Positions 1 through 64,000 of a stretch of 64,000 bases of DNA are shown here, one piece after another. Numbering within the stretch: the stretch's first letter is position 1; each line of letters opens with the position of its first letter. Below the pieces are notes generated by a model, which saw only the letters and a list, made by a program, of their open reading frames with translations, did not search any database and was not told the DNA's origin. The DNA is taken from IMG/VR virus record IMGVR_UViG_3300042868_014220. One strand, written 5' to 3'. Source of the DNA: a virus. Taxonomy: Duplodnaviria; Heunggongvirae; Uroviricota; Caudoviricetes. A program made the translations under genes and the position numbers.

Positions 1-821
1 GATTCATCAATTTTTCCTCTTGAGTATTCTCTTAATTTTTTAACAAACTCTCCAACTCCAACCAATTCATCAATCAAATCATTTTGATTTGGAAATGAAT
101 TTCTTAAATCATTAATATTAACTTGTCGGTCCTGAGCATCGTAAATCTCTTTAGTTCTATTTTCATCATTAACGTATAACGCCAATTTAGTATTATTTTT
201 TTTGTTAATGAAATAATATAAATTACCATTTACTGAATATCTTTGAAAAAAACCTGAATTGTCTTTTGCCGCGGTACACCATTTAGTATTAGCGCCATAA
301 TAACAAGAAGCGGCATGTGATTTTGGTTTAACAACCAAAACTTCATCATCTTCATATAATTTTTCAGCGTTGGCTTTGGCCTCTCTTTCTATATCCCCTT
401 CAGTTTTTCTACTATCAACAACTTTTATCAAGGTTTTTAAAAATACAATATTATCATATGAATTAATATCTTTTGGTGAATTTGCAATGTTTTCAACATT
501 AATACTTTCTCCATATTTTTCTTCAAAAACTTCCTTTGTCTTAAAAATATCTTCTGGTTTTATCTTATCATAATTTTCATGGAACCAAGGAACTACAGAA
601 CCTAAATTCTCTTGAATTGCATCTTGTTGTGACATATTAAGACCACCCTTTTCACCTGAAACCTGAGGGATTATTCTTTCAAGTATTTTTGCAATATAGT
701 CAACGTATTTATATCCTGTTGGGTCAACAGATAACATACGCTCCATAAATGGACCATCATATTCAAACCTCTGTTTAAGTCGTTTTAAAACGTCTTCTTT
801 TTTACCTTCAATTATAATCAC
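1..821 (-). CDS. Partial CDS (3' end outside window); paralog of the KYGSGTKWCT family. Likely GTG start near 821
   Basis: Minus-strand translation gives ...LVVKPKSHAASCYYGANTKWCTAAKDNSGFF..., matching conserved block of ORFs 2015-3514, 29564-30511, 42554-43576. Confidence 0.55.
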   Translation of the reverse strand, partial: MIIIEGKKEDVLKRLKQRFEYDGPFMERMLSVDPTGYKYVDYIAKILERIIPQVSGEKGGLNMSQQDAIQENLGSVVPWFHENYDKIKPEDIFKTKEVFEEKYGESINVENIANSPKDINSYDNIVFLKTLIKVVDSRKTEGDIEREAKANAEKLYEDDEVLVVKPKSHAASCYYGANTKWCTAAKDNSGFFQRYSVNGNLYYFINKKNNTKLALYVNDENRTKEIYDAQDRQVNINDLRNSFPNQNDLIDELVGVGEFVKKLREYSRGKIDE

Positions 822-986
822 GAGCAGTTTTTAATATAAATACCAGTTTTATTTGGAATTTCAATATTTATTCTTACCTTTGTATAACAAATCACGGGTG
901 GCTCCCTTAATAGTTAAGGCTGACCTTAAGCATCTGACGAAAGTCTATACAGGGGGTGAAAGTGATTTTTAAGTTCTTTAAATTAT

Positions 987-1377
987 GGGGGTATAATGGT
1001 ATTGATTGGCATTATTATTTATTTAGGGCACGTAGTGAGATGTTTCCTATCACTTTAATCTATGGTAATAAAAACTAAACGGCAACGTTTTAAACAAAAT
1101 GGCTCTAGTAGGTCTTGTTAAGCAAGATGAGCTTGTATCAGTAGCGTAAGCTTTGGTATATTCGGGTCGGGGAGACGTTAACCTAGGAACAGGAGTCTCT
1201 ATAGGGTGTGGTTTCTATCCTAAAAGAAACAAGTGGAGGATTAGTTCTCAGTAAACCGAACCACTTAAAAATAAGGGAATTGTGAATTTTGGAGTGTTAA
1301 CAAACACTATCCTAAACGTGTAGTCCTGATTATTTAGAGTGAACAAGACGAGATTTCGACTATCTCTACCTCCACCA
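987..1377 (+). ncRNA. ssrA: Candidate tmRNA (ssrA); encoded CCA at 1375-1377
   Basis: 5' GGGGGTA pairs with 3' TACCTCC (G3:U70 wobble, Ala identity); perfect T-arm GAGAT-TTCGACT-ATCTC; discriminator A + CCA; internal short tag-like ORF ending ..DELVSVA-TAA (~1102-1149); intrinsic terminator follows; smpB present at 53663-54097. Confidence 0.55.
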
Positions 1378-1380
1378 TTG

Positions 1381-1409
1381 AAAATGGGGTCTTAATTGAC
1401 CCCATTTTC
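1381..1409. terminator. Bidirectional intrinsic terminator hairpin (aaaatggggtcttaattgaccccatttt) with T-tract
   Basis: Perfect palindrome GGGGTC..GACCCC flanked by A/T runs. Confidence 0.6.
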
Positions 1410-1934
1410 TTTTATTAATTTTAACAAAAATTTAACATCTTGGTCTGACATATTATTTTTCATATAATTCATTGACCTTGAAATCCATTGTAAATTTCCT
1501 TTCTCATATCCTTTATTAGAGTCGATTCTGTCCAACGAGGCTGAAGTTATTGGGTCTTTTTTAATTTTTGAATACGAACTTAAAACTAAATTAATATTCA
1601 AGTAAGGACATTTACCTTCCTGTAATTCCCATAAATTTTTAAGGTCTTCAATTGTAATATCAACATTTTTATCTCTTTTTTTTATGTTACGAAAATGATA
1701 TTTAAATTTAGTATATTCATCTTTTCTGTTTCCTGAATGTTTTGATATATCATAAGTTTGTTTTTCTTTAGGAAGATTTTTAACATTATTTTTCCCGACA
1801 CAATATCTACTGCAAAAATTATCTCTATTTAATTTTTCATTTCTTCTAATTTCGGTGAGAGGTTTTTCAAAAATAACTCCACAATTTTTGCAAGTACATT
1901 CACCCATTTTATATTTTGTTGTTTTAATTCCCAT
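1392..1934 (-). CDS. HNH/zinc-finger-like putative homing endonuclease
   Basis: N-terminal CxxC..C.C cluster; C-terminal block SLDRIDSNKGYEKGNLQW resembling HNH_3-type motif. Confidence 0.5.
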   Translation of the reverse strand: MGIKTTKYKMGECTCKNCGVIFEKPLTEIRRNEKLNRDNFCSRYCVGKNNVKNLPKEKQTYDISKHSGNRKDEYTKFKYHFRNIKKRDKNVDITIEDLKNLWELQEGKCPYLNINLVLSSYSKIKKDPITSASLDRIDSNKGYEKGNLQWISRSMNYMKNNMSDQDVKFLLKLIKENGVN

Positions 1935-2014
1935 ATTGATAAATATATGGAGATGGGTAAAAAACTATGGAGGTGGATAAAAAATATTTATATGTTAATG
2001 GTATATTTATATAC

Positions 2015-3514
2015 ATGAGATTAACACCAATTCTTATACAAGAAGGTCGGAAAGAAGATTTACGTAAAAAATATTCATTTAAATTTAAAGAGTATCCTGA
2101 AACTTTGGATTTTATTTTTGGTATTTCGGATTTGGCAGATACTAATTTCAAATATGCTGACTTTGTATTAAGAGAGTTAGCTCCAAATGACGATGTAGAT
2201 GAGATTGAAGAGATTGTAGAACTTGTTAAAGATTTTGATAGATTCAAACAATCGTTAGAGGTTAAAGATATTAACCAATATGATTTGGAAAGTTTACAAA
2301 GGGCAATTAAAAAACACACAGAATCTTCCAAATCGCAATCAAATAAATTTGACCCATCTGATGTTAAAAAAATATACGAAGATGTTAATGTTTTAATTGT
2401 TAGACCATTAACTCATAAAGCCTCTTGTAAATATGGTTCTGGAACCAGATGGTGCACAACACAACAAGACCCAAATTATTTCTTTAATTATACAAAAGAA
2501 AAACGAGCATTATATTATATAATTCTTAAAAAATTTGATATAAATAATAAGTTTTACAAAATTGCAATCTATCTTGAACCAAATGATATTACTTGGTATG
2601 ACTCAACAGACCAAGTAATGACTGATAGGGAAATTGACGTTTTTAATTTAGGTGCTCCAAAGATAATACAAACAATCAAAGATGATTACACAAAATACCT
2701 ACATAATATGGCGGTAGGATTCTTTGAAAACTTGTTTAATCCTGCAGCTTATGAATATCTTGATATTAGTAGTGCGTTTGGTAATATTAACCATAAAGTA
2801 GGGATTGAATATTTACATGCCAGCATTATTCCTGACAAACCAGGGTATGCAAAAATGGATATGAATATTTCGGTTGATGAAGAAAATATTGCACAATATA
2901 CTGTTTTATTAAACTATGAAACAGGACAATTTATTTATTTTAATGTCGGTTTTGAAGATAACAACGAAATTAAACCTGATATTGATTTTAAATTTGATGA
3001 TTTGGTATTTAAATTCCAATTTGGACTACAAAGATACAATTTAGAATCAGACGAAGACCTTAAAAGATATTTTGAAGAATTGTGTTATGACATTACAAAA
3101 AATCTTATTCGGCCTATGAAAAAAGTTCGTAAATTCACTATGTTAATTCATGACGGAAATATAACTTGGACTCCAAACAGAAGTAGTTATGGTTTTACAT
3201 TTAAAGAAAATAAAGGTTTAATAAAAAAACTTGTTGATTATTTTGATTCAGGTTATGATAATGGAACCAAATTAGATTTCTTGGAATACATTGGATTATT
3301 AGATAAAAAAGTAATTAATGGAAAACCATATTACTCAAGAAAAGGTCAAAATGATTGGCATATTTCATCCAAATGGAGAGGTCAATATAGTGGTTTCTTT
3401 AACTCGGCAAAATTAGCTGGAATTATTGAATATACAAAAGATGGAAATCAGTTTATAATGAAACCAGGTCCAAATTTTGAAACGTTCAAATCAGGTGAAT
3501 TAAAAGCTCTTTAA
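2015..3514 (+). CDS. KYGSGTKWCT-family protein (unknown function); start probably ATG 2015 preceded by ATATTTATA motif
   Basis: Conserved block LIVRPLTHKASCKYGSGTRWCTTQQDPNYF shared with 3 paralogs. Confidence 0.6.
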   Translation: MRLTPILIQEGRKEDLRKKYSFKFKEYPETLDFIFGISDLADTNFKYADFVLRELAPNDDVDEIEEIVELVKDFDRFKQSLEVKDINQYDLESLQRAIKKHTESSKSQSNKFDPSDVKKIYEDVNVLIVRPLTHKASCKYGSGTRWCTTQQDPNYFFNYTKEKRALYYIILKKFDINNKFYKIAIYLEPNDITWYDSTDQVMTDREIDVFNLGAPKIIQTIKDDYTKYLHNMAVGFFENLFNPAAYEYLDISSAFGNINHKVGIEYLHASIIPDKPGYAKMDMNISVDEENIAQYTVLLNYETGQFIYFNVGFEDNNEIKPDIDFKFDDLVFKFQFGLQRYNLESDEDLKRYFEELCYDITKNLIRPMKKVRKFTMLIHDGNITWTPNRSSYGFTFKENKGLIKKLVDYFDSGYDNGTKLDFLEYIGLLDKKVINGKPYYSRKGQNDWHISSKWRGQYSGFFNSAKLAGIIEYTKDGNQFIMKPGPNFETFKSGELKAL

Positions 3515-3567
3515 AAATTTCTTATTTAAATTTGGTTTTATAACTAGGTTTACATTATCTTTACTCT

Positions 3568-4161
3568 ATGAAAGTAATATTTTTGGACCACGATGGAGTT
3601 ATCTGTTTGTCAGAAAATTGGGGTAGCAGATACAAAAAAGCTCATAAATGGATGACTTATGGTAATATTCAAGAATATTCTCCTGACGCATTGAATGAAC
3701 TAACTCGTCCAGTAAATGTTCGTTTTGACAATTTTGACAAAAAAGCAATTAAAGTTCTTAATGAAATTTTAGAAAAAACAGGAGCAGAAATTGTTGTATC
3801 ATCCGATTGGAAAAATTGGGCAACCGTTGAAGAAATGGGAGAATATTACGAATCTCAAGGTATTATCAAAAAACCAATTGCATTTACCGACACAAAACTT
3901 TTAGACAACTACGATAACTTTCCGTGGAATCGAGAATTAGACTTAGAACAAACTCGTAGTTTGGAAATTGCCGAATATCTAACTGCATATAAATCCATTC
4001 TTAAATGGGTTGCAATTGATGATTTAGATATGTCACTGAGAAGAACTGAAGATGGTGAGTATAGTTGGGGGTTAAATAACTTTGTTCACACACCAAAAAG
4101 TAATCAGGGAATTAAACAATCAGGAATTAAAGAAAAAATAATTAAATTCTTAAATGATTAA
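3568..4161 (+). CDS. HAD-superfamily phosphatase-like protein
   Basis: N-terminal motif I FLDHDGV (DxDG), downstream VVSSDW; TTATCTTT promoter-like element immediately upstream. Confidence 0.55.
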   Translation: MKVIFLDHDGVICLSENWGSRYKKAHKWMTYGNIQEYSPDALNELTRPVNVRFDNFDKKAIKVLNEILEKTGAEIVVSSDWKNWATVEEMGEYYESQGIIKKPIAFTDTKLLDNYDNFPWNRELDLEQTRSLEIAEYLTAYKSILKWVAIDDLDMSLRRTEDGEYSWGLNNFVHTPKSNQGIKQSGIKEKIIKFLND

Positions 4162-4331
4162 TGTTATGAAAAAAATCAAAACCATCATTAATTCTTTTAT
4201 TGAGAAAAGAAAAAGAATAAATTTTAACAGAGAAATGAAAAGAATAGAATCTAAAGAAAATTTAGAATCACACTAATATTACACAAAAACATATAATAAA
4301 ATGAAAAAAACACTATGTCCAAACAGGATTA

Positions 4332-4787
4332 TTGAATTTAAAAAAGGATGATATAATATCTTTTGACCATAGAATAACAAACTCTAGTGGTTCAGGTACT
4401 GTCAATGTATCTTATGTTGATTCCTTAGGAAATGTAACCAATATTAAAACAATCACATACAATTCCGCAAATAATAATACGGTAACAGATACTGTTAAAG
4501 TAAATAATTCTAAGAGGGTTAGAGTTAGGTTTGAATTCACTAAATTGGGTGGTAATAATACTGCAAGATTTGAATTAAGTTCATTTAGTGCTGTTGGTTT
4601 AGTTCCACTACCAATTAAACCCACTATTCAAAGACCCAAACAACAAGTTGAAGTCATTGAAGATGAAATTTTAATATACAACATATTTGGAGTGTGTGTT
4701 TATGAAGGATATCTTTCAGACTTTTATAAAATTGGAGAAAAGGGTCAAATGTATTTCACAAACAAAAAGAAATTTATTGTTTATTAA
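4332..4787 (+). CDS. Hypothetical protein (start uncertain, possibly TTG)
   Basis: Long ORF, Asn/Thr-rich beta-like sequence. Confidence 0.45.
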   Translation: MNLKKDDIISFDHRITNSSGSGTVNVSYVDSLGNVTNIKTITYNSANNNTVTDTVKVNNSKRVRVRFEFTKLGGNNTARFELSSFSAVGLVPLPIKPTIQRPKQQVEVIEDEILIYNIFGVCVYEGYLSDFYKIGEKGQMYFTNKKKFIVY

Positions 4788-4865
4788 TTATTGATATTTC
4801 CATTTAAAACATAAAACCAACTTATAGTTGGTTTTTTTTTATTTAAATATAACTATTTATTATGT

Positions 4866-5957
4866 ATGAGTAGTCAATCAAAAATAATTAAAGATATTTT
4901 ATCCACATATGATACTATATTAGAGAATAAAAAAATATCTGAAGCAACTGATGTATATGACAATGTTGATTTTAAAGACAATATTGTTAAAAATAGTACT
5001 CCATCAAGGGATAATATTAATACATCTCTTTTACAAGATGTTCAAACTGCTGCAAAAAACGCTGGTGTTAAAGTTGATATCACAACTGCAGTTTCAGGTC
5101 ATGACAAGGGTACGAGACATGAATCAGGTAATGCTGTGGATATATCACAAATTAACGGTAAAAAAGTAAGTCTATCAAATAGAACAGATGCCGATAAATT
5201 AGTTGCTGAGTTAGTTAAAATGGGGTATGTTAAAAATTCTGAATCAGGTAATCCTAAAGCAGTATTAACCTTTGGATTTAAAAACCATAATGACCACGTA
5301 CACATATCAAATACATCAGGAAGTTCATCGTCAGGAAAATCATCATCAGGAAAGACATCGTCAAGTACAACATCTGGAAGTACTGAATATAATCCATATA
5401 ATTATATTCAAAATATAGGTAAAGACTTATTAAATACCAATATAGGTAAATCATTGGTAAATGCAACTGGTTTAAGTGAAGGAAAGGTATATTCATCATT
5501 TGGTAAAAATTACATAACAAGAAATGGTGAAGTTATAATCCCAAAAGACGATAATAAAAAAATTAAAAGTCCTGTTTCAGGTGTTATTACAACATTTTTT
5601 TACAATAGTAATTGTAGTAATCAATTATTCATTAAATTTAAAGTCGACAACAACGATTTTTATTTAGAATATTGTGGATTAAAATCTATCTCAGTTAGAA
5701 GAGGAGAAACTGTTAATCAAGGAGATTTAATAGGTACATCAGACGACGACATTAGAGTTACATTATATGGTTCTAATGGTAATAAAAAATATATTGACAC
5801 TAGATTAGAATCTAAAGAAAATAAACCTAAAAATTATACTGACAATAGTGATTTAAATAATGGGTTATATACTTCGGCGTATAGAAAAATCAGGGATACT
5901 TGGTTTAAAAAAGATAATGTACAAGAAAATATAGATAGAATTAAAGGTCTATTATAA
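4866..5957 (+). CDS. Peptidoglycan hydrolase: M15 (VanY/L-Ala-D-Glu peptidase-like) N-domain plus M23/LytM-like C-domain
   Basis: SGHDKGTRHESGNAVDIS resembles the SxHxxGxAxD zinc-binding motif of M15 peptidases; C-terminal PVSGVITT..GDLIG M23-like; Ser-rich linker. Confidence 0.65.
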   Translation: MSSQSKIIKDILSTYDTILENKKISEATDVYDNVDFKDNIVKNSTPSRDNINTSLLQDVQTAAKNAGVKVDITTAVSGHDKGTRHESGNAVDISQINGKKVSLSNRTDADKLVAELVKMGYVKNSESGNPKAVLTFGFKNHNDHVHISNTSGSSSSGKSSSGKTSSSTTSGSTEYNPYNYIQNIGKDLLNTNIGKSLVNATGLSEGKVYSSFGKNYITRNGEVIIPKDDNKKIKSPVSGVITTFFYNSNCSNQLFIKFKVDNNDFYLEYCGLKSISVRRGETVNQGDLIGTSDDDIRVTLYGSNGNKKYIDTRLESKENKPKNYTDNSDLNNGLYTSAYRKIRDTWFKKDNVQENIDRIKGLL

Positions 5958-5959
5958 CA

Positions 5960-5996
5960 AAAAAACCCACAATAATGTGGGTTTTGTTTTTTAAGG
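5960..5996. terminator. Hairpin aaacccacaataatgtgggttt with T-run
   Basis: Inverted repeat CCCACA..TGTGGG followed by TTTTGTTTTTT. Confidence 0.5.
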
Positions 5997-6005
5997 ACTA
6001 TAGAA

Positions 6006-6173
6006 ATGTTATTTAACTTCTACAGAATCAACAACAACTTTTGTTGAATCAGATACCACTAAAGTAGAATCACATGATGTTGAATCGCATGAAGTACCTT
6101 TTTCACAGGTTGATGTTGAGCTTCCACATGAAGCTAATGCTACGATTGCTAATAACGCTACGATTTTTCTCAT
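6006..6173 (-). CDS. Small lipoprotein (55 aa), not in supplied ORF track
   Basis: Minus-strand translation MRKIVALLAIVALASCGSST... (signal peptide + lipobox LASC). Confidence 0.4.
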
Positions 6174-6260
6174 AATTGTTTGTATTTTGTTTGTTAATAT
6201 TTTGAATTATAAATATAAACAAAGATATGTGTTTTGTCAATTTTCTGTAAAAAAATATAT

Positions 6261-7517
6261 TTAAAATAACCAAGAATTTACCTCAGATAACGACTTAAGA
6301 GTAACTTCATCCAACGACTTTAAAATATCCTCAACATTGTTTGGGTCTACACCACCGATTGACATTCTAAACCATCCAGGATTCTCTTTTGAACCAAAGT
6401 ATTCAAATGGGACAACACCGATACTACACTCATCTATTAAGAATTTAGTATACGATTCCATTGATGGAAATGACACCGATTCCCCAAAGTAAATTGAGAT
6501 GTATATTCCTCCTTCAGGTCTTTGACAGTCAATACGGAATCCTTTATTTTTTAATCCATCAATCTTATCACAAATTTTAGTTGTGATATCAGAATATTGT
6601 TTGGTTTTTGTTTTCACAAAGTTAACCGTCTCATCATAATCGTTTAAATACTTTGCAACGGCGTTTTGCTCAGGTTTTGGAGCCCAAGCCCCAATGTGTG
6701 AGAGAACCTCTGTCATCTTACCTATAATGTACTGAGGACCGAATACCCAACCCACCCTAACACCTGTTGCACATAATGATTTTGAAACACCGTCAACGCA
6801 AATTAAGTATTCACGAATTTCAGGGCATAATGTTAATGGATGAACAAATAAACCGTCAACAGTAATGTCGGAATAAATTTGGTCAAAGAACAAATAACAA
6901 GGTCTTTCATTATCACCCCTACGTTTGTTTTCCTTAACAATTACCTCACAAATACCTTTTAATGTTTCGGGGTTAATTACACGTCCTGTTGGATTCTGAG
7001 GAGAACAAATACATACCATATTCAATGACGTGATATTCTCTTCAATATCTTGAACTGTAGGAAAGAATGAGTTCTCAGGTTTACATTCAATGGGAATGGT
7101 ATTCACACTGTGAAGAAATGAGTAGTGATTGTTATTCCAAGATGGAACAGGATAAAGAACGATGTCACCAAACTCAACAATTGATTTATAGATTGTGTAG
7201 ATTAACGGACGAACGCCAGCCCCAATCAATATCTCATTCTCGTTGTAATCAATACCTTGTCTTTTTTTAAGGTATTCACTGACCGATTGTCTTAGATTCA
7301 ATTGTCCTGACGATAATGGATAATTTGTTAAATTTTCGTTGTAAGATTCTATGATTAACTCTTTAAGTTTTTTGGGAATTGGGTTTATGTTTGAATCAAA
7401 ATCACCAATGGTTAAGTTTTGAACTTTTCTTGTTTTTGAGATTTCCTTAATTTTTTGTGAGATTTTGATGATTTCAGAACCCACAATATTGGTTCCTACT
7501 AATGATAATTTTCGCAT
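6261..7517 (-). CDS. PLP-dependent aminotransferase (class I/II fold)
   Basis: SKSLCATGVRVGW (PLP-lysine motif SKxxxxxGxRxG), overall aminotransferase-like. Confidence 0.75.
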   Translation of the reverse strand: MRKLSLVGTNIVGSEIIKISQKIKEISKTRKVQNLTIGDFDSNINPIPKKLKELIIESYNENLTNYPLSSGQLNLRQSVSEYLKKRQGIDYNENEILIGAGVRPLIYTIYKSIVEFGDIVLYPVPSWNNNHYSFLHSVNTIPIECKPENSFFPTVQDIEENITSLNMVCICSPQNPTGRVINPETLKGICEVIVKENKRRGDNERPCYLFFDQIYSDITVDGLFVHPLTLCPEIREYLICVDGVSKSLCATGVRVGWVFGPQYIIGKMTEVLSHIGAWAPKPEQNAVAKYLNDYDETVNFVKTKTKQYSDITTKICDKIDGLKNKGFRIDCQRPEGGIYISIYFGESVSFPSMESYTKFLIDECSIGVVPFEYFGSKENPGWFRMSIGGVDPNNVEDILKSLDEVTLKSLSEVNSWLF

Positions 7518-7560
7518 GTATTAAATATATATTTTTAAATTCTGTTTGTCAATTTTTTTG

Positions 7561-7644
7561 CGGAAGGTGAGGGGTTCGAACCCTCGCATCATTTATAGAT
7601 GTACGGTTTAGCAAACCGCTGCGTTACCACTCTGCCAACCTTCC
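7561..7644 (-). tRNA. tRNA-Ser (GCT), type II
   Basis: 7-bp acceptor GGAAGGT/ACCTTCC, T-arm GAGGG-TTCGAAC-CCCTC, anticodon loop TTGCTAA, long variable arm. Confidence 0.65.
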
Positions 7645-7704
7645 TTGTATTATTACTGTTCCAAAATGAATAAAAAAATAGAGTTTTGGAACACTAATAA
7701 TTTT

Positions 7705-8181
7705 TTATCTTATTTTCCAGGCTCCGTTGATGTGTTTCTTCATTTGTTTACCATCGGCAAGGTTTCCGATTACAACACCATCTTTAATGGTAAACGCATG
7801 GCGATTAACAGTAACAATATAGGTCCCTACAGGATATCTTTTAATAAATGAACCCGTGGTTGTCCTCCTAAGAGTTTTCATACCTTTTACGGTTACATAA
7901 TATAACATTGTATTATGTTCTTCGGTAACGATTTCAATACTTTTACCGTTAATTTGTTCGTTGTTTTTAGATAACAAGTTTATTGTGCTTGCAAATCTAT
8001 AAACACCTTTTTTATTGTTTCTACAGAATTTTTCTTTTGTGAATTTGTGTGCAGAATCATAATCCATATCAGCTGCGGTTGCGATTGCTCTTACAACACA
8101 ATCATTATCTTCAGATTTTGCAATTACAGATTCTGATATTCCTTTGATTACTTCTCTTGATGATATATATCCCTTATTCAT
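7705..8181 (-). CDS. Hypothetical protein
   Basis: Protein-like ORF between tRNA-Ser and ferritin gene. Confidence 0.5.
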   Translation of the reverse strand: MNKGYISSREVIKGISESVIAKSEDNDCVVRAIATAADMDYDSAHKFTKEKFCRNNKKGVYRFASTINLLSKNNEQINGKSIEIVTEEHNTMLYYVTVKGMKTLRRTTTGSFIKRYPVGTYIVTVNRHAFTIKDGVVIGNLADGKQMKKHINGAWKIR

Positions 8182-8269
8182 GGTACAAAGATAAAGAAAA
8201 GATTTTAAACCGCAAAAAAAAATCCCACCGAATACTCAGAGGGATTTTACTTTAATGTATTTGTGTAGA

Positions 8270-8857
8270 TTAAAAATAAGTTTGCTCAAAGTATAAAACT
8301 TGGAATTTGTCAGTTTTACTTATAAGATTGGATGCATTGATTAAATCATTGTATTCAACTACGGCATCTTTTTGAATTTCTCTTAATTCTTGTAAAAAGT
8401 CAAAAGTTGTGATATCATCAGAAAAAACGGTATGAGAATCTTGATTGTATGCTTTCATTAAACTTAATTCCATTGTATATGCACCATATACGATTTCAAT
8501 TAAACCTGTGAATGTATGTTTTGGATTTGCAGCTGGAATTTGGGGGATAATGTTAAACCCTGTCATATAATCTTCAATTTTCTTTGCGTGGGTTAATTCA
8601 TCCAACGCTTCACTTTCAAAGAATGCTCCTGCTTTTTTGTAATTAGCATCGTTACACCAATTAGCTGCCGCTCTATAGAAATAATGTGCGGTATATTCAT
8701 CTTTAATTCTATCAGTTAATAGTTTAACTGTTTTGTCCGATAATACATATAACTTAGGTTCTTTAGATGAACTTAGTTTATTTTCACCAGACTTTTGTTC
8801 ATTCAACTTAATAGCTTTGAACAATTGGTCTCTTGTCATTGTGATTTTGTCTTCCAT
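8270..8857 (-). CDS. Ferritin-like iron-storage protein
   Basis: EYTAHYFYRAAANWC ... EALDELTHAKKIEDYM ... FDFLQELREIQKD pattern matches the bacterial ferritin di-iron site layout. Confidence 0.7.
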   Translation of the reverse strand: MEDKITMTRDQLFKAIKLNEQKSGENKLSSSKEPKLYVLSDKTVKLLTDRIKDEYTAHYFYRAAANWCNDANYKKAGAFFESEALDELTHAKKIEDYMTGFNIIPQIPAANPKHTFTGLIEIVYGAYTMELSLMKAYNQDSHTVFSDDITTFDFLQELREIQKDAVVEYNDLINASNLISKTDKFQVLYFEQTYF

Positions 8858-8890
8858 AACTATAAATACTACGAGTAATGAAAAAAATTG

Positions 8891-8962
8891 TAGCGACGGA
8901 AGGAATCGAACCTTCGACTTCTCGGATATGAGCCAAGTGTTCTTCCACTGAACTACATCGCC
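8891..8962 (-). tRNA. tRNA-Met (CAT)
   Basis: Cloverleaf parsed manually; anticodon loop CTCATAT; T-loop TTCGATT. Confidence 0.75.
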
Positions 8963-8969
8963 ATTTTTG

Positions 8970-9041
8970 TGGTTTTGAAAGGACTCGAACCCTCACTAAA
9001 AAATCCGTAATTTTACGTGCTATCCGTTACACCACAAAACC
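8970..9041 (-). tRNA. tRNA-Arg (ACG)
   Basis: Anticodon loop TTACGGA; T-arm GAGGG-TTCGAGT-CCTTT. Confidence 0.7.
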
Positions 9042-9045
9042 ATTG

Positions 9046-9117
9046 TTATCCCTTAAGGATTCGAACCTCAATTCATTGGCCCAAAACCAATTGTCCTGCC
9101 AATTAGACGAAGGGATA
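9046..9117 (-). tRNA. tRNA-Gln (TTG)
   Basis: Acceptor TATCCCT/AGGGATA; anticodon loop TTTTGGG. Confidence 0.75.
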
Positions 9118-9124
9118 ATTTTTG

Positions 9125-9206
9125 TGGGAGCAGTAGGACTCGAACCTACGAACTCAAAAGAGGGGACATTTACAGTGTCCTGCCATTGCCGCTAGACGAT
9201 ACTCCC
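9125..9206 (-). tRNA. tRNA-Tyr (GTA), type II (bacterial-type long variable arm)
   Basis: Acceptor GGGAGTA/TGCTCCC; anticodon stem-loop GGACA-CTGTAAA-TGTCC; 13-nt variable arm. Confidence 0.75.
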
Positions 9207-9279
9207 AAATAAGTTAAACTAACACCCTGACTCCTTTCGAACTTTGGGGGCTCGTATCATTCATTCTGTGTTAGTTTTG

Positions 9280-9352
9280 CACGCCTGATAGGAATCGAAC
9301 CTATAACACCTGGTTTTGGAGACCAGTGCTCTACCAATTGAGCTACAGACGC
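9280..9352 (-). tRNA. tRNA-Trp (CCA)
   Basis: Anticodon stem-loop CTGGT-CTCCAAA-ACCAG; canonical D-arm TAGCTCAATTGGTAGAGC. Confidence 0.8.
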
Positions 9353-9359
9353 GTATTTG

Positions 9360-9431
9360 AGGTCGGTACAGGAATTGAACCTGTGTAGATAGTTTTGCAG
9401 ACTACCGCCTAAACCACTCGACCAACCGACC
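9360..9431 (-). tRNA. tRNA-Cys (GCA), U73 discriminator
   Basis: Perfect acceptor GGTCGGT/ACCGACC; anticodon loop CTGCAAA. Confidence 0.7.
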
Positions 9432-9437
9432 TTATTG

Positions 9438-9512
9438 TGACCCCGCCAGGATTCGAACCTGGGACTCCCTAGTTAAAAGCTAGGTGCTCTAAACCAACTG
9501 AGCTACGAAGTC
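9438..9512 (-). tRNA. tRNA-Lys (TTT)
   Basis: Anticodon stem-loop CCTAG-CTTTTAA-CTAGG. Confidence 0.8.
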
Positions 9513-9518
9513 AAATTG

Positions 9519-9590
9519 TTGTCACGATAGGATTTGAACCTATGACCGCTTCCGTATCAGGGAAGAACTCTACCGCTGAGTTACGTGACA
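9519..9590 (-). tRNA. tRNA-Ile (GAT)
   Basis: Anticodon stem-loop CTTCC-CTGATAC-GGAAG. Confidence 0.8.
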
Positions 9591-9721
9591 ATTTATTAAA
9601 ATCAATTGTGGGTTTCCATTTCCACTCCGACAACTTCAGTCAATGTGATTTGTGGTAGTGTACCTCTACCTTAGACACTTCGGAACGACCCACTGTATGT
9701 GGTCTGTCGTTAATTGATTAG

Positions 9722-9803
9722 TGGTTAGAACAGGATTCGAACCTGTGACAATACAACCTTTACAGGGTGACATAACCTCTTTGCCATTACGTATTACCTA
9801 ACC
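9722..9803 (-). tRNA. Type II tRNA, anticodon probably GTA (second Tyr-like) with imperfect anticodon stem
   Basis: Acceptor GGTTAGG/TCTAACC, T-arm ACAGG-TTCGAAT-CCTGT, loop CTGTAAA, long variable region. Confidence 0.45.
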
Positions 9804-9808
9804 ATTTG

Positions 9809-9892
9809 CGGAAGCGAAGGGAATCGAACCCCCAATACGTTGCAGTACTACTTGTTTTCAAGACAAGCTCCTCGTCCATTCGGACCACTTCC
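9809..9892 (-). tRNA. tRNA-Ser (TGA), type II
   Basis: Anticodon stem-loop CTTGT-CTTGAAA-ACAAG; long variable arm. Confidence 0.75.
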
Positions 9893-9898
9893 AATTTG

Positions 9899-9974
9899 GG
9901 TGACTAACGGGAGTCGAACCCGTGACCTCTTGAACCACAATCAAGTGCTCTAAACCAACTGAGCTATAGCCAAC
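9899..9974 (-). tRNA. tRNA-His (GTG) with encoded G-1
   Basis: Anticodon stem-loop CTTGA-TTGTGGT-TCAAG; extra 5' G opposite C73. Confidence 0.75.
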
Positions 9975-9980
9975 ATGTTT

Positions 9981-10073
9981 GCTGATTAAAAAGGATTCGA
10001 ACCTTAATCCTACTCCCTATTGTCTTCGGTTAAGAATATCGTCGGGTGGAGTGCTCCATTACACTATAATCAA
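9981..10073 (-). tRNA. Atypical elongated tRNA-like gene (93 nt) with ~20-nt insert in anticodon/variable region
   Basis: Acceptor TTGATTA/TAATCAG, D-arm GTGT-AATGGA-GCAC, T-loop TTCGAAT intact; no canonical anticodon arm found. Confidence 0.35.
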
Positions 10074-10122
10074 TCGGATGCTTCGAATCATCCATTCTCA
10101 AGGTAATTAATCTTGAGTTTTG

Positions 10123-10232
10123 CAGTCAGGACAGGATTCGAACCTGTATGTGATTTGACATGCTTTTTTATAATGCTTCCTAAATCACTTATCCGCCTTC
10201 AGTTTTTGCGTCTACCATTCCGCCACCTAACT
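10123..10232 (-). tRNA. tRNA-Leu-like gene with ~27-nt insertion (110 nt)
   Basis: Acceptor AGTTAGG/CCTGACT, Leu-type D-arm TGGCGGAATGGTAGACGC, T-arm ACAGG-TTCGAAT-CCTGT; internal GTGATTT...AAATCAC hairpin. Confidence 0.4.
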
Positions 10233-10293
10233 AAATTCTAATTCTATACAGTCACAACATGGGACCCTATGAATTAGTAACAGTCTCACCTCG

Positions 10294-10384
10294 TAGTCAG
10301 TAGAGGATTCGAACCTCCCATCTATGTGGCTACCGTATTTGTGGTGACTCGAACACCGCCTCTAAGACTGACCAACATCCGACT
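10294..10384 (-). other. tRNA-like element with two T-arm modules (double-T-arm), no anticodon arm
   Basis: Acceptor AGTCGGA/ACTGACT; hairpins GGTG-TTCGAGT-CACC and GGAGG-TTCGAAT-CCTCT. Confidence 0.35.
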
Positions 10385-10511
10385 ATTTTGAAAAGATATA
10401 TGGTGTCGCTCCACAGCCTCTACAACCTAAGGATTTTGCTCAGAAGGGATATTATCCGCTCCGTACTTATCCGAGTTGCTAACCCTGTCCTTTCGAGACA
10501 GATATCTTTTG

Positions 10512-10584
10512 TGGTACGAACTGGAATCGAACCAGTGGCACAAGGATTTTCAGTCCTTTGCTCTACCTACTGAGCTACCATACC
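10512..10584 (-). tRNA. tRNA-Phe (GAA)
   Basis: Anticodon stem-loop AAGGA-CTGAAAA-TCCTT; D-arm TAGCTCAGTAGGTAGAGC. Confidence 0.8.
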
Positions 10585-10591
10585 ATTTTTG

Positions 10592-10663
10592 TAGCCCCTA
10601 CGGGAATCGAACCCGTCTTTCTAGAATGAAAATCTAACGTCCTAACCGATAGACGAAAGGGCC
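10592..10663 (-). tRNA. tRNA-Glu (TTC)
   Basis: Acceptor GGCCCTT/AAGGGCC... anticodon loop TTTTCAT. Confidence 0.7.
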
Positions 10664-10797
10664 AAATTGACTTTACCTTACAAAGTCTAAGTAGGTTTAG
10701 TTGCGGTCTCTCCTACCTGATGAAGGCTCTTTTTGTGATTAATCATCACAGGCACGTTATTCATCATTTTAACACGAAGCCAACGTGTTGCTCATCG

Positions 10798-10863
10798 TAG
10801 TCAATACAGGATTCGAACCTGCCCTTGGTAATTACTCCCGTGGTGCCGCTCCACTAATTGACT
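10798..10863 (-). other. Short (66 nt) degenerate tRNA-like element
   Basis: Acceptor AGTCAAT/ATTGACT, D-arm GTGG-AGCGGCA-CCAC, T-arm GCAGG-TTCGAAT-CCTGT; anticodon arm absent. Confidence 0.3.
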
Positions 10864-10891
10864 TCTCCAAGATAATTAGTCTTGAAGATTG

Positions 10892-10966
10892 TAGTCCCTG
10901 TAGGATTCGAACCTACGACCTATTGTTTGTAAGACAACCGCTCTAAACCAACTGAGCTAAGGGACT
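10892..10966 (-). tRNA. tRNA-Val (TAC)
   Basis: Anticodon stem-loop GTTGT-CTTACAA-ACAAT; perfect acceptor AGTCCCT/AGGGACT. Confidence 0.8.
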
Positions 10967-11039
10967 GTTTTTTCTAATATGTCAAAGAACCATTTTCTAA
11001 ATCAACGATACAAAGGTAATGTTATTTTCGATATAAACA

Positions 11040-11080
11040 AAAAAACCCCAAACTTTATTTACAAGTTCGGGGTTTTTATA
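11040..11080. terminator. Intrinsic terminator hairpin (aaaaccccaaacttt...aagttcggggttttt)
   Basis: GC-rich inverted repeat CCCCGAACTT/AAGTTCGGGG-like with T-run. Confidence 0.5.
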
Positions 11081-11279
11081 TTTTATTATTTCTAACTAAT
11101 TTTAACCTATTGTATTTACCGAACTCCAATTTCGCACATTGCGATACCAGCTACAAACTTCTTGTTGCTTAATAAACGACGACTTATGTTCCATTGATGT
11201 TCTCATTTTCTAATAATTATAACAATAATAGGAAAAGTTTCTTATTTGTCAAATATATTTTTCAGAGTATTTATAAAAG

Positions 11280-11702
11280 ATGAGAAATTTAAGACAAATT
11301 ATTAAAGAGGAATTATTATTAGAGAAAAAAATTGGTCAGATTAGAGCCTCTCTTGAAATTGCGTTTTTATTTGATGTTATTAGAACAACTCATGCACATA
11401 TTAGAACGACTAGAACAGGTATTGAAAATTACGAAAAAAGAGATATTGGAAATGACGAAATCAATGAACTTATTAATATGTCAAAAAGTGAAATTGCTGA
11501 AAAAATAGCAATGAGAGAAATTGTTCATGAACAAGACTTTGTAATAAAATCTTTAAGATGGCAGTTGGCATTAGCAATTAGAGCTATTCACGTAGATGGA
11601 ACTTATTGGGAATTACTTGTTAAGACTGTTTTCAGAGAATCCAAAGATAATCCATTTAAAGTTGGTGAGGGTCAATTAGTCATTTATTTAGATTTTAGAT
11701 AA
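11280..11702 (+). CDS. Hypothetical protein with N-terminal IIKEEL motif variant
   Basis: Promoter-like TTATTTGTCAAAT upstream; protein-like ORF. Confidence 0.5.
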   Translation: MRNLRQIIKEELLLEKKIGQIRASLEIAFLFDVIRTTHAHIRTTRTGIENYEKRDIGNDEINELINMSKSEIAEKIAMREIVHEQDFVIKSLRWQLALAIRAIHVDGTYWELLVKTVFRESKDNPFKVGEGQLVIYLDFR

Positions 11703-11890
11703 AAAAAGGATAACACTTGTATCTGAATCGTTCCCGTGTTACCCTTGGTACCCATGTGATTAAGCTTGTGTATCTGAATCGTTCTCCTCAATCACAGTAC
11801 AAAGATACAACAAAATTCCGAACCACAAAATTTATTCTATAATTTTTTTAATTGTCTTTAATGAATTGATTACTATCTTCTATTTATAGG

Positions 11891-12907
11891 TTGATGAAAA
11901 AAATTTTATTTATTCTAAAACAAAGAAACATCTATTCAAATGGCGTTTATTCAAACGTTGACAGTGGATTACAAAACTCGGCGAGATTTGTAAATGATAT
12001 GTTGGTTAAAAACAAAGTTGACTCTACACTAGTACAAGTGGTAGATAATAACGAAATCGACAAATATTGTACTATACACAAACCTGATGTTGTAATCATT
12101 GAAGCAATTTGGGTTGTTCCAAGTAAATTTGAGGTTTTAAAGAAACTACACCCGAATATCACTTGGATAATTAGATTACATTCTGAGTTACCATTTTTGG
12201 CAAACGAAGGTGTTGCAATGGAATGGTTAAAAGAATATGTAAAATACGATAACGTATTTATCGGTTCAAATTCAATTTATTTGATTGATGCCTTGTCTCC
12301 GTATTTGGGAACCAACATCATCTATCTACCAAATTATTATAAAGTAACAAGTAAAGAATCTGTAATAAAGGAAAATAATTATGGTGAGATAAATGTTGGA
12401 ATCTTTGGAGCAATAAGACCAATGAAAAATGCATTAACCCAAGCGGTTGCTGCAATCAATTATGCTAATATGAATAATCTAAAATTAAGATTACATATAA
12501 ACACGGCAAGAGTTGAACAAAAGGGTGAAAACGTATTGAAAAATTTAAGAGCTTTGTTTGTTGATACAAGACACGAATTAGTTGAACATGCATGGTTGAA
12601 ACATGAGGATTTTGTTAAATTGGTTGGGACAATGGATATCTGTTTACAAGTATCAATATCCGAAACCTACAATATTGTTGCTGCCGATGTAGTTAATCAA
12701 AGAGTTCCTGTTGTAACCACAGATGAAATTCCATTTGTTAATAGTTTTAGTTCTGTTAATTCTAACAAAAATGTTGAAAACATTATCTACACTATGAAGT
12801 TTAATCTAAGATTCAAAACTGTGTTAACCATCTTAAATAAGTTCTATTTGTTTGTAAATTCAAAAAGAGCTAAAATGGTTTGGATGAATTTCATCCATAA
12901 TTTTTAG
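11891..12907 (+). CDS. Hypothetical protein (338 aa)
   Basis: Long ORF; no motif recognised with confidence. Confidence 0.5.
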   Translation: MMKKILFILKQRNIYSNGVYSNVDSGLQNSARFVNDMLVKNKVDSTLVQVVDNNEIDKYCTIHKPDVVIIEAIWVVPSKFEVLKKLHPNITWIIRLHSELPFLANEGVAMEWLKEYVKYDNVFIGSNSIYLIDALSPYLGTNIIYLPNYYKVTSKESVIKENNYGEINVGIFGAIRPMKNALTQAVAAINYANMNNLKLRLHINTARVEQKGENVLKNLRALFVDTRHELVEHAWLKHEDFVKLVGTMDICLQVSISETYNIVAADVVNQRVPVVTTDEIPFVNSFSSVNSNKNVENIIYTMKFNLRFKTVLTILNKFYLFVNSKRAKMVWMNFIHNF

Positions 12908-12988
12908 TACCTTGGGTCGGACTCGAACCGACACGACTTTCGCCACAAGTTCCTAAGACTTGAGTGTCTACCATTTCACCACCAAGGC
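12908..12988 (-). tRNA. tRNA-Leu (TAG), type II
   Basis: D-arm TGGTGAAATGGTAGACAC, anticodon stem-loop CAAGT-CTTAGGA-ACTTG, long variable arm. Confidence 0.75.
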
Positions 12989-12991
12989 ATT

Positions 12992-13083
12992 TCATTATCG
13001 CTTCAGCCACATCGGGAAAGACGCCTCCCCCGCGTTGTTTAAGTGTATATCTTGCGTCGTATCTCACTGAGCTACGATAATGA
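12992..13083 (-). other. tRNA-like element with 9-bp acceptor stem and non-canonical T-loop (possible pseudo-tRNA)
   Basis: TCATTATCG...CGATAATGA terminal helix; internal TAGCTCAGTGAGA D-arm-like segment. Confidence 0.3.
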
Positions 13084-13087
13084 TTTG

Positions 13088-13161
13088 TAGTCCCAGTAGG
13101 ACTCGAACCTACGACCTACGGTTTAGAAAACCGTTGCTCTATCCAGTTGAGCTATGGGACC
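13088..13161 (-). tRNA. tRNA-Arg (TCT)
   Basis: Anticodon stem-loop ACGGT-TTTCTAA-ACCGT. Confidence 0.8.
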
Positions 13162-13168
13162 ATTTTTG

Positions 13169-13248
13169 TACCTGGGGAGAGACTCGAACTCTCATTCACA
13201 AGGAACTGAGGCTTAAACCCAGCGTGTCTACCATTTCACCACCCAGGC
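13169..13248 (-). tRNA. tRNA-Leu (TAA), type II
   Basis: Anticodon stem-loop CTGGG-TTTAAGC-CTCAG; D-arm TGGTGAAATGGTAGACAC. Confidence 0.7.
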
Positions 13249-13250
13249 GA

Positions 13251-14024
13251 CTATAGTTTAAAACTCTCTTCAAACAATGTATGACTTTCGTTTTCTTCTG
13301 TATTCATTGTATGTAGAAGTAATATGGTTGAATTGTTAAAATTAAAAATAAACCTACCATCAGAACCTTCGTTGATTTCCCAACCACCAAAATGAGATTC
13401 TAATTCTCTATAACACCAATCTTCAATTCCTGCAGGAACAGCATCACCTGTTTCCTCAAATGAACCTTCAATATATCCAGAATCACCACCACCATTATAT
13501 GGTATAGTCAAAATACCATCTTCAGGAACTTCAATCTCTTTCATATCTGTTTCCATCCAACGCTCAAATCTTTCGATATCATCAGCAGCATCATATTCAA
13601 CTGAGTTTTCATTACCTCTACCATAATAAGAAAACCAATATACAACAGTAATTTCTCTATTAGGACAATCAATTTCAAGGTCAATTTTTTGATAATTTAC
13701 CATATCAATATCCACAAAATCTATTGATTCAAACTTACCTGATTTTATAACCTTGTCCATAATTTTTTGTAAAATTGGAGTTAGATTTTCAGGTATGTCT
13801 GCTCTATAGTTATTTTCAAAATGAGTAACGTATTTCCATTTAATATCATCTGATGTTAGTTCTTGTTGTTGAATATCTAATTCAAAACCTACCACACCAA
13901 CACTCATACCTAATGAACCAAGGTAGTTACATATCCTATTAAGATATTTTTTTTCGTCTAATGTTAAAATTCCATTCATAATTATAAATATCAGTCTTCT
14001 ATTTTCATTGTCCTTAGCATCCAC
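13251..14024 (-). CDS. Hypothetical acidic protein
   Basis: Protein-like ORF. Confidence 0.5.
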   Translation of the reverse strand: MDAKDNENRRLIFIIMNGILTLDEKKYLNRICNYLGSLGMSVGVVGFELDIQQQELTSDDIKWKYVTHFENNYRADIPENLTPILQKIMDKVIKSGKFESIDFVDIDMVNYQKIDLEIDCPNREITVVYWFSYYGRGNENSVEYDAADDIERFERWMETDMKEIEVPEDGILTIPYNGGGDSGYIEGSFEETGDAVPAGIEDWCYRELESHFGGWEINEGSDGRFIFNFNNSTILLLHTMNTEENESHTLFEESFKL

Positions 14025-14338
14025 TGAGGTCTTTTATTCTCTAATAAATTGTCAATCCACTCCTTTGCGGATGGGATATAGTTATTACAATCTTCTCTGA
14101 CGTGTTGTTCACCGACATAACGAGTGTAAACTATTTTCCCATCACTATTGGTAAATTCGGACCCAAATTTCTTCTCCATCTCAAAAATACCTTCACTATG
14201 GTGTCTAAACATTCTGTGTAAAGAATCCGCAATCCAACCTTTTGTTTCATCCAACCATTCGTGTAAATGGATGTAATCTTCAGGTTTTCCACCAAACTTT
14301 TTAACCGAACTTTTTGCGTGTATGTTAGGATGTGCCAT
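13991..14338 (-). CDS. Hypothetical His-rich protein
   Basis: ORF; possible metal-binding His residues. Confidence 0.45.
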   Translation of the reverse strand: MAHPNIHAKSSVKKFGGKPEDYIHLHEWLDETKGWIADSLHRMFRHHSEGIFEMEKKFGSEFTNSDGKIVYTRYVGEQHVREDCNNYIPSAKEWIDNLLENKRPQWMLRTMKIED

Positions 14339-14345
14339 AGTTTAT

Positions 14346-14801
14346 TTAATAATCTTTTCCTTTGTGAAGTAAGTAAGTTGCGTAATATTTTAAGTCCGTT
14401 CCTTGATAATAAATTACAACATAATAATCTAAATCTCCTGAGGGAATATAATTAATCCATATCTTGTCTCCGCACTCATTCACAGCTGAAATTAATCTTA
14501 AACAATCACGAGTACTATCTTCATCCCACTCTTCAATAATTGAAAACTTCATAACAATACCTGCCCTTGTCTTTGAAAACGTAAATGAAGAGTCAGTTAG
14601 GTTAACGTGAAAGTGGTCATATTCCCATTTAGTTTTTTTCTTCGGTTTTCTAATCTTAACATTTTCTGCATCTTCAATCATTTTTTTTGAATTTTTGAAT
14701 TGGTATCTGTATATGGAATCCGCTTCTAAATTCTGACCATTTGCTTCGGACAATCCGAAGATAAATAGGAACATAAGTCCTATGATAAATTTTAACTTCA
14801 T
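14346..14801 (-). CDS. Secreted/lipoprotein-like hypothetical (start set at MKLKFIIGLMFLF signal peptide)
   Basis: Upstream part of track ORF overlaps tRNA-Ala; internal Met followed by hydrophobic signal. Confidence 0.5.
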   Translation of the reverse strand: MKLKFIIGLMFLFIFGLSEANGQNLEADSIYRYQFKNSKKMIEDAENVKIRKPKKKTKWEYDHFHVNLTDSSFTFSKTRAGIVMKFSIIEEWDEDSTRDCLRLISAVNECGDKIWINYIPSGDLDYYVVIYYQGTDLKYYATYLLHKGKDY

Positions 14802-14815
14802 ATTATTTTTTTTTG

Positions 14816-14890
14816 TGGAGACAATGGGTATCGAACCCACCTCAAAAACATTGCAAGTGTTTTTCGCCAAGCCTTGGTACATTTGCCCCC
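14816..14890 (-). tRNA. tRNA-Ala (TGC) with G3:U70
   Basis: Acceptor GGGGGCA/TGTCTCC with G3-U70 wobble; anticodon stem-loop AAACA-CTTGCAA-TGTTT; atypical D-arm. Confidence 0.6.
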
Positions 14891-15077
14891 GTTGTTTCTT
14901 AAATGGAATCGCCATTTGTTGCTTTGTAAATTGCAATAACCAAACCAACCACCCAACCAACAATAACTAAAGTGATTAGGACATCTTTCATTGATAATTT
15001 TCTTAACATATTCATACTATTTTTTTATTTAGGTCACAAAGATACTATAAAATTCTTAATTACCAAATTTATTTTTG

Positions 15078-15160
15078 AGCCTCCTGACGGATTCGAACCG
15101 CCGCGTCCTTACGAAACCTGATTACAAGTCAGGTGCAATCAACCACTATGCGAAGGAGGC
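15078..15160 (-). tRNA. Type II-length tRNA with apparent anticodon TGT (Thr) - identity ambiguous
   Basis: Acceptor GCCTCCT/AGGAGGC, anticodon stem-loop CCTGA-CTTGTAA-TCAGG, ~14-nt variable arm, T-arm GGCGG-TTCGAAT-CCGTC. Confidence 0.45.
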
Positions 15161-15169
15161 ATGTTTTGG

Positions 15170-15241
15170 CGGTCTATGCGGGAGTCGAACCCGCCTCACT
15201 ACCGTGACAAGGTAGCATCCTAGCCGATGAACGAATAGACC
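15170..15241 (-). tRNA. tRNA-Asp (GTC), CCA encoded (15167-15169)
   Basis: Anticodon stem-loop CTACC-TTGTCAC-GGTAG; acceptor GGTCTAT/ATAGACC. Confidence 0.75.
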
Positions 15242-15464
15242 AAATTTCCCCACCCTGAGATTATGGATGAGTGGATTTTAACGGTTTAGTTTTCTTAAAA
15301 ACAAACACATTAGTGTCTTACCACATGAAACTATAAATCAACACTACTGGGAGGAATTGTGTCAGTTCCTTGGTCCCAAGACCCCCTCTGTAAAATCGTG
15401 GAGGGCTACAACTACATCATTGTTAAGAAACGATGCCAAATCTGTGAGTATCTCTTACTCATTG

Positions 15465-15538
15465 AGCGAGTAGTCGGTCTCGAACCGACCCTATTTCACA
15501 TTGGAAGTGTGATGCCATACCAACTAGGCGATACTCGC
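15465..15538 (-). tRNA. tRNA-Gly (TCC)
   Basis: Acceptor GCGAGTA/TACTCGC; anticodon stem-loop TCACA-CTTCCAA-TGTGA. Confidence 0.7.
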
Positions 15539-15973
15539 AATTTTTAATTTAAAATGTAAATCTCTATGACAATTAGAACACAAAATATCACACTTATCAA
15601 TTTCATTTAATATTTTTGTCTTATTTCCTCTCCTAATTAAAGTAGAAACATCAATATCTTTTTCCTCAGGATTTCTGTGATGAAAATCTAAAACCCAATA
15701 TCTATTCTCACCACACACCTCACATTTTAATGTTTTTTTATAATCCGTAAACCATTCAATTATTGATTGTGTAAATACTTTTGCTTTATCAATATATTTT
15801 TTTTTATTTTTTTCATAGTGTTTTTTTCTATAATCACTTTGACATTTTCTACAGATATGTTGAAACATTTTTTCTTTTCTATCATATCTCGATGCGAAAT
15901 GGATATCATCCAACGGCAATTCTAACTCACATTTAGGACATATTTTTATTTTCATATCTATAAATACTTCCAA
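15524..15973 (-). CDS. HNH homing endonuclease
   Basis: Zn-finger CPKC...CRKC plus LDFHHRNPEEK...CSNCHRDLH HNH motif. Confidence 0.75.
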   Translation of the reverse strand: MEVFIDMKIKICPKCELELPLDDIHFASRYDRKEKMFQHICRKCQSDYRKKHYEKNKKKYIDKAKVFTQSIIEWFTDYKKTLKCEVCGENRYWVLDFHHRNPEEKDIDVSTLIRRGNKTKILNEIDKCDILCSNCHRDLHFKLKIASIA

Positions 15974-16006
15974 ATTATAAAAAAACTTGGAAGTGTTAAT
16001 TATTTG

Positions 16007-16090
16007 CTGGCACGGTAGGATTCGAACCTACGGTGTGGTTGCCCAGTCAGGTTAACAGCCTGATGCTCTCGGCCTCTAAGCGACGTACCA
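16007..16090 (-). tRNA. Type II-length tRNA with apparent anticodon GTT (Asn) - identity ambiguous
   Basis: Acceptor TGGTACG/CGTGCCA, anticodon stem-loop TCAGG-CTGTTAA-CCTGA, ~14-nt variable region. Confidence 0.45.
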
Positions 16091-16097
16091 ATATTTG

Positions 16098-16170
16098 TCG
16101 AAAGTGTTAGATTCGAACTACGCCCCAACCTCCCAAAGGTTATGTGCTACCTGACTACACCACACTCTCG
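16098..16170 (-). tRNA. tRNA-Pro (TGG), weak T-stem
   Basis: Anticodon stem-loop TAACC-TTTGGGA-GGTTG; T-loop TTCGAAT. Confidence 0.55.
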
Positions 16171-16419
16171 AGTTAATTTTCCAATATTTCAAAGAACACT
16201 ACAAAGATAACAATTAAAACCATATAAAACAAAAAACCCCAAACTTTTTATGTTCAGGGTTTCTAATTTTTGGCTTTTATATTTCCGTTATTTTAGGTCT
16301 GAACATTTGCATAGATTCCCTGTACCGTCATTTGTCGGTGCTAAAGTCGCTCTATCAAGTGTATTCAAACTTTTCATAATGTCTTTATAAATATAACCAA
16401 TTATTTAAAAAAGTCAACC

Positions 16420-16683
16420 TTAAACGTATTTTTCAAACATTTTTTCCAAAGTTTTTTCTTCTTCAGGTATTAATCGGTAATAACAACCCGCTAATTTACT
16501 CATTTTTTCAAGGAACATACTTTCCATTAGTCCCATTTTTTTAGATTCTGAAGCTTCAACTAAAGGTTTGCTTAAGTAACCGTGAAATACTAATTCATCG
16601 ATGAGTTCATCGATTTCTTGTTTGTTACATGCTGATACGAAATCATCCACATCAACCTCAATGTAATTGTTAAATTCTGGCAT
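16420..16683 (-). CDS. Hypothetical protein
   Basis: ORF. Confidence 0.5.
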   Translation of the reverse strand: MPEFNNYIEVDVDDFVSACNKQEIDELIDELVFHGYLSKPLVEASESKKMGLMESMFLEKMSKLAGCYYRLIPEEEKTLEKMFEKYV

Positions 16684-16747
16684 ATTTTTATTTAATTTTA
16701 TTTTACAATAATATGGATAAATTTTTTGTTTTCCAAATTTTATTCAT

Positions 16748-17002
16748 TTATTTCTTTTTAAATTGTTCAAACCATTCTTTTATATAATCTGATATGTATG
16801 AATTTTGATTAACAGAATATTCAAATGAATCAATTTTATCTTTTAATTCTTCTGTAAATACTTCTATATCACTATACATCATTTGTTCTTGCCATTCAGC
16901 ACCAGCTTTAAAATCTGCAATTGGATATTCTTTTTCAACACCCATTGGATATTGCATTTTTACATAGTATTTAGCAGCCTCTTCTATTGTTTCTTCTTTC
17001 AT
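16748..17002 (-). CDS. ETIEEAA-domain protein (tandem paralog 1)
   Basis: MKEETIEEAAKYY...EQFKKK; paralogous to 17005-17235 and C-terminus of 17238-18137. Confidence 0.55.
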   Translation of the reverse strand: MKEETIEEAAKYYVKMQYPMGVEKEYPIADFKAGAEWQEQMMYSDIEVFTEELKDKIDSFEYSVNQNSYISDYIKEWFEQFKKK

Positions 17003-17004
17003 AA

Positions 17005-17235
17005 CTATTTCTTTTTATATTGTTGGATATGAGATTTATCTAATTTGTTTACTGAGTATTTTTGTGCAAATCTTAACATATCTTCCTCACTATACATTCT
17101 TTCTGCTTGCCATTTAGTACCTTTAATAAATCCTAATTTAAAAGGTCTAATATCTTTTTTTGATATAATAGGATTTTCTTTTTGAAAATTATTAAACAAT
17201 CTTTCAGCAGCCTCTTCTATTGTTTCTTCTTTCAT
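17005..17235 (-). CDS. ETIEEAA-domain protein (tandem paralog 2)
   Basis: MKEETIEEAAERLF...QQYKKK. Confidence 0.55.
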   Translation of the reverse strand: MKEETIEEAAERLFNNFQKENPIISKKDIRPFKLGFIKGTKWQAERMYSEEDMLRFAQKYSVNKLDKSHIQQYKKK

Positions 17236-17237
17236 AA

Positions 17238-18137
17238 TTATTTCTTTTTAAATTGTTCAAACCATTTATTAAATACTCCTATAAGAATATTATTTCTACC
17301 CATAGCATAAGCATCTTTAGCTATTACTTCAACTTCTTCCTCACTATACATTCTTTCTTTTTGCCAATTAGTACCTTCTAAAAACATATCTTTCCAATAT
17401 TCACTATCTTGCGGTGGATGGTATGGATACTTTTCATATAATAATTTAGTAGCCGCTTCTTCAATTGTTTCTTGTAAAGGTTCACAATCACAAGTTATAG
17501 TATGACCACAATAACATTTAATTTGTTTTTCTTGTGGAACCACAGCACTTATTCTTGTACCACTTAACTGATAAAACTCAGAGACTTGTAATAAGTAACC
17601 GGCTTGTTCTGATGTTAAGTTTTCAAATCTTATATGTTTATTGTGAAACAGAACATCTATAGTGGCTTTATCATTTATTACAATATCTTTGCAAGGATTA
17701 GGTTCTTCTTGTGGAATGATGATTTTGTAACCTAAATTCATCGGTTCTTCTAAATCAAATCCCCAATTACTATTTGGAATAGAGTCAATATTAATTGTAT
17801 CACAACTTGGATTCTTTACAAACCATTCTAAATATTCTTCATCAATCTCTTGAACACCATCTTTGATAAGGTCTGGGTCTGTTGTTAAAATGATTTTTTT
17901 ATCAAAACTTTGTGGCTGTAATAACAATCCATTTTTTGGATGATGTTTAATTATTTTTTTAGTATTAACTTGAACAAACCAATCTCCTCCTTTAATTTCT
18001 TCATCAGAAGTGATGTAGATGTGAAATCCTTTAAATTCCCCGTATCTAATTTTTTCTATAATGGAAAAGTGTAATCCATTTTTTGACTCGAATATACCTG
18101 TTGGTTTATCTGTTGGTATTAAATGTATGTTTTTCAT
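17238..18137 (-). CDS. Hypothetical protein with C-terminal ETIEEAA domain (paralog 3)
   Basis: C-terminus ...QETIEEAATKLLYEKYPY...WFEQFKKK. Confidence 0.55.
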   Translation of the reverse strand: MKNIHLIPTDKPTGIFESKNGLHFSIIEKIRYGEFKGFHIYITSDEEIKGGDWFVQVNTKKIIKHHPKNGLLLQPQSFDKKIILTTDPDLIKDGVQEIDEEYLEWFVKNPSCDTINIDSIPNSNWGFDLEEPMNLGYKIIIPQEEPNPCKDIVINDKATIDVLFHNKHIRFENLTSEQAGYLLQVSEFYQLSGTRISAVVPQEKQIKCYCGHTITCDCEPLQETIEEAATKLLYEKYPYHPPQDSEYWKDMFLEGTNWQKERMYSEEEVEVIAKDAYAMGRNNILIGVFNKWFEQFKKK

Positions 18138-18198
18138 ATTAAATTATTGTTTAGCAAAGATACATTCTTTATTTTTATCCACCAAATTTATTTTATTG

Positions 18199-18288
18199 TA
18201 GTCAGGACAGGATTCGAACCTATAATCCGTTCTATCACCGTTTCTAGGGGATTCGAACCCCGATAGATAGGACAACCGTCACCTGACT
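18199..18288 (-). other. tRNA-like element with two T-arm modules (double-T-arm), shares acceptor AGTCAGG/CCTGACT with Leu-like genes
   Basis: Hairpins CGGGG-TTCGAAT-CCCCT and ATAGG-TTCGAAT-CCTGT; no D-arm or anticodon arm. Confidence 0.35.
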
Positions 18289-18294
18289 ATATTT

Positions 18295-18558
18295 TTACGT
18301 TACAATTGTGTTATGAATTTCATTGAAGGTGTATCTCTTTTTTACATATTCCACATCCTCCTTAAAAATATCCTCCACTGTTTTTATTTTTTTGTAAATC
18401 TCAGGACACATATACTTTTTACCCAAAGAATGACCTTCAACTAAATTCCAAGATTTTTCTCTAGACCACCAACTTTTAAATTTCCATTCATAGACGGAAT
18501 ATTGATAACAATTGGCTATGGTGTTATCGACAATCGTTAATTTATATATTTTATCCAT
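18295..18558 (-). CDS. Hypothetical protein
   Basis: ORF. Confidence 0.45.
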   Translation of the reverse strand: MDKIYKLTIVDNTIANCYQYSVYEWKFKSWWSREKSWNLVEGHSLGKKYMCPEIYKKIKTVEDIFKEDVEYVKKRYTFNEIHNTIVT

Positions 18559-18572
18559 ATTTTTCTTTTTTG

Positions 18573-18702
18573 CAGTCAGGACAGGACTCGAACCTGTATA
18601 TCAACCTCTGCGACAGAGCAATTCTTATTATATGGTGCGACCCATTTTTATTATTGTTGTAGTTGACTATCTCTGTAGCGTCTACCATTCCGCCACCTGA
18701 CT
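18573..18702 (-). tRNA. tRNA-Leu-like gene carrying ~43-nt insertion in anticodon loop region (130 nt)
   Basis: Acceptor AGTCAGG/CCTGACT, Leu-type D-arm TGGCGGAATGGTAGACGC, anticodon stem ACAGAG/CTCTGT enclosing 43 nt, variable arm, T-arm ACAGG-TTCGAGT-CCTGT. Confidence 0.45.
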
Positions 18703-18850
18703 ATGTTATTTTATAACTTTAACGTATTGTGTATGAAACCAATGAGGTTCGTTTCTATGTACGTAAAAGCCGTAAAGTAATAATGATGTAAAAAATATCA
18801 TCAATACAACAACTTTTAATTTATCTTTTGTGTCTGTTTTCATAATACTT

Positions 18851-19069
18851 TTAATAGGTTTTAAGTTTGATTGTATCTCCCTCAAAATATTGTTTACTTG
18901 AAAAGATTACACCTGTTTGTGTTGTATCTTGTAAGTTTTTCACCTCGTATTTGTATTGACCGTCACTAACGGTTTGACAACACAATACTAAAAATAATTT
19001 AATTGCTATTATTGTTTTCATTTGTGAGTACAAAAGTAACACTATTAAATCAATTTTCCAAATGGTCAA
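18851..19069 (-). CDS. Small secreted hypothetical protein
   Basis: Short ORF with hydrophobic N-terminus. Confidence 0.35.
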   Translation of the reverse strand: MTIWKIDLIVLLLYSQMKTIIAIKLFLVLCCQTVSDGQYKYEVKNLQDTTQTGVIFSSKQYFEGDTIKLKTY

Positions 19070-19105
19070 AAAAAAAACTCTTAAAAAGAGTTTTTATTTA
19101 ATATT

Positions 19106-19699
19106 TTACCAAGTCCTACATGCCCAATATCTTGGTTTCCATCTTGGACCAGGAGTATCACATTTCATACGAGCTCTAAATGATTTTCTTCTTGCAGGGT
19201 TATTCTTTTTAATTGTCATTCTTTCACCGTGAGCGGATTTTCCACCAAAACCAAAGTTTACCTTAACAACCTTACCTTTATCATTTTTAACATATACCTT
19301 GGATTTCTTAACATCACCTTGCATTATTTTTCCCAATTGGACTTTTCTACCCTGATATTCCGCCTCAGTCAATAAGTCACCAACAACAAAGTTGGTCTCT
19401 TCCACCGAACCAAATTCATCCTCATATAAAGTTTCATTTTTGGGTTTAATACCCTTCTTCTTCATATTGATGGCAATTGCCGCTTGTTGTGCGGGACTTG
19501 AAGCTTCATCTGTTTCTCCAACAGATTCTTTTTTAACACAATTTGGATATTTTTTACCAAACATAGTTTTCATTCCCTTTTGAGTATAACCTTTCCAACA
19601 AGCTTCAGTGATTTCAGTTTCCTTACCTTTTTGTTCTTGGAGAACACGATTAACCAAATTAATTAAATCAGATTCAGTTAGTTTTATTATTTTTCCCAT
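19106..19699 (-). CDS. Hypothetical protein with N-terminal KLTESDL motif and basic Cys/Trp C-terminus
   Basis: MGKIIKLTESDLINLVNRVLQEQ... Confidence 0.55.
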   Translation of the reverse strand: MGKIIKLTESDLINLVNRVLQEQKGKETEITEACWKGYTQKGMKTMFGKKYPNCVKKESVGETDEASSPAQQAAIAINMKKKGIKPKNETLYEDEFGSVEETNFVVGDLLTEAEYQGRKVQLGKIMQGDVKKSKVYVKNDKGKVVKVNFGFGGKSAHGERMTIKKNNPARRKSFRARMKCDTPGPRWKPRYWACRTW

Positions 19700-19737
19700 A
19701 AAATTGTTATTTAATAATAAATATCCTGATTAGATAA

Positions 19738-20046
19738 TTATAACTCTACTCCGTCTCTAATCTCTTCAACTATATTTGATTTACGTTGTTGTATCATCAT
19801 TAATAACTTATCAAGATTTTCGGATTCCTCAATGGTATATTCATTTTCTATCTTGTAAATTTGACCATCATTACCATCTAAATGTAATATGATACCTTTT
19901 GTTGTTGTAATCGTTGGAGAATAATATTCTACAAGATTTTTTGTATCCATCACGGTGGTCCCACCACACGATTGAACTTCTCCTTTGTTTACACTACCAT
20001 ACTTGGTAAAATGTATGTATTTTGACCCTGGTTTAAAATTTGACAT
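19738..20046 (-). CDS. Hypothetical protein (start trimmed to MMSNFKPG)
   Basis: ORF; upstream extension overlaps next gene. Confidence 0.45.
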   Translation of the reverse strand: MSNFKPGSKYIHFTKYGSVNKGEVQSCGGTTVMDTKNLVEYYSPTITTTKGIILHLDGNDGQIYKIENEYTIEESENLDKLLMMIQQRKSNIVEEIRDGVEL

Positions 20047-20050
20047 CATA

Positions 20051-20319
20051 TTATTTATCTGTTTTATGTATTGAATTTTTGCAATTTCCTTTGTGTGTTC
20101 CCCAAGCACTATTAGTCCCTCCATTTACCTCAATATACTCACAACCGTCTAATGTGTAATTTTGGTAATATCTCTCGTATAGTTCAATAGACGTATCAAG
20201 TTCCTTAATCTCAATTGGTTTTGACACCGTGTTATCATTCTTGTCTTTTTTATCACCGATAAAATCATCACAACTATACATGAGGATTAAAACCGATAGA
20301 ATCATTATTCCGTATTTCA
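20051..20319 (-). CDS. Small lipoprotein (start trimmed to MKYGIMILSVLILMYSC)
   Basis: Signal peptide with lipobox; track ORF N-extension is antisense of tRNA-like element. Confidence 0.5.
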
Positions 20320-20334
20320 TATTTTCTTTATTTG

Positions 20335-20411
20335 TGGGCCTAGAGGGATTTGAACCCCCGTGTAACCAGCTACGCTTTCTACGCATTATGAGTGCGAGGC
20401 GATATAGGCCC
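20335..20411 (-). other. Degenerate tRNA-like element (intact acceptor and T-arm, possible CAT anticodon loop, D-arm missing)
   Basis: Acceptor GGGCCTA/TAGGCCC, T-arm GGGGG-TTCAAAT-CCCTC. Confidence 0.3.
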
Positions 20412-20623
20412 AATTGGATATCACCAAATTACCAAATCACCACTGATGTTATCCCAATCATCTTCAAGGAAGTGTGGTGGTTCGTTTTCTAAACCATCCA
20501 TTAATGTCACATCCCATTCTTTCATTTCTTCTAACTCTTCAAAGTTGTAAGAAAACTTTTCAATTTTAATTGTTGGGTCGTTTTTCATTTTAATTTAAGT
20601 TGTTTTTAATTAAATATACAACA

Positions 20624-20899
20624 TTAAGGTTCCATTAAACCTTTATCAATTAATTGTTTCTCATATTTCTGACACTTAAGACAAGTTTCAAAATGAACAC
20701 AAGAAGAACACATATCAAAGTAAACTGTATCTCTTCCTGATGGAACAATCACAGTTTCAATTTTAGGTGTTGGTGTTTCTGTTGGATTAAGTTTGGTATA
20801 TAAGTATTCACCAATAAATGAAGAAAACATAAATAGAGCACATAGAAGTGCTGTAACAATTACCATTCCCAATGTTTGTTTGTGGTTTAAATCTTTCAT
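20624..20899 (-). CDS. Small membrane protein with Cys cluster
   Basis: TM helix then CSSCVHFETCLKC. Confidence 0.45.
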   Translation of the reverse strand: MKDLNHKQTLGMVIVTALLCALFMFSSFIGEYLYTKLNPTETPTPKIETVIVPSGRDTVYFDMCSSCVHFETCLKCQKYEKQLIDKGLMEP

Positions 20900-21104
20900 C
20901 TTATTTAATACTTCTCATTTTACCCTCAATCCTCATCATTTTCTCTTGAATATCTTGTAATGCTTGCATCATAGCAAGTTGATTTTCAATTGTCATTTCA
21001 GTTATGTCACTTGAACCAATCTTCAAGTGTTCTCTTGTCTTATCAATGTTTTCCGATAAATTTTTCATAGTGCAAATATATGATTAAAAAATGTAATTCC
21101 AAAT

Positions 21105-21515
21105 TTAATTTACGGTATGAACCCATTGAACCCTAACACAGTTTTGAGGTAATCTGTTAATGTGTCGGTAATTGTTAATGTAACCCATCATATTGGCACT
21201 CCCAATAGCATTTGCAGAGTGAACAACAACCTCAACAACAGGACTTCCATCCATCCATTTCTCTACCAACCATTTCGTGCAATCCATACCCGTCTTTTCG
21301 GTAATGTTGTTATAATCTAAGGTGTAATTCTCATACACATTTTTATGCCATTCCGCCATTGCAGTGTCGCCCAAGTCGTGGTCCAAAGAAATTAATTCAA
21401 TATTCTCCAATCCAATTTCATTAATTTTATCTACGAACTCTTCGTAGTTTCTAACAACAACCCAATCTTTATCAATCGGAGTGCGAACATCATCTAAGTA
21501 TATTTTGTATTTCAT
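21105..21515 (-). CDS. Hypothetical; receiver-domain-like (LDHDLG) protein
   Basis: MKYKIYLDDVRTP...LISLDHDLGDT pattern. Confidence 0.45.
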   Translation of the reverse strand: MKYKIYLDDVRTPIDKDWVVVRNYEEFVDKINEIGLENIELISLDHDLGDTAMAEWHKNVYENYTLDYNNITEKTGMDCTKWLVEKWMDGSPVVEVVVHSANAIGSANMMGYINNYRHINRLPQNCVRVQWVHTVN

Positions 21516-21516
21516 A

Positions 21517-21918
21517 TTATTTTTCTTTAACTATTTCAATTAATTTTTTAAGACAAGCAAGTTCTGCTTCTTCGTAAGTATTATAAGTTTCTTCAGAATA
21601 GATGTAAGTATTTTTGTCTAAATAAATAATAGAGTACATCCACTTTTTAGTATCATTTTTTCTATTTGCACTAATACCTACATCATTTAATAAATCATGT
21701 TTTTCTCTAAACCATCTAAATGCTTGTTGGTAAAGTGGTGTTGAAATGGTAAACATAGAACCAATGTTATAAAATTCATCAAGTGAATCATATTGTTTAT
21801 CGTCAGCAAACTTCCAATCTTTTCCATTTAGTGTGTAATAATATCCAAAACATTGTTCATCAAATCCAAGTTCTTTTAACGCTAACGCTTGTTCGTAAGG
21901 TATAAATTCTTTATTCAT
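21517..21918 (-). CDS. Hypothetical protein
   Basis: ORF. Confidence 0.5.
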   Translation of the reverse strand: MNKEFIPYEQALALKELGFDEQCFGYYYTLNGKDWKFADDKQYDSLDEFYNIGSMFTISTPLYQQAFRWFREKHDLLNDVGISANRKNDTKKWMYSIIYLDKNTYIYSEETYNTYEEAELACLKKLIEIVKEK

Positions 21919-21987
21919 GCCACAAATGTAATAAAATTTTTTGGTTTTGGAATTAAAATTGACTATTCTTCTAAAAAAATTAAGAAG

Positions 21988-22473
21988 ATGAGTGGAGTAT
22001 TAGTGTTGAATTATGATTATACACCCCTAAATATAACTTCTACAAGGAGGGGTTTTATACTTGTAGATAAAGGTAAGGCTGAGATTATCAAGTCAGATGA
22101 AACACCTATTGCAGGTGGATATAATAACTATGTTAGACCATTAATCATCAGGTTGTTGAGTTACATAAAATTCCATACCCGACTTATCAGAGTTAATAGG
22201 TCAAGAATTTATAAAAGAGATAATCACCAATGCGTATATTGTGATTCAAAGAAACAATTAACCTTGGACCACGTTATCCCTAAGTCTAGGGGTGGTAGTA
22301 ATGATTGGACTAACTTGGTAACCTGTTGTTTTAAATGTAACCTTAAAAAAGGTAATAGAACTCCTGAAGAAGCAAAGATGACAATGAGTGTAAAACCATT
22401 TGTCCCATCATTATTAAATGATAACGGAGCATTAAATAAAATTTGGAACGATTATCAAAACTCATTTGTATAA
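21988..22473 (+). CDS. HNH endonuclease (start trimmed to MSGVLVL)
   Basis: CVYCDSKKQLTLDHVIPKSRGGSNDWTNLVTCCFKCNLKKGNR canonical HNH. Confidence 0.75.
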   Translation: MSGVLVLNYDYTPLNITSTRRGFILVDKGKAEIIKSDETPIAGGYNNYVRPLIIRLLSYIKFHTRLIRVNRSRIYKRDNHQCVYCDSKKQLTLDHVIPKSRGGSNDWTNLVTCCFKCNLKKGNRTPEEAKMTMSVKPFVPSLLNDNGALNKIWNDYQNSFV

Positions 22474-22513
22474 TTGAAAATAAATGATTAAACTTATAAA
22501 AAATATATAATAT

Positions 22514-22819
22514 ATGGAAAATTACGTAACCCCAGAGGAGCAAGGACGACCAGACCAACCTCAAGATTTATTAAACGCATCAATGTTATTTGCAAGAGCA
22601 TTGGGATTAATCTTCAAAGAAGATGAAGGTATTGTTGTTGATGTTAAAGGTGATGTCAAATTAGCTGACGATGTTAAAAAAGTAATCGTGTTCAAACAAA
22701 ACGACCAAATTCACATTTTTAAATGTGAAGAAGATGTAGAAGAAGGTATGATGGTTAACTTAGGTCCAAATCCTGATGAAACACCTGAAATGCCAGAAAC
22801 ACCACAAACTGAACAATAA
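22514..22819 (+). CDS. Small acidic protein
   Basis: Asp/Glu-rich ORF. Confidence 0.45.
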   Translation: MENYVTPEEQGRPDQPQDLLNASMLFARALGLIFKEDEGIVVDVKGDVKLADDVKKVIVFKQNDQIHIFKCEEDVEEGMMVNLGPNPDETPEMPETPQTEQ

Positions 22820-22872
22820 TTTTGTCAGTTTAAAATCTTTCAACTATATTTGCACCAACAAAAAAGAATAAT

Positions 22873-23553
22873 ATGAATTACGGAAAAGAATTTCAATCGT
22901 TTTACACAGGACATTTAGGTAAACCATCATCACATTTAGATTACTTTGCAAAAAGTATTGAATCATCAATGACTCCATATATTTTGGAAGAAAGGGAAAT
23001 GAGGGTTACTCAAATGGATATCTTCTCAAGATTAATGAGAGACAGACTATTATGGGTCGCAGGACCTGTCAATGATAATATGTCCACTATCGTTCAAGCT
23101 CAGTTAATGTTCTTGGATTCAACGGATAAAGCGGACATTACAATGCACATTGACTCTCCTGGTGGAAGTGTTAAATCGGGTTTGTCTATGGTTGATGTTA
23201 TGGAGTATATCTCTTGTGATATCAGGACTGTTAACACGGGTATGGCGGCTTCAATGGGTTCAGTACTATTAGGTGCAGGTACCAAAGGAAAACGTTCATC
23301 TCTGAAGTTCTCACGAACAATGTTACACCAATCATCAGGCGGTGCTGAGGGTAACATCCAAGACGCTCGTATTAGCTTCATAGAGTGGGAGAAAATTAAC
23401 AAAACTCTGTTTGATTTGTTGGGTTCTTATTGTAACAAAACTGCAGAACAAGTTATGGAAGATGCGTCTCGTGATTTGTGGTTGGATTCTAGCGAGGCAT
23501 TGACCTACGGAATTATTGACGAAATTGTTAAAACAAAAAAGAAGGGTAATTAA
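22873..23553 (+). CDS. clpP: ClpP-family serine protease
   Basis: GMAASMGS (Ser), MLHQSSGG (His), overall ClpP alignment. Confidence 0.8.
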   Translation: MNYGKEFQSFYTGHLGKPSSHLDYFAKSIESSMTPYILEEREMRVTQMDIFSRLMRDRLLWVAGPVNDNMSTIVQAQLMFLDSTDKADITMHIDSPGGSVKSGLSMVDVMEYISCDIRTVNTGMAASMGSVLLGAGTKGKRSSLKFSRTMLHQSSGGAEGNIQDARISFIEWEKINKTLFDLLGSYCNKTAEQVMEDASRDLWLDSSEALTYGIIDEIVKTKKKGN

Positions 23554-23614
23554 CCCTTCTTTTCCGAGATTTGGACACCCCCTTTTGTTTTATTTCTCGT
23601 TTATATTCAAGAAC

Positions 23615-23650
23615 TTTCGTTCTTAGAATCTCTTTGGAACCTTCAGTTAT
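23615..23650. terminator. Hairpin cagttacataactg-type terminator between convergent genes
   Basis: Inverted repeat followed by T-run. Confidence 0.4.
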
Positions 23651-24303
23651 GTAACTGAGGGTTTTATTTTTTCGGCAACTTTTTCTGCATTATCGGTAAA
23701 TTTACCGACTAACGAACAAATTGTATTCTCTAATCCTTTTTCTAAACCACCGACAAATTCAATGTTACGTATAACATCTGCCATAGTATTTCTAATTAAA
23801 TCGTAACCAGGAGCAGAAAACCCTTTTTCTTCTTGTATCGTTTTTACAATACTTTCAACAATACCACCAGCAACTAATTTTGTCATTAACTTACAATCAC
23901 TAAATGATTTAATAATATCAGATGGTCTTGAAGTTAAATATGATACTAGAAAATTTCTAATATAACCCTGATTTAGTCCAACTCCACCTAATATTTTTTC
24001 AATAAATGGTTCTACTAAAGTTTGTGTTACATTACCAAACGCTCCACCAAATAATGATTTTAAAATTGAGCTAAAGTCTATTTCAAGTAATAATCCATTT
24101 TTTTCCAAAAATGACATTTCTTGTAAGAATTTAATGCTTAATTTTAGTTTTTTATCGTCAGATAAATTATTAAAATCCTCAACACTTTTTACGTTTTCTA
24201 TAATCATAGAAAGTCTGTTTTTGATTAAAGTTTCTTCAATCAATTTTTTTTCTTTTCTTTCTTTGGTCTCAATCAAGGACTTTTTTATTTTTTTATCTAA
24301 CAT
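23647..24303 (-). CDS. Hypothetical protein
   Basis: ORF. Confidence 0.5.
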   Translation of the reverse strand: MLDKKIKKSLIETKERKEKKLIEETLIKNRLSMIIENVKSVEDFNNLSDDKKLKLSIKFLQEMSFLEKNGLLLEIDFSSILKSLFGGAFGNVTQTLVEPFIEKILGGVGLNQGYIRNFLVSYLTSRPSDIIKSFSDCKLMTKLVAGGIVESIVKTIQEEKGFSAPGYDLIRNTMADVIRNIEFVGGLEKGLENTICSLVGKFTDNAEKVAEKIKPSVT

Positions 24304-24322
24304 AATTAAATGTGTTATATTA

Positions 24323-25357
24323 TTATAATGCCCACTTATCTTTTTTAGCTGGTGTTGCAGAAGAATCGGGTGTTCCTGAATCTGTTGTAGGTGTAACCGC
24401 TGGTGTTTGTAATTTAGCGATTTTACCTTTAGTAATACCTAAATCATTATAATTAAGATTATTAGTAATACAAGCCTTAACAGCTATCTTCCAATTTTGT
24501 AACACTGCATTATCAACATAAGCCTTTCTTTCTTTGGAAACACTATATTTTTCGATAATATCTCTACAAGTTTTTCTATCACGATAATTGTTAGTTTTTA
24601 CTAATTGATTAAGTTCTTTAATTAAAACATCTATATCAATTGATTGTATTGGTTTAACTAATTTGTAACTTACCTTGAAATCCTCAGGGTAATCGTCCAT
24701 TAAGTCAAGACTTATATATTTATCCGCTTCAGCAGGATTTAATTTACCTCCAATATCTTGCCAACCTGCATTTAGATATGTTTTGATTATATTTTTCTGT
24801 TGAGGACTTTGAGTTTGTCTTAATCCAGTTTTTTTCCAAATAAAATAATCAGTGAATATAATATCTTTAAACTTATCTTCGGTTTTAAGATTAACTTTCT
24901 CCCATTCTTTTTTTGCTAATTGGTCGGCAGTTGGTTCTTCTTTTTTATATAATGGTTCAGGACCCTTATTATAAAAATTAATTAAATCATCAACACTTTT
25001 TTGTTGTTGAGGTGTTAATTTCGGTACCTCTTTACTATTTTGACCTATGTTATCACATTTCCAGTTACCACTAGCACTTCCATCGGTAAAACTGTATGTC
25101 ATGTCAGCAAAAAAATCAACGGTTTTATTTGGGTCTTTAGCACTTGCTTTACGATAATATGACTTACCTGTTGATTGACTTTTTCTCAATGAACCATTAG
25201 TTAAACATCCCGCGGCAATAGCACTTTTAAGTTTTGTTATATCAAGGTCTTCTGTTGCAGCAACTTCTTGTTCAACAATAATTGGACGATTATTTTTCAT
25301 CTTAGAATGCATTTCCAAGATACTTTTAGCTTCTTCAGTCGTAATTTTAAATCTCAT
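24323..25357 (-). CDS. Hypothetical protein (N-terminal ITTEEAKSIL motif)
   Basis: ORF. Confidence 0.5.
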   Translation of the reverse strand: MRFKITTEEAKSILEMHSKMKNNRPIIVEQEVAATEDLDITKLKSAIAAGCLTNGSLRKSQSTGKSYYRKASAKDPNKTVDFFADMTYSFTDGSASGNWKCDNIGQNSKEVPKLTPQQQKSVDDLINFYNKGPEPLYKKEEPTADQLAKKEWEKVNLKTEDKFKDIIFTDYFIWKKTGLRQTQSPQQKNIIKTYLNAGWQDIGGKLNPAEADKYISLDLMDDYPEDFKVSYKLVKPIQSIDIDVLIKELNQLVKTNNYRDRKTCRDIIEKYSVSKERKAYVDNAVLQNWKIAVKACITNNLNYNDLGITKGKIAKLQTPAVTPTTDSGTPDSSATPAKKDKWAL

Positions 25358-25359
25358 TT

Positions 25360-26439
25360 TTAAATTTGGTTAGGGTCTTTATCTTCAATTTCTACACTGT
25401 CAGGGTCTACAACAGGTTTAGGTTTAGTTTTACATATTATATCAACATCTGCATCTGTGAAAAAAGTTCTTCCTGATTCTCTCAATTTTGTATCGGTATT
25501 TGAACCATATTTACCATCAACAACTAATCCTAAACATGCCTGTACTTTACCAATTGGACCAGATGGGTCTGTCATACACCCTTTCTTATAAGGATTACAA
25601 TTTGATTTCCATCTTTGTTCTGGGTTAGGTTTTGGTTTAGGGTTAGGTTTTTTTTCTCCAGTTAAATCACTATCATCTATTTGCTCACTTAATTTTTTTT
25701 TTACGATTGACTCGGCAATAAAAGAAACTTTAGAACCTTGACATGAAACCCTCTTACCTGTTGATGTCCCGTCAGATTTCTTAACTCTGCCGTCAGCAAA
25801 TACTTGATATTGACCGCCTGATGTACCTTTAATTAAAATGTATACATAATTGTTTGCGTTTTTACGAACTGTTTGGTCAACATTACCATCGGAATCAAAA
25901 ATACAAGGATAATTCTTCTTAAACCAGTTAATATTTTTTTGTTCTGTACTATTAACTGCTAATTTAGACTCTTTGTCAGTCTTATATTTCATAGCTGAAA
26001 ATGTTTCCATTAATTCTGCTAACTCTTCGTCAGACAATTCTTCAACAAGTTGAGTTGCAAAATCGCCATATCCCGCATCTTCAAATTCTTTTTTAACATT
26101 ACATAAGTCATCATAATTACCTTTAATCATTTTGGATGCTTGACTTCTCCATAATGAATCGTCTGTACCACCCATAAAACCAAGTGTTTCATAGTTAAAT
26201 GACCTGTTGAATGCGGATGCAATTGCTGCGGCATCTACTGTACCTTCAGCTTCTGCACGACCACTACATCCATTTAATATTTTTTGAACTGATATTTCAG
26301 TTTTAGTGTCAATACTATCTTCTTTAAGTAGCGATTTAAGTTTTTGTTCATTTTCCGTTAAAGTATTTGAAGGGTCGTATCCCATCATTAACTTAGCTCT
26401 TTTTAAGGCCTCTTTAGGGCTGTATTTAGGTTGTATCAT
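25360..26439 (-). CDS. Hypothetical protein
   Basis: ORF. Confidence 0.5.
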   Translation of the reverse strand: MIQPKYSPKEALKRAKLMMGYDPSNTLTENEQKLKSLLKEDSIDTKTEISVQKILNGCSGRAEAEGTVDAAAIASAFNRSFNYETLGFMGGTDDSLWRSQASKMIKGNYDDLCNVKKEFEDAGYGDFATQLVEELSDEELAELMETFSAMKYKTDKESKLAVNSTEQKNINWFKKNYPCIFDSDGNVDQTVRKNANNYVYILIKGTSGGQYQVFADGRVKKSDGTSTGKRVSCQGSKVSFIAESIVKKKLSEQIDDSDLTGEKKPNPKPKPNPEQRWKSNCNPYKKGCMTDPSGPIGKVQACLGLVVDGKYGSNTDTKLRESGRTFFTDADVDIICKTKPKPVVDPDSVEIEDKDPNQI

Positions 26440-26470
26440 AGTCTTTTTTTTTTATATAAATATATCGTTA

Positions 26471-26710
26471 TTACCAAATTGTATTTGCAGGTCCTCTAGT
26501 TAAACCTGTTTCCCATTTCTCACCCGCCTTACCTAACATATTTCCAGGCCCTCTTGTTATCTTATATGAATCCGCCCATTTAGGAACACTACTTGTACTA
26601 CCCCCTCCTGATGGTGCCGCAGCAGCATCTTGTTCACCCATTTCTTCTTTAGACACTCTACTTGAAAGTTTATCAAAAAGGTTAATAAGATAATCTACGT
26701 CTAAATTCAT
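26471..26710 (-). CDS. Small hypothetical protein
   Basis: ORF. Confidence 0.4.
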   Translation of the reverse strand: MNLDVDYLINLFDKLSSRVSKEEMGEQDAAAAPSGGGSTSSVPKWADSYKITRGPGNMLGKAGEKWETGLTRGPANTIW

Positions 26711-26751
26711 AGTTATAAATATTTTAGTATTTGGAAAAAAACTATTTATGT

Positions 26752-27057
26752 TTAATACAATTCAGGTTTTGGTAATGATTTTGGATTTATTTCGTAATAT
26801 TCATTTAAAAACGAAACAAGCTCATCTTCATCCAATTCTATTTTAAGTTCTTCATCAAAAACTTCATCGTCGTCAAATTCATCGTCATAAAATCCAAAGA
26901 TTTCTGATTCAAGAACGAATCCGTATTCTTCGGTGATTGAATAGTCAATGTTATCAGTTCTAAGAACGTCATCCTCATCATCAAATGTTCTAAAGGATAC
27001 TTCAAGTATATTTGACTCAGAGTTCAAAAAATACGATACAATTTCTTTAATTTCCAT
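26752..27057 (-). CDS. Highly acidic small protein (DNA-mimic candidate)
   Basis: Runs of D/E: FGFYDDEFDDDEVFDEEL. Confidence 0.5.
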   Translation of the reverse strand: MEIKEIVSYFLNSESNILEVSFRTFDDEDDVLRTDNIDYSITEEYGFVLESEIFGFYDDEFDDDEVFDEELKIELDEDELVSFLNEYYEINPKSLPKPELY

Positions 27058-27104
27058 AGTGTTTAATTTAATAACAAATATTTGGAAAACTTGTAAAAAC
27101 CAAA

Positions 27105-27150
27105 AACGGCATAAAAAAACCCCTAATTTTTTGTTAGGGGTTTTTCTTTA
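27105..27150. terminator. Intrinsic terminator aaaaaaacccctaattttttgttaggggttttt
   Basis: CCCCTAA/TTAGGGG stem plus T-run. Confidence 0.55.
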
Positions 27151-28527
27151 ATTATATTTTTTGAATCTATTAAACATTTCGTTAATCTTGTTCTTTTGAA
27201 GAATAAGTGATTCTTTCAAATCCTCATCAACTTCTTCAAAATCATCTTCTTCGTCTAATTCACTTTCGTATGAGAATTCTTGGTATGGTCCTGCTTTACC
27301 AGGTCCATCACTATCAAAGTCAAACGCTTTTTTCATATCACCATAAATTCCTTGAACACCTGAAACATCTATTTCGTCCAATTCTTCTTCTAACTCATCG
27401 TCAGCCCAAGCAGATTCCATTGTTTCATAATTTTTTTCAGGTTCATAACCATACATATCATCTTCATTTACGTTATAACCACTATTTGGACCACCTGAAA
27501 CAAAATCAAATGCTGGTTCTTCACTATCGACATCCATATCATCTGCGTTTCCGCCTTGTTCATCAAGTTCTACTTCATCTCTTAAACTCTTAATGAAATC
27601 TTCAACACTTTTCTTACCCAATGCATAAGATTCACCTTCATCTTCACCTTTAAAACTATACATACTTCCACTTTCAGGATATTTGTGTTCGTCTCCAAAT
27701 TCAATTTCAGCGTGACGAGCAGGTGATTTATATTTGTATTTATTTCCTTTAACTAAATCGTTAACATCAATTTCATCCATTTCACTACTTTGAATGTCCT
27801 CAAATCCATCATCTTCATTATCAGGGTCTTCCATATCATCATCAGTATATGATGACTCATAATCCATAAAATCATCATCACTACTTGGGAAATCCATATC
27901 ATTATCTTCTTTGTATAATTTTTTATGACTTCCTTCAAAAGTTCCGTAGTCGTTTCCGCCACCTTCAACGTAATCAAAATCACCTTTTTTCAGGTTTAAA
28001 TCTCTTACACTATAGATGTCATCTAAATGACCTGTTTCTTCTTCCATTTTTCCTGAACCACATTGTTCGCAAACATCTTCTTTCATAGTACCGCCACATT
28101 GTTCACACATTTCGGAACCTTCCACGTATTCTTCTTCCATTTTTCCTGAACCACATTGTTCGCAAATACCTTCATACATTTCACCACCACACTCACACAT
28201 ATTACCTTCCTCAAGATATGATTCTTCCATATGTCCGTAATTACATTCGGTACACATACCATCCATAATCATTGCACCACAATCATCACAAACTTCTTTC
28301 ATTTCAACTTGTTCGTTGATTCCCATATTGGTGTATTTTTTAACTTCACCTTTGTTGTTAACAACCATACCATCTTTATCACTTATGTCATCATAAACAT
28401 ATAATGGTTGAGTGTTTGATACCTGTGGTTGCATTGTTTGGTATCCGTTATAAACGCTTTTGTGTTGGTTCAAAATATCTGACTTTTCAGTTGGAGATAA
28501 TTGACCTAATCCGAAATATCCTCTCAT
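27148..28527 (-). CDS. Extremely acidic protein with four tandem CxxC..CxxC zinc-ribbon-like repeats
   Basis: CDDCGAMIMDGMCTEC / CECGGEMYEGICEQCGSGKMEEE / CEQCGGTMKEDVCEQCGSGKMEEE; underlying ~36-bp DNA direct repeats at 28037 and 28131. Confidence 0.55.
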   Translation of the reverse strand: MRGYFGLGQLSPTEKSDILNQHKSVYNGYQTMQPQVSNTQPLYVYDDISDKDGMVVNNKGEVKKYTNMGINEQVEMKEVCDDCGAMIMDGMCTECNYGHMEESYLEEGNMCECGGEMYEGICEQCGSGKMEEEYVEGSEMCEQCGGTMKEDVCEQCGSGKMEEETGHLDDIYSVRDLNLKKGDFDYVEGGGNDYGTFEGSHKKLYKEDNDMDFPSSDDDFMDYESSYTDDDMEDPDNEDDGFEDIQSSEMDEIDVNDLVKGNKYKYKSPARHAEIEFGDEHKYPESGSMYSFKGEDEGESYALGKKSVEDFIKSLRDEVELDEQGGNADDMDVDSEEPAFDFVSGGPNSGYNVNEDDMYGYEPEKNYETMESAWADDELEEELDEIDVSGVQGIYGDMKKAFDFDSDGPGKAGPYQEFSYESELDEEDDFEEVDEDLKESLILQKNKINEMFNRFKKYN

Positions 28528-28602
28528 AGTTTTTTATTTATAAATATCCATAAAAAACCATTTTTATTTGACACACGAAAAAATAAGATTTATCTTTATC
28601 CT

Positions 28603-28860
28603 ATGGGTTTAATAGAAGATTATAATATTGATGAAATTGCCGATGGTGCAATATTATTGGACGGACTTGAAGAAGCAATTATTGGTGTTGTTGAAGAGTT
28701 TGGAAATGGTCCAAGAGTTTTATATTCTAAAAACAAAGTTTTGGATATTCTCTCTAAAAGAGATGGTATGACTTGGTCTGAGGCTGAAGAATTTTATGAT
28801 TTCAATATTTTGGGACTTTATGCTGGAGAACAAAATCCAGTTTTTTTAATTACAGAATAA
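28603..28860 (+). CDS. Small hypothetical protein
   Basis: ORF, TTATCTTTATCCT immediately upstream. Confidence 0.45.
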   Translation: MGLIEDYNIDEIADGAILLDGLEEAIIGVVEEFGNGPRVLYSKNKVLDILSKRDGMTWSEAEEFYDFNILGLYAGEQNPVFLITE

Positions 28861-28876
28861 TGCATATCTTTGACCC

Positions 28877-29551
28877 ATGATTAAGATAGATAAAGATTTC
28901 AAAGGTGATGTGTGGATTTTTTCTGACCCCCACTATAACCACACAAACATTTGTCGTGGTATTACCAACTGGCGTTTACTTAACGGAGAAATTCCAGTTG
29001 ACCAAACTCGTGATTTCCCGAGCTTAGAAAAGATGAACTCATCAATTGTTAACAACATCAACGAAGTTGTTATGCAGGATGACATTTTAATTTGTCTTGG
29101 TGATTGGAGTTTTGGTGGTTTTGAATCTATTAGAGAATTTTGGGATAGAATTGTTTGTAAAAACATTCACTTAATTTTTGGAAACCACGACCATCACATT
29201 GAAAACAACAGACAAGGTTGTCAGGGTTTATTTAAGAGTGTATCTCACTACAACACATTAAAGATTGGTGAATACACATTCCGTTTGATGCACTACCCAA
29301 TCAGTTCTTGGGACGGTTTAAATAAAGGTGTTATGCATCTTCACGGACACTGTCATCTTCCAACCAACTTAAGATTTGGTAAGGGACAAAGAATGGACGT
29401 TGGAATGGATGGTCACCCTGAGTTCCGACCATACCACATTGTTCGTGAAGTGGTTCCTTTGTTAAAGAACAGACCAAAAGTATCCGAAATGGATAATGAC
29501 CACCACACAGATGAAATCACAGGTAGAGAAAAAGATAATAAATTTTTATAA
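28877..29551 (+). CDS. Calcineurin-like metallophosphoesterase
   Basis: GDWSFGG, GNHDHH, LHGHCH motifs. Confidence 0.7.
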   Translation: MIKIDKDFKGDVWIFSDPHYNHTNICRGITNWRLLNGEIPVDQTRDFPSLEKMNSSIVNNINEVVMQDDILICLGDWSFGGFESIREFWDRIVCKNIHLIFGNHDHHIENNRQGCQGLFKSVSHYNTLKIGEYTFRLMHYPISSWDGLNKGVMHLHGHCHLPTNLRFGKGQRMDVGMDGHPEFRPYHIVREVVPLLKNRPKVSEMDNDHHTDEITGREKDNKFL

Positions 29552-29563
29552 AAATAAAAAAAA

Positions 29564-30511
29564 ATGTCAAGAATAGATAAATTAAAAGAACAACATCCTG
29601 AACTCAATGTCAGTGTAATTGATTTGTTGTCTAAAGTAGACCCAACAGATTCATACAAATACACCGAATTTTTGGTTAAAAAACTTAAATCGTGGTATGG
29701 TAATACCACCATAGAAAAAACTCATATTGCTATGGGTATTGAATTGGTTGGTGAAGAAAATACAAAAATTTTAAATGAGTTTGAGATTCATTCAAAGGCG
29801 GGTAGAATTAAGAAAAATGATATAAGTCAACATAAAGATTTTGGTTCATTGTCAGAGTCAGTTAAAGAAGCTGAGGAAATCGTTAAGTTGAAAGAAGCGG
29901 AAAAACAAACTGTCAAATTGATGGATACCGATGAATATTGTATTGTAATTCCGTTGAGCTATGAAGCATCCAAAATTTATGGGTCAGGTACTAAATGGTG
30001 CACTACTCAAGAAAGACATTGGTATGATTATATAGATAAATACAAATTAATTTACATCATTAATAAAATAACTAACACAAAATACGCGGTTTCAAGAAGA
30101 AAAAATGACGATACCAAAATTCAGGCGTGGTTAGATAATGATAATGAAGTTAGTCCTTTTCTATTACCACTATCACCAGAGGTTATGACAATCATTACCG
30201 ATGAGGTTAAAAAGAATGAATGTGTTAAAGATTTAATAAAGGAGGAAAAATCAGTTGGTTTTAAACCTTCCGCAAATAATATAACTCAATATATTACGAA
30301 ATATCTTAGTAATTCAAATTATGGTTCAAGTGAGTATGGTATGAATATTAACATGCTTCAAGACCTACTACAATATAGTCATAATCCATTCGGAGGAGGT
30401 GCTGGTGGTAATGTATACAACAGTTCGGTTGATTTAGCAACTGAAAGTGAAGAATCTGACGATGAAATGTATAGTGAAGATGACAATGATTTAACTAACT
30501 ATGTCTTGTAA
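29564..30511 (+). CDS. KYGSGTKWCT-family protein
   Basis: MSRIDKLKEQHPELNVSVIDLL N-terminus and IVIPLSYEASKIYGSGTKWCTTQERHWYDY. Confidence 0.6.
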   Translation: MSRIDKLKEQHPELNVSVIDLLSKVDPTDSYKYTEFLVKKLKSWYGNTTIEKTHIAMGIELVGEENTKILNEFEIHSKAGRIKKNDISQHKDFGSLSESVKEAEEIVKLKEAEKQTVKLMDTDEYCIVIPLSYEASKIYGSGTKWCTTQERHWYDYIDKYKLIYIINKITNTKYAVSRRKNDDTKIQAWLDNDNEVSPFLLPLSPEVMTIITDEVKKNECVKDLIKEEKSVGFKPSANNITQYITKYLSNSNYGSSEYGMNINMLQDLLQYSHNPFGGGAGGNVYNSSVDLATESEESDDEMYSEDDNDLTNYVL

Positions 30512-30695
30512 AGAATGTCCTTGGAAAGTTAAAAATAGTCATAATGATATGATTGTGGGATTTTCAATTAAAACTGATAAACCCCACAATTGTCATATGA
30601 CTGATAACGGAGGAAAAAACCTTTGGAATGTAAAAGAAAAAACAAAATGTAATGGAAGAAAAGAATACGAGAAATCTCTTGGTGTTTCAAAATAA
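30501..30695 (+). CDS. Small Cys/His protein
   Basis: CKECPW...HNCH. Confidence 0.35.
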   Translation: MSCKECPWKVKNSHNDMIVGFSIKTDKPHNCHMTDNGGKNLWNVKEKTKCNGRKEYEKSLGVSK

Positions 30696-30713
30696 AACAC
30701 TTATCTTTGTAGT

Positions 30714-31103
30714 ATGAAAAAACTATTCCTACTTCGTGGTCTTCCTGGTTCAGGTAAAACTACGTTATCCGAACAATTAGGAGGTTCTCATTTTGAAACC
30801 GATAAATACTTTATAGATGAACACGGAAATTATAATTTTGATGGTTCTAAATTAAAAATGGCTCACAAATGGTGTCAATTGCGTGTTGAGCATTCTATGG
30901 AAGACAATATTGATAAAATTGTGGTCTCTAACACATTCACCCAAGAATGGGAAATGGATACTTACTATGAGTTGGCCAAACAATATGGTTACACAGTGTT
31001 CAGTATCATAGTAGAAAACAGACACGGAGGAATAAATCAACACGGAGTTCCTGAAGACAAACTCCAACAAATGTCAGACCGATTCGAGATTAAATTAAAA
31101 TAA
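30714..31103 (+). CDS. P-loop kinase, polynucleotide-kinase-like
   Basis: Walker A GLPGSGKTT; TAtcTTTG promoter element 4 nt upstream of ATG. Confidence 0.6.
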   Translation: MKKLFLLRGLPGSGKTTLSEQLGGSHFETDKYFIDEHGNYNFDGSKLKMAHKWCQLRVEHSMEDNIDKIVVSNTFTQEWEMDTYYELAKQYGYTVFSIIVENRHGGINQHGVPEDKLQQMSDRFEIKLK

Positions 31104-31108
31104 CAAAA

Positions 31109-31336
31109 ATGCAAACCCTTATATTCAACACCGCAACAAAAAAAGTTAACCTCTTAAACGGACCAAGAGGTAATGCTCAAGTTTTAGAAACTTTTGAAAA
31201 TGTATCCACAGTTAAAGTGGAAGTAAATCATTACGAAATAATGCAAAAATTATCAACAGATGAAGAAGCAAAAAGTGTTCCCGTAATGAGAGTTCCAATT
31301 TCACAAACAAATATGATTTTAATCCATGAAAAATAA
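31109..31336 (+). CDS. Small hypothetical protein
   Basis: ORF. Confidence 0.4.
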   Translation: MQTLIFNTATKKVNLLNGPRGNAQVLETFENVSTVKVEVNHYEIMQKLSTDEEAKSVPVMRVPISQTNMILIHEK

Positions 31337-31547
31337 ATTATCAAACTTTTTAATCGCATTAGTCATTGGTATTCTTGCGATGGAAATGTCACGATTGGCA
31401 TTTCACTTAATGAATCAATCAGACTCATTACTATTTTATTTAGGTCTTTCAATAATTGCCATAGAAATTTTTGTTGGCGGTTGGTATCTTGTTAAATTCT
31501 TAAATAAGAAATTCCCAACAGAAAAAAATGATGAAGAATCAAAATAA
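31326..31547 (+). CDS. Small two-TM membrane protein
   Basis: Two hydrophobic helices. Confidence 0.45.
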   Translation: MKNKLSNFLIALVIGILAMEMSRLAFHLMNQSDSLLFYLGLSIIAIEIFVGGWYLVKFLNKKFPTEKNDEESK

Positions 31548-31583
31548 ATCACTATCTTTGTAATCAATTAAAAAAAAATATAT

Positions 31584-32432
31584 ATGTCAAGTTTTAAATT
31601 AGCGTTAGGAGCAGTAGTTGCAATTGCAATGTCTCTATTATTATTCAACTCATGTGAGCGTATTGACGCAGGTCACGTAGGAGTTAAGGTCAATCTTTAT
31701 GGTACAGGTAAAGGTGTGGGTGATGTTACGGAATGTACAGGTATAGTTTTCTATAACCCTTTATCAACCCGTATTTACGAATTCCCGACGTTTATGCAAC
31801 ATAAGGAGTATATCAAAACAGAAGATGCTGATAACTCGTTTGTTGTAAACTCAAAGGATGGTAGTGAATTTCACGTAGCACCAATCATCAACTATTCAGT
31901 TCAACGTGAAAAAGTTCCGTTTATCTTTGGAAAATATCGTAGGACATTGGAGTCAATTGAAGAAGGATTTTTAAAGACAACTATCTATGACGCGTTCCGT
32001 ATGACGGCAAACTCATACACGGCAGAAGAACTTATCTCAAATCGTCAAATATTTGAAACTAAAGTAAGAGCTAAATTGGATTCGGATTTACTTAAGGAGG
32101 GTTTTATAATTAGTCAATTAACCTCAAACTTAGGATACCCTGAAACGTTCAAGAAAGCGATTGAAGCTAAGAACAACGCGGTTCAACAATCTTTAACGGC
32201 TGAAAATCAAGTTAAGACGGCTGAGGCACAAGCAAAAATCAAAGTGGCAACCGCTGAAGGTAACGCACAAGCAATGTTGGCAACCGCAAAGGCTGAGGCA
32301 GAATCTTACAGATTGAAACAATCCGCAATCACACCGATGTTATTACAACAAATGTGGATTGAGAAGTGGGATGGGGCGATGCCGACTACACAACTTGGTT
32401 CAGGAACCAATATGATGTATAACGTGAAGTAA
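31584..32432 (+). CDS. SPFH/band-7 (prohibitin/HflKC-like) lipoprotein
   Basis: Lipobox LFNSC; band-7 core and Ala-rich coiled C-terminus AEAQAKIKVATAEGNAQA. Confidence 0.65.
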   Translation: MSSFKLALGAVVAIAMSLLLFNSCERIDAGHVGVKVNLYGTGKGVGDVTECTGIVFYNPLSTRIYEFPTFMQHKEYIKTEDADNSFVVNSKDGSEFHVAPIINYSVQREKVPFIFGKYRRTLESIEEGFLKTTIYDAFRMTANSYTAEELISNRQIFETKVRAKLDSDLLKEGFIISQLTSNLGYPETFKKAIEAKNNAVQQSLTAENQVKTAEAQAKIKVATAEGNAQAMLATAKAEAESYRLKQSAITPMLLQQMWIEKWDGAMPTTQLGSGTNMMYNVK

Positions 32433-32512
32433 AACAACTAAAACTATGATAAAAATCCTCATCTTAATCAGTGGGGATTTTTTTATTCCATAATTTTTAT
32501 TATATTTGCATC

Positions 32513-33724
32513 GTGAATCAATTTTTATACACATTAGAACAATACTCAAGGACTGGCCATCTATTCAAACAAGACCATCCTACACTACCATTGTCTATAT
32601 GGAACTACACACCTGAAGTTCAATATGGTCAGTCGTGGGATGAGGTTACTTTGCAGTGTCGTGGATTGGTTACCGATAATGAAGGTAATATTGTTGCTCG
32701 TCCATTCAAAAAATTCTTCAACATAGAAGAAGGTAAACATACTCCAACTGAAGAGTTTGATGTGTTTGAAAAAATGGATGGTTCATTGGGTATTCTTTTT
32801 TATTATGAAGGTGAATTGTTAACTGATGAGGAAAGATATAACATATGGTTTAATAACAATTACGAAACAGGTATGGAAAGGTTCTTTGACCCAAATAAAC
32901 TACCAGAATTTGATAATCCATATTATAAACCAACACCAAAAACAAAAGGTGAATGGATATTTGCAAGTCGTGGTTCATTTACTTCGGACCAATCAAAAAA
33001 AGGTCGAGAATTACTTGAAAAGTATAACTACCAAAGATTGGATACTAACTACACTTATTTGTTTGAAATAATCTTCACCAAAAATAGAATAGTTGTGGAT
33101 TATGGTGATATGGAAGATTTGGTATTACTTGGAATGATACATACCAAAACTGGATATGAGGTTGATATACATTTGGGTAATGATAGAGATATCAGGTTTA
33201 AAAACTTGGTAAGAAATCTTGGATTTAACATCGTTAAAAAATATGATGGTATAAAGGATTACAACGCCTTAAAAGAAATGGTGGAAAACAATGCTGAAGG
33301 GTTTGTTGTTCTATTTTCTAATGGGGATAGAATGAAAGTTAAAGGTGAAGAGTATATTCGTCTTCACAAAATAATGACAAATATATCAACCACTGGTGTA
33401 TGGGAAATGCTGTCTTCAGGTGGTGATATTAACGAACACTTAAAAGATGTTCCTGACGAATTTTATCAAAAAGTTAAACAATATGCAGACAATTTGAAAT
33501 ACGCTTATTTTCAAGTATCAGAGCATTGTGGAAAATCTCACGATTATTTCCGTTATGGAAAATATGGTGATAGGGAAATTGAACCAACAAAGAAAGAATT
33601 TGCGGAGCATGTTATGAAATATTGTCATCCTCCATATCGTGCGGTGATGTTTGCAATGTGGGATGGAAAACCATATGAAAAGATTATTTGGCAAATAATT
33701 AAACCTGAATTTAAAAAACTTTAA
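32513..33724 (+). CDS. ATP-dependent RNA ligase-family nucleotidyltransferase (GTG start after TATATTTG promoter)
   Basis: Motif I KMDGS (KxDG), motif IV EGFVV, motif V KVKGEEYIRLHK. Confidence 0.65.
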   Translation: MNQFLYTLEQYSRTGHLFKQDHPTLPLSIWNYTPEVQYGQSWDEVTLQCRGLVTDNEGNIVARPFKKFFNIEEGKHTPTEEFDVFEKMDGSLGILFYYEGELLTDEERYNIWFNNNYETGMERFFDPNKLPEFDNPYYKPTPKTKGEWIFASRGSFTSDQSKKGRELLEKYNYQRLDTNYTYLFEIIFTKNRIVVDYGDMEDLVLLGMIHTKTGYEVDIHLGNDRDIRFKNLVRNLGFNIVKKYDGIKDYNALKEMVENNAEGFVVLFSNGDRMKVKGEEYIRLHKIMTNISTTGVWEMLSSGGDINEHLKDVPDEFYQKVKQYADNLKYAYFQVSEHCGKSHDYFRYGKYGDREIEPTKKEFAEHVMKYCHPPYRAVMFAMWDGKPYEKIIWQIIKPEFKKL

Positions 33725-33726
33725 CA

Positions 33727-33930
33727 ATGGATAAAAAATTAAAACAAATCTATGATAAAAATATGAATACTAGCTTTGTATTAGATAAAGAAGGGGTATT
33801 TAAATCAATAGAAGAATCATATAATTTGGGGACAAAAGAAGTTTTAGATTGGTTATCTAAAATGGATTACTTATCGGATAATATTGATTATATTATTGAT
33901 GAATGGAATAATAGAAAGGGTAAATCATGA
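33727..33930 (+). CDS. Small hypothetical protein
   Basis: ORF. Confidence 0.4.
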   Translation: MDKKLKQIYDKNMNTSFVLDKEGVFKSIEESYNLGTKEVLDWLSKMDYLSDNIDYIIDEWNNRKGKS

Positions 33931-34121
33931 CAAACGAAAAACATTTAGAAGAAATCTTAATGGACGCTCACAAGTTAAAAATTAAAAACGAAGTTTTTGA
34001 CTTGGTAGATGAAATCTCCAAAAAAAATCCTACAATGTCAATGGTCGATTTATTTGATTTGGCACTAAAAACAATAAAAAACAATGGAATTATTAGCAAC
34101 ACATCCAGTCAAGAAATCTGA
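33927..34121 (+). CDS. Small hypothetical protein
   Basis: ORF. Confidence 0.4.
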   Translation: MTNEKHLEEILMDAHKLKIKNEVFDLVDEISKKNPTMSMVDLFDLALKTIKNNGIISNTSSQEI

Positions 34122-34485
34122 TTTAGGGTTTCACGGAAATTTATTTGGGGGGAAACTTTTATCTTGGGTTGATGCAGCCGTTGCAGCTTATGCAATGGAG
34201 AAATGTCATACCCAAAACATGATTACAATTGCAATTGATGAATGTGTATTCAAAAAACCTGCAAAGGAAAAACAATTGGTTAAAATCTATGCTGAGATGA
34301 CCAGAGTTGGGAACACCTCCGCAACATTTAAGATTGAGGCAAGAGCTTTCAATGTTTTTAGAGGTGATGAGGTCGTTTTATTGGCAACAAAGATGACATT
34401 TGTTAGAGTAGATGAAGAAGGGGTTCCAATACCCATCTCCGAACAAGTTAAAAGATTATTTAAAATACCTGAATCAAAATTATAA
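34084..34485 (+). CDS. Hotdog-fold acyl-CoA thioesterase
   Basis: HGNLFGGKLLSWVDAAVAAYAME typical 4HBT/YbgC-like. Confidence 0.65.
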   Translation: MELLATHPVKKSDLGFHGNLFGGKLLSWVDAAVAAYAMEKCHTQNMITIAIDECVFKKPAKEKQLVKIYAEMTRVGNTSATFKIEARAFNVFRGDEVVLLATKMTFVRVDEEGVPIPISEQVKRLFKIPESKL

Positions 34486-34487
34486 TA

Positions 34488-34688
34488 ATGAAACGAACAA
34501 TATCATCAGAAGAATTTGAAGAAGCTTACATTAAGTATGCTTGTGATGAAGTATCTCATAATACTATGACGAGAGGAGAGTTTTTAAAGAAGATTGAGAT
34601 AGATAAACAATTTTCTAATAGATTCTTTCCCGATTATTTAGAAAATACTTTTGATTGGTCTTATAATAATGAAAGTGAAATTAAATGA
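34488..34688 (+). CDS. Small hypothetical protein
   Basis: ORF. Confidence 0.4.
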   Translation: MKRTISSEEFEEAYIKYACDEVSHNTMTRGEFLKKIEIDKQFSNRFFPDYLENTFDWSYNNESEIK

Positions 34689-34707
34689 TGAATAAAAAAG
34701 AAGACAG

Positions 34708-35334
34708 ATGAATAAAATACAAGTAACACAACCAACATTTCTAATCAATTTAGATAATCCAACAGAAACTAGTTATGTACCTATGGAAGGTAATTGGAAA
34801 ACAATCACATCTCAAACATACCTAAATGGGTTTCCTGAAATAAAGGATGATGAGATTCTTTATGTCTATAAAAATAATAGAGGTTATATCTATAAAAATA
34901 ATATAGGTTATATTGCAATAAGTACAAATAACGAAAAATATAATCAGATTATTGATGATGTTTATAAATCTTATATAAAATCATTTTTTGAAGGACAATT
35001 AAAAGAAAATTATATATCAAGTGGTTATGATTTTGACGATTACTATACAGCTATAATGGATGTTCAAAATTTTTTAGGATTGCCTGGACCAATATCTCAA
35101 AAAGAATTCATCAACAAAATCAAAACAGATGGGGATTTTTCTAAGGAGTGGGGACTAAAGATTGAGGAAAGAGAGTTGAGTTTGGAAGAGAGAACAAAAT
35201 ATAAAAAGAAAAGAGACGGTATCGTTCGTACTTTTGCATCGTATACTCACCAAATGTTAGACGGTTCAAATATCCCAACCAAACTAATCACAATAACATA
35301 TAAAAACGAAACAATAGAAAGTTATGAAAATTAA
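34708..35334 (+). CDS. Truncated ThyA-derived paralog (no catalytic residues)
   Basis: KEFINKIKTDGDFSKEWG...RELSLEER...NIPTKLITITYKNETIESYEN aligns to insertion segments of thyA 36420-37559. Confidence 0.55.
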   Translation: MNKIQVTQPTFLINLDNPTETSYVPMEGNWKTITSQTYLNGFPEIKDDEILYVYKNNRGYIYKNNIGYIAISTNNEKYNQIIDDVYKSYIKSFFEGQLKENYISSGYDFDDYYTAIMDVQNFLGLPGPISQKEFINKIKTDGDFSKEWGLKIEERELSLEERTKYKKKRDGIVRTFASYTHQMLDGSNIPTKLITITYKNETIESYEN

Positions 35335-35536
35335 TAGACCAAAAGATGGTGACTATAGATATAAAACTAAGTTTTTATGGTTCCCTAAAAGATTTGATGG
35401 CGGGTGGTATTGGTTAGAAATTGTAACCATTAGACAAGTATATTTTTATTATGGACTAATCCCAGGATGGTATAATGTGTGTTTGTCAAACCCAGAATCA
35501 GGTCTCCCAATAAGTATTGACCCCATTAAAAAATAG
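35324..35536 (+). CDS. Small hypothetical protein
   Basis: ORF starting in ATAGAAAGTTATGAA context. Confidence 0.4.
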   Translation: MKINRPKDGDYRYKTKFLWFPKRFDGGWYWLEIVTIRQVYFYYGLIPGWYNVCLSNPESGLPISIDPIKK

Positions 35537-35542
35537 AAAGTT

Positions 35543-35872
35543 ATGAATAAAGAACAACAAGAATTGGTGGGTGATGTTTATAAGAACTATGAAAAATGGT
35601 GGAAATCTTACTCTCCAGGTGGTGCTCCAATACCACTATCAAAAGAAAAATTCATCAACAAATGTAAAAACGATACAGAGTTCTCTGGAAGGTGGGGATT
35701 AAAGATTGAAGAACGAGAATTAGATATGATGGAAAGATGGAAGATAGCCGACCTAACACCTAATATGGAAGAATTTGATTTTGCTAATTATATGTGCGAC
35801 AAACACAATATCCCAACCAAACTAATCACAATAACATACAACAACAAAACAATAGAAAGTTATGAAAATTAA
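35543..35872 (+). CDS. Truncated ThyA-derived paralog 2
   Basis: DVYKNYEKWW...EKFINKCKNDTEFSGRWGLKIEERELD...NIPTKLITITYNNKTIESYEN. Confidence 0.55.
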   Translation: MNKEQQELVGDVYKNYEKWWKSYSPGGAPIPLSKEKFINKCKNDTEFSGRWGLKIEERELDMMERWKIADLTPNMEEFDFANYMCDKHNIPTKLITITYNNKTIESYEN

Positions 35873-36059
35873 AATAGATGGAGGTGATTTACTAAGACAT
35901 ATGATGTTTTGGGGTGAAAAGACAGATGATGACTGTATTAAAATGGCAACTAATGATGAAGGTGAATTAAATGCTGAACAAGCTCTTATTAATATGTTGG
36001 AGAGAGATAATGCAGTAGAATTCAATAAGGAAGTTATTGAAGGATTAATGAATCTTTAA
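35862..36059 (+). CDS. Small hypothetical protein
   Basis: ORF. Confidence 0.4.
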   Translation: MKIKIDGGDLLRHMMFWGEKTDDDCIKMATNDEGELNAEQALINMLERDNAVEFNKEVIEGLMNL

Positions 36060-36150
36060 AAAAATATGAATAAATTAGATAAACCCCAACCACCTGCACC
36101 ACCAAAAGATAGAATCTATATAGAATCTTCTTGGTTAGAAACCATAACAT

Positions 36151-36423
36151 TTGGGTTATACAAAACTAAAAAATACCATAGAAAAGATGAACAAATTAGA
36201 TAAACAAGATTTAACTTCAGGTATAATTTACGTACCATATATAATTGAAACAACATCAACTTCAATTAACAACACTACTGTATGGTATAAAAATAAATGG
36301 AAAAATCTATGGTTAAAGATAAAGTTCTTCTTTAAAAAACCTGACGAGTTAAAACGATTTGAAAAATACTCTAAAAAATTAATAGACCCAAAATTTTACC
36401 AAGAAATAAAAATTACAAAATGA
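36151..36423 (+). CDS. Small hypothetical protein
   Basis: ORF. Confidence 0.4.
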   Translation: MGYTKLKNTIEKMNKLDKQDLTSGIIYVPYIIETTSTSINNTTVWYKNKWKNLWLKIKFFFKKPDELKRFEKYSKKLIDPKFYQEIKITK

Positions 36424-37559
36424 ACAACCTAGATAAACAATACACAGACCTACTCCAAGACATATTGGATAATGGTGTAACTAAAAAAGATAGAACAGGA
36501 ACTGGTACAATAAGTGTATTCGGTAGACAAATACGTCATAAAATGAGTGATGGTTTTCCATTACTTACAACTAAGAAGATGCCATTCAAAACAATTGTAA
36601 CTGAATTGTTATGGTTTTTAAGAGGTGATACAAACATTAAGTATTTGGTTGATAATAACTGTCATATTTGGGATGGTGATGCTTATAAGAATTATTGTAA
36701 GCACTTTATGGATGAATACTTAGAAAAAAATAAATTAGGTGAGTCTTATAGAAATAGTTTAAGACCATATCCAATAGAAAAATTCATCAACAAAATCAAA
36801 ACAGATGATGAGTTTGCTAAACAGTGGGGTGAATTAGGTCCAATTTATGGTAAGCAATGGAGAAAATGGACTAAAAAGAAAATGTATCTATCAACAGATG
36901 GTTCATATGAGAATATCTACGATGAAGCTGACCAAACTGTTATTGACCAAATATCAATTCTAATTAACGACCTTAAAACAAATCCAGATTCAAGACGATT
37001 AATGGTTAATGCTTGGAATGTAGGTGAATTAGACCAAATGGTGCTTCCTCCTTGTCATTATGGATTTCAGGTTTATACAAGAGAGTTGAGTTTAGATGAG
37101 AGAGTACAGTTATTAGGAGTAGAAAAAATCAACACAACTGACGCTGGTTATTATGAACATAGCTACGCTAAATTAAAAGTAGATGAAGAGAATATTCCAA
37201 CCAGAGCAATCTCTTTAATGTTCAATCAACGTTCAGTAGATACATTCTTAGGTTTACCATTCAACATAGCATCATACGGATTATTGTTAGAAATCATTGC
37301 TAAAACAGTTAATATGGTTCCCGATGAATTAATTGGTAATTTAGGAGACATACATCTTTACCTTAACCATATTGAACAAGCAAAGGAACAAATTGGTAGA
37401 GAACCATTTGAGTTATCTAAGTTAGTAATAAATTCAGGTAATGAAAACTGGCATTTGTTAGACATAGATGAAATTATTAATACCTTTAATACCGATATTA
37501 CATTTAAAGTAGATGGTTATCAGTCCCACCCCACAATTAAAGCACCATTAAGTAATTAA
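36420..37559 (+). CDS. thyA: Thymidylate synthase (ThyA) with two large lineage-specific insertions
   Basis: GTGTISVFGRQIRH, ELGPIYGKQWRKW, LPPCHYGFQVY (Cys nucleophile), LGLPFNIASY, C-terminus HPTIKAPLSN. Confidence 0.85.
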   Translation: MNNLDKQYTDLLQDILDNGVTKKDRTGTGTISVFGRQIRHKMSDGFPLLTTKKMPFKTIVTELLWFLRGDTNIKYLVDNNCHIWDGDAYKNYCKHFMDEYLEKNKLGESYRNSLRPYPIEKFINKIKTDDEFAKQWGELGPIYGKQWRKWTKKKMYLSTDGSYENIYDEADQTVIDQISILINDLKTNPDSRRLMVNAWNVGELDQMVLPPCHYGFQVYTRELSLDERVQLLGVEKINTTDAGYYEHSYAKLKVDEENIPTRAISLMFNQRSVDTFLGLPFNIASYGLLLEIIAKTVNMVPDELIGNLGDIHLYLNHIEQAKEQIGREPFELSKLVINSGNENWHLLDIDEIINTFNTDITFKVDGYQSHPTIKAPLSN

Positions 37560-37562
37560 ATT

Positions 37563-38186
37563 ATGAAATTAAATTCAAATATTCCATCCTTTAAAGGATT
37601 TGTTAAAAAGTCTTATTTTACTAAAAATGAAGAAGACGCAAACGATTATTATGGTGTTTATGTTTTTGGCATTCAATCTTGTGGTGGTCAAATACTTACC
37701 TTTCACGTTATGACTGACACTGGTATGTTGAGAAGTAGAGTACCCTTATCCGAAATCTACACAAAAATTCCGACAAATGATATCCCCTTCAACTTCAAAC
37801 AATTGTGGGATTGTTTCAGTGAAAACGTTTCTGTTATTGAATATGATTTTTTAGCGTTTCACAGAGCTCAGATAGTATTAAGAGACGGAACAAAAGTTTG
37901 GGGTACATATATGTTTACCGTTGATTGGTATAATAATCCATATAGTGATGAACCATCTGATTATAAATGTGGACATATATTTGAATCAGATGAGGGGTAT
38001 TTGTTGTGTCAACCAAATAATAGACTTTTTTGGAGGGATAGTAATTGGGTAACCAAATCACTACCTGAAGATTTAAAACAATTTAAAGTTGATACAGAAA
38101 TTATATCAGTTGAAAATCAATCTGATAGGTGGGTAACTGAAGATAGTAATTCGTTTTACTATGATATTAAAAATAATAATGTATAG
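37563..38186 (+). CDS. Hypothetical protein encoded by putative inserted cassette at thyA 3' end
   Basis: Flanked by synonymous duplicate of thyA last 14 codons (37518-37559 vs 38187-38230). Confidence 0.5.
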   Translation: MKLNSNIPSFKGFVKKSYFTKNEEDANDYYGVYVFGIQSCGGQILTFHVMTDTGMLRSRVPLSEIYTKIPTNDIPFNFKQLWDCFSENVSVIEYDFLAFHRAQIVLRDGTKVWGTYMFTVDWYNNPYSDEPSDYKCGHIFESDEGYLLCQPNNRLFWRDSNWVTKSLPEDLKQFKVDTEIISVENQSDRWVTEDSNSFYYDIKNNNV

Positions 38187-38572
38187 AATTATCAATCACA
38201 CCCAACAATCAAGGCACCATTAAGTAACTAAAAGATAATGTTTAGTTAATATGTATGTTAATCCCACACCATACTTATTAAAAATCGGTAAATTATCTAC
38301 ATACTATACATTATATTATTAATTACAAGTCCAAGTAAAGAACCATTATCTGGTGTTAAAATTGAATTGGTCGGCACAAATAAAACATACTATACTAATC
38401 TAAAAGGACAGGTATCAATTCCGTATAATTCTAATATTAGTTTGAGTTACATATCCTATAGAACAAAAATAATAAACAAGGATAGTATAAAACCTTTTAT
38501 TATATTAACGCCTAGATAAAAAATATGAAATTAAGTTTGGAACATTCCAAACTTTTTTTGTATATTCGCATT

Positions 38573-38920
38573 ATGGAAATTAAGAAAATTACATATAAAG
38601 AAGTTGAACATGAGTTTTTTAAATTAAAACCTGATTTGTTAGATGAATTTGCAACTTATTATGGTTGTTTTATTAAAGAAGAATTGGTCGGTATTGTTTC
38701 ATATGTGGAACATCCTGCAGTAATTTATCTTTGTCACGCTTATGTTAAAGAAGAACATAGAAGTAAAGGTATCTATAAATTATTGTGGCATTACAGGGAT
38801 TCTAAAATTGCTAAAACTGAGAAAGTGGTATATGCTCACTGCAATGTTGATAGTTTGAAATATTTCATCAACAACGGATACAATATTGATAAAGCCCTAT
38901 TTAAAGTAGTAAAAAGATAA
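38573..38920 (+). CDS. GNAT-family N-acetyltransferase
   Basis: VKEEHRSKGIYKLL (R-x-x-G-x-G/A-like motif A). Confidence 0.5.
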   Translation: MEIKKITYKEVEHEFFKLKPDLLDEFATYYGCFIKEELVGIVSYVEHPAVIYLCHAYVKEEHRSKGIYKLLWHYRDSKIAKTEKVVYAHCNVDSLKYFINNGYNIDKALFKVVKR

Positions 38921-38924
38921 TACT

Positions 38925-39119
38925 ATGTTTAGGGTTTTAATTTTGATGTTATTAATAAGTTCGTGTGAAAAAGACGACTTTATTGGTAATAGTGTTGAAC
39001 CTATAAAGGTTACTAAATCAAATAAAATATATTATAGAAAAAGAAAATTTAGGTTATTTAAGGGAAAGACATATAAAGTTGCAAAATATCCACGGAAAAC
39101 TTCCTCATTAAACGATTAA
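38925..39119 (+). CDS. Small lipoprotein-like protein
   Basis: LLISSC lipobox. Confidence 0.4.
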   Translation: MFRVLILMLLISSCEKDDFIGNSVEPIKVTKSNKIYYRKRKFRLFKGKTYKVAKYPRKTSSLND

Positions 39120-39708
39120 CCTTTTCCAATTCAATTTCCATATCTTTAGAGTCCATATATTTCATAACTCCTTGAATCATTTTGTTTTTGGATTCATCTG
39201 CCATTTCTAAAATCTCTTGGAATGTATCATTATCTTCTTCATCTTCACCATAATATCTTTCAATCCATTCTTTACCTGAATATAAAAATGGTGCTGATTC
39301 GAACATATTAACAGGGCTAGCTTCCCTTAATTTCATTAAAAATTTTCTTAAAAATCTCCAATCAAAATTTTCAAATATTTCAGGATTGTCACTAAAGAAA
39401 TTATATTCTGTAGATAACGTATTTGTCTTAGCCTCTTCAATAGGTTTTGGTTCCTCTTTAATCCATCTATCAGTTGCACTTAATAACCCCAACGTACTTC
39501 CGTTATCCCAATCAACAGTAATTATTTCACTATCAACCTCAAATGGGTCTCTAGTTGTACGAGATACGGTTCCAGTAGTGCCCATTGGGACTGATGTTTC
39601 TCCATCCATATGAAGACACATAACCCTATCACCTTTTGTTAATTTTGGATTTAACTCTTTTCTTGGTTTACTCATAACAATAAATATCTTTAGTATATTT
39701 ATTATCAT
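39058..39708 (-). CDS. Hypothetical protein
   Basis: ORF. Confidence 0.5.
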   Translation of the reverse strand: MIINILKIFIVMSKPRKELNPKLTKGDRVMCLHMDGETSVPMGTTGTVSRTTRDPFEVDSEIITVDWDNGSTLGLLSATDRWIKEEPKPIEEAKTNTLSTEYNFFSDNPEIFENFDWRFLRKFLMKLREASPVNMFESAPFLYSGKEWIERYYGEDEEDNDTFQEILEMADESKNKMIQGVMKYMDSKDMEIELEKVNRLMRKFSVDILQLYMSFP

Positions 39709-40326
39709 ATGGATTTTTTAATTAACGAATCTCAACTAAGAATTATCTTACAAGAACAAGACCAGTCTAAGATGACTGATTATATGAAAGAATTATATTC
39801 TTATACAAGTAATCTTGTTGTTAAGGCTAAAAAAAGTTTTGGACTTAATCTAAAGTTTCTTTTGACTTGGGGAACATCTGTTGGTGGTTTGGTTATGCCG
39901 TTGGACGCATATATTCGTACAGGTAGATTTGATTTAACTGAAGAACAGTCGTCTTTAATATTGTTTGGTGTTGCTTGTGCTTATTTCTATGAGAATAGTA
40001 AAGCATTTAAAACAATCTTAGTTAAAATAAAAGAGGAGGGATTAGAGGAAACTTTCAAAGAAGTTTTAATTAAATCTAAAAACCTAAAAGACTCTTTCTT
40101 AAAATTCTTATCGTCAATAAATTCGACATTAGGTTCATCTTCAGATTTATTAGCTTATTCATTTTTAATTCCTATTATTGGTGATATTTTATCTGCAAGT
40201 ACTGATGGTGATTTACAAACAACCGCAATGACAATTGCCAAGAGATTGGTTGCTTCAGGTGTTGTAGTTGTTGGACAAGTTGTTTTAACACAGTTAATTA
40301 AAAAGATTATTAAGAAGTTTTCTTAA
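39709..40326 (+). CDS. Membrane protein with N-terminal INESQL motif
   Basis: MDFLINESQLRIIL; several TM segments. Confidence 0.5.
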   Translation: MDFLINESQLRIILQEQDQSKMTDYMKELYSYTSNLVVKAKKSFGLNLKFLLTWGTSVGGLVMPLDAYIRTGRFDLTEEQSSLILFGVACAYFYENSKAFKTILVKIKEEGLEETFKEVLIKSKNLKDSFLKFLSSINSTLGSSSDLLAYSFLIPIIGDILSASTDGDLQTTAMTIAKRLVASGVVVVGQVVLTQLIKKIIKKFS

Positions 40327-41068
40327 ACATATTTTCCGAGAAATCGTCTCGGAAATAGTCACCATTTGCTTCAGTTTCCATTCCTTCTACGCTACTAATC
40401 CAATAAAATGGATTATAGTAAATTTCAGTATCTTCAATCTTTAAACTTGGTTCTAAAACACGAAATATTATGTCTTGTAATTTATTCAAAAATGACTCCG
40501 AATATTGTAATTTTTCGTTAAATACTTCTGCAAATTTATCAACCATTTTCATATCTAATTCAACGGGATTACCTTCTATTTTGATATTAGATAAACTATA
40601 ACTAAGATATATGTTAATATATTGGTCGGAATCCACTTCATAAAAATTAATTCCTTTTTGAGGTTTAAATGAAATGTTTGCTCCAACACTAAAACGGTTT
40701 GTGTGTATTTCGTTATTTGTTACTGTAATATATTTTACATTCTCGTTTAACGCACGAATAGTCTCATCACAATCTTCAGGATTAATATATACCCCATCTT
40801 TAGGTACGGGTCTTCCGTCCACTAAAATATGTTCCATATACACAATTGGTTCTCCAACATATTTTGATATGTTTCGTATTATCTTTGAAATGTCTCGATT
40901 AAATTTATCTACAGAAAAAGATTGTCCTTTTTTTGGTAGAACAACATTAACAGTAAAATCAATTATAGTGTCATCAAGTTCAACTGAAACAAATTGATAT
41001 TCAAAACCATCTTCAAAATATGGTTTGTACATTAAAAACTTCTTAACTATTTTGAATATTCTTTCCAT
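40310..41068 (-). CDS. Hypothetical protein
   Basis: ORF. Confidence 0.5.
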   Translation of the reverse strand: MERIFKIVKKFLMYKPYFEDGFEYQFVSVELDDTIIDFTVNVVLPKKGQSFSVDKFNRDISKIIRNISKYVGEPIVYMEHILVDGRPVPKDGVYINPEDCDETIRALNENVKYITVTNNEIHTNRFSVGANISFKPQKGINFYEVDSDQYINIYLSYSLSNIKIEGNPVELDMKMVDKFAEVFNEKLQYSESFLNKLQDIIFRVLEPSLKIEDTEIYYNPFYWISSVEGMETEANGDYFRDDFSENMFKKTS

Positions 41069-42057
41069 TAAGCAAGTTCAAGAATTCTACTTATAACTAT
41101 TTCAACCTTTTTAGGTGATAATCTATGTTTTGAGGGGTTCCTTTCAAACCATTTTCTAATTACCTCTTCCAATGGTTTACGTTCTTTTTTTGCTCTTCTT
41201 TTAAAACCAGCAATTTGAGCACCTAATTCATGTTTTTGGGTATAATATTTAAAAGGGTCTTTTGGTTCTCTTTTAGGGATATAATCTCCTCTGTCATATT
41301 GGATAATATGTTCCACTTCATGACGAATCAACTCATTAAGTTCGTAATAAAGTTCTTCCAATAATTCTCGGTCTAAATGAGGATTTGAAATTATCTCTAT
41401 TTCAATATAACCCTCTTCATCATAATAACCACCATCAACATCCACAGTATCTATTTCATCACTCAATTCCAATTTTAATTGAATTGTAAAGTTAGTCTCT
41501 AAGACAGGGAACTCATACGTCATCCCTTTATTGATATCTTCAGGTAATATAAATTCTCCTTCTTTTTGGTATTTGAATACTGACATAACATCTTTAACCA
41601 ATTGTCTTGTCATACTATCATATTTACCTTCGACGATTAAACTTTCATTCATATAATTGGATTTACTAAGATTATTAACAATTCTGGTGCAAGTAACGTG
41701 ATTATCAACCTCAAAGTATTTTAAGAAAGTTCTCAACATAGTACTAATATTAGAAGTTATTAAATAAAAAGTTGTATCTGTATTTACAATTTTGTAATCG
41801 TTTGTTTTTAATACTTCAAATTGAGCATTAAGAAGTTTACGAGCAAAGTCAGTATTAACATCTTCTAAAAATAGAGTATATTCAACAAAGTCTGTCCATT
41901 CACCTACGGATATCATTGGTTTAATCCCTGTTAATTCAACTTTGACCGTAAGTGTAATGGGATGGTTCATCCCACTACCAAATGGACTTTGAATCTCAAA
42001 AGAATGATTTTTTAAGAAATGATTTATTTTTTCTATTGGGAAATCTATTTGGTTCAT
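41068..42057 (-). CDS. Hypothetical protein with HEVEH motif
   Basis: IRHEVEHIIQ. Confidence 0.5.
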   Translation of the reverse strand: MNQIDFPIEKINHFLKNHSFEIQSPFGSGMNHPITLTVKVELTGIKPMISVGEWTDFVEYTLFLEDVNTDFARKLLNAQFEVLKTNDYKIVNTDTTFYLITSNISTMLRTFLKYFEVDNHVTCTRIVNNLSKSNYMNESLIVEGKYDSMTRQLVKDVMSVFKYQKEGEFILPEDINKGMTYEFPVLETNFTIQLKLELSDEIDTVDVDGGYYDEEGYIEIEIISNPHLDRELLEELYYELNELIRHEVEHIIQYDRGDYIPKREPKDPFKYYTQKHELGAQIAGFKRRAKKERKPLEEVIRKWFERNPSKHRLSPKKVEIVISRILELA

Positions 42058-42494
42058 CTATTATAAATACTTGAAAATGGAATTGATAACCCTACACCAT
42101 ACCTAAAACCTTCAGAATAATTTAAACCGAGACAAAAATCCACACCACTCTTATTTTTTGTAACCATTCTTATTGGGAAAATCTTTAACCAAATATCGGG
42201 AACCGTCTCAATACCATTGATATTCTTCTTGACAAATCCTCCACCCATTATACTATATGTGTTTTTTTTATTAACATAGGTAAAACCCATCCGATTCACA
42301 ATAACACTTGGGGTTATGTAAATAAACGGTTGTAGACTACTTGTCGTATAGGTTCCTCCGACATACCATCCGAGTTGTTTGAAGTTATATGAAGTAACTA
42401 AAGCCTGTTGGTTGGGGACATACATAATATCTGTTTGTTGTGCATTGACAATAACATATAAAAATAGTAAGATTGATGTTATTAAACTTTTCAT
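42054..42494 (-). CDS. Secreted outer-membrane beta-barrel-like protein
   Basis: Signal peptide MKSLITSILLFLYVIVNAQQ; alternating beta pattern, C-terminal aromatic. Confidence 0.5.
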   Translation of the reverse strand: MKSLITSILLFLYVIVNAQQTDIMYVPNQQALVTSYNFKQLGWYVGGTYTTSSLQPFIYITPSVIVNRMGFTYVNKKNTYSIMGGGFVKKNINGIETVPDIWLKIFPIRMVTKNKSGVDFCLGLNYSEGFRYGVGLSIPFSSIYNR

Positions 42495-42553
42495 AAAACA
42501 AAGATATAAATATTATTTGATATAATGAAAAAATAAATTTATAATTACAAAAT

Positions 42554-43576
42554 ATGTCACGAATAGAAGAATTAAAAAAACAAAATCCATCATTCTCGGT
42601 CAATTATATTGACATAATTAACAATATATTGCCCAAAAGTATCTATACTGAAATGGCGGTTAATTTACTTAAGAATGACAACTTAAATCGTAAAAATAAT
42701 CAGGAGAGAAAAGACCTTATTAGTGAGTTAGTCAATCAATATAAGGTAGATGAGAAAATACTTGAACCTATGTCATTTATGGAAGTTCATAACACTTTTA
42801 GAACTGTAGCGGATTATTTTGGATATGATAACTTTAAAACAATACAGAAATTTGCAGAATTAAATGATAGAAAATTAATTGAAAATAATGATTTAACATC
42901 ATATAAAAACTTTAAAGAACTTGAACTTCAGATTTCATTATCAGGTTTAAAGGTAATTGATAAAGAATTGGAAAAACAAATACTAAGATTATATGAAACT
43001 GATGAATGGTTGGTAATGAAACCTTTATCTTATTTATCATCATTAAAGTACGGTGCAAGTACTAAATGGTGTACCGCGGCAGATAACAATCCTGAGTATT
43101 TTTACAAATATGTTAAAAGAGGTATTTTAATATATGTGATTAATAAAAAAACAGGTGATAGGGTTGCAGCTTTTAAAACTACTGATACAGGTGAATATGA
43201 TAAAGAAACGTCATTTTGGAATATTACAGACCAAAGGATTGATTCTATGGAAAGTGGTCTATCTTATGAGGTTATGAACGTAATTAGAAATGAATTTACA
43301 AACAATCTAATATCTAATTGGAATATTTTAGATGACAAAGAAAGAAATAGACAGATTTTATGGTTAGAGAATGATTATTATAAATCTAAAAGAGGGAGAC
43401 TTACTATTTTACAAGAGGAAGATGAAATAGCGCCACCAAGGGATGTTAGATTTGAAATATTAACACCTATGGATATTAGTCATGATGTAGTTGAAGACCT
43501 TTACGAAACTTTTGGTGGTGGCTCTGGTGGAATGGTGGTGTTTAACGAGGATAGCGAACCTCAGACATCACAATAA
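42554..43576 (+). CDS. KYGSGTKWCT-family protein
   Basis: MSRIEELKKQNPSFSVNYIDIIN; LVMKPLSYLSSLKYGASTKWCTAADNNPEYF. Confidence 0.6.
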   Translation: MSRIEELKKQNPSFSVNYIDIINNILPKSIYTEMAVNLLKNDNLNRKNNQERKDLISELVNQYKVDEKILEPMSFMEVHNTFRTVADYFGYDNFKTIQKFAELNDRKLIENNDLTSYKNFKELELQISLSGLKVIDKELEKQILRLYETDEWLVMKPLSYLSSLKYGASTKWCTAADNNPEYFYKYVKRGILIYVINKKTGDRVAAFKTTDTGEYDKETSFWNITDQRIDSMESGLSYEVMNVIRNEFTNNLISNWNILDDKERNRQILWLENDYYKSKRGRLTILQEEDEIAPPRDVRFEILTPMDISHDVVEDLYETFGGGSGGMVVFNEDSEPQTSQ

Positions 43577-43613
43577 TGGCTTTTTATTCCAATAAATAGT
43601 CTATATTTGTGAC

Positions 43614-43808
43614 ATGAAAACACTGTTAATAATTTTTCTATTTGTATTACGAATTGTGATAGGACTTAAAGTAATGTTTTGGTTAATTCAGGAATACAAA
43701 TATCCTGATGACCATACATTTCTTGAGATAGAATTCTACTTAGTGTTATTATTACTTGATATTTGGATAACAAAATATAGTAGTATTGAACCTCCTCCTC
43801 AAGAATAG
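43614..43808 (+). CDS. Small membrane protein
   Basis: Two hydrophobic segments. Confidence 0.4.
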   Translation: MKTLLIIFLFVLRIVIGLKVMFWLIQEYKYPDDHTFLEIEFYLVLLLLDIWITKYSSIEPPPQE

Positions 43809-43848
43809 CTTTCCATATTAAAACATATTTATAATAAAACACATAATT

Positions 43849-44649
43849 ATGTTATTGAAAATTGGGTCTAAGGGTAAAGACGTAAAAAAAATCCAAGAAA
43901 AATTAAAACTTAAAACTGATGGAAAATTTGGTGATGATACTTTTGAAGCTGTTAAAAAATGGCAATCTGAAAATGGGTTAGAACCTGATGGTCTCGTTGG
44001 AGAGATTGATTGGTACATAATGTTTCGTAATGAGGTTTCTTCCGTAAAAGGTTTAAATCTTAATAAATTAAAAGGTAATATTCCTGATATTGTCTTGTCT
44101 CAAATTCCTGAAACTGCCAAAAAATTTAAGATTACAACCAACTTAAGATTAGCTCATTTCTTATCTCAATGTGCTCACGAATCTGGCGGTTTTAAAGCGG
44201 TTAGTGAAAATCTTAATTATTCGGTAGAAGGACTTAAAGATATTTTTGGAAAATACTTTCCTGGTAATTTATCTGAATCATACGCTCGTCAACCACAAAA
44301 AATTGCAAATAAAGTTTATGGTGATAGAATGGGTAATGGACCAGAATCCTCAGGAGATGGATTTAAATTTAGAGGTAGAGGTTATATCCAATTAACAGGA
44401 AAATCAAATTATACCAAATTTGGAAAATTCATCGGTGAGGATACAATTGGTAATCCTGATTTGGTTGCCAGCAAATATCCATTAGCTTCTGCAGCATTTT
44501 TCTTTGATTCAAACAATATTTGGGAAACTTGTGATAAAGGTTCTGATGTATCAACAATCACTTCAGTTACCAGAAGAATTAATGGAGGAACCAACGGATT
44601 GGAAGATAGAATAAAATATTTCAACAAATACTACAAATTATTATCGTAA
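43849..44649 (+). CDS. Endolysin: peptidoglycan-binding domain + GH19 (chitinase-like) catalytic domain
   Basis: GSKGKDVKKIQEKL..DGKFGDDTFEAVKKWQ; HFLSQCAHESGGF...GRGYIQLTGKSNY. Confidence 0.75.
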   Translation: MLLKIGSKGKDVKKIQEKLKLKTDGKFGDDTFEAVKKWQSENGLEPDGLVGEIDWYIMFRNEVSSVKGLNLNKLKGNIPDIVLSQIPETAKKFKITTNLRLAHFLSQCAHESGGFKAVSENLNYSVEGLKDIFGKYFPGNLSESYARQPQKIANKVYGDRMGNGPESSGDGFKFRGRGYIQLTGKSNYTKFGKFIGEDTIGNPDLVASKYPLASAAFFFDSNNIWETCDKGSDVSTITSVTRRINGGTNGLEDRIKYFNKYYKLLS

Positions 44650-45065
44650 TGGAAGAGTCAGAAGTAATGTATAATAGCGAATTTTTACCAAGTGTTAAAA
44701 TTGCTGTAGTGTTTGAAAATAATCCACAATATGAAACATTAAAAGAATATTTTGATGAATATGGTTACGGGTTTATGGTACCAGGTAATAATATGGTAAT
44801 TATTGATGGCGAACAACTGGTTAATGGTCTTGGTCCTGAAGCATTAAAATTTATTGAAGCTCATGAAATATCTCACGTCATTATGGGTCACGATGGTCCA
44901 AGAAATGAAGATGAGGAATTGGATGCAGATTTGGGAGCATACATTCTATTATCAAAGTCAGGTAATACGGATTCAATTAAAACTTTATTGAAACAATTTA
45001 AAAATAGGCATGGGGTAAGATTCAGTAAAAAACTTTTAGATAGGGTAACACATTACTTCAATTAA
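44649..45065 (+). CDS. Putative zinc metalloprotease (HExxH)
   Basis: IEAHEISHVIMGHDG. Confidence 0.5.
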   Translation: MEESEVMYNSEFLPSVKIAVVFENNPQYETLKEYFDEYGYGFMVPGNNMVIIDGEQLVNGLGPEALKFIEAHEISHVIMGHDGPRNEDEELDADLGAYILLSKSGNTDSIKTLLKQFKNRHGVRFSKKLLDRVTHYFN

Positions 45066-45154
45066 GATATGTTATATCATTTTATAAAAGACCTGTTAAT
45101 TTATTTTGACAGGTCTTATTTTTTTATTATCTTTGTATTCTAAATTTAAATAAA

Positions 45155-45397
45155 ATGGCATCAACAAGTAAACATTACGGAGACGTAAATAAGTGGATAG
45201 AAAGAGTTATTGATTCATGCACCACTCCATTGCAGGAGTGTTCTGTAAGAAGATTGATTAGATTGTTTGGAGAAGATTTGGAACGAAGTGGTGAGATTGA
45301 TAATGCCACAATAAGCTATATGCAAAGTGCTTTAAGATATAGGTTAGATGAGAAAAAGTATTCACGAATAGAAAAGGAATTAGAAAATGGAAATTAA
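45155..45397 (+). CDS. Small hypothetical protein
   Basis: TTATCTTTG promoter element upstream. Confidence 0.45.
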   Translation: MASTSKHYGDVNKWIERVIDSCTTPLQECSVRRLIRLFGEDLERSGEIDNATISYMQSALRYRLDEKKYSRIEKELENGN

Positions 45398-45989
45398 ATT
45401 TGCTGATAGTTTTGGTGATAGTATCAAAACACTAATAAGACACAACACTTGGTGGTATAAAATATACGATTTATTTCGTTATGACTTACCACGATTTTTC
45501 AAAAACATTTGGAGATTTAGAAAAGCATTATGGAATCACTATTGGTTTGACCATCACGGAACTTTAATGTTCCTTGAAACAGGATTAACTCATATTTCCG
45601 ATACTCTTGAAAAACACGGAAATGAAATTGATGAACCTAGATTAAAAAAGGTTGCAGTCATGCGTAGAGCAATCCAAATAATTCAAAACTACAACAATGA
45701 CTTCCCATATATTGAGATGGCGGAGAAAGAACTTGGTGAGTTGGTCATTCGTGATTGGAAGTTTGAATCAGTTCCTGACAAACCAAATTTAAGTAGATTG
45801 GTTGATAATGAAACCGAAGAGGAAAGTGCACACAATCGTAAAGTTTATAAAAGAGCTCATGAAATTGAGGAACAAGAATGGAGTGAATTATTTGAAATCT
45901 TGAAGGGTCAGGATTATACCAAATTTGATAAAGATAAAGATTGGTATAAACAATTTGATGGTTCAGGATTAAAAGGTTGGTGGGATTGA
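45387..45989 (+). CDS. Hypothetical protein
   Basis: ORF. Confidence 0.5.
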   Translation: MEIKFADSFGDSIKTLIRHNTWWYKIYDLFRYDLPRFFKNIWRFRKALWNHYWFDHHGTLMFLETGLTHISDTLEKHGNEIDEPRLKKVAVMRRAIQIIQNYNNDFPYIEMAEKELGELVIRDWKFESVPDKPNLSRLVDNETEEESAHNRKVYKRAHEIEEQEWSELFEILKGQDYTKFDKDKDWYKQFDGSGLKGWWD

Positions 45990-46011
45990 TAAAAAGTATT
46001 ATATTTGCATT

Positions 46012-46686
46012 ATGAAAATTGTATTCATTTCAGACACGCACGGTAAACATAAGATTTTAACATCTAAAGCGTATAATAACATCTTGGGTGAAGGTTTTTG
46101 TTTGGTTCATGCGGGAGATTGTACCAATGTTGGTAAAACTCACGAAATTAAGGAATTCTTGGATTGGTTTTCAGATACACCATTCACACATAAAATATTC
46201 ATTGCAGGTAATCACGATTTTGGATTTGAAAAGAACCACGATATTGACCAAGAATATAAAGACAAAGGTGTTCATTATCTTTTTGATAGTTCAGTTGAAA
46301 TTGAGGGAATTAAGTTCTACGGAAGTCCGTGGCAACCTGAATTTTATGATTGGGCATTCAACCTACCAAGAGGTGAAAAACTAGCTGAAAAGTGGGCTAA
46401 AATCCCTGAGGATAGTGATATCGTAATTACACACGGACCAGCATACGGAATGGTTGATGCCACAATCCAAGGTACGAATGTTGGATGTCACGATTTATTC
46501 CACCGACTTATGAAAGTTCAACCAAAAATTCACGTTTGTGGACACATACATTGGTCTTACGGTCAAAAATCATTTAATGGTATTGAGTTCTTAAATGCGT
46601 CTACCTTAAATGAAAGATATGAATATGAGAACAAACCAATTGTAATTGAATTTAATCCTGAGACAAAAGAAATTGACTATTTATAA
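46012..46686 (+). CDS. Calcineurin-like metallophosphoesterase
   Basis: FISDTHG, GDCTNVG, GNHD motifs; TATATTTG immediately upstream. Confidence 0.7.
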   Translation: MKIVFISDTHGKHKILTSKAYNNILGEGFCLVHAGDCTNVGKTHEIKEFLDWFSDTPFTHKIFIAGNHDFGFEKNHDIDQEYKDKGVHYLFDSSVEIEGIKFYGSPWQPEFYDWAFNLPRGEKLAEKWAKIPEDSDIVITHGPAYGMVDATIQGTNVGCHDLFHRLMKVQPKIHVCGHIHWSYGQKSFNGIEFLNASTLNERYEYENKPIVIEFNPETKEIDYL

Positions 46687-46696
46687 TAAAAACGAC

Positions 46697-46969
46697 ATGG
46701 CAACAGAAAACGATAAAGTAATATTAGTCTGTGAGTGTAACTCAACAGAACACCAAATAGTTATGTTTCACAGTGATGATGAAGGTACACCAATATCTTA
46801 TATTTACATCCATTTAAATAAAAAACCATTTGTATGGAGATTGTATTATGGAATTAGATACATTTTCGGTAGACAATGTAAATTCGGTGCATTTGATGAG
46901 TTTATTTTCAACACAGATGATACCGAAAAGTTACAGGAGTTGGTTGATTATCTTAAAAAAGACAAGTAA
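46697..46969 (+). CDS. Small hypothetical protein (start trimmed to MATEND)
   Basis: ORF. Confidence 0.4.
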   Translation: MATENDKVILVCECNSTEHQIVMFHSDDEGTPISYIYIHLNKKPFVWRLYYGIRYIFGRQCKFGAFDEFIFNTDDTEKLQELVDYLKKDK

Positions 46970-47014
46970 TTTAAGGGTGATAAGAAATTATCACCTTTTT
47001 TTATATTTATTATT

Positions 47015-47662
47015 ATGGCAACAGAACAAAGTCGATTTTCAAAATTACCAAAAAAACAATTAGTTTTAATTGCTGAAAAATTGGTTGATGGAGATTTTCC
47101 TTCAGGAAATCCTTACCAAGACAATGATTATGATGAACATTATAAAGCATTGGAAAACATTGCAAGATTTTTTAACCTTGACGTAATGGATGAAGATGTC
47201 CAATTTTTCTCCAAGTTCCTTGAAATTAATGATAACCTCCTTTCAAAAATCTTTGGTGGTGATAAAAGTTTAACTGAAGAACTTATAATACCCATGGCAA
47301 GAACTTACGAATTACAATATAGTGTTTGGGGTTCTTGTACTTATGATGAATATTTAGCTCAAAATTTTGACGCTTACGATAAAAATTGGGTTGAAGACTC
47401 CGCAAGACAACAACAAAATGATGGAAATTTTGACCTTTATGATGGTAGAAATAGGGGTGAAACTATTTACGACAATTTTGAAATGTCGGACTATGAGTTT
47501 GGTTTTGTTATTGAACTTAATGATGATAGAACTAACGGCATTAGAGAATCAATATTAAAACACCTTGTTGTTGAAAATACATCAAAAGTTGTATCGTCGT
47601 TAGATAAAAAAACTTTATTGAAATTAAAAAGAATTATTGATTCAAGACTTTCGTCTCTTTGA
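47015..47662 (+). CDS. Acidic hypothetical protein
   Basis: ORF. Confidence 0.5.
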   Translation: MATEQSRFSKLPKKQLVLIAEKLVDGDFPSGNPYQDNDYDEHYKALENIARFFNLDVMDEDVQFFSKFLEINDNLLSKIFGGDKSLTEELIIPMARTYELQYSVWGSCTYDEYLAQNFDAYDKNWVEDSARQQQNDGNFDLYDGRNRGETIYDNFEMSDYEFGFVIELNDDRTNGIRESILKHLVVENTSKVVSSLDKKTLLKLKRIIDSRLSSL

Positions 47663-47875
47663 TTTTAAAGGTTTTTTACCATCGTTTACCAAATCACCCA
47701 ATGTTTTTTTCTTACCTGATGGTAATGGTTCAAATCCCTTCTTCCATTTATATTCAACAGAAATAGGTCCATTGGTAGTTATTTTTGAATCGTATTTCCA
47801 AATAGAAATCTCCTGTTCATCTTCATACACAACCTCCCATTTTGTTGGTTTCTCAGGAATATTTTGTTTCGCCAT
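47642..47875 (-). CDS. Small basic hypothetical protein
   Basis: More protein-like than overlapping + strand ORF. Confidence 0.4.
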   Translation of the reverse strand: MAKQNIPEKPTKWEVVYEDEQEISIWKYDSKITTNGPISVEYKWKKGFEPLPSGKKKTLGDLVNDGKKPLKSKRRKS

Positions 47876-47892
47876 GGTGCAAATATACGGAA

Positions 47893-49080
47893 TTAAGTAG
47901 AAGGGAAAAAATCTTTTTCAAAAGATTGTGCAATACCTCCTTTTATTTTGTACAACCAATCACCATAATTTATTTTTTGTTCAGTTCCTTTATTTGGAAA
48001 TACCACAATACCACCAATATTATAACTTAATAATTTTGAATCTTTCTCAGAACTTTTTACTTGGATTGGTACTTTAACCCCATTTAACTCAAGTATTAAG
48101 TCAGTTTGAAAAGTTATATCAACTAAGTTACCATAAGACGAAAAACTATGTATCTTTGATTCTGGTACGTTTTTATCAATTATTAACCATTTAATAAATT
48201 CATCCTCACTTTTGTCACCAGATTTTGTTGTTTTTTTAATCCTATTAATAATATTATTCAACGGGTCAATACCTAACATTTCAGTATCTTCGTCGTTTTG
48301 ATGGTGAAACGCTTCAATTATATCAAACTCAGCAAAACTCAAAGTTTCAGCAGAATTTGACACTTTATTTTTTTCGTGTTTATCTAAATGTTCAAATTCA
48401 GTGTAAAAATCTGAAATTGATTGTTGTTCAAAATATTTTAACAAAGCGTCACGAGCAGAACCTCTACCCAAATCACCATTAAGATATCTTTTGGTAATCA
48501 TTCTCGCCCAGTTAATTGTGTTGGTATTAATTTTATTTAAAATTGACCAAGTTTTTTTCTCACCATCAACTTCAACAAATCCAACAAATTTTTCAGTTGA
48601 TAATTCTCGTATTAAACTAAGTGCCTCTTCGTGGGTAGTCGATTGATTTATTCTATCTTCAAATTTGTGTGAGCTTGGACTATTTTTTGTGTTTTTTATA
48701 AAAAATTTCAAATCATTTGAATTCCTAATGACCCATTCTTGAGTTGGTTTATCAACAATTATTTTATAATCTTTTGAAGGTTTTAAAAATTTTTTTTTGG
48801 ATGTTTTCATTAAATTTAGATAAGCCTCAATACCCAACTCTTTAATTTTACTTTGATAGTGTTTTTGAAGACTGTCATAAATTAAAGAATCTTTATAAAA
48901 ATTTGTTTTGAAAATTTCAATAGCCTTTTCCAATTGTGATTGACTCAAAGTTCCTTTTCGTTCTAATTGAGCCTTTATACTATTCATAAAAACGTTTGAA
49001 CCTTTGTAATCACGAATCAATTGAAGCGTATCAAATTTCTCAACTTCTTCTTTAATAATTTTTCTGATTAAATCCTTCAT
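47893..49080 (-). CDS. Hypothetical protein (N-terminal IIKEEV motif); first gene of minus-strand operon
   Basis: ORF. Confidence 0.55.
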   Translation of the reverse strand: MKDLIRKIIKEEVEKFDTLQLIRDYKGSNVFMNSIKAQLERKGTLSQSQLEKAIEIFKTNFYKDSLIYDSLQKHYQSKIKELGIEAYLNLMKTSKKKFLKPSKDYKIIVDKPTQEWVIRNSNDLKFFIKNTKNSPSSHKFEDRINQSTTHEEALSLIRELSTEKFVGFVEVDGEKKTWSILNKINTNTINWARMITKRYLNGDLGRGSARDALLKYFEQQSISDFYTEFEHLDKHEKNKVSNSAETLSFAEFDIIEAFHHQNDEDTEMLGIDPLNNIINRIKKTTKSGDKSEDEFIKWLIIDKNVPESKIHSFSSYGNLVDITFQTDLILELNGVKVPIQVKSSEKDSKLLSYNIGGIVVFPNKGTEQKINYGDWLYKIKGGIAQSFEKDFFPST

Positions 49081-49112
49081 ATCATGATAAATACCACAGT
49101 AAAATAAAAATG

Positions 49113-49400
49113 TTAAGAATCCTCAGTTGGTTCCTCTAATTTCTTTTCTTTCTGAATTTGATTTACAATATAACCAGCAATTGCAAATTCAATACTAGCC
49201 CAAAGTGCAATGTCAGAAGCGGTAAGTTTATCGATATTAATTAACAAGAAATAAATCATACCCCATTGCCCAACAATAACTGCAATACCTGATTCAACTC
49301 TTTTTTTAGAAAAATAAGATTTCTCATTACTATATAGTTTAACGATTTCTTTAATAACCCATTTTAAATTTGTCCATCCTAAAAAATATTTTTTCTTCAT
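49113..49400 (-). CDS. Small membrane protein
   Basis: Hydrophobic segments. Confidence 0.45.
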   Translation of the reverse strand: MKKKYFLGWTNLKWVIKEIVKLYSNEKSYFSKKRVESGIAVIVGQWGMIYFLLINIDKLTASDIALWASIEFAIAGYIVNQIQKEKKLEEPTEDS

Positions 49401-49464
49401 AGTAATTTCTCTTTACTTATAAATATCTTGTAATAAAAAAAGGAAACATTTGTTTCCTTTATAA

Positions 49465-49707
49465 CTAACTTACTTTGACTATCTGAATTGTAATCCCCGC
49501 ACTCCCTGAAGATATATTATATCTGTTACCGACATTAGTGTTGATGAATCCGTAATCTTTAAATCTGAATATAACACATTCCTCGTTTTCAAACCAAGCA
49601 TGTATAGCATTTGTTGCATAATCAATATGTGGATGAGTAATTTTTTCCGCTCTCCAAGAACTCTTAAATTTTTCTTCTAATTCTTCAACACTTATATGTA
49701 TTAACAT
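49465..49707 (-). CDS. Small hypothetical protein
   Basis: ORF. Confidence 0.45.
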   Translation of the reverse strand: MLIHISVEELEEKFKSSWRAEKITHPHIDYATNAIHAWFENEECVIFRFKDYGFINTNVGNRYNISSGSAGITIQIVKVS

Positions 49708-49843
49708 TCTATTTGATATTTATAATTAAATCAGCCTCCCCACAATGATGGGGACTTTTAGGACCGTTATCGTTATGGTAACATTAAAAGGGGAAGTTCG
49801 CTACTATCCCCTTTTTTCATTTAAATAATAGTAAAAATTATGG

Positions 49844-50137
49844 TTATAACAAATAACCATCAATATATTTTTTGATAGTTCTTCTTAAAACTTCAGTCCC
49901 CAAATGTCGCCACTCATCCTCAATTTCACCATATATTTTTCCAACCAAATACTTTTTATTATGTTCGATGGTGTGTGACCTATCATCAACATACATTTGT
50001 TTTATTGGTTTTTTCATCCAGTCAAATTTGAATTCACTAACAGGAAAATTTCTCTTCAGGTGGTTCAATAATTCATCTGAAGTTTTTCCATCATATTTAG
50101 ATAGTATTTGTTTTTTTTCTTCTTCTGTGATATTCAT
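49844..50137 (-). CDS. Hypothetical protein (N-terminal ITEEEKKQIL motif)
   Basis: ORF. Confidence 0.5.
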   Translation of the reverse strand: MNITEEEKKQILSKYDGKTSDELLNHLKRNFPVSEFKFDWMKKPIKQMYVDDRSHTIEHNKKYLVGKIYGEIEDEWRHLGTEVLRRTIKKYIDGYLL

Positions 50138-50187
50138 AATAATAATAAATATAGTTGTATTTATTTAAAAAAATAGCAACAAATATA

Positions 50188-50340
50188 ATGGCAAAATTAG
50201 CAAAATCCAAAGGCTCAACAACAACTTCTATAAAAAGAGCTAAGAAAAAAATTTCAAGACCTGGCGTTCACGCTAAGACTAAAACTTCTAAAACTAAAAC
50301 CTCTAAGAATTACAAAAAACGTAATAGAGGACAGGGGTAA
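50188..50340 (+). CDS. Small lysine-rich basic protein
   Basis: MAKLAKSKGS...KTKTSKTKTSKNYKKRNRGQG. Confidence 0.4.
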   Translation: MAKLAKSKGSTTTSIKRAKKKISRPGVHAKTKTSKTKTSKNYKKRNRGQG

Positions 50341-50382
50341 TCTACATTTTTTTATATTTTTTCGTATACTATTGTTATTGTA

Positions 50383-50664
50383 ATGGATAATAAACGGAGA
50401 GTCTATCGCCTGTTGGAAGGATTTATTAACGAATCTAATAAAGAGTCTGTTGAAACTTGGTATGGTAAAGGTTCGGTTATTAAAATTCACAATATGACAT
50501 TCACTCAGAAAAAAAGCGTTGTCATTGAGATTGTTATTGTGTTGGGTGATGTAATATCGGAAGCCGTTATGGATGAGAGAATGGCAACTGTATTGGTTTC
50601 TGATGGGTTAGGATATTTCTTTCCTGAGTTATCTGTTCACCTAATTCATAGGTGGGATTCTTAA
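50383..50664 (+). CDS. Hypothetical protein
   Basis: ORF. Confidence 0.4.
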   Translation: MDNKRRVYRLLEGFINESNKESVETWYGKGSVIKIHNMTFTQKKSVVIEIVIVLGDVISEAVMDERMATVLVSDGLGYFFPELSVHLIHRWDS

Positions 50665-51278
50665 TTTCCTCTATTTGAAGATAGATACCCTGCAACTCTT
50701 TCTGAACGTATTTTTAAATATTCAATCTGCCCTTCTGTAAGTATTGTTGGGTCCAAGAAATCAACTCCAAGAGAACCCATTAGTTTTCCCGTTCCAAAGT
50801 CAAATAAACCAACCATATAAGTCGCCTTTGCACCTGTTGCTTCAGCTCCTGGTTTTAAACCATAAGTTGCAACGGTTTCATTATCATAATCTGAAATTCC
50901 TATGAATTTTGAATTCATAATCTCAGCAAAACATCTTGAATATAATGATATTGGAATATTGGTAAAAACAGTTGATACTGGTAATATTCCTGGTCCGTCT
51001 ACTTCATAAACTACCGAGAATTTTTGCATTGATTTATTTGAATGTAAAAAATGACCTCCATTATGGAATTGAGTAATCCAAACTCTGTCTCCACCTATTT
51101 TTTGTAAAACTTCTTCAATTTCTGTTGTTATTTTTTCAATTGAGAAAAGTTCAATAACCATTTCGTCTTTAGGTTTAGTTAATTTTTTCTTAACCCATAA
51201 TAGTACAACAGGTCCAAACAATGCGGTAATTAGCGCTACCAATACACTACCAAATATTTCCATCATATGCTGATTCAT
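50661..51278 (-). CDS. Hypothetical membrane-anchored protein
   Basis: N-terminal TM helix. Confidence 0.5.
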   Translation of the reverse strand: MNQHMMEIFGSVLVALITALFGPVVLLWVKKKLTKPKDEMVIELFSIEKITTEIEEVLQKIGGDRVWITQFHNGGHFLHSNKSMQKFSVVYEVDGPGILPVSTVFTNIPISLYSRCFAEIMNSKFIGISDYDNETVATYGLKPGAEATGAKATYMVGLFDFGTGKLMGSLGVDFLDPTILTEGQIEYLKIRSERVAGYLSSNRGN

Positions 51279-51356
51279 TTACCTTTTAATTTAACATATA
51301 AATACTAAAAAATACTAAAAGATGAAATATTAAAATAAATTAATTTAGTGTTAGTT

Positions 51357-51668
51357 CTATGAAAAATCCACACAACACTCAAAACCTAATAAAGATTCTA
51401 ATAAGTTTGTAACATTAAGTGTTTGTAAAGTTTGAGAATAACCCTCATTAAGACTTGTTCCCCTTTTTAATGAAATAAATAATGTATACGAAAATGGTTC
51501 CCATTTATTGTCGTCAGTTAACTGACTTGTTTCCAACGCTTTAAATTCAGTTATTGTTAACCCACTAAACGAAATATCCAATGCAGATTGAACTACTTTT
51601 TTTAATCTATTTTCGTCCATGTCATATCTGAATTTAATACCACAGAATAGACATGTTTTTTCTTCCAC
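51357..51668 (-). CDS. Small hypothetical protein
   Basis: ORF. Confidence 0.4.
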   Translation of the reverse strand: MEEKTCLFCGIKFRYDMDENRLKKVVQSALDISFSGLTITEFKALETSQLTDDNKWEPFSYTLFISLKRGTSLNEGYSQTLQTLNVTNLLESLLGFECCVDFS

Positions 51669-52012
51669 TCCGATGGAGCAATAATGGATAATGAATATCC
51701 ACCATCCAAATCCTCATATAAGTGATATATTTCACCTATAAGAGGCTCAAATTTATATTTGGACTCGTATATCCTCTGAGTAATTAAAAACGATTTCTGA
51801 AGGGTTTCTGCTTGTTCTACAATCTCTTTGTATCTTCTATCAAAAACTTTATTTACTTTATCAAGACCATTTTTCTTGAATGTGGTTAAATCGGTTGGTT
51901 TTATAGATGGTGAACCGACATTACTACCGTATGGAAGTAATCCAGGATTGTCCGCAACGTTATCAGGTTTCTTGTTAGTCATAAAAAAAAATGTCCCACT
52001 ATTGTGAGACAT
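51602..52012 (-). CDS. Hypothetical protein
   Basis: ORF. Confidence 0.45.
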   Translation of the reverse strand: MSHNSGTFFFMTNKKPDNVADNPGLLPYGSNVGSPSIKPTDLTTFKKNGLDKVNKVFDRRYKEIVEQAETLQKSFLITQRIYESKYKFEPLIGEIYHLYEDLDGGYSLSIIAPSEWKKKHVYSVVLNSDMTWTKID

Positions 52013-52044
52013 TAATTATAATCTTTAAAAATTAAAAAACAACA

Positions 52045-52545
52045 TTAGTGTCCTTTAATCATGTTAATTCCGTGTTTCAAGAACTCTTTTGCTCTTGGTG
52101 AAATGTGTTTCATCGAATACACTTTTTCAATATCTTTAACAAGTTCCTCCCCGTGTTCATTCTCTTTATAAAGTTCAATAATTTTATCCATAGCAGAACC
52201 ACACTCTTTTTTGGTTTCATCAAAGTAGTTGTAAGGCTTAAATGATTTCAAGTGATTCATAATCTCACTTGCCAAGTGTTCACCACCATCAGAAACTTTA
52301 TTATGCATTCTAAGGGTTTTCAATAACTCTAATTTATCTACCAAACCATTAATACCTCTAGGTCTAATTTGTACACCTTCAATATAATCTTCGGCATCAT
52401 CATCACCAACAATTTCCTCTAAAGATTTTACGTTTCCACCATGGCAGAATTTACGGTCATCTTCTTTTGTTTCGGATTCTTCTATAAGATAAAGTTTTTT
52501 AATTGATTCTTTATCGCTTTCAGTAAGTTGAAATCTTTTTCCCAT
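52045..52545 (-). CDS. Hypothetical protein (N-terminal QLTESDKESI motif)
   Basis: ORF. Confidence 0.5.
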   Translation of the reverse strand: MGKRFQLTESDKESIKKLYLIEESETKEDDRKFCHGGNVKSLEEIVGDDDAEDYIEGVQIRPRGINGLVDKLELLKTLRMHNKVSDGGEHLASEIMNHLKSFKPYNYFDETKKECGSAMDKIIELYKENEHGEELVKDIEKVYSMKHISPRAKEFLKHGINMIKGH

Positions 52546-52587
52546 ACATATAAATATACAGAGTCTAAGTTAGTTAGGGGTTTCTTG

Positions 52588-52785
52588 TTAAAATAATTTT
52601 TGTGTATCGTTATACAATTTTTTCATCGTTGATTCGATAACATTGATTCTTCGTTGGTCTTCGTCACTAACTTCAAAGTTTTTTGCTTTAATCAATCTCA
52701 CTTCTTCTTGAAGTCTTTGATATCTCAAAAGCATATCGTCATACAATTTTGCTTTTTCTTGTTGGTTTAAATGTTGAGCTCCCAT
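52588..52785 (-). CDS. Small coiled-coil protein
   Basis: ORF. Confidence 0.4.
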   Translation of the reverse strand: MGAQHLNQQEKAKLYDDMLLRYQRLQEEVRLIKAKNFEVSDEDQRRINVIESTMKKLYNDTQKLF

Positions 52786-52833
52786 AATTTCTTTTTCTAA
52801 AAATAATATAACTTTTAGGATTATAAATAGTCT

Positions 52834-53028
52834 TTAGTTTTTATTAGTATCTTTCCACTCTAACCAAAATCCGATTCCAACTATTAAATTCATGCCAACA
52901 GATATTAATATTTCATAAATGTCTTTATAGATATTCATGGTTAAATGAATATGACCAACAATCCAAAAAGGTATTGATAAGTTAGATGCAATCCATTTTA
53001 TAGTATATTTTAAGAATTCCATGACCAT
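52834..53028 (-). CDS. Small membrane protein
   Basis: ORF. Confidence 0.35.
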   Translation of the reverse strand: MVMEFLKYTIKWIASNLSIPFWIVGHIHLTMNIYKDIYEILISVGMNLIVGIGFWLEWKDTNKN

Positions 53029-53279
53029 TGATAACCTAAGACATAATCTCTATTATGTTTTAATGTTGTAAATTTTTCTATTCTATTTGTTAAATCATAA
53101 CCAAGTGTGTCATCATAATCACTTTTTTTGGCATCATATTTAATAATAAATCTTGGACAATCACCATCATACGCTGACAATATATCATAAGATATCTCAA
53201 CTATTGGGTATTTGTGGACACCGTCAATATTCAAATAAGTCTCTATTAATTTTTTAACTTGTTCGGGTGTTTTTCTCAT
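53010..53279 (-). CDS. Small hypothetical protein
   Basis: ORF. Confidence 0.4.
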   Translation of the reverse strand: MRKTPEQVKKLIETYLNIDGVHKYPIVEISYDILSAYDGDCPRFIIKYDAKKSDYDDTLGYDLTNRIEKFTTLKHNRDYVLGYQWSWNS

Positions 53280-53651
53280 TTAAGCATCGAGAGTTTTAAC
53301 TGGTAATTCAAAATTTTCCGTAAACCATTTTTTAAATGGTTCATACCACATTTCATTAAAATATCCATTCAATATCTTTTCATATTCATATTCAACAGAT
53401 ACCATTGGACAAGAAACTTTTATTTGATTATCGGGATAAAAATATTCACAATCATACCATCTAAAACACGTATCTTCATCACCATAATCTCCAATATAAA
53501 ATTCAACTCTGGTTTCATCGTCATAGTTTTCACCAGTTTCATCATCATATTCTGTAGGATTTGTGGAGTTTATGTTATCAACGGGAAATAAAACATTAAT
53601 ATACTCAATAATGGCGGTTTCCAATTTAGATTCAGTGATGATATACTTCAT
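53280..53651 (-). CDS. Hypothetical protein (N-terminal IITESKL motif)
   Basis: ORF. Confidence 0.5.
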   Translation of the reverse strand: MKYIITESKLETAIIEYINVLFPVDNINSTNPTEYDDETGENYDDETRVEFYIGDYGDEDTCFRWYDCEYFYPDNQIKVSCPMVSVEYEYEKILNGYFNEMWYEPFKKWFTENFELPVKTLDA

Positions 53652-53662
53652 ACCTTTAAATA

Positions 53663-54097
53663 TTAGGAATTTTGGTTAATTTCCCTGTCAATATCCCTCT
53701 TTTTCATCGTTTCCCTTTTATCATACAGGTTTTTACCCTTTGCAAGAGCTATTTCGACCTTAATTAGACCCTTTTCGTTGAGAAATACTCTATATGGGAC
53801 AATGGTTAACCCTTTAATCAATTCCTTCTGTAAACGAGACAATTCTCGTCTTTTTAGTAAAATTTTACGGTCTTGATTGGATTTATGGGTATAATCTGAC
53901 AATATTTCACTAATATTAGCGTTTTTTAGGTATAATTCACCATCAATAAAGGTACAAAACGCTTCAGATATTGACATTTTACCATTACGAATTGATTTCA
54001 CTTCGGAACCCATCAATACAATACCACCAACTTCAGTACGGATGAATTGATATTCAAACTTGGCTTTCTTATTTATTATATTAACTTGACTATTCAT
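53663..54097 (-). CDS. smpB: SsrA-binding protein SmpB
   Basis: KKAKFEY...GIVLMGSEVKSIRNGKMSISEAF...TIVPYRVFLNEKGLIKVEIALAKGKNLYDKRETMKKRD matches SmpB conserved blocks. Confidence 0.75.
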   Translation of the reverse strand: MNSQVNIINKKAKFEYQFIRTEVGGIVLMGSEVKSIRNGKMSISEAFCTFIDGELYLKNANISEILSDYTHKSNQDRKILLKRRELSRLQKELIKGLTIVPYRVFLNEKGLIKVEIALAKGKNLYDKRETMKKRDIDREINQNS

Positions 54098-54149
54098 AGT
54101 GCAAATATAATAAAAAAACTCTCAAGGTGTTGAGAGTTTTAAATATTTT

Positions 54150-54710
54150 TTAAGCAATATTTGTATCAATTGGTTTTGGTTTTGGAGATGCACCTGCTAA
54201 ATATCCGTCGGCTACTTTAGCCAACAATGGACCAGTTCCCCATTTTTTAAGTCCTTGCATTCTTGATAGTTTGTAAAGACCGACATCATTCTTTAATCCA
54301 TTAACAATGTCCGTATAATATCCTAATTTCAAAGTTTCGCATGTTGCTTTAATCCCATCTTCCATTGACCGATAGTTTTTAACTCCTTTACTATTAAAGT
54401 TTGTTGTTCCTGACATTTTTTTAGTTGTATTAAATGGGTTGAATTTTGCGGTTGCTCCTTCAGCTTGTCTCCAAGCATACATAAATGACATATTACCTTT
54501 AGTTGGTTGAGCACCAAGACATTGTAATACCTTCTTATAAAACTCATCATCAGATGTTGTTTTAGATTGGACTTTATCATCCAATTTTTTTGAGTCCAAA
54601 TCTATTTTTTTTGAATTCAAGTCTGATGAGTTACCACCCATTGTCATTTTTAAAATGTTACTAAGCAATTTTGCTAAATCTTGTTCATTAAGTCGTATAA
54701 CTCTTTTCAT
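54150..54710 (-). CDS. Hypothetical protein (N-terminal IRLNEQDL motif)
   Basis: ORF. Confidence 0.5.
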   Translation of the reverse strand: MKRVIRLNEQDLAKLLSNILKMTMGGNSSDLNSKKIDLDSKKLDDKVQSKTTSDDEFYKKVLQCLGAQPTKGNMSFMYAWRQAEGATAKFNPFNTTKKMSGTTNFNSKGVKNYRSMEDGIKATCETLKLGYYTDIVNGLKNDVGLYKLSRMQGLKKWGTGPLLAKVADGYLAGASPKPKPIDTNIA

Positions 54711-54719
54711 ATACTAATC

Positions 54720-55061
54720 TTATTTTCCTAATTTACCTAACATACAACTAGGTAATGCAGTATTTTTTGAATCGGTAACACCAACCATGTACCACATGGT
54801 ACCTGATTGTTTTAATGTTCCTTTTGAATTTACGGAACACATTTTCATCCCTGCAAAGTTTTGCGGAGATTGTGTCGGTTTATTAATTGGAGCTGACACT
54901 TGTTCATCAATTGAATATTGATGAACTAATGGTTTTAAATCACCAAGTTTTGAATTTGTTAATTTATTGAAATTTTCGGTAATAACTTTTATTCCACCTG
55001 TATGTTGTTCACGAATACTATTTTTTTCCTCTTCAGTTAAATTATTTAATATGTGTTTCAT
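54720..55061 (-). CDS. Hypothetical protein (N-terminal LTEEEKNSI motif)
   Basis: ORF. Confidence 0.5.
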   Translation of the reverse strand: MKHILNNLTEEEKNSIREQHTGGIKVITENFNKLTNSKLGDLKPLVHQYSIDEQVSAPINKPTQSPQNFAGMKMCSVNSKGTLKQSGTMWYMVGVTDSKNTALPSCMLGKLGK

Positions 55062-55091
55062 AAAATTTGTTTATTATAAATATAAGATAAA

Positions 55092-56465
55092 TTAAATTTC
55101 GCCAAGTTCTGACTGTAATGTTTCACTATCAGGTATATTCTTGGATTTTAATATTTCCGCCATTTTTTTTGCAGTATATCTATCCATCTTACCTACTGAT
55201 GACGTTAATTTATTTTCTTCTTGAAATTTAGTTAATTGTGATTGCGTTTCAGGACCGAACTTACCGTCCACACCGAATTTAGGTAAAGTATATCCTAACT
55301 TAATTAATGCATTTTGGAATTTAGTAACGTCATTATTTTCCGTATATACTCCTGATTCTCCTTCATATCCTGCAACCTCTTCTGCCATAAAATCTAACGA
55401 TTCTTTTGATGTTTCATCAGGATTTAAATCTTCCATGTTATCCAAAGCATTATAATCAATTGACCCATCATCCAACACAACATCAGATAATCTTTTTATA
55501 AATAAAGGTACCAAAACACTATATCCTCTTCTCATCCAAGGTGCTCCAATTGCGTTTTTAACAAATGTCTCAACAGGAACCGCAGTTTGCCAAGTTCTAT
55601 TACCACCTTTAAATAAAATTTTTACACCAGTATCTGTAACTTCTTCAATTGTTCCAGTCATTGCCTTTCCTGAAGGTCCTATATACCTATATGGTTTACC
55701 CTTAACAAATCCCATTCTTCTTAAGAAGAATGAACCTTTTTGTATTTTAGGTATTTTACTTAAAAATGAAGTTAATGCTTTTTTACCTCCCGCTCTCATA
55801 CCAGTCATTATTGCAGCCTTTGGAGTTATTTTTGAAAGTAATGCAGTGACTCTTGTAGAAAATTTTGAAACGTATCCTGATATTTTAGTCCCAAATTTGC
55901 CTAAAATCTTTTTGGCTAATGGAGATTTTAACGCTTTCCCAATTAAATTTGGAATTGCACCTAATATAAATTTTAAACTTTTACCGATAATACCCAAACC
56001 TTTAACCACAACTTTTGAAGTTAAACCTACACCTGTTTTTACCGCTCTTTTAAGTGGTATAGAAATTGCTTGTAATGGTCCAGGTAATATAACAAAAGCA
56101 AAGGTAATTGCTGCCATTAAATATAAAGAATCTTTTTCCTCATCTCCTTTAAATTGTGCCTCAATGATATAACTAACAGCGTTTAAAACATCAACAACCG
56201 CACCACTTCCAGGTATTACAAAATCTAATCCTGCAGATAAAACGTCAGCTCCAGCGTGTAAAATATCACTAAGTGTCCATCCTTCATTTAATAATGTTTC
56301 TTCACCTGTTTCAGTATAATATGCTTTACCTTCATAAACAACATATTTACCATCAGACGTGAATTTACATTCCATTAATTTTTGTAATGGTTTTTTATCT
56401 TCGACCAATAGTCCATACATTTTTAATATATCGTTTCTATCTGATTCAGTAATTATAAATCTCAT
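55092..56465 (-). CDS. Membrane protein with N-terminal IITESD motif and C-terminal peptidoglycan-binding domain
   Basis: C-terminus DVTKFQNALIKLGY...VDGKFGPETQSQLTKFQ; central hydrophobic region. Confidence 0.55.
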   Translation of the reverse strand: MRFIITESDRNDILKMYGLLVEDKKPLQKLMECKFTSDGKYVVYEGKAYYTETGEETLLNEGWTLSDILHAGADVLSAGLDFVIPGSGAVVDVLNAVSYIIEAQFKGDEEKDSLYLMAAITFAFVILPGPLQAISIPLKRAVKTGVGLTSKVVVKGLGIIGKSLKFILGAIPNLIGKALKSPLAKKILGKFGTKISGYVSKFSTRVTALLSKITPKAAIMTGMRAGGKKALTSFLSKIPKIQKGSFFLRRMGFVKGKPYRYIGPSGKAMTGTIEEVTDTGVKILFKGGNRTWQTAVPVETFVKNAIGAPWMRRGYSVLVPLFIKRLSDVVLDDGSIDYNALDNMEDLNPDETSKESLDFMAEEVAGYEGESGVYTENNDVTKFQNALIKLGYTLPKFGVDGKFGPETQSQLTKFQEENKLTSSVGKMDRYTAKKMAEILKSKNIPDSETLQSELGEI

Positions 56466-56486
56466 GTACTTATAAATATCATAAAC

Positions 56487-56522
56487 AATAAAAAACCCAT
56501 CCTTGTGAGACGAGGTTAATCA
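56487..56522. terminator. Conserved intergenic terminator module copy 1
   Basis: aaaaaacccatccttgtgagacgaggttaatcattt. Confidence 0.45.
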
Positions 56523-56923
56523 TTTACGTCTTTAACGTTAGCATCAATATTTCCGTCAACAGATGTTATTGAGAAATTAAGTCCAACATATACCAAAAGT
56601 TTAGACATTGTTCCTCTCATATTACTAAAATAATTAAAACCATAAGCATTATCCGCCATTTCAGTGGTAATCTCATCTTCACCATTCCATCCATTATCAA
56701 ACAATGGTTTAGAATCCATTATAACATTAACATCAAAATCTAAAAATCTTTCACCGATACGATAAGGACCGATTTTACGTGTGGTATAAACTTCTTTAAC
56801 ATAATTTGTTTTGAATTCCAAAACAAACGGATAGGTTGAGGGCATCATAGTATCCCAAAGCTTAGATAATACTTTTGTGTGGTCAGCAACCACATCTTCT
56901 TCCTTAAAATCTTTCCGTGACAT
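56516..56923 (-). CDS. Hypothetical protein
   Basis: ORF. Confidence 0.5.
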   Translation of the reverse strand: MSRKDFKEEDVVADHTKVLSKLWDTMMPSTYPFVLEFKTNYVKEVYTTRKIGPYRIGERFLDFDVNVIMDSKPLFDNGWNGEDEITTEMADNAYGFNYFSNMRGTMSKLLVYVGLNFSITSVDGNIDANVKDVND

Positions 56924-56949
56924 AATCTATAAATACAATAATTTTAATC

Positions 56950-57864
56950 TTACACAATTCGTGTGTTGTTATTTTGTTTTGTATCTTGGTAAGCCAACTG
57001 ATTTATTTTGTTTATCATAATATTAATATCTTGATAACCACTCAAAGCCCAACAACATAAAACCCAATAAATTTGACCATCATATTTTTCTTTTTTAATA
57101 TATGGTATTAACATTTCTTTAGTTATGTTTTCTCCTGGCTTTAAATTAAAAAGTTTTCTAATTGCCATAATATTAGACATTTTTTCAGTTTCTTTACAAG
57201 CATAATTTGGATTGTTTTCTTCTTGACTTTTAGCGGTTCTTAACCAAGTAAATAAAGTGAATTCATCTATTCCATATTTTTTTGATACTTTTCTAATATT
57301 AACCCAAAATTTACTTAAAGCTTCATAACTAACTTCAAAATCTTTTGGTGTCATTTTTTTTGTCCCATCTTTAACAAATACATCACCAATTTTAACAGAT
57401 GGATTTAATGGTTTAATTTTGTAAAGAGTATGTTGAATTTCGTGAACTAATGTCGTTAATGGTTGTTCATCATTTTTAGAACAATTAACGAAAAGTTTAG
57501 TTGGTTGCGTATCAATAACATATGCGAATGTATTTTTAGTTGAATCACTAGATGCAGTTACATTATCATAGTAAACCAAATTAATTGCATTTATTGCGTT
57601 AATATATTTTTTAAATAAATCATCTACAGTAATTCCATCAATTTTATTATCAACACCAACACCCCAATTTTTCTTAAATTTAGACTTAGTAATAGGACTT
57701 GATAACCATTGAATCCAATAATCTTTTGCTTGTTTAAGATAACTTATCCATTTTGATTTACAGAATGGACCAACTCTTGCAACATTATTTGAGCTCTTAC
57801 CTGAGATTGTAGTTTGTTCTGTTAAAATTTTTGAAAGTTGAGATTCTGTTATGATAAATTCCAT
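56950..57864 (-). CDS. Hypothetical protein with IITESQL N-terminus and HEIQH motif
   Basis: MEFIITESQLSKIL; LVHEIQHTLY. Confidence 0.5.
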   Translation of the reverse strand: MEFIITESQLSKILTEQTTISGKSSNNVARVGPFCKSKWISYLKQAKDYWIQWLSSPITKSKFKKNWGVGVDNKIDGITVDDLFKKYINAINAINLVYYDNVTASSDSTKNTFAYVIDTQPTKLFVNCSKNDEQPLTTLVHEIQHTLYKIKPLNPSVKIGDVFVKDGTKKMTPKDFEVSYEALSKFWVNIRKVSKKYGIDEFTLFTWLRTAKSQEENNPNYACKETEKMSNIMAIRKLFNLKPGENITKEMLIPYIKKEKYDGQIYWVLCCWALSGYQDINIMINKINQLAYQDTKQNNNTRIV

Positions 57865-57885
57865 ATCATTATAAATACAAAGATA

Positions 57886-57927
57886 AACAAAAAACCCCAT
57901 CCTTAAGACGGGGTTAGTGATTTAAGA
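57886..57927. terminator. Conserved intergenic terminator module copy 2
   Basis: aaaaaaccccatccttaagacggggttagtgattt. Confidence 0.5.
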
Positions 57928-58206
57928 TTTTATCATCGCGTCGATAAACAATATTGTATTTTCAACTTTACTCCAATTTTCTTCTCGGATTGCGGACTTT
58001 AACATTCGTCTAACATATTCAATTTTATTTACAACTTCACCTGATAAATCTCCTGACGAATCATCAAGATGAACGTATTCATCATCCTTTAAATCATCAT
58101 ATAAATTTTTAATATCTCTACCACCGTATACTCTGTCATTTTCATTGATTACTTTTTTAACAATTCTTGTTAAATCATCTTCCGTTAATTTTATAACTTT
58201 TTTCAT
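57922..58206 (-). CDS. Small protein with KLTEDDL N-terminus
   Basis: MKKVIKLTEDDLTRIVKKVINEND. Confidence 0.5.
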   Translation of the reverse strand: MKKVIKLTEDDLTRIVKKVINENDRVYGGRDIKNLYDDLKDDEYVHLDDSSGDLSGEVVNKIEYVRRMLKSAIREENWSKVENTILFIDAMIKS

Positions 58207-58212
58207 ATTTTT

Positions 58213-59052
58213 TTATTTTTTTAAAATTAAGAATTCATAATAATATTTACCTGATTCACCTTTCCATTCGTCTTCTCGTTTCAAGTTGGGGTAAAGGTTT
58301 TCTATGTTTTTTTCAATTCTATCATCTAATTCTTTTCTATTAATGTCGGACCATACTAGTGTCATACCTGCTATTTTGGTTTCACCTGTTGAGTATGATA
58401 CTTTAAACACATTATTGGTGTATGAGAAAACCACACTACTCTCATCTATTGATGTACCACCACTTGTTTTAGATTTTACCTTGTTTCTAAATTCGTCAAG
58501 GGTGGTTCCTTCTATAGTTTCAGGTACGTTTGGTTGTGATTGTGAATTTTTTGAAACTATAAAAAATGCCTGTATATATTCCTCATTTGTTCCTTTTACT
58601 TTATAAATGGATGGTCCAATTACCCTTATTTGACTTGGAGTTACTTTGAAAAGTGCCTGTAATCTATCAATTAAACCATTGGTATTATCTTTAAAACGGT
58701 TTTTATAATCAGCACCAATAGCACCTCTAGATGTAAATCCAATATCAGGATTGTTAGTGTCTGAAACTAAAGTAACAGTTCCGTCGGTAATAATTTTTTT
58801 ACCACTAACATATGATGAAACTTTGATATCGGTAATTCTATAACTTCCACTCTTTAATTTTTTACTTACTCTATCTTCCAAATCATCGGATAAATTCTTA
58901 GAACTTAATATACCGTGTACTAAATCCCAATTAGTTTCCCCTGGATATGGTTGTTCTCCTCTGATTGAAACAGTCTCGCTTGACTGTTCATTTAACCCGT
59001 ATAAACTACGAATTGATTTTTTTTCTTCTTCCGTTAGAATAAATTTTCCCAT
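58213..59052 (-). CDS. Hypothetical protein (N-terminal ILTEEEKKSI motif)
   Basis: ORF. Confidence 0.5.
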   Translation of the reverse strand: MGKFILTEEEKKSIRSLYGLNEQSSETVSIRGEQPYPGETNWDLVHGILSSKNLSDDLEDRVSKKLKSGSYRITDIKVSSYVSGKKIITDGTVTLVSDTNNPDIGFTSRGAIGADYKNRFKDNTNGLIDRLQALFKVTPSQIRVIGPSIYKVKGTNEEYIQAFFIVSKNSQSQPNVPETIEGTTLDEFRNKVKSKTSGGTSIDESSVVFSYTNNVFKVSYSTGETKIAGMTLVWSDINRKELDDRIEKNIENLYPNLKREDEWKGESGKYYYEFLILKK

Positions 59053-59074
59053 ATCATTATAAATACCTCATAAA

Positions 59075-59113
59075 ACAAAAAACCCCATCCTTTTGAGACG
59101 GGGTTAGTGATTA
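59075..59113. terminator. Conserved intergenic terminator module copy 3
   Basis: aaaaaccccatccttttgagacggggttagtgatt. Confidence 0.5.
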
Positions 59114-59539
59114 AATTACTTCAATGGAGTTAATCTTATCTCCTTGTTGGATTTGGTCAATCACATCAAGTCCTTCAACAACTTTACCGAAACAGGTATG
59201 GTTTCCGTCCAAGTGTTGTGTTCCTTGTCTGTTATGACAGATGAAGAACTGAGAACCACCAGTGTTTCTTCCTGCGTGAGCCATAGATAGAATACCTTTG
59301 TCGTGGAATTGTTTTGGTGCGGTTACTTCACATTCGATGGTATAACCTGGTCCACCATTACCAAGTCCATTTGGGCATCCACCCTGAACTACGAAATTTG
59401 GAATAACTCTGTGGAAATTTAATCCATCATAGAATTTTTTTTCAATTAAACTTTTGAAATTGTTTGTTGCGATTGGCGTCTCGTCATACAACTCGGCAAC
59501 CATATCACCTTTGCTTGTAGAAATTTTTACTTTACTCAT
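59111..59539 (-). CDS. Cyclophilin-type peptidyl-prolyl cis-trans isomerase
   Basis: HRVIPNFVVQGGCPNGLGNGGPGY...SMAHAGRNTGGSQFFI. Confidence 0.8.
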   Translation of the reverse strand: MSKVKISTSKGDMVAELYDETPIATNNFKSLIEKKFYDGLNFHRVIPNFVVQGGCPNGLGNGGPGYTIECEVTAPKQFHDKGILSMAHAGRNTGGSQFFICHNRQGTQHLDGNHTCFGKVVEGLDVIDQIQQGDKINSIEVI

Positions 59540-59566
59540 AAATATATTTTCAACAAGTATAAGAAA

Positions 59567-59944
59567 TTAATTTTTAAAATCCAACACAAATCTTATATCA
59601 AAACTAGCACCAAATAAATTAGTTTTATACCCTAACATTTTATTTACGGTATGTAAATCATTAACTAAATTATTTTTTTCAGTATAAAACCCATTTAAAA
59701 CACAATCGTCCATATCCGCAATATGTAAAATTGCCAAACCTCCACCAGTAGAAAGAAATCTTTTTTGACAACGATTAACAAACATTATATCTGCCCACGA
59801 TGCTTTAAGATAAAAATTAACTCTAATACTGATTCTATCAATATCATCTTTAGTAACTTTTAAAGCTTCAATTCCTGAGATGAAATCATACTTTGGAACG
59901 ATTACCAAATTAATTACCTTCTCGTAAGTTTTATTTAAATCCAT
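59567..59944 (-). CDS. Hypothetical protein
   Basis: ORF. Confidence 0.45.
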   Translation of the reverse strand: MDLNKTYEKVINLVIVPKYDFISGIEALKVTKDDIDRISIRVNFYLKASWADIMFVNRCQKRFLSTGGGLAILHIADMDDCVLNGFYTEKNNLVNDLHTVNKMLGYKTNLFGASFDIRFVLDFKN

Positions 59945-59946
59945 AA

Positions 59947-60285
59947 TTAAAAAGGTCCACCGAAAGGTCCACCAAAATTTGCAATTAACTCACCATCAAC
60001 TCCATAAACTTGAAACTGAACACTTCTAAGTTTTATTCCAAAATATTTTGAAAGAGATTGTATATGATTGTCAACTAAATAGTGTGGGTCAAAATTGTAT
60101 TTATACATATTAAATTTATTTATTTCGGGGTCATTAAGATAAATGTTGACATACATATCGTAACCTTGGAAAAAAAGATTTTTTTCAAGTGAGACAATAT
60201 CAATATGGTCCACCATTGGATAAACCGATTTTAATATATCCGAATTAATTATTTTTGAAAACGCGGAAATTAATTTATCATCCAT
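59947..60285 (-). CDS. Hypothetical protein
   Basis: ORF. Confidence 0.45.
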   Translation of the reverse strand: MDDKLISAFSKIINSDILKSVYPMVDHIDIVSLEKNLFFQGYDMYVNIYLNDPEINKFNMYKYNFDPHYLVDNHIQSLSKYFGIKLRSVQFQVYGVDGELIANFGGPFGGPF

Positions 60286-60286
60286 A

Positions 60287-60553
60287 TTAATATCTATTTT
60301 TTAAAAATACATATACTACTTCAGGTATTTTTGTACATACATGCATTTCTCCTTTGTCATTTTTACAATCAATATATGGTAATTCTTTGATTATTTTTTT
60401 TAGTTCTCTAGGCCCGTTTTTCAACCTATTAACAATATAATCTCTGTTATATAATTTTTGGGAGTCGTATATCTCTTCATTGATTATTCTTTCAACCAAT
60501 GAAATCATTTGTGATTCTGTTAATCTTAATACTTTTGATTTACGTTTTTCCAT
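60287..60553 (-). CDS. Small protein with LTESQM N-terminus
   Basis: MEKRKSKVLRLTESQMISLVERIINEE. Confidence 0.5.
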   Translation of the reverse strand: MEKRKSKVLRLTESQMISLVERIINEEIYDSQKLYNRDYIVNRLKNGPRELKKIIKELPYIDCKNDKGEMHVCTKIPEVVYVFLKNRY

Positions 60554-60584
60554 ATTTAAAGTCCTTTAGATTATAAATACTTTG

Positions 60585-60773
60585 TTATTTAATAATCTTC
60601 CAAACTTTATCAATTGGAGCACCGAGCATATCGTCAAACATTCCAACTATAAAATCTCCGTCAATCTCAAAGACAATCTCTTCTTCTGGGTTATCAAATT
60701 CTTCTTCGTCAGTGATTTTGTATTCAAAATCCTCAATGTAAATTGTCTGCACCATAGTTATATATTGTTCCAA
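60585..60773 (-). CDS. Small acidic protein
   Basis: More protein-like than overlapping + ORF. Confidence 0.35.
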   Translation of the reverse strand: MEQYITMVQTIYIEDFEYKITDEEEFDNPEEEIVFEIDGDFIVGMFDDMLGAPIDKVWKIIK

Positions 60774-60978
60774 AATTATTTATTTTTTCAATCATCTTAA
60801 CGATTGTTTCATCGCTTTCTGTGACTCTATAGGTTATTGATGAGCCAAATCCCATTGTAATGTAAGTATAAGATTCCTTAGAATTAATGGAATCAACTTC
60901 TTCAATACTTTGAATGTAATTTGGATTTAGGTAAAGAGATTTACCGTCTTGTTTTGTTAATTTTATAAAATTTTTCAT
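60733..60978 (-). CDS. Small hypothetical protein
   Basis: ORF. Confidence 0.4.
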   Translation of the reverse strand: MKNFIKLTKQDGKSLYLNPNYIQSIEEVDSINSKESYTYITMGFGSSITYRVTESDETIVKMIEKINNFGTIYNYGADNLH

Positions 60979-60979
60979 A

Positions 60980-61426
60980 TTAGTTTACTGTTAAGTTTTC
61001 AATTATTACAAATCCAAGTAATCCTTCAATGTAGTTAACAACTTCTTCTTCAGAACAATCTTCAATTCGTTTCATTGACATTCTATTGATATCTTCATAT
61101 TCGGATACAGGTATTACTTTTAAGTCCTCAAGAACTTTGAGGTTTTTTAATTCAATGGCATACTTATCCATCGTATCATCAAAGACAACATTACAACCCA
61201 GTAAAGTTTTTCTGTGATTATCGTAATAATCGGGATGAAGTAATCCTTCAAGTGCTGGATACATTGTAATTGTATCTGCACCACCTCTTAAAGAGTTTAT
61301 CCTAATTTGTAATGAAATCTGTGTGAATTTCTCCAGTAATGTTTTGTTCCATTTCAATTGTAATCCGACTTCAGGTTCACTGGTTTCTTTCCAACCCATA
61401 AAGTCCCATTTAATTATATTTTCCAT
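60980..61426 (-). CDS. Hypothetical protein
   Basis: ORF. Confidence 0.45.
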   Translation of the reverse strand: MENIIKWDFMGWKETSEPEVGLQLKWNKTLLEKFTQISLQIRINSLRGGADTITMYPALEGLLHPDYYDNHRKTLLGCNVVFDDTMDKYAIELKNLKVLEDLKVIPVSEYEDINRMSMKRIEDCSEEEVVNYIEGLLGFVIIENLTVN

Positions 61427-61432
61427 ATTATA

Positions 61433-61687
61433 TTATACTACATCATTTACAGGATAATCGTGTGCAATCTTAAACCATTTACTCACAACCTCAAATAAAA
61501 TCTTATCAATAAAGACCCTACCAAATTTTTTACCTAACTCATCTTTAACAACATCGGAAACAAATATGGTTCCACTTTTAATGTCGTATAAGAAAAACTC
61601 ATTGTGCCAAGTTTGTTCCGTCTTATTGTAATAAAGATAGGGAAAACTAAACTTATTCTCAATAAACTTTATAATTTCTTTCTTCAT
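61433..61687 (-). CDS. Small hypothetical protein
   Basis: ORF. Confidence 0.4.
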   Translation of the reverse strand: MKKEIIKFIENKFSFPYLYYNKTEQTWHNEFFLYDIKSGTIFVSDVVKDELGKKFGRVFIDKILFEVVSKWFKIAHDYPVNDVV

Positions 61688-61731
61688 TTAAGCAAATATA
61701 GACAAATTTTTTGGAATAAAAAAAACCCCTC

Positions 61732-61932
61732 TTATAAAGAAGGGGTTGGCTGTGATTTGTCAATACTTGATATGAGATAGTAAAAATCTCCTTTGTATTT
61801 AATAAACTGTTTGATTGGAGTTTCAGTTGGTGGTGTTGTCATCCACGTTTCAACTAAACCTTTACCCTCCATAGGTTTCATAACGATTTTTCTGTCTGAA
61901 AAACGAATTGCTCTTGTTAGTGTATTTTCCAT
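61732..61932 (-). CDS. Small hypothetical protein
   Basis: ORF. Confidence 0.35.
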   Translation of the reverse strand: MENTLTRAIRFSDRKIVMKPMEGKGLVETWMTTPPTETPIKQFIKYKGDFYYLISSIDKSQPTPSL

Positions 61933-61975
61933 ATCCCTAATTTAAGTTAATTTGAGAGTTTATAAAGATAAACCC

Positions 61976-62254
61976 TTATAATTTTCGTTTATCTATAAGT
62001 TCTGCGTCTTTAAAAGAATTTAAAGATATAAATTCGTTATTTAAATGGTCAATAATCGTTTGCATTAGTTCATAATCTTTAATCTCTCCTTCGTCTTCAC
62101 ATAATTTAACACAAAGGGATATTCCACCTGCAAACATATGAGCCATATCGTTAAGGGATAGTTTTTGTTGTTCTTTGGGATATGTAATATACAATCCCAT
62201 CAAACCTGTATCTTCTTTTGGTTCTATTGTAATGGTTAAACTTAATGAGCTCAT
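61976..62254 (-). CDS. Small hypothetical protein
   Basis: ORF. Confidence 0.4.
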   Translation of the reverse strand: MSSLSLTITIEPKEDTGLMGLYITYPKEQQKLSLNDMAHMFAGGISLCVKLCEDEGEIKDYELMQTIIDHLNNEFISLNSFKDAELIDKRKL

Positions 62255-62386
62255 CTTTTCATTCTATATTAGATGAAAAAGAATCAAAAGTCAAACCATC
62301 GTTTAATTTATTAAATGTTTCTTATCCATTAATAGGAACCTTGTTAACCTCACCTTATCAACAAGTAAGTTATATTGATTATTCAA

Positions 62387-64000
62387 CTAGTCTTTTATAA
62401 ATTTGGAATAGAATCTTAATCCACTTTTCTTAACCAATTGGATGATATAAAATCCTTTTTGTAATTCTTCGGTATTAATTTTTATTAATTCCCCGTTAAA
62501 TTGACTCAAATCTATTTCTTGGATAGTTTTTCCTTGAATATCGGTAATTAAGATTGTTTCATAAGTTTGTAATTGTCCTTGAATTAGTAAATTCAAATTT
62601 TTTTGATTTGGATTAGGGTACAAAGCCTTTATACCAGTTTGGGTATTGCTGTGCTCTAATTGTACAATATTACTAAAGGTAATTAATCCACTATTTTCTG
62701 TAATTCTGAGTTGGTAATAGGTTGAATTATAAGCCAGATGTTGTGTGTTTATAAATTCATAGTGTGTCAATGAATTGGTGTTATTTAATGCCGTGATATC
62801 ACCTATCGGATTAAAATTGAAACCATCATAAGAAATCATAATCTCATATTTATCGATGTCACTTTCATCGGCAACCTGCCACTCAATATAATGATGATTC
62901 ATTACTTGATAGGCTTCAAAAGAAATTAATTTGACGGGTAAAGGAATACAAAACGGAGTTAAAATAAAGGTGTCTCTAATGGTTTGGCAAATGTTATTTT
63001 CTATTTGCCACACAAGACTGTAAGTTCTTAGTGAATCCCCTGTGAAGGTGGCATTAGGATTGTGAATATCACTGATAGTGCCTCCCGAACCGCTTATAAT
63101 AATCCATGTGCCCTTAGAATTTCCGTTTGTTGATTGTGCATTTAATTGACAAGACCCACAGTGAGTATCAGAATCTGATGCAGATGAAATGTGTCGGTCA
63201 ATAATGGACGAAACAATGAATAATCCATTGGTTGTACCCGCACCTCCTCTCGTAGCTCCATTCGCTATAAATTCTGTTAATGCTGCAGAAGTAGTAGTAC
63301 CATTTACACCACCATTTGCTATTCTTGTTGGGCTCCCGTTTGAGATAGAAATAGTTCCACCGCCACCTCCACCTCCTGGACCTTCTGCTTCGTTACTAGT
63401 TATTAATTGATTACCTCCATTACCGCCATTTGTAAATAAGTTTAAAGTGTTTGCTATTGTGCCATCAACGCTTAATAAGACTGTACCACCACCGCCACCA
63501 CCACCAGGAGCATCATTGTGTCCCGCCGTTGTATTGGGTGAGTTTCCTCCACTTGAGGTAATAACGCCACTTCCTGATAAATTACCATAGCAAAGAATCA
63601 AAACTATTCCACCCCCGTGGCCACCTCTTGTTGCTGCCGAATTATTACCATCACCTGCACCTCCTCCGCCTCCAAAAAATGTTCTAGTATTGCTAAAAAC
63701 CAAAGGCCTTCCACCATAGCCACCCGAATTTCTTCTCCAATCTCCACCCCAAAGACTATTACCAGGTGCGGTTATTATTGCATCTCTATTAGCCCCAGAA
63801 TAAGTATATCCCCCTCTACCTCCTCCAGATGAAGTATTTGTTGAAAATGTACCTCCTTCCAAATTCCATGCGGTTGTCCAATTAATTGGTCCGTTGTCCG
63901 GATTTCCTAGTCCGTTCCAAGCAGATACAACCCCACCATTTGCACCACCCCCACCACCAGCATTGTGAGAATTACCCCCTCCCCCTCCATTTGCAGGAGC
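62387..64000 (-). CDS. Partial CDS (N-terminus outside window): glycine-rich repeat protein with Bacteroidota T9SS C-terminal sorting domain
   Basis: Reading frame open to window edge; GGGGG/NGGNGG repeats; C-terminus ...LYPNPNQKNLNLLIQ...ITDIQGKTIQEIDL...LQKGFYIIQLVKKSGLRFYSKFIKD typical of the Por-secretion CTD. Confidence 0.6.
   Translation of the reverse strand, partial: APANGGGGGNSHNAGGGGGANGGVVSAWNGLGNPDNGPINWTTAWNLEGGTFSTNTSSGGGRGGYTYSGANRDAIITAPGNSLWGGDWRRNSGGYGGRPLVFSNTRTFFGGGGGAGDGNNSAATRGGHGGGIVLILCYGNLSGSGVITSSGGNSPNTTAGHNDAPGGGGGGGTVLLSVDGTIANTLNLFTNGGNGGNQLITSNEAEGPGGGGGGGTISISNGSPTRIANGGVNGTTTSAALTEFIANGATRGGAGTTNGLFIVSSIIDRHISSASDSDTHCGSCQLNAQSTNGNSKGTWIIISGSGGTISDIHNPNATFTGDSLRTYSLVWQIENNICQTIRDTFILTPFCIPLPVKLISFEAYQVMNHHYIEWQVADESDIDKYEIMISYDGFNFNPIGDITALNNTNSLTHYEFINTQHLAYNSTYYQLRITENSGLITFSNIVQLEHSNTQTGIKALYPNPNQKNLNLLIQGQLQTYETILITDIQGKTIQEIDLSQFNGELIKINTEELQKGFYIIQLVKKSGLRFYSKFIKD

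Follow-up and report, generated by a model that had tools for sequence, protein, structure and literature searches.

Between positions 56466 and 59110 of a 64,000-nucleotide stretch of DNA from an uncultured Caudoviricetes virus (IMG/VR record IMGVR_UViG_3300042868_014220; this whole stretch is hereafter the window), the same short word stands just ahead of the ATG of several minus-strand genes. The initial annotation named nine such sites and proposed that the word is a phage-specific promoter, possibly late, some of whose transcripts are nearly leaderless. Here we ask whether the word marks genes at all, whether it acts in the DNA or in the messenger, and which polymerase might read it.

A word directly upstream of start codons

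The word most enriched upstream of start codons in the window is (A/G)TATTTATA(A). Its core TATTTATA, which we call the class B box, contains only A and T and lies directly ahead of about 30 genes of this large Bacteroidetes-phage genome, or roughly 25-30% of genes, and in many uncultured relatives it is likewise found just ahead of genes. All nine sites named earlier carry the motif, eight of them exactly (before ATGs 55061, 56465, 57864, 59052, 60553 and 49400 on the minus strand and 2015 and 43849 on the plus strand) and the ninth, before 42554, as the one-mismatch variant AATTTATAAT. The whole-window inventory extends them to about 26 exact and 8-9 variant sites.

Exact class B boxes:
2004-2011, plus strand: 3 nt before ATG 2015, the start proposed by the initial annotation; a second TATTTATA copy near this ATG at 1985-1992
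6208-6215, minus strand: 34 nt before ATG 6173 (54-aa ORF); class A TATCTTTG just upstream
8861-8868, minus strand: 3 nt before ATG 8857 (195-aa protein within the tRNA region)
11268-11275, plus strand: 4 nt before ATG 11280
11881-11888, plus strand: 5 nt before ATG 11894 (glycosyltransferase-like)
13983-13990, minus strand: 3 nt before ATG 13979; orthologues class B in 10/10
15959-15966, minus strand: 3 nt before ATG 15955 (HNH endonuclease)
16386-16393, minus strand: 8 nt before a 29-aa ORF (16288-16377); separated from tRNA-Pro by a terminator and a class A box
26455-26462, minus strand: 15 nt before ATG 26439, which opens an operon of two paralogues (359 aa and 344 aa) carrying a peptidoglycan-binding-like motif at the C-terminus
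26714-26721, minus strand: 3 nt before ATG 26710 (79 aa)
28539-28546, minus strand: 11 nt before ATG 28527 (459-aa acidic CxxC protein); back to back with the class A promoter of gene 28603
42062-42069, minus strand: 4 nt before ATG 42057; inside the 3' end of the upstream gene
42505-42512, minus strand: 10 nt before ATG 42494; overlaps class A TATCTTTG at 42499-42506 (tandem A and B)
43826-43833, plus strand: 15 nt before ATG 43849 (endolysin)
46678-46685, plus strand: 11 nt before ATG 46697 (virion structural protein, phrog_12660); shares bases with the preceding gene's stop codon
49418-49425, minus strand: 17 nt before ATG 49400; directly after terminator 49439-49460
51297-51304, minus strand: 18 nt before ATG 51278
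52549-52556, minus strand: 3 nt before ATG 52545 (protein whose N-terminus bears the LTE tag)
52822-52829, minus strand: 36 nt before ATG 52785
55075-55082, minus strand: 13 nt before ATG 55061 (LTE-tag protein)
56471-56478, minus strand: 5 nt before ATG 56465 (457 aa, LTE tag and peptidoglycan-binding domain); repeated cassette
56928-56935, minus strand: TATTTATAG, 4 nt before ATG 56923
57870-57877, minus strand: 5 nt before ATG 57864; abuts class A TATCTTTG at 57878-57885; repeated cassette
59058-59065, minus strand: 5 nt before ATG 59052; repeated cassette
60572-60579, minus strand: 18 nt before ATG 60553 (LTE-tag protein)
49717-49725, plus strand: orphan box with no downstream ORF; terminator-like hairpin within about 35 nt after it

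Variant class B boxes:
1938-1945, minus strand: TATTTATC, 3 nt before ATG 1934 (HNH endonuclease)
4854-4861, plus strand: TATTTATT, 4 nt before ATG 4866 (M23 peptidase domain protein)
19716-19723, minus strand: TATTTATT, 16 nt before ATG 19699 (LTE-tag protein); orthologues class B in 12/14
39696-39703, plus strand: TATTTATT, 5 nt before ATG 39709 (LTE-like tag); orthologues B or BA in 22/23
42536-42545, plus strand: the one-mismatch variant before ATG 42554
47004-47011, plus strand: TATTTATT, 3 nt before ATG 47015; directly after terminator 46973-46998
49086-49093, minus strand: TATTTATC, 5 nt before ATG 49080
50144-50151, minus strand: TATTTATT, 6 nt before ATG 50137
59537-59544, minus strand: TATTTATG, which overlaps the start codon of the cyclophilin gene 59111-59539; the weakest candidate

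Counted against chance, the extended form RTATTTATAAK has 11 matches where 1.2 are expected, a number that none of 100 shuffles reaches, and TATTTATAA has 19 against 5.5. The core occurs 33 times on the two strands, 25 times between genes, in a window of which non-coding DNA makes up 11.6%. With gene starts taken from a crude, purpose-made gene caller, 23 copies lie at most 40 nt upstream of a start on the same strand and 2 in the reverse orientation. In the 48-nt upstream windows the 23 copies compare with 1.6 +/- 1.3 (maximum 6) in 1000 dinucleotide-preserving shuffles of those same windows, which are 77% AT. The density is 4.44 per kb upstream and 0.09 per kb on the sense strand of coding sequence, a 49-fold difference, and because of this contrast and the shuffle counts the outcome named beforehand as fatal to the proposal, a motif no more frequent upstream than in coding sequence, can be set aside. 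An unbiased enrichment test returns TATTTATA as its top 8-mer, with 21 of the 33 copies in 3% of positions (p = 3e-24). Among relatives, 734 kb of non-redundant sequence holds 139 upstream copies oriented with the gene and 50 reversed.

It is scarcely credible that the word is a by-product of AT-rich intergenic DNA or of local duplication, or a site with some role other than expression (replication, packaging or methylation). The AT content of the upstream regions speaks for such an origin, as do the three copies at 56466-59110, which are duplicated cassettes; sites 59065, 57877 and 56478 belong to one duplicated unit of about 60 nt, made up of terminator hairpin, motif, ATG and paralogous N-terminus, and hence are not independent. 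The shuffled windows nevertheless fall far short of the observed count, words with the base composition of TATTTATA are enriched much less than it is, strand polarity follows the gene, and the box is kept while its flanks diverge.

Two boxes, two gene sets

The window holds a second upstream class, TTTG-N19-TAnnTTTG, which is the Bacteroidetes sigma-A promoter and which we call class A. It precedes tRNAs, tmRNA, SmpB, ClpP, phosphoesterases, a PNK-like ATPase and the RnlA-ThyA block, and since TAnnTTTG with its -33 TTTG stands ahead of tRNA and tmRNA genes, it is a genuine promoter.

Class A comparators:
875-882, plus strand: TACCTTTG, upstream of the tmRNA gene 987-1377
16202-16209, minus strand: TATCTTTG, upstream of tRNA-Pro, after a terminator
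28865-28872, plus strand: TATCTTTG, exactly 4 nt before ATG 28877 (phosphoesterase)
54102-54109, minus strand: TATATTTG, exactly 4 nt ahead of the smpB start codon (gene 53663-54097); after terminator 54115-54140

The two classes differ in both sequence and company. About 19 nt upstream of its -7 box, class A has the -33 TTTG (T/T/T-G/G-T at -23 to -20), which class B lacks; around class B no column is conserved from -50 to -2, either at 24 window sites or at 148 sites from the window plus relatives. Nor does class B match the -7 box TAnnTTTG, all copies having A at positions 6 and 8, and it is never seen ahead of a tRNA or tmRNA gene. The contention that the motif is distinct from the host-like TAnnTTTG is thus borne out, both by these features and by gene sets that are different and evolutionarily stable.

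Among orthologues, class B is kept by the acidic protein in 37/41, the 79-aa protein in 29/35, the 13251 family in 10/10 and the endolysin in 4/5, class A is kept by ClpP in 22/30 and the phosphoesterase in 24/25, and orthologues of mixed promoter class are rare. Upstream of the gene for the 459-aa acidic protein, TATTTATA or TATTTATT is retained in about 70 IMG/VR loci whose protein homologues fall to 33-40% identity, and in a MAFFT alignment of this upstream region from 24 diverged uncultured phages TATTTAT is the only invariant non-coding block. Class B genes include the endolysin, a virion structural protein, peptidoglycan-binding proteins and homing endonucleases, and most have no annotated function. 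The N-terminal LTE tag follows the class as well: in the window, nine tagged genes are class B, two are internal to operons and none is class A only (Fisher p = 9e-5), and over the window plus loci the odds ratio is 22.

Terminators are enriched (21 against 6.3 expected), and several lie next to the boxes:
59081-59105, minus strand: intrinsic hairpin and T-run, directly upstream of box 59058-59065
57893-57915, minus strand: terminator of cassette copy 2
56496-56514, minus strand: terminator of cassette copy 3, more diverged
49439-49460, minus strand: terminator directly upstream of box 49418-49425

Terminators precede class B boxes by 10-20 nt at 59105, 57915, 56514, 49460 and 46998, an arrangement that class A shares at 61747 and 54140, and this distance leaves no space for any other promoter. 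Judged by this layout, class B boxes stand at the heads of predicted transcription units, often right after terminators.

Might class B then be a strong variant of the host sigma-A -7 box, read by unmodified host polymerase, with no temporal class and no phage factor? Its register to the ATG is that of TAnnTTTG, it has T1, A2, T5 and T7 in common with that box, and the two stand in tandem at a few sites (42499-42512, 57870-57885 and 6208-6227). We regard this as quite unlikely, given that in every copy A stands in place of both T6 and G8, there is no -33 TTTG, the gene sets are disjoint and stable in evolution, and stable-RNA genes have class A only; moreover, the F. psychrophilum motif variants SM1-3 all retain the TAnnTTTG consensus (PMC9723704).

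Leaders, timing and the proposed mechanism

The distance from the class B 8-mer to the ATG is bimodal, with modes at 3-5 nt and 10-18 nt, a few cases near 35 nt and a full range of 2-37 nt. Spacings between the two modes are depleted, as in the class A layout, and the shorter mode is broader than its counterpart in class A, whose box stands exactly 4 nt before the ATG in 77/180 cases. In Flavobacterium psychrophilum the sigma-A box maps to -12 to -5, and only 5.5% of mRNAs are leaderless (PMC9723704). With a class A box at -12 to -5 and 4 nt before the ATG, the mRNA therefore starts at the A of the ATG. If the class B 8-mer takes the place of the sigma-A -7 box, at about -12 to -5, transcription would begin about 4 +/- 1 nt past it; for roughly half of the boxes this start would be the A of the ATG, giving a leaderless mRNA or one with a 1-2-nt leader, and the remaining sites would have a short A-rich leader of about 6-14 nt. 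In the leadered cases a host-type A-rich translation signal is present downstream of the box. The expectation that some transcripts are nearly leaderless thus follows, by analogy with the mapped sigma-A box (PMC9723704), from the 3-5 nt spacing, and class B messages most likely often have almost no leader.

Such proximity to the start codon could also mean that the motif acts in the mRNA, as a phage-specific non-Shine-Dalgarno ribosome binding site or as the binding site of a translational regulator; in one variant, it would be read by ribosomes that a phage factor, such as the bS21 of such phages, has modified. The box stands ahead of protein-coding genes only, never tRNA or tmRNA genes, and is therefore compatible with a role at the mRNA level; about half of the copies are 3-5 nt from the ATG, near the Shine-Dalgarno position, relatives of this phage type encode a bS21 that has been proposed to favour late phage mRNAs (PMC9723584), and Bacteroidetes use non-Shine-Dalgarno signals (PMC6028130). 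A bimodal spacing of 2-37 nt is nevertheless unlike a ribosome-positioning element; the genes concerned are only about 25-30% of the total, at the heads of units and often 10-20 nt past a terminator; class A, a known promoter, has the same geometry; and the host-type A-rich signal exists separately, downstream of the box. In addition, the motif appears to lack complementarity to the anti-Shine-Dalgarno sequence, and no bS21 gene was found in the window or its flanks. A role in the mRNA is, on this balance, unlikely. The Bacteroidetes non-Shine-Dalgarno ribosome signal, which is A-rich, keeps a steady distance and serves first and internal genes alike (PMC6028130), was considered as a candidate and rejected, because the class B box has a T-rich centre, serves about a quarter of genes and shows the bimodal spacing.

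The reading that we consider likely is that class B is a stand-alone -10-type promoter which defines a second regulon, apart from the host-sigma genes, and which needs a phage-made specificity factor. The enrichment, orientation, position, conservation, class stability and gene content of the box are observations; from them we infer promoter function, start site, timing and the existence of the factor. For a promoter, as first proposed, argue the strictly gene-oriented placement at unit heads right after terminators, the register to the ATG shared with the sigma-A box and the phylogenetic footprint in dozens of diverged relatives, all of them properties of sequence, and its predicted activity and start site rest on the analogy with class A and on PMC9723704. 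In this mechanism, a family of uncultured Bacteroidetes jumbo phages would transcribe its class A genes through the host primary sigma factor. Without T6, G8 and the -33 element, the class B box would be a poor substrate for unmodified host holoenzyme, so that a phage-made factor would be needed, whether a gp55-like protein, a sigma-family protein or a modifier of sigma, and class B genes would for that reason follow the class A (early) genes as middle or late genes. In a search for gp55 and gp33, nearly all window proteins of at least 100 aa, from 64 of about 300 kb, were compared with PHROG and Pfam and gave no such hit; nor did the 64-kb window and flanks of this genome of about 300 kb yield any gene for a sigma factor, a gp55-like protein or RNA polymerase.

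The class B genes are probably a second, late set. Lateness, which had been put forward with a question mark, is plausible in view of the endolysin, the virion structural protein, the peptidoglycan-binding proteins and the lack of the features that unmodified host sigma-A needs; the label draws on few annotated genes, and some class B genes are homing endonucleases.

The opposite timing would apply if the box were the early promoter of a virion-delivered phage multisubunit RNA polymerase, as in PhiKZ/AR9-type jumbo phages. Its form fits, since those promoters are AT-rich, about 10 nt long, highly conserved, near -10 and findable by bioinformatics (PMC7598289), and the genome is of jumbo size, with related contigs of up to 326 kb. 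However, no genes for RNA polymerase subunits (beta/beta'-like) were seen in the window or flanks, and PhiKZ-type phages are independent of host polymerase, whereas bona fide host-type promoters are many here, those of tRNAs included. Early-looking enzyme and tRNA genes carry class A, the endolysin and virion genes carry class B, and the head module of the likely family is of T4 type (Gp23, Peptidase_S77) and not of phiKZ type. We therefore hold this to be very unlikely.

Returning to the -10-type promoter, we raise, as a doubtful but possible extension, that an abundant and large clade of jumbo phages infecting freshwater Bacteroidetes has a late-transcription system of an undescribed kind. 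The unusual RNA polymerase of Bacteroidetes would be redirected to the -33-independent TATTTATA by a phage factor, perhaps a diverged relative of gp55; the output would be mostly leaderless or very-short-leader mRNAs for LTE-tagged proteins, which are probably packaged in the capsid or ejected; and heavy use of leaderless mRNAs, in a host where about 5% of messages lack a leader, would be the feature by which bS21 (in relatives), tmRNA/SmpB and 23 tRNAs favour phage translation late. The genome does carry tmRNA/SmpB and 23 tRNAs.

These phages are abundant, uncultured and almost unannotated; the flagship gene has more than 2,100 metagenome homologues. A two-class code of TAnnTTTG versus TATTTATA assigns their hypothetical genes to temporal or functional regulons, fixes true start codons (e.g. 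2015 and 57864) and delimits transcription units from the letters alone. Leaderless mRNAs, or very short A-rich leaders, would give the published idea of a bS21-driven late-translation bias a concrete mRNA feature; the box also indicates a search target, the factor that frees Bacteroidetes RNA polymerase from the -33 contact, and could serve as an infection-dependent promoter part for Flavobacteriia.

Relation to known promoter systems

The class B box is a regulatory motif of a familiar sort and involves no new principle. In phage T4, gp55 together with gp33 and the gp45 clamp recognises the late promoter TATAAATA, which lies at about -13 to -6. Class B resembles it as a single 8-bp A/T-only element of the -10 region with no -35-type partner and no conserved upstream element; both stand ahead of lysis and virion genes (for class B, the endolysin and a virion structural protein), and often lie within the end of the upstream gene or directly after a terminator. 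TATAAATA and TATTTATA are identical at 6/8 positions in the same orientation and are exact reverse complements, and the likely phage family has T4-type head genes (Gp23, Peptidase_S77 and portal; PMC9723584 supplement). The central two bases, however, are TT in every class B copy and AA in T4, and the T4 word itself is gene-oriented upstream in only 2/33 cases, so that class B is not the T4 late consensus. The host differs (Bacteroidetes), no gp55/gp33 homologue was found in the 64 kb and flanks read, and about half of the class B sites are too near the ATG for a leadered mRNA.

Like the phiKZ/AR9-type early promoters, class B is a short AT-rich word near -10, specific to its clade, highly conserved and recognisable by sequence alone (PMC7598289). 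Those promoters differ in serving early genes and needing phage multisubunit polymerases, whereas class B genes look late, host-type promoters abound, and a phage polymerase gene was unseen in window and flanks.

Compared with the Bacteroidetes sigma-A promoter, class B keeps the same distance to the start codon, hence its inferred position at -12 to -5, and also the opening TA, T5 and T7; both boxes are used in the same genome, sometimes in tandem. It differs in lacking T6, G8 and the -33 element, and in having another, stable gene set that never includes tRNA or tmRNA genes.

Bacteroidetes themselves fall into GeneMarkS-2 group B, with an A-rich non-Shine-Dalgarno signal (PMC6028130). The closer layout is that of group C, in which a -10-type box keeps a short, constant distance to the ATG of first operon genes and leaderless mRNAs are implied (PMC6028130); the difference is that here a phage uses this layout heavily, and with two different boxes.

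The class B box in the window

The initial annotation had reported a motif shortly before nine start codons, and it is found at all nine, the site at 42554 being a one-mismatch variant. The long form RTATTTATAAK occurs 11 times in the window against 1.2 expected, and its 8-bp core TATTTATA, hereafter the class B box, occurs in 33 copies over both strands, 25 of which fall in the non-coding 11.6% of the window. Twenty-three copies lie no more than 40 nt upstream of a start codon on the same strand, against 2 in the opposite orientation. Since the upstream windows are 77% AT, the null model was made by shuffling those windows themselves (1000 shuffles, dinucleotides preserved), and the shuffles returned 1.6 +/- 1.3 copies, with a maximum of 6, against the 23 observed. 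Enrichment over coding sequence is confirmed as well, at 4.44 per kb upstream versus 0.09 per kb on the coding sense strand. When all 8-mers were ranked in an unbiased test, TATTTATA came first, 21 of its 33 copies falling within 3% of positions (p = 3e-24). The full list holds about 26 exact sites and 8-9 variants with T, C or G after TATTTAT.

The sites at 59065, 57877 and 56478 are not independent, because they are copies of one ~60-nt cassette composed of a terminator hairpin, the box, the ATG and a paralogous N-terminus, and this looks like a cassette-like spread of terminator-promoter-N-terminal-tag modules. An orphan site could represent a tiny RNA of ~35 nt, or a chance site; its minus strand reads TATAAATA, 9 nt before the ATG at 49707.

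Cassette hairpins and the orphan site
59081-59105, minus strand: terminator hairpin (AACCCCGTCT..GGATGGGGTT + T-run), duplicated with box and gene 5' end
57893-57915, minus strand: second copy
56496-56514, minus strand: third copy
49717-49765, plus strand: orphan TATTTATAA without downstream ORF; terminator-like hairpin (CCCCACAATGATGGGG + ACTTTT) 11 nt further on

Two classes of upstream element

The window (64 kb, ~31% G+C) carries 23 tRNA genes, one tmRNA and ~108 ORFs, and several of its features point to a Bacteroidetes phage: Shine-Dalgarno sequences are missing before its genes and TAnnTTTG boxes occur there, sigma-70-type promoters number 87 where 99 would be expected, and one protein bears a type IX sorting domain. 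A blastn search with the 54-61 kb region gave no DNA match to deposited phages, and tblastn gave no match in cultured or deposited phages to the 459-aa acidic CxxC protein or to the 359-aa protein of a two-paralogue operon; of the queries, SmpB alone had matches among deposited phages, in Lak and further huge phages. The phage shares its genome size, G+C, tRNA load, RnlA...ThyA block and SmpB with the freshwater "bS21 phages" described by Chen et al., whose head module is of T4 type, with a Gp23 capsid protein, a portal and a Peptidase_S77 prohead protease (PMC9723584). The case for placing it in that group is circumstantial, resting on these shared features and the RnlA...ThyA/SmpB synteny, not on sequence identity; contig P0042 is not among the scaffolds of that paper, which holds no promoter analysis (PMC9723584).

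Features bearing on the phage and its host
987-1377, plus strand: tmRNA gene
7560-16170, minus strand: 23 tRNA genes carried by the phage
53663-54097, minus strand: smpB, the tmRNA partner, best matched by Lak and further huge phages
62387-63862, minus strand: 491-aa protein with C-terminal Por_Secre_tail (type IX secretion sorting domain), a Bacteroidetes-specific export signal in a phage gene

A second enriched family of upstream words (TATCTTTG, ATATTTGC) represents TAnnTTTG, the -7 box of Bacteroidetes sigma-A promoters, here termed class A. Over the window and 42 non-redundant related loci pooled (734 kb), there are 180 class A and 148 class B sites. The former have a partner, the -33 TTTG, ~19-20 nt upstream; the latter have no upstream partner in the pooled set, and are flanked by a purine before the box (never T in the window) and an A after it, then A-rich sequence. 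Orthologues also keep their class, with class B before the acidic protein in 37 of 41, a 79-aa protein in 29 of 35, the 13251 family in all 10 and the endolysin in 4 of 5, and class A before ClpP in 22 of 30 and a phosphoesterase in 24 of 25, so the box is distinct from the host-like TAnnTTTG elements, as had been proposed.

Class A is a genuine promoter, found upstream of tRNA and tmRNA genes and typically right after a terminator. All stable-RNA genes examined have it; its other genes encode SmpB, ClpP, phosphoesterases, a PNK-like ATPase and an RNA ligase plus thymidylate synthase block. Two near-identical 70-nt stretches on the plus strand (35254-35323 and 35792-35861, upstream of genes 35324-35536 and 35862-36059; conserved parts …atcccaaccaaactaatcacaataacata.aa…caatagaaagttATGAAA) indicate a local duplication inside the class A-driven enzyme block.

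At 77 of 180 sites, exactly 4 nt separate the class A box from the ATG; the remainder are mostly at 13-24 nt. In Flavobacterium psychrophilum the TAnnTTTG box sits at -12..-5 from mapped start sites (PMC9723704), so that an mRNA from TAnnTTTG-N4-ATG would begin at the A of the ATG; leaderless mRNAs make up only 5.5% in that species (PMC9723704), and the 4-nt spacing would imply a share far above this value for a Flavobacterium host.

Class A boxes 4 nt before an ATG (examples; others in related IMG/VR loci L001-L076)
8186-8193
21073-21080
21923-21930
28865-28872
30702-30709
46000-46007
47880-47887
54102-54109

Class B as a putative promoter

Class B boxes lie 2-37 nt from the ATG, at 3-5 nt in 44 cases and in a broad second mode at 10-18 nt, with 6-9 nt depleted, which is the pattern expected if genes are either leaderless or have a leader long enough for a ribosome. 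The box is best read as a putative promoter, because its polarity follows the gene and because its two-mode geometry is the same as that of the proven class A; the 3-5-nt sites likewise favour the earlier suggestion that some transcripts may be nearly leaderless.

The position of the box within transcription units agrees with this. Intrinsic terminators number 21 in the window against 6.3 expected, and several end 10-20 nt before class B boxes (59105, 57915, 56514, 49460 and 46998), as others do before class A boxes (61747 and 54140), which leaves no room for another promoter and puts class B at the heads of transcription units. Upstream of the 459-aa gene the box is kept in ~70 loci, whose flanks have diverged and whose protein identities go down to 33-40%. 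When 24 of these upstream regions were aligned with MAFFT, no non-coding block other than TATTTAT was invariant, and conservation was otherwise confined to the -33 TTTGAC of a divergent class A promoter. Polarity, geometry, unit heads, this footprint and the stability of the class together support a putative phage-specific, -35-independent promoter class.

A role of the box in the mRNA, a rather improbable alternative, would fit the fact that class B was never seen before RNA genes. A general translation signal was rejected, as the box precedes only about a quarter of genes, at variable distance, and is separate from the A-rich signal: the host-type element, TAAAAA in Flavobacterium (PMC6028130), lies between box and ATG in leadered class B genes. 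Reading the TATAAT 3' half as a sigma-70 -10 box was also rejected, since transcription at the 3-5-nt sites would then begin within the ORF and sigma-70 promoters show no excess. A pyrimidine directly before the start codon (-1) was seen in 90% of class A, 76% of class B and 67% of background cases, too small a difference to serve as start-site evidence.

The first observation is confirmed and extended, and its interpretation as a promoter is supported. Literature searches returned no earlier description of the TATTTATA box or promoter analyses of these phages; the box offers a testable link to leaderless translation and has practical value for annotating an abundant, uncharacterised phage clade.

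Class B products, probable lateness and known promoter systems

Class B genes encode the endolysin, a virion structural protein, proteins with a peptidoglycan-binding-type motif (DGKFG...T), homing endonucleases and proteins with what we call the LTE tag. This N-terminal motif of ~20 aa, M-x-(K/R)-x-(I/L)-x-L-T-E-(S/E/D)-(E/D/Q)-(L/K)-x-x-I, is found on otherwise unrelated proteins, and its codons vary at synonymous positions; in a narrower form it reads M-x-K-x-I-x-L-T-E-(S/E/D)-(E/D/Q)-L-x-x-I. Among LTE-tag genes of the window 9 are class B, 2 operon-internal and 0 class A only (p = 9e-5); over window and loci the link to TATTTATA has an odds ratio of 22.

LTE-tag and DGKFG...T genes
LTE tag: 19106-19699, 27148-28527, 39709-40326, 52045-52545, 54150-54710, 54720-55061
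LTE tag, continued: 55092-56465, 56950-57864, 57922-58206, 58213-59052, 60287-60553
LTE tag, by eye: 53280-53651, 49844-50137, 24323-25357
DGKFG...T: 25360-26439 (minus), 24323-25357 (minus), 55092-56465 (minus), 43849-44649 (plus)

The 459-aa protein (27148-28527, minus strand) is very acidic, with repeated CxxC pairs, an LTE-type N-terminus and the top codon-usage score in the window. Its gene has 76 related IMG/VR loci, whose contigs reach 326 kb and have a G+C of 30-35%, and the protein has >2,100 homologues, all unannotated and of variable length (~360-550 aa). It was rejected as a capsid protein, being acidic, CxxC-rich and largely low-complexity. The tandem 359-aa/344-aa paralogues are kept in most relatives. 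Sequence searches of Pfam, PHROGs and PDB gave no match for the flagship class B proteins, and the AlphaFold model of the 359-aa protein (pLDDT 74) no significant PDB fold match. Four scattered paralogues of another family (phrog_17056/28193) lie at 3-746 (minus), 1967-3514, 29564-30511 and 42554-43576 (all plus), two of them with the common N-terminus MSRI(D/E)(K/E)LK(E/K)Q.

In T4, the prohead protease, a member of the Peptidase_S77 family, cuts after (L/I)-x-E, and a site of this kind ends the short N-terminal sequences that target proteins to the capsid. The LTE tag resembles these sequences, and by this likeness its proteins may be packaged or ejected; if the S77 protease of bS21 phages is present here, the tag would mark packaged head proteins, that is, late products. 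The suggestion that the promoter might be late gains support from gene content: the endolysin, virion and peptidoglycan-binding genes of class B would be late, and class A functions are typical of early or middle genes.

Class B lacks both defining bases of the sigma-A box, T6 and G8, as well as the -33 contact, so it should be a poor sigma-A promoter, and a phage factor would probably be required. A phmmer search of all window and locus ORFs with E. coli sigma-70 regions 2-4 and S21 as queries gave no sigma or S21 homologue, a sigma-70 alignment scan of the viral contig collection returned only host-like rpoD fragments, and gp55 and gp33 were not found in the available sequence. One SigA-like gene in one genome, listed in the supplement of the bS21-phage paper (PMC9723584), is a lead only for the specificity factor.

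In form, class B is like the T4 late promoters, with a single A/T-only element of 8 bp near -10 that has no upstream partner. Read in the same orientation, TATTTATA and the T4 consensus TATAAATA agree at 6 of 8 positions, and each is the exact reverse complement of the other; however, class B departs from that consensus, because every copy has TT in its centre, and the idea that the other strand carries a T4 late promoter was rejected on polarity (23 gene-oriented copies against 2). The box also resembles phiKZ/AR9-type early promoters, which are clade-specific and AT-rich (PMC7598289), but an early promoter of that type is argued against by the class B gene content, by the abundance of host-type promoters and by the finding of no polymerase genes in the available sequence. 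Quick looks at two other Bacteroidetes-linked huge phages, with crude gene calls and small numbers, gave T4-late-like (A)TATAAAT(A) and no sense TATTTATA upstream of ORFs in a Prevotella phage Lak-B5 region (L077, 92431-132868), and TAATATATA, not TATTTATA, in a region of the 735-kb phage LR756501 (L078, 179524-219949); they suggest that each huge-phage clade has its own upstream word.
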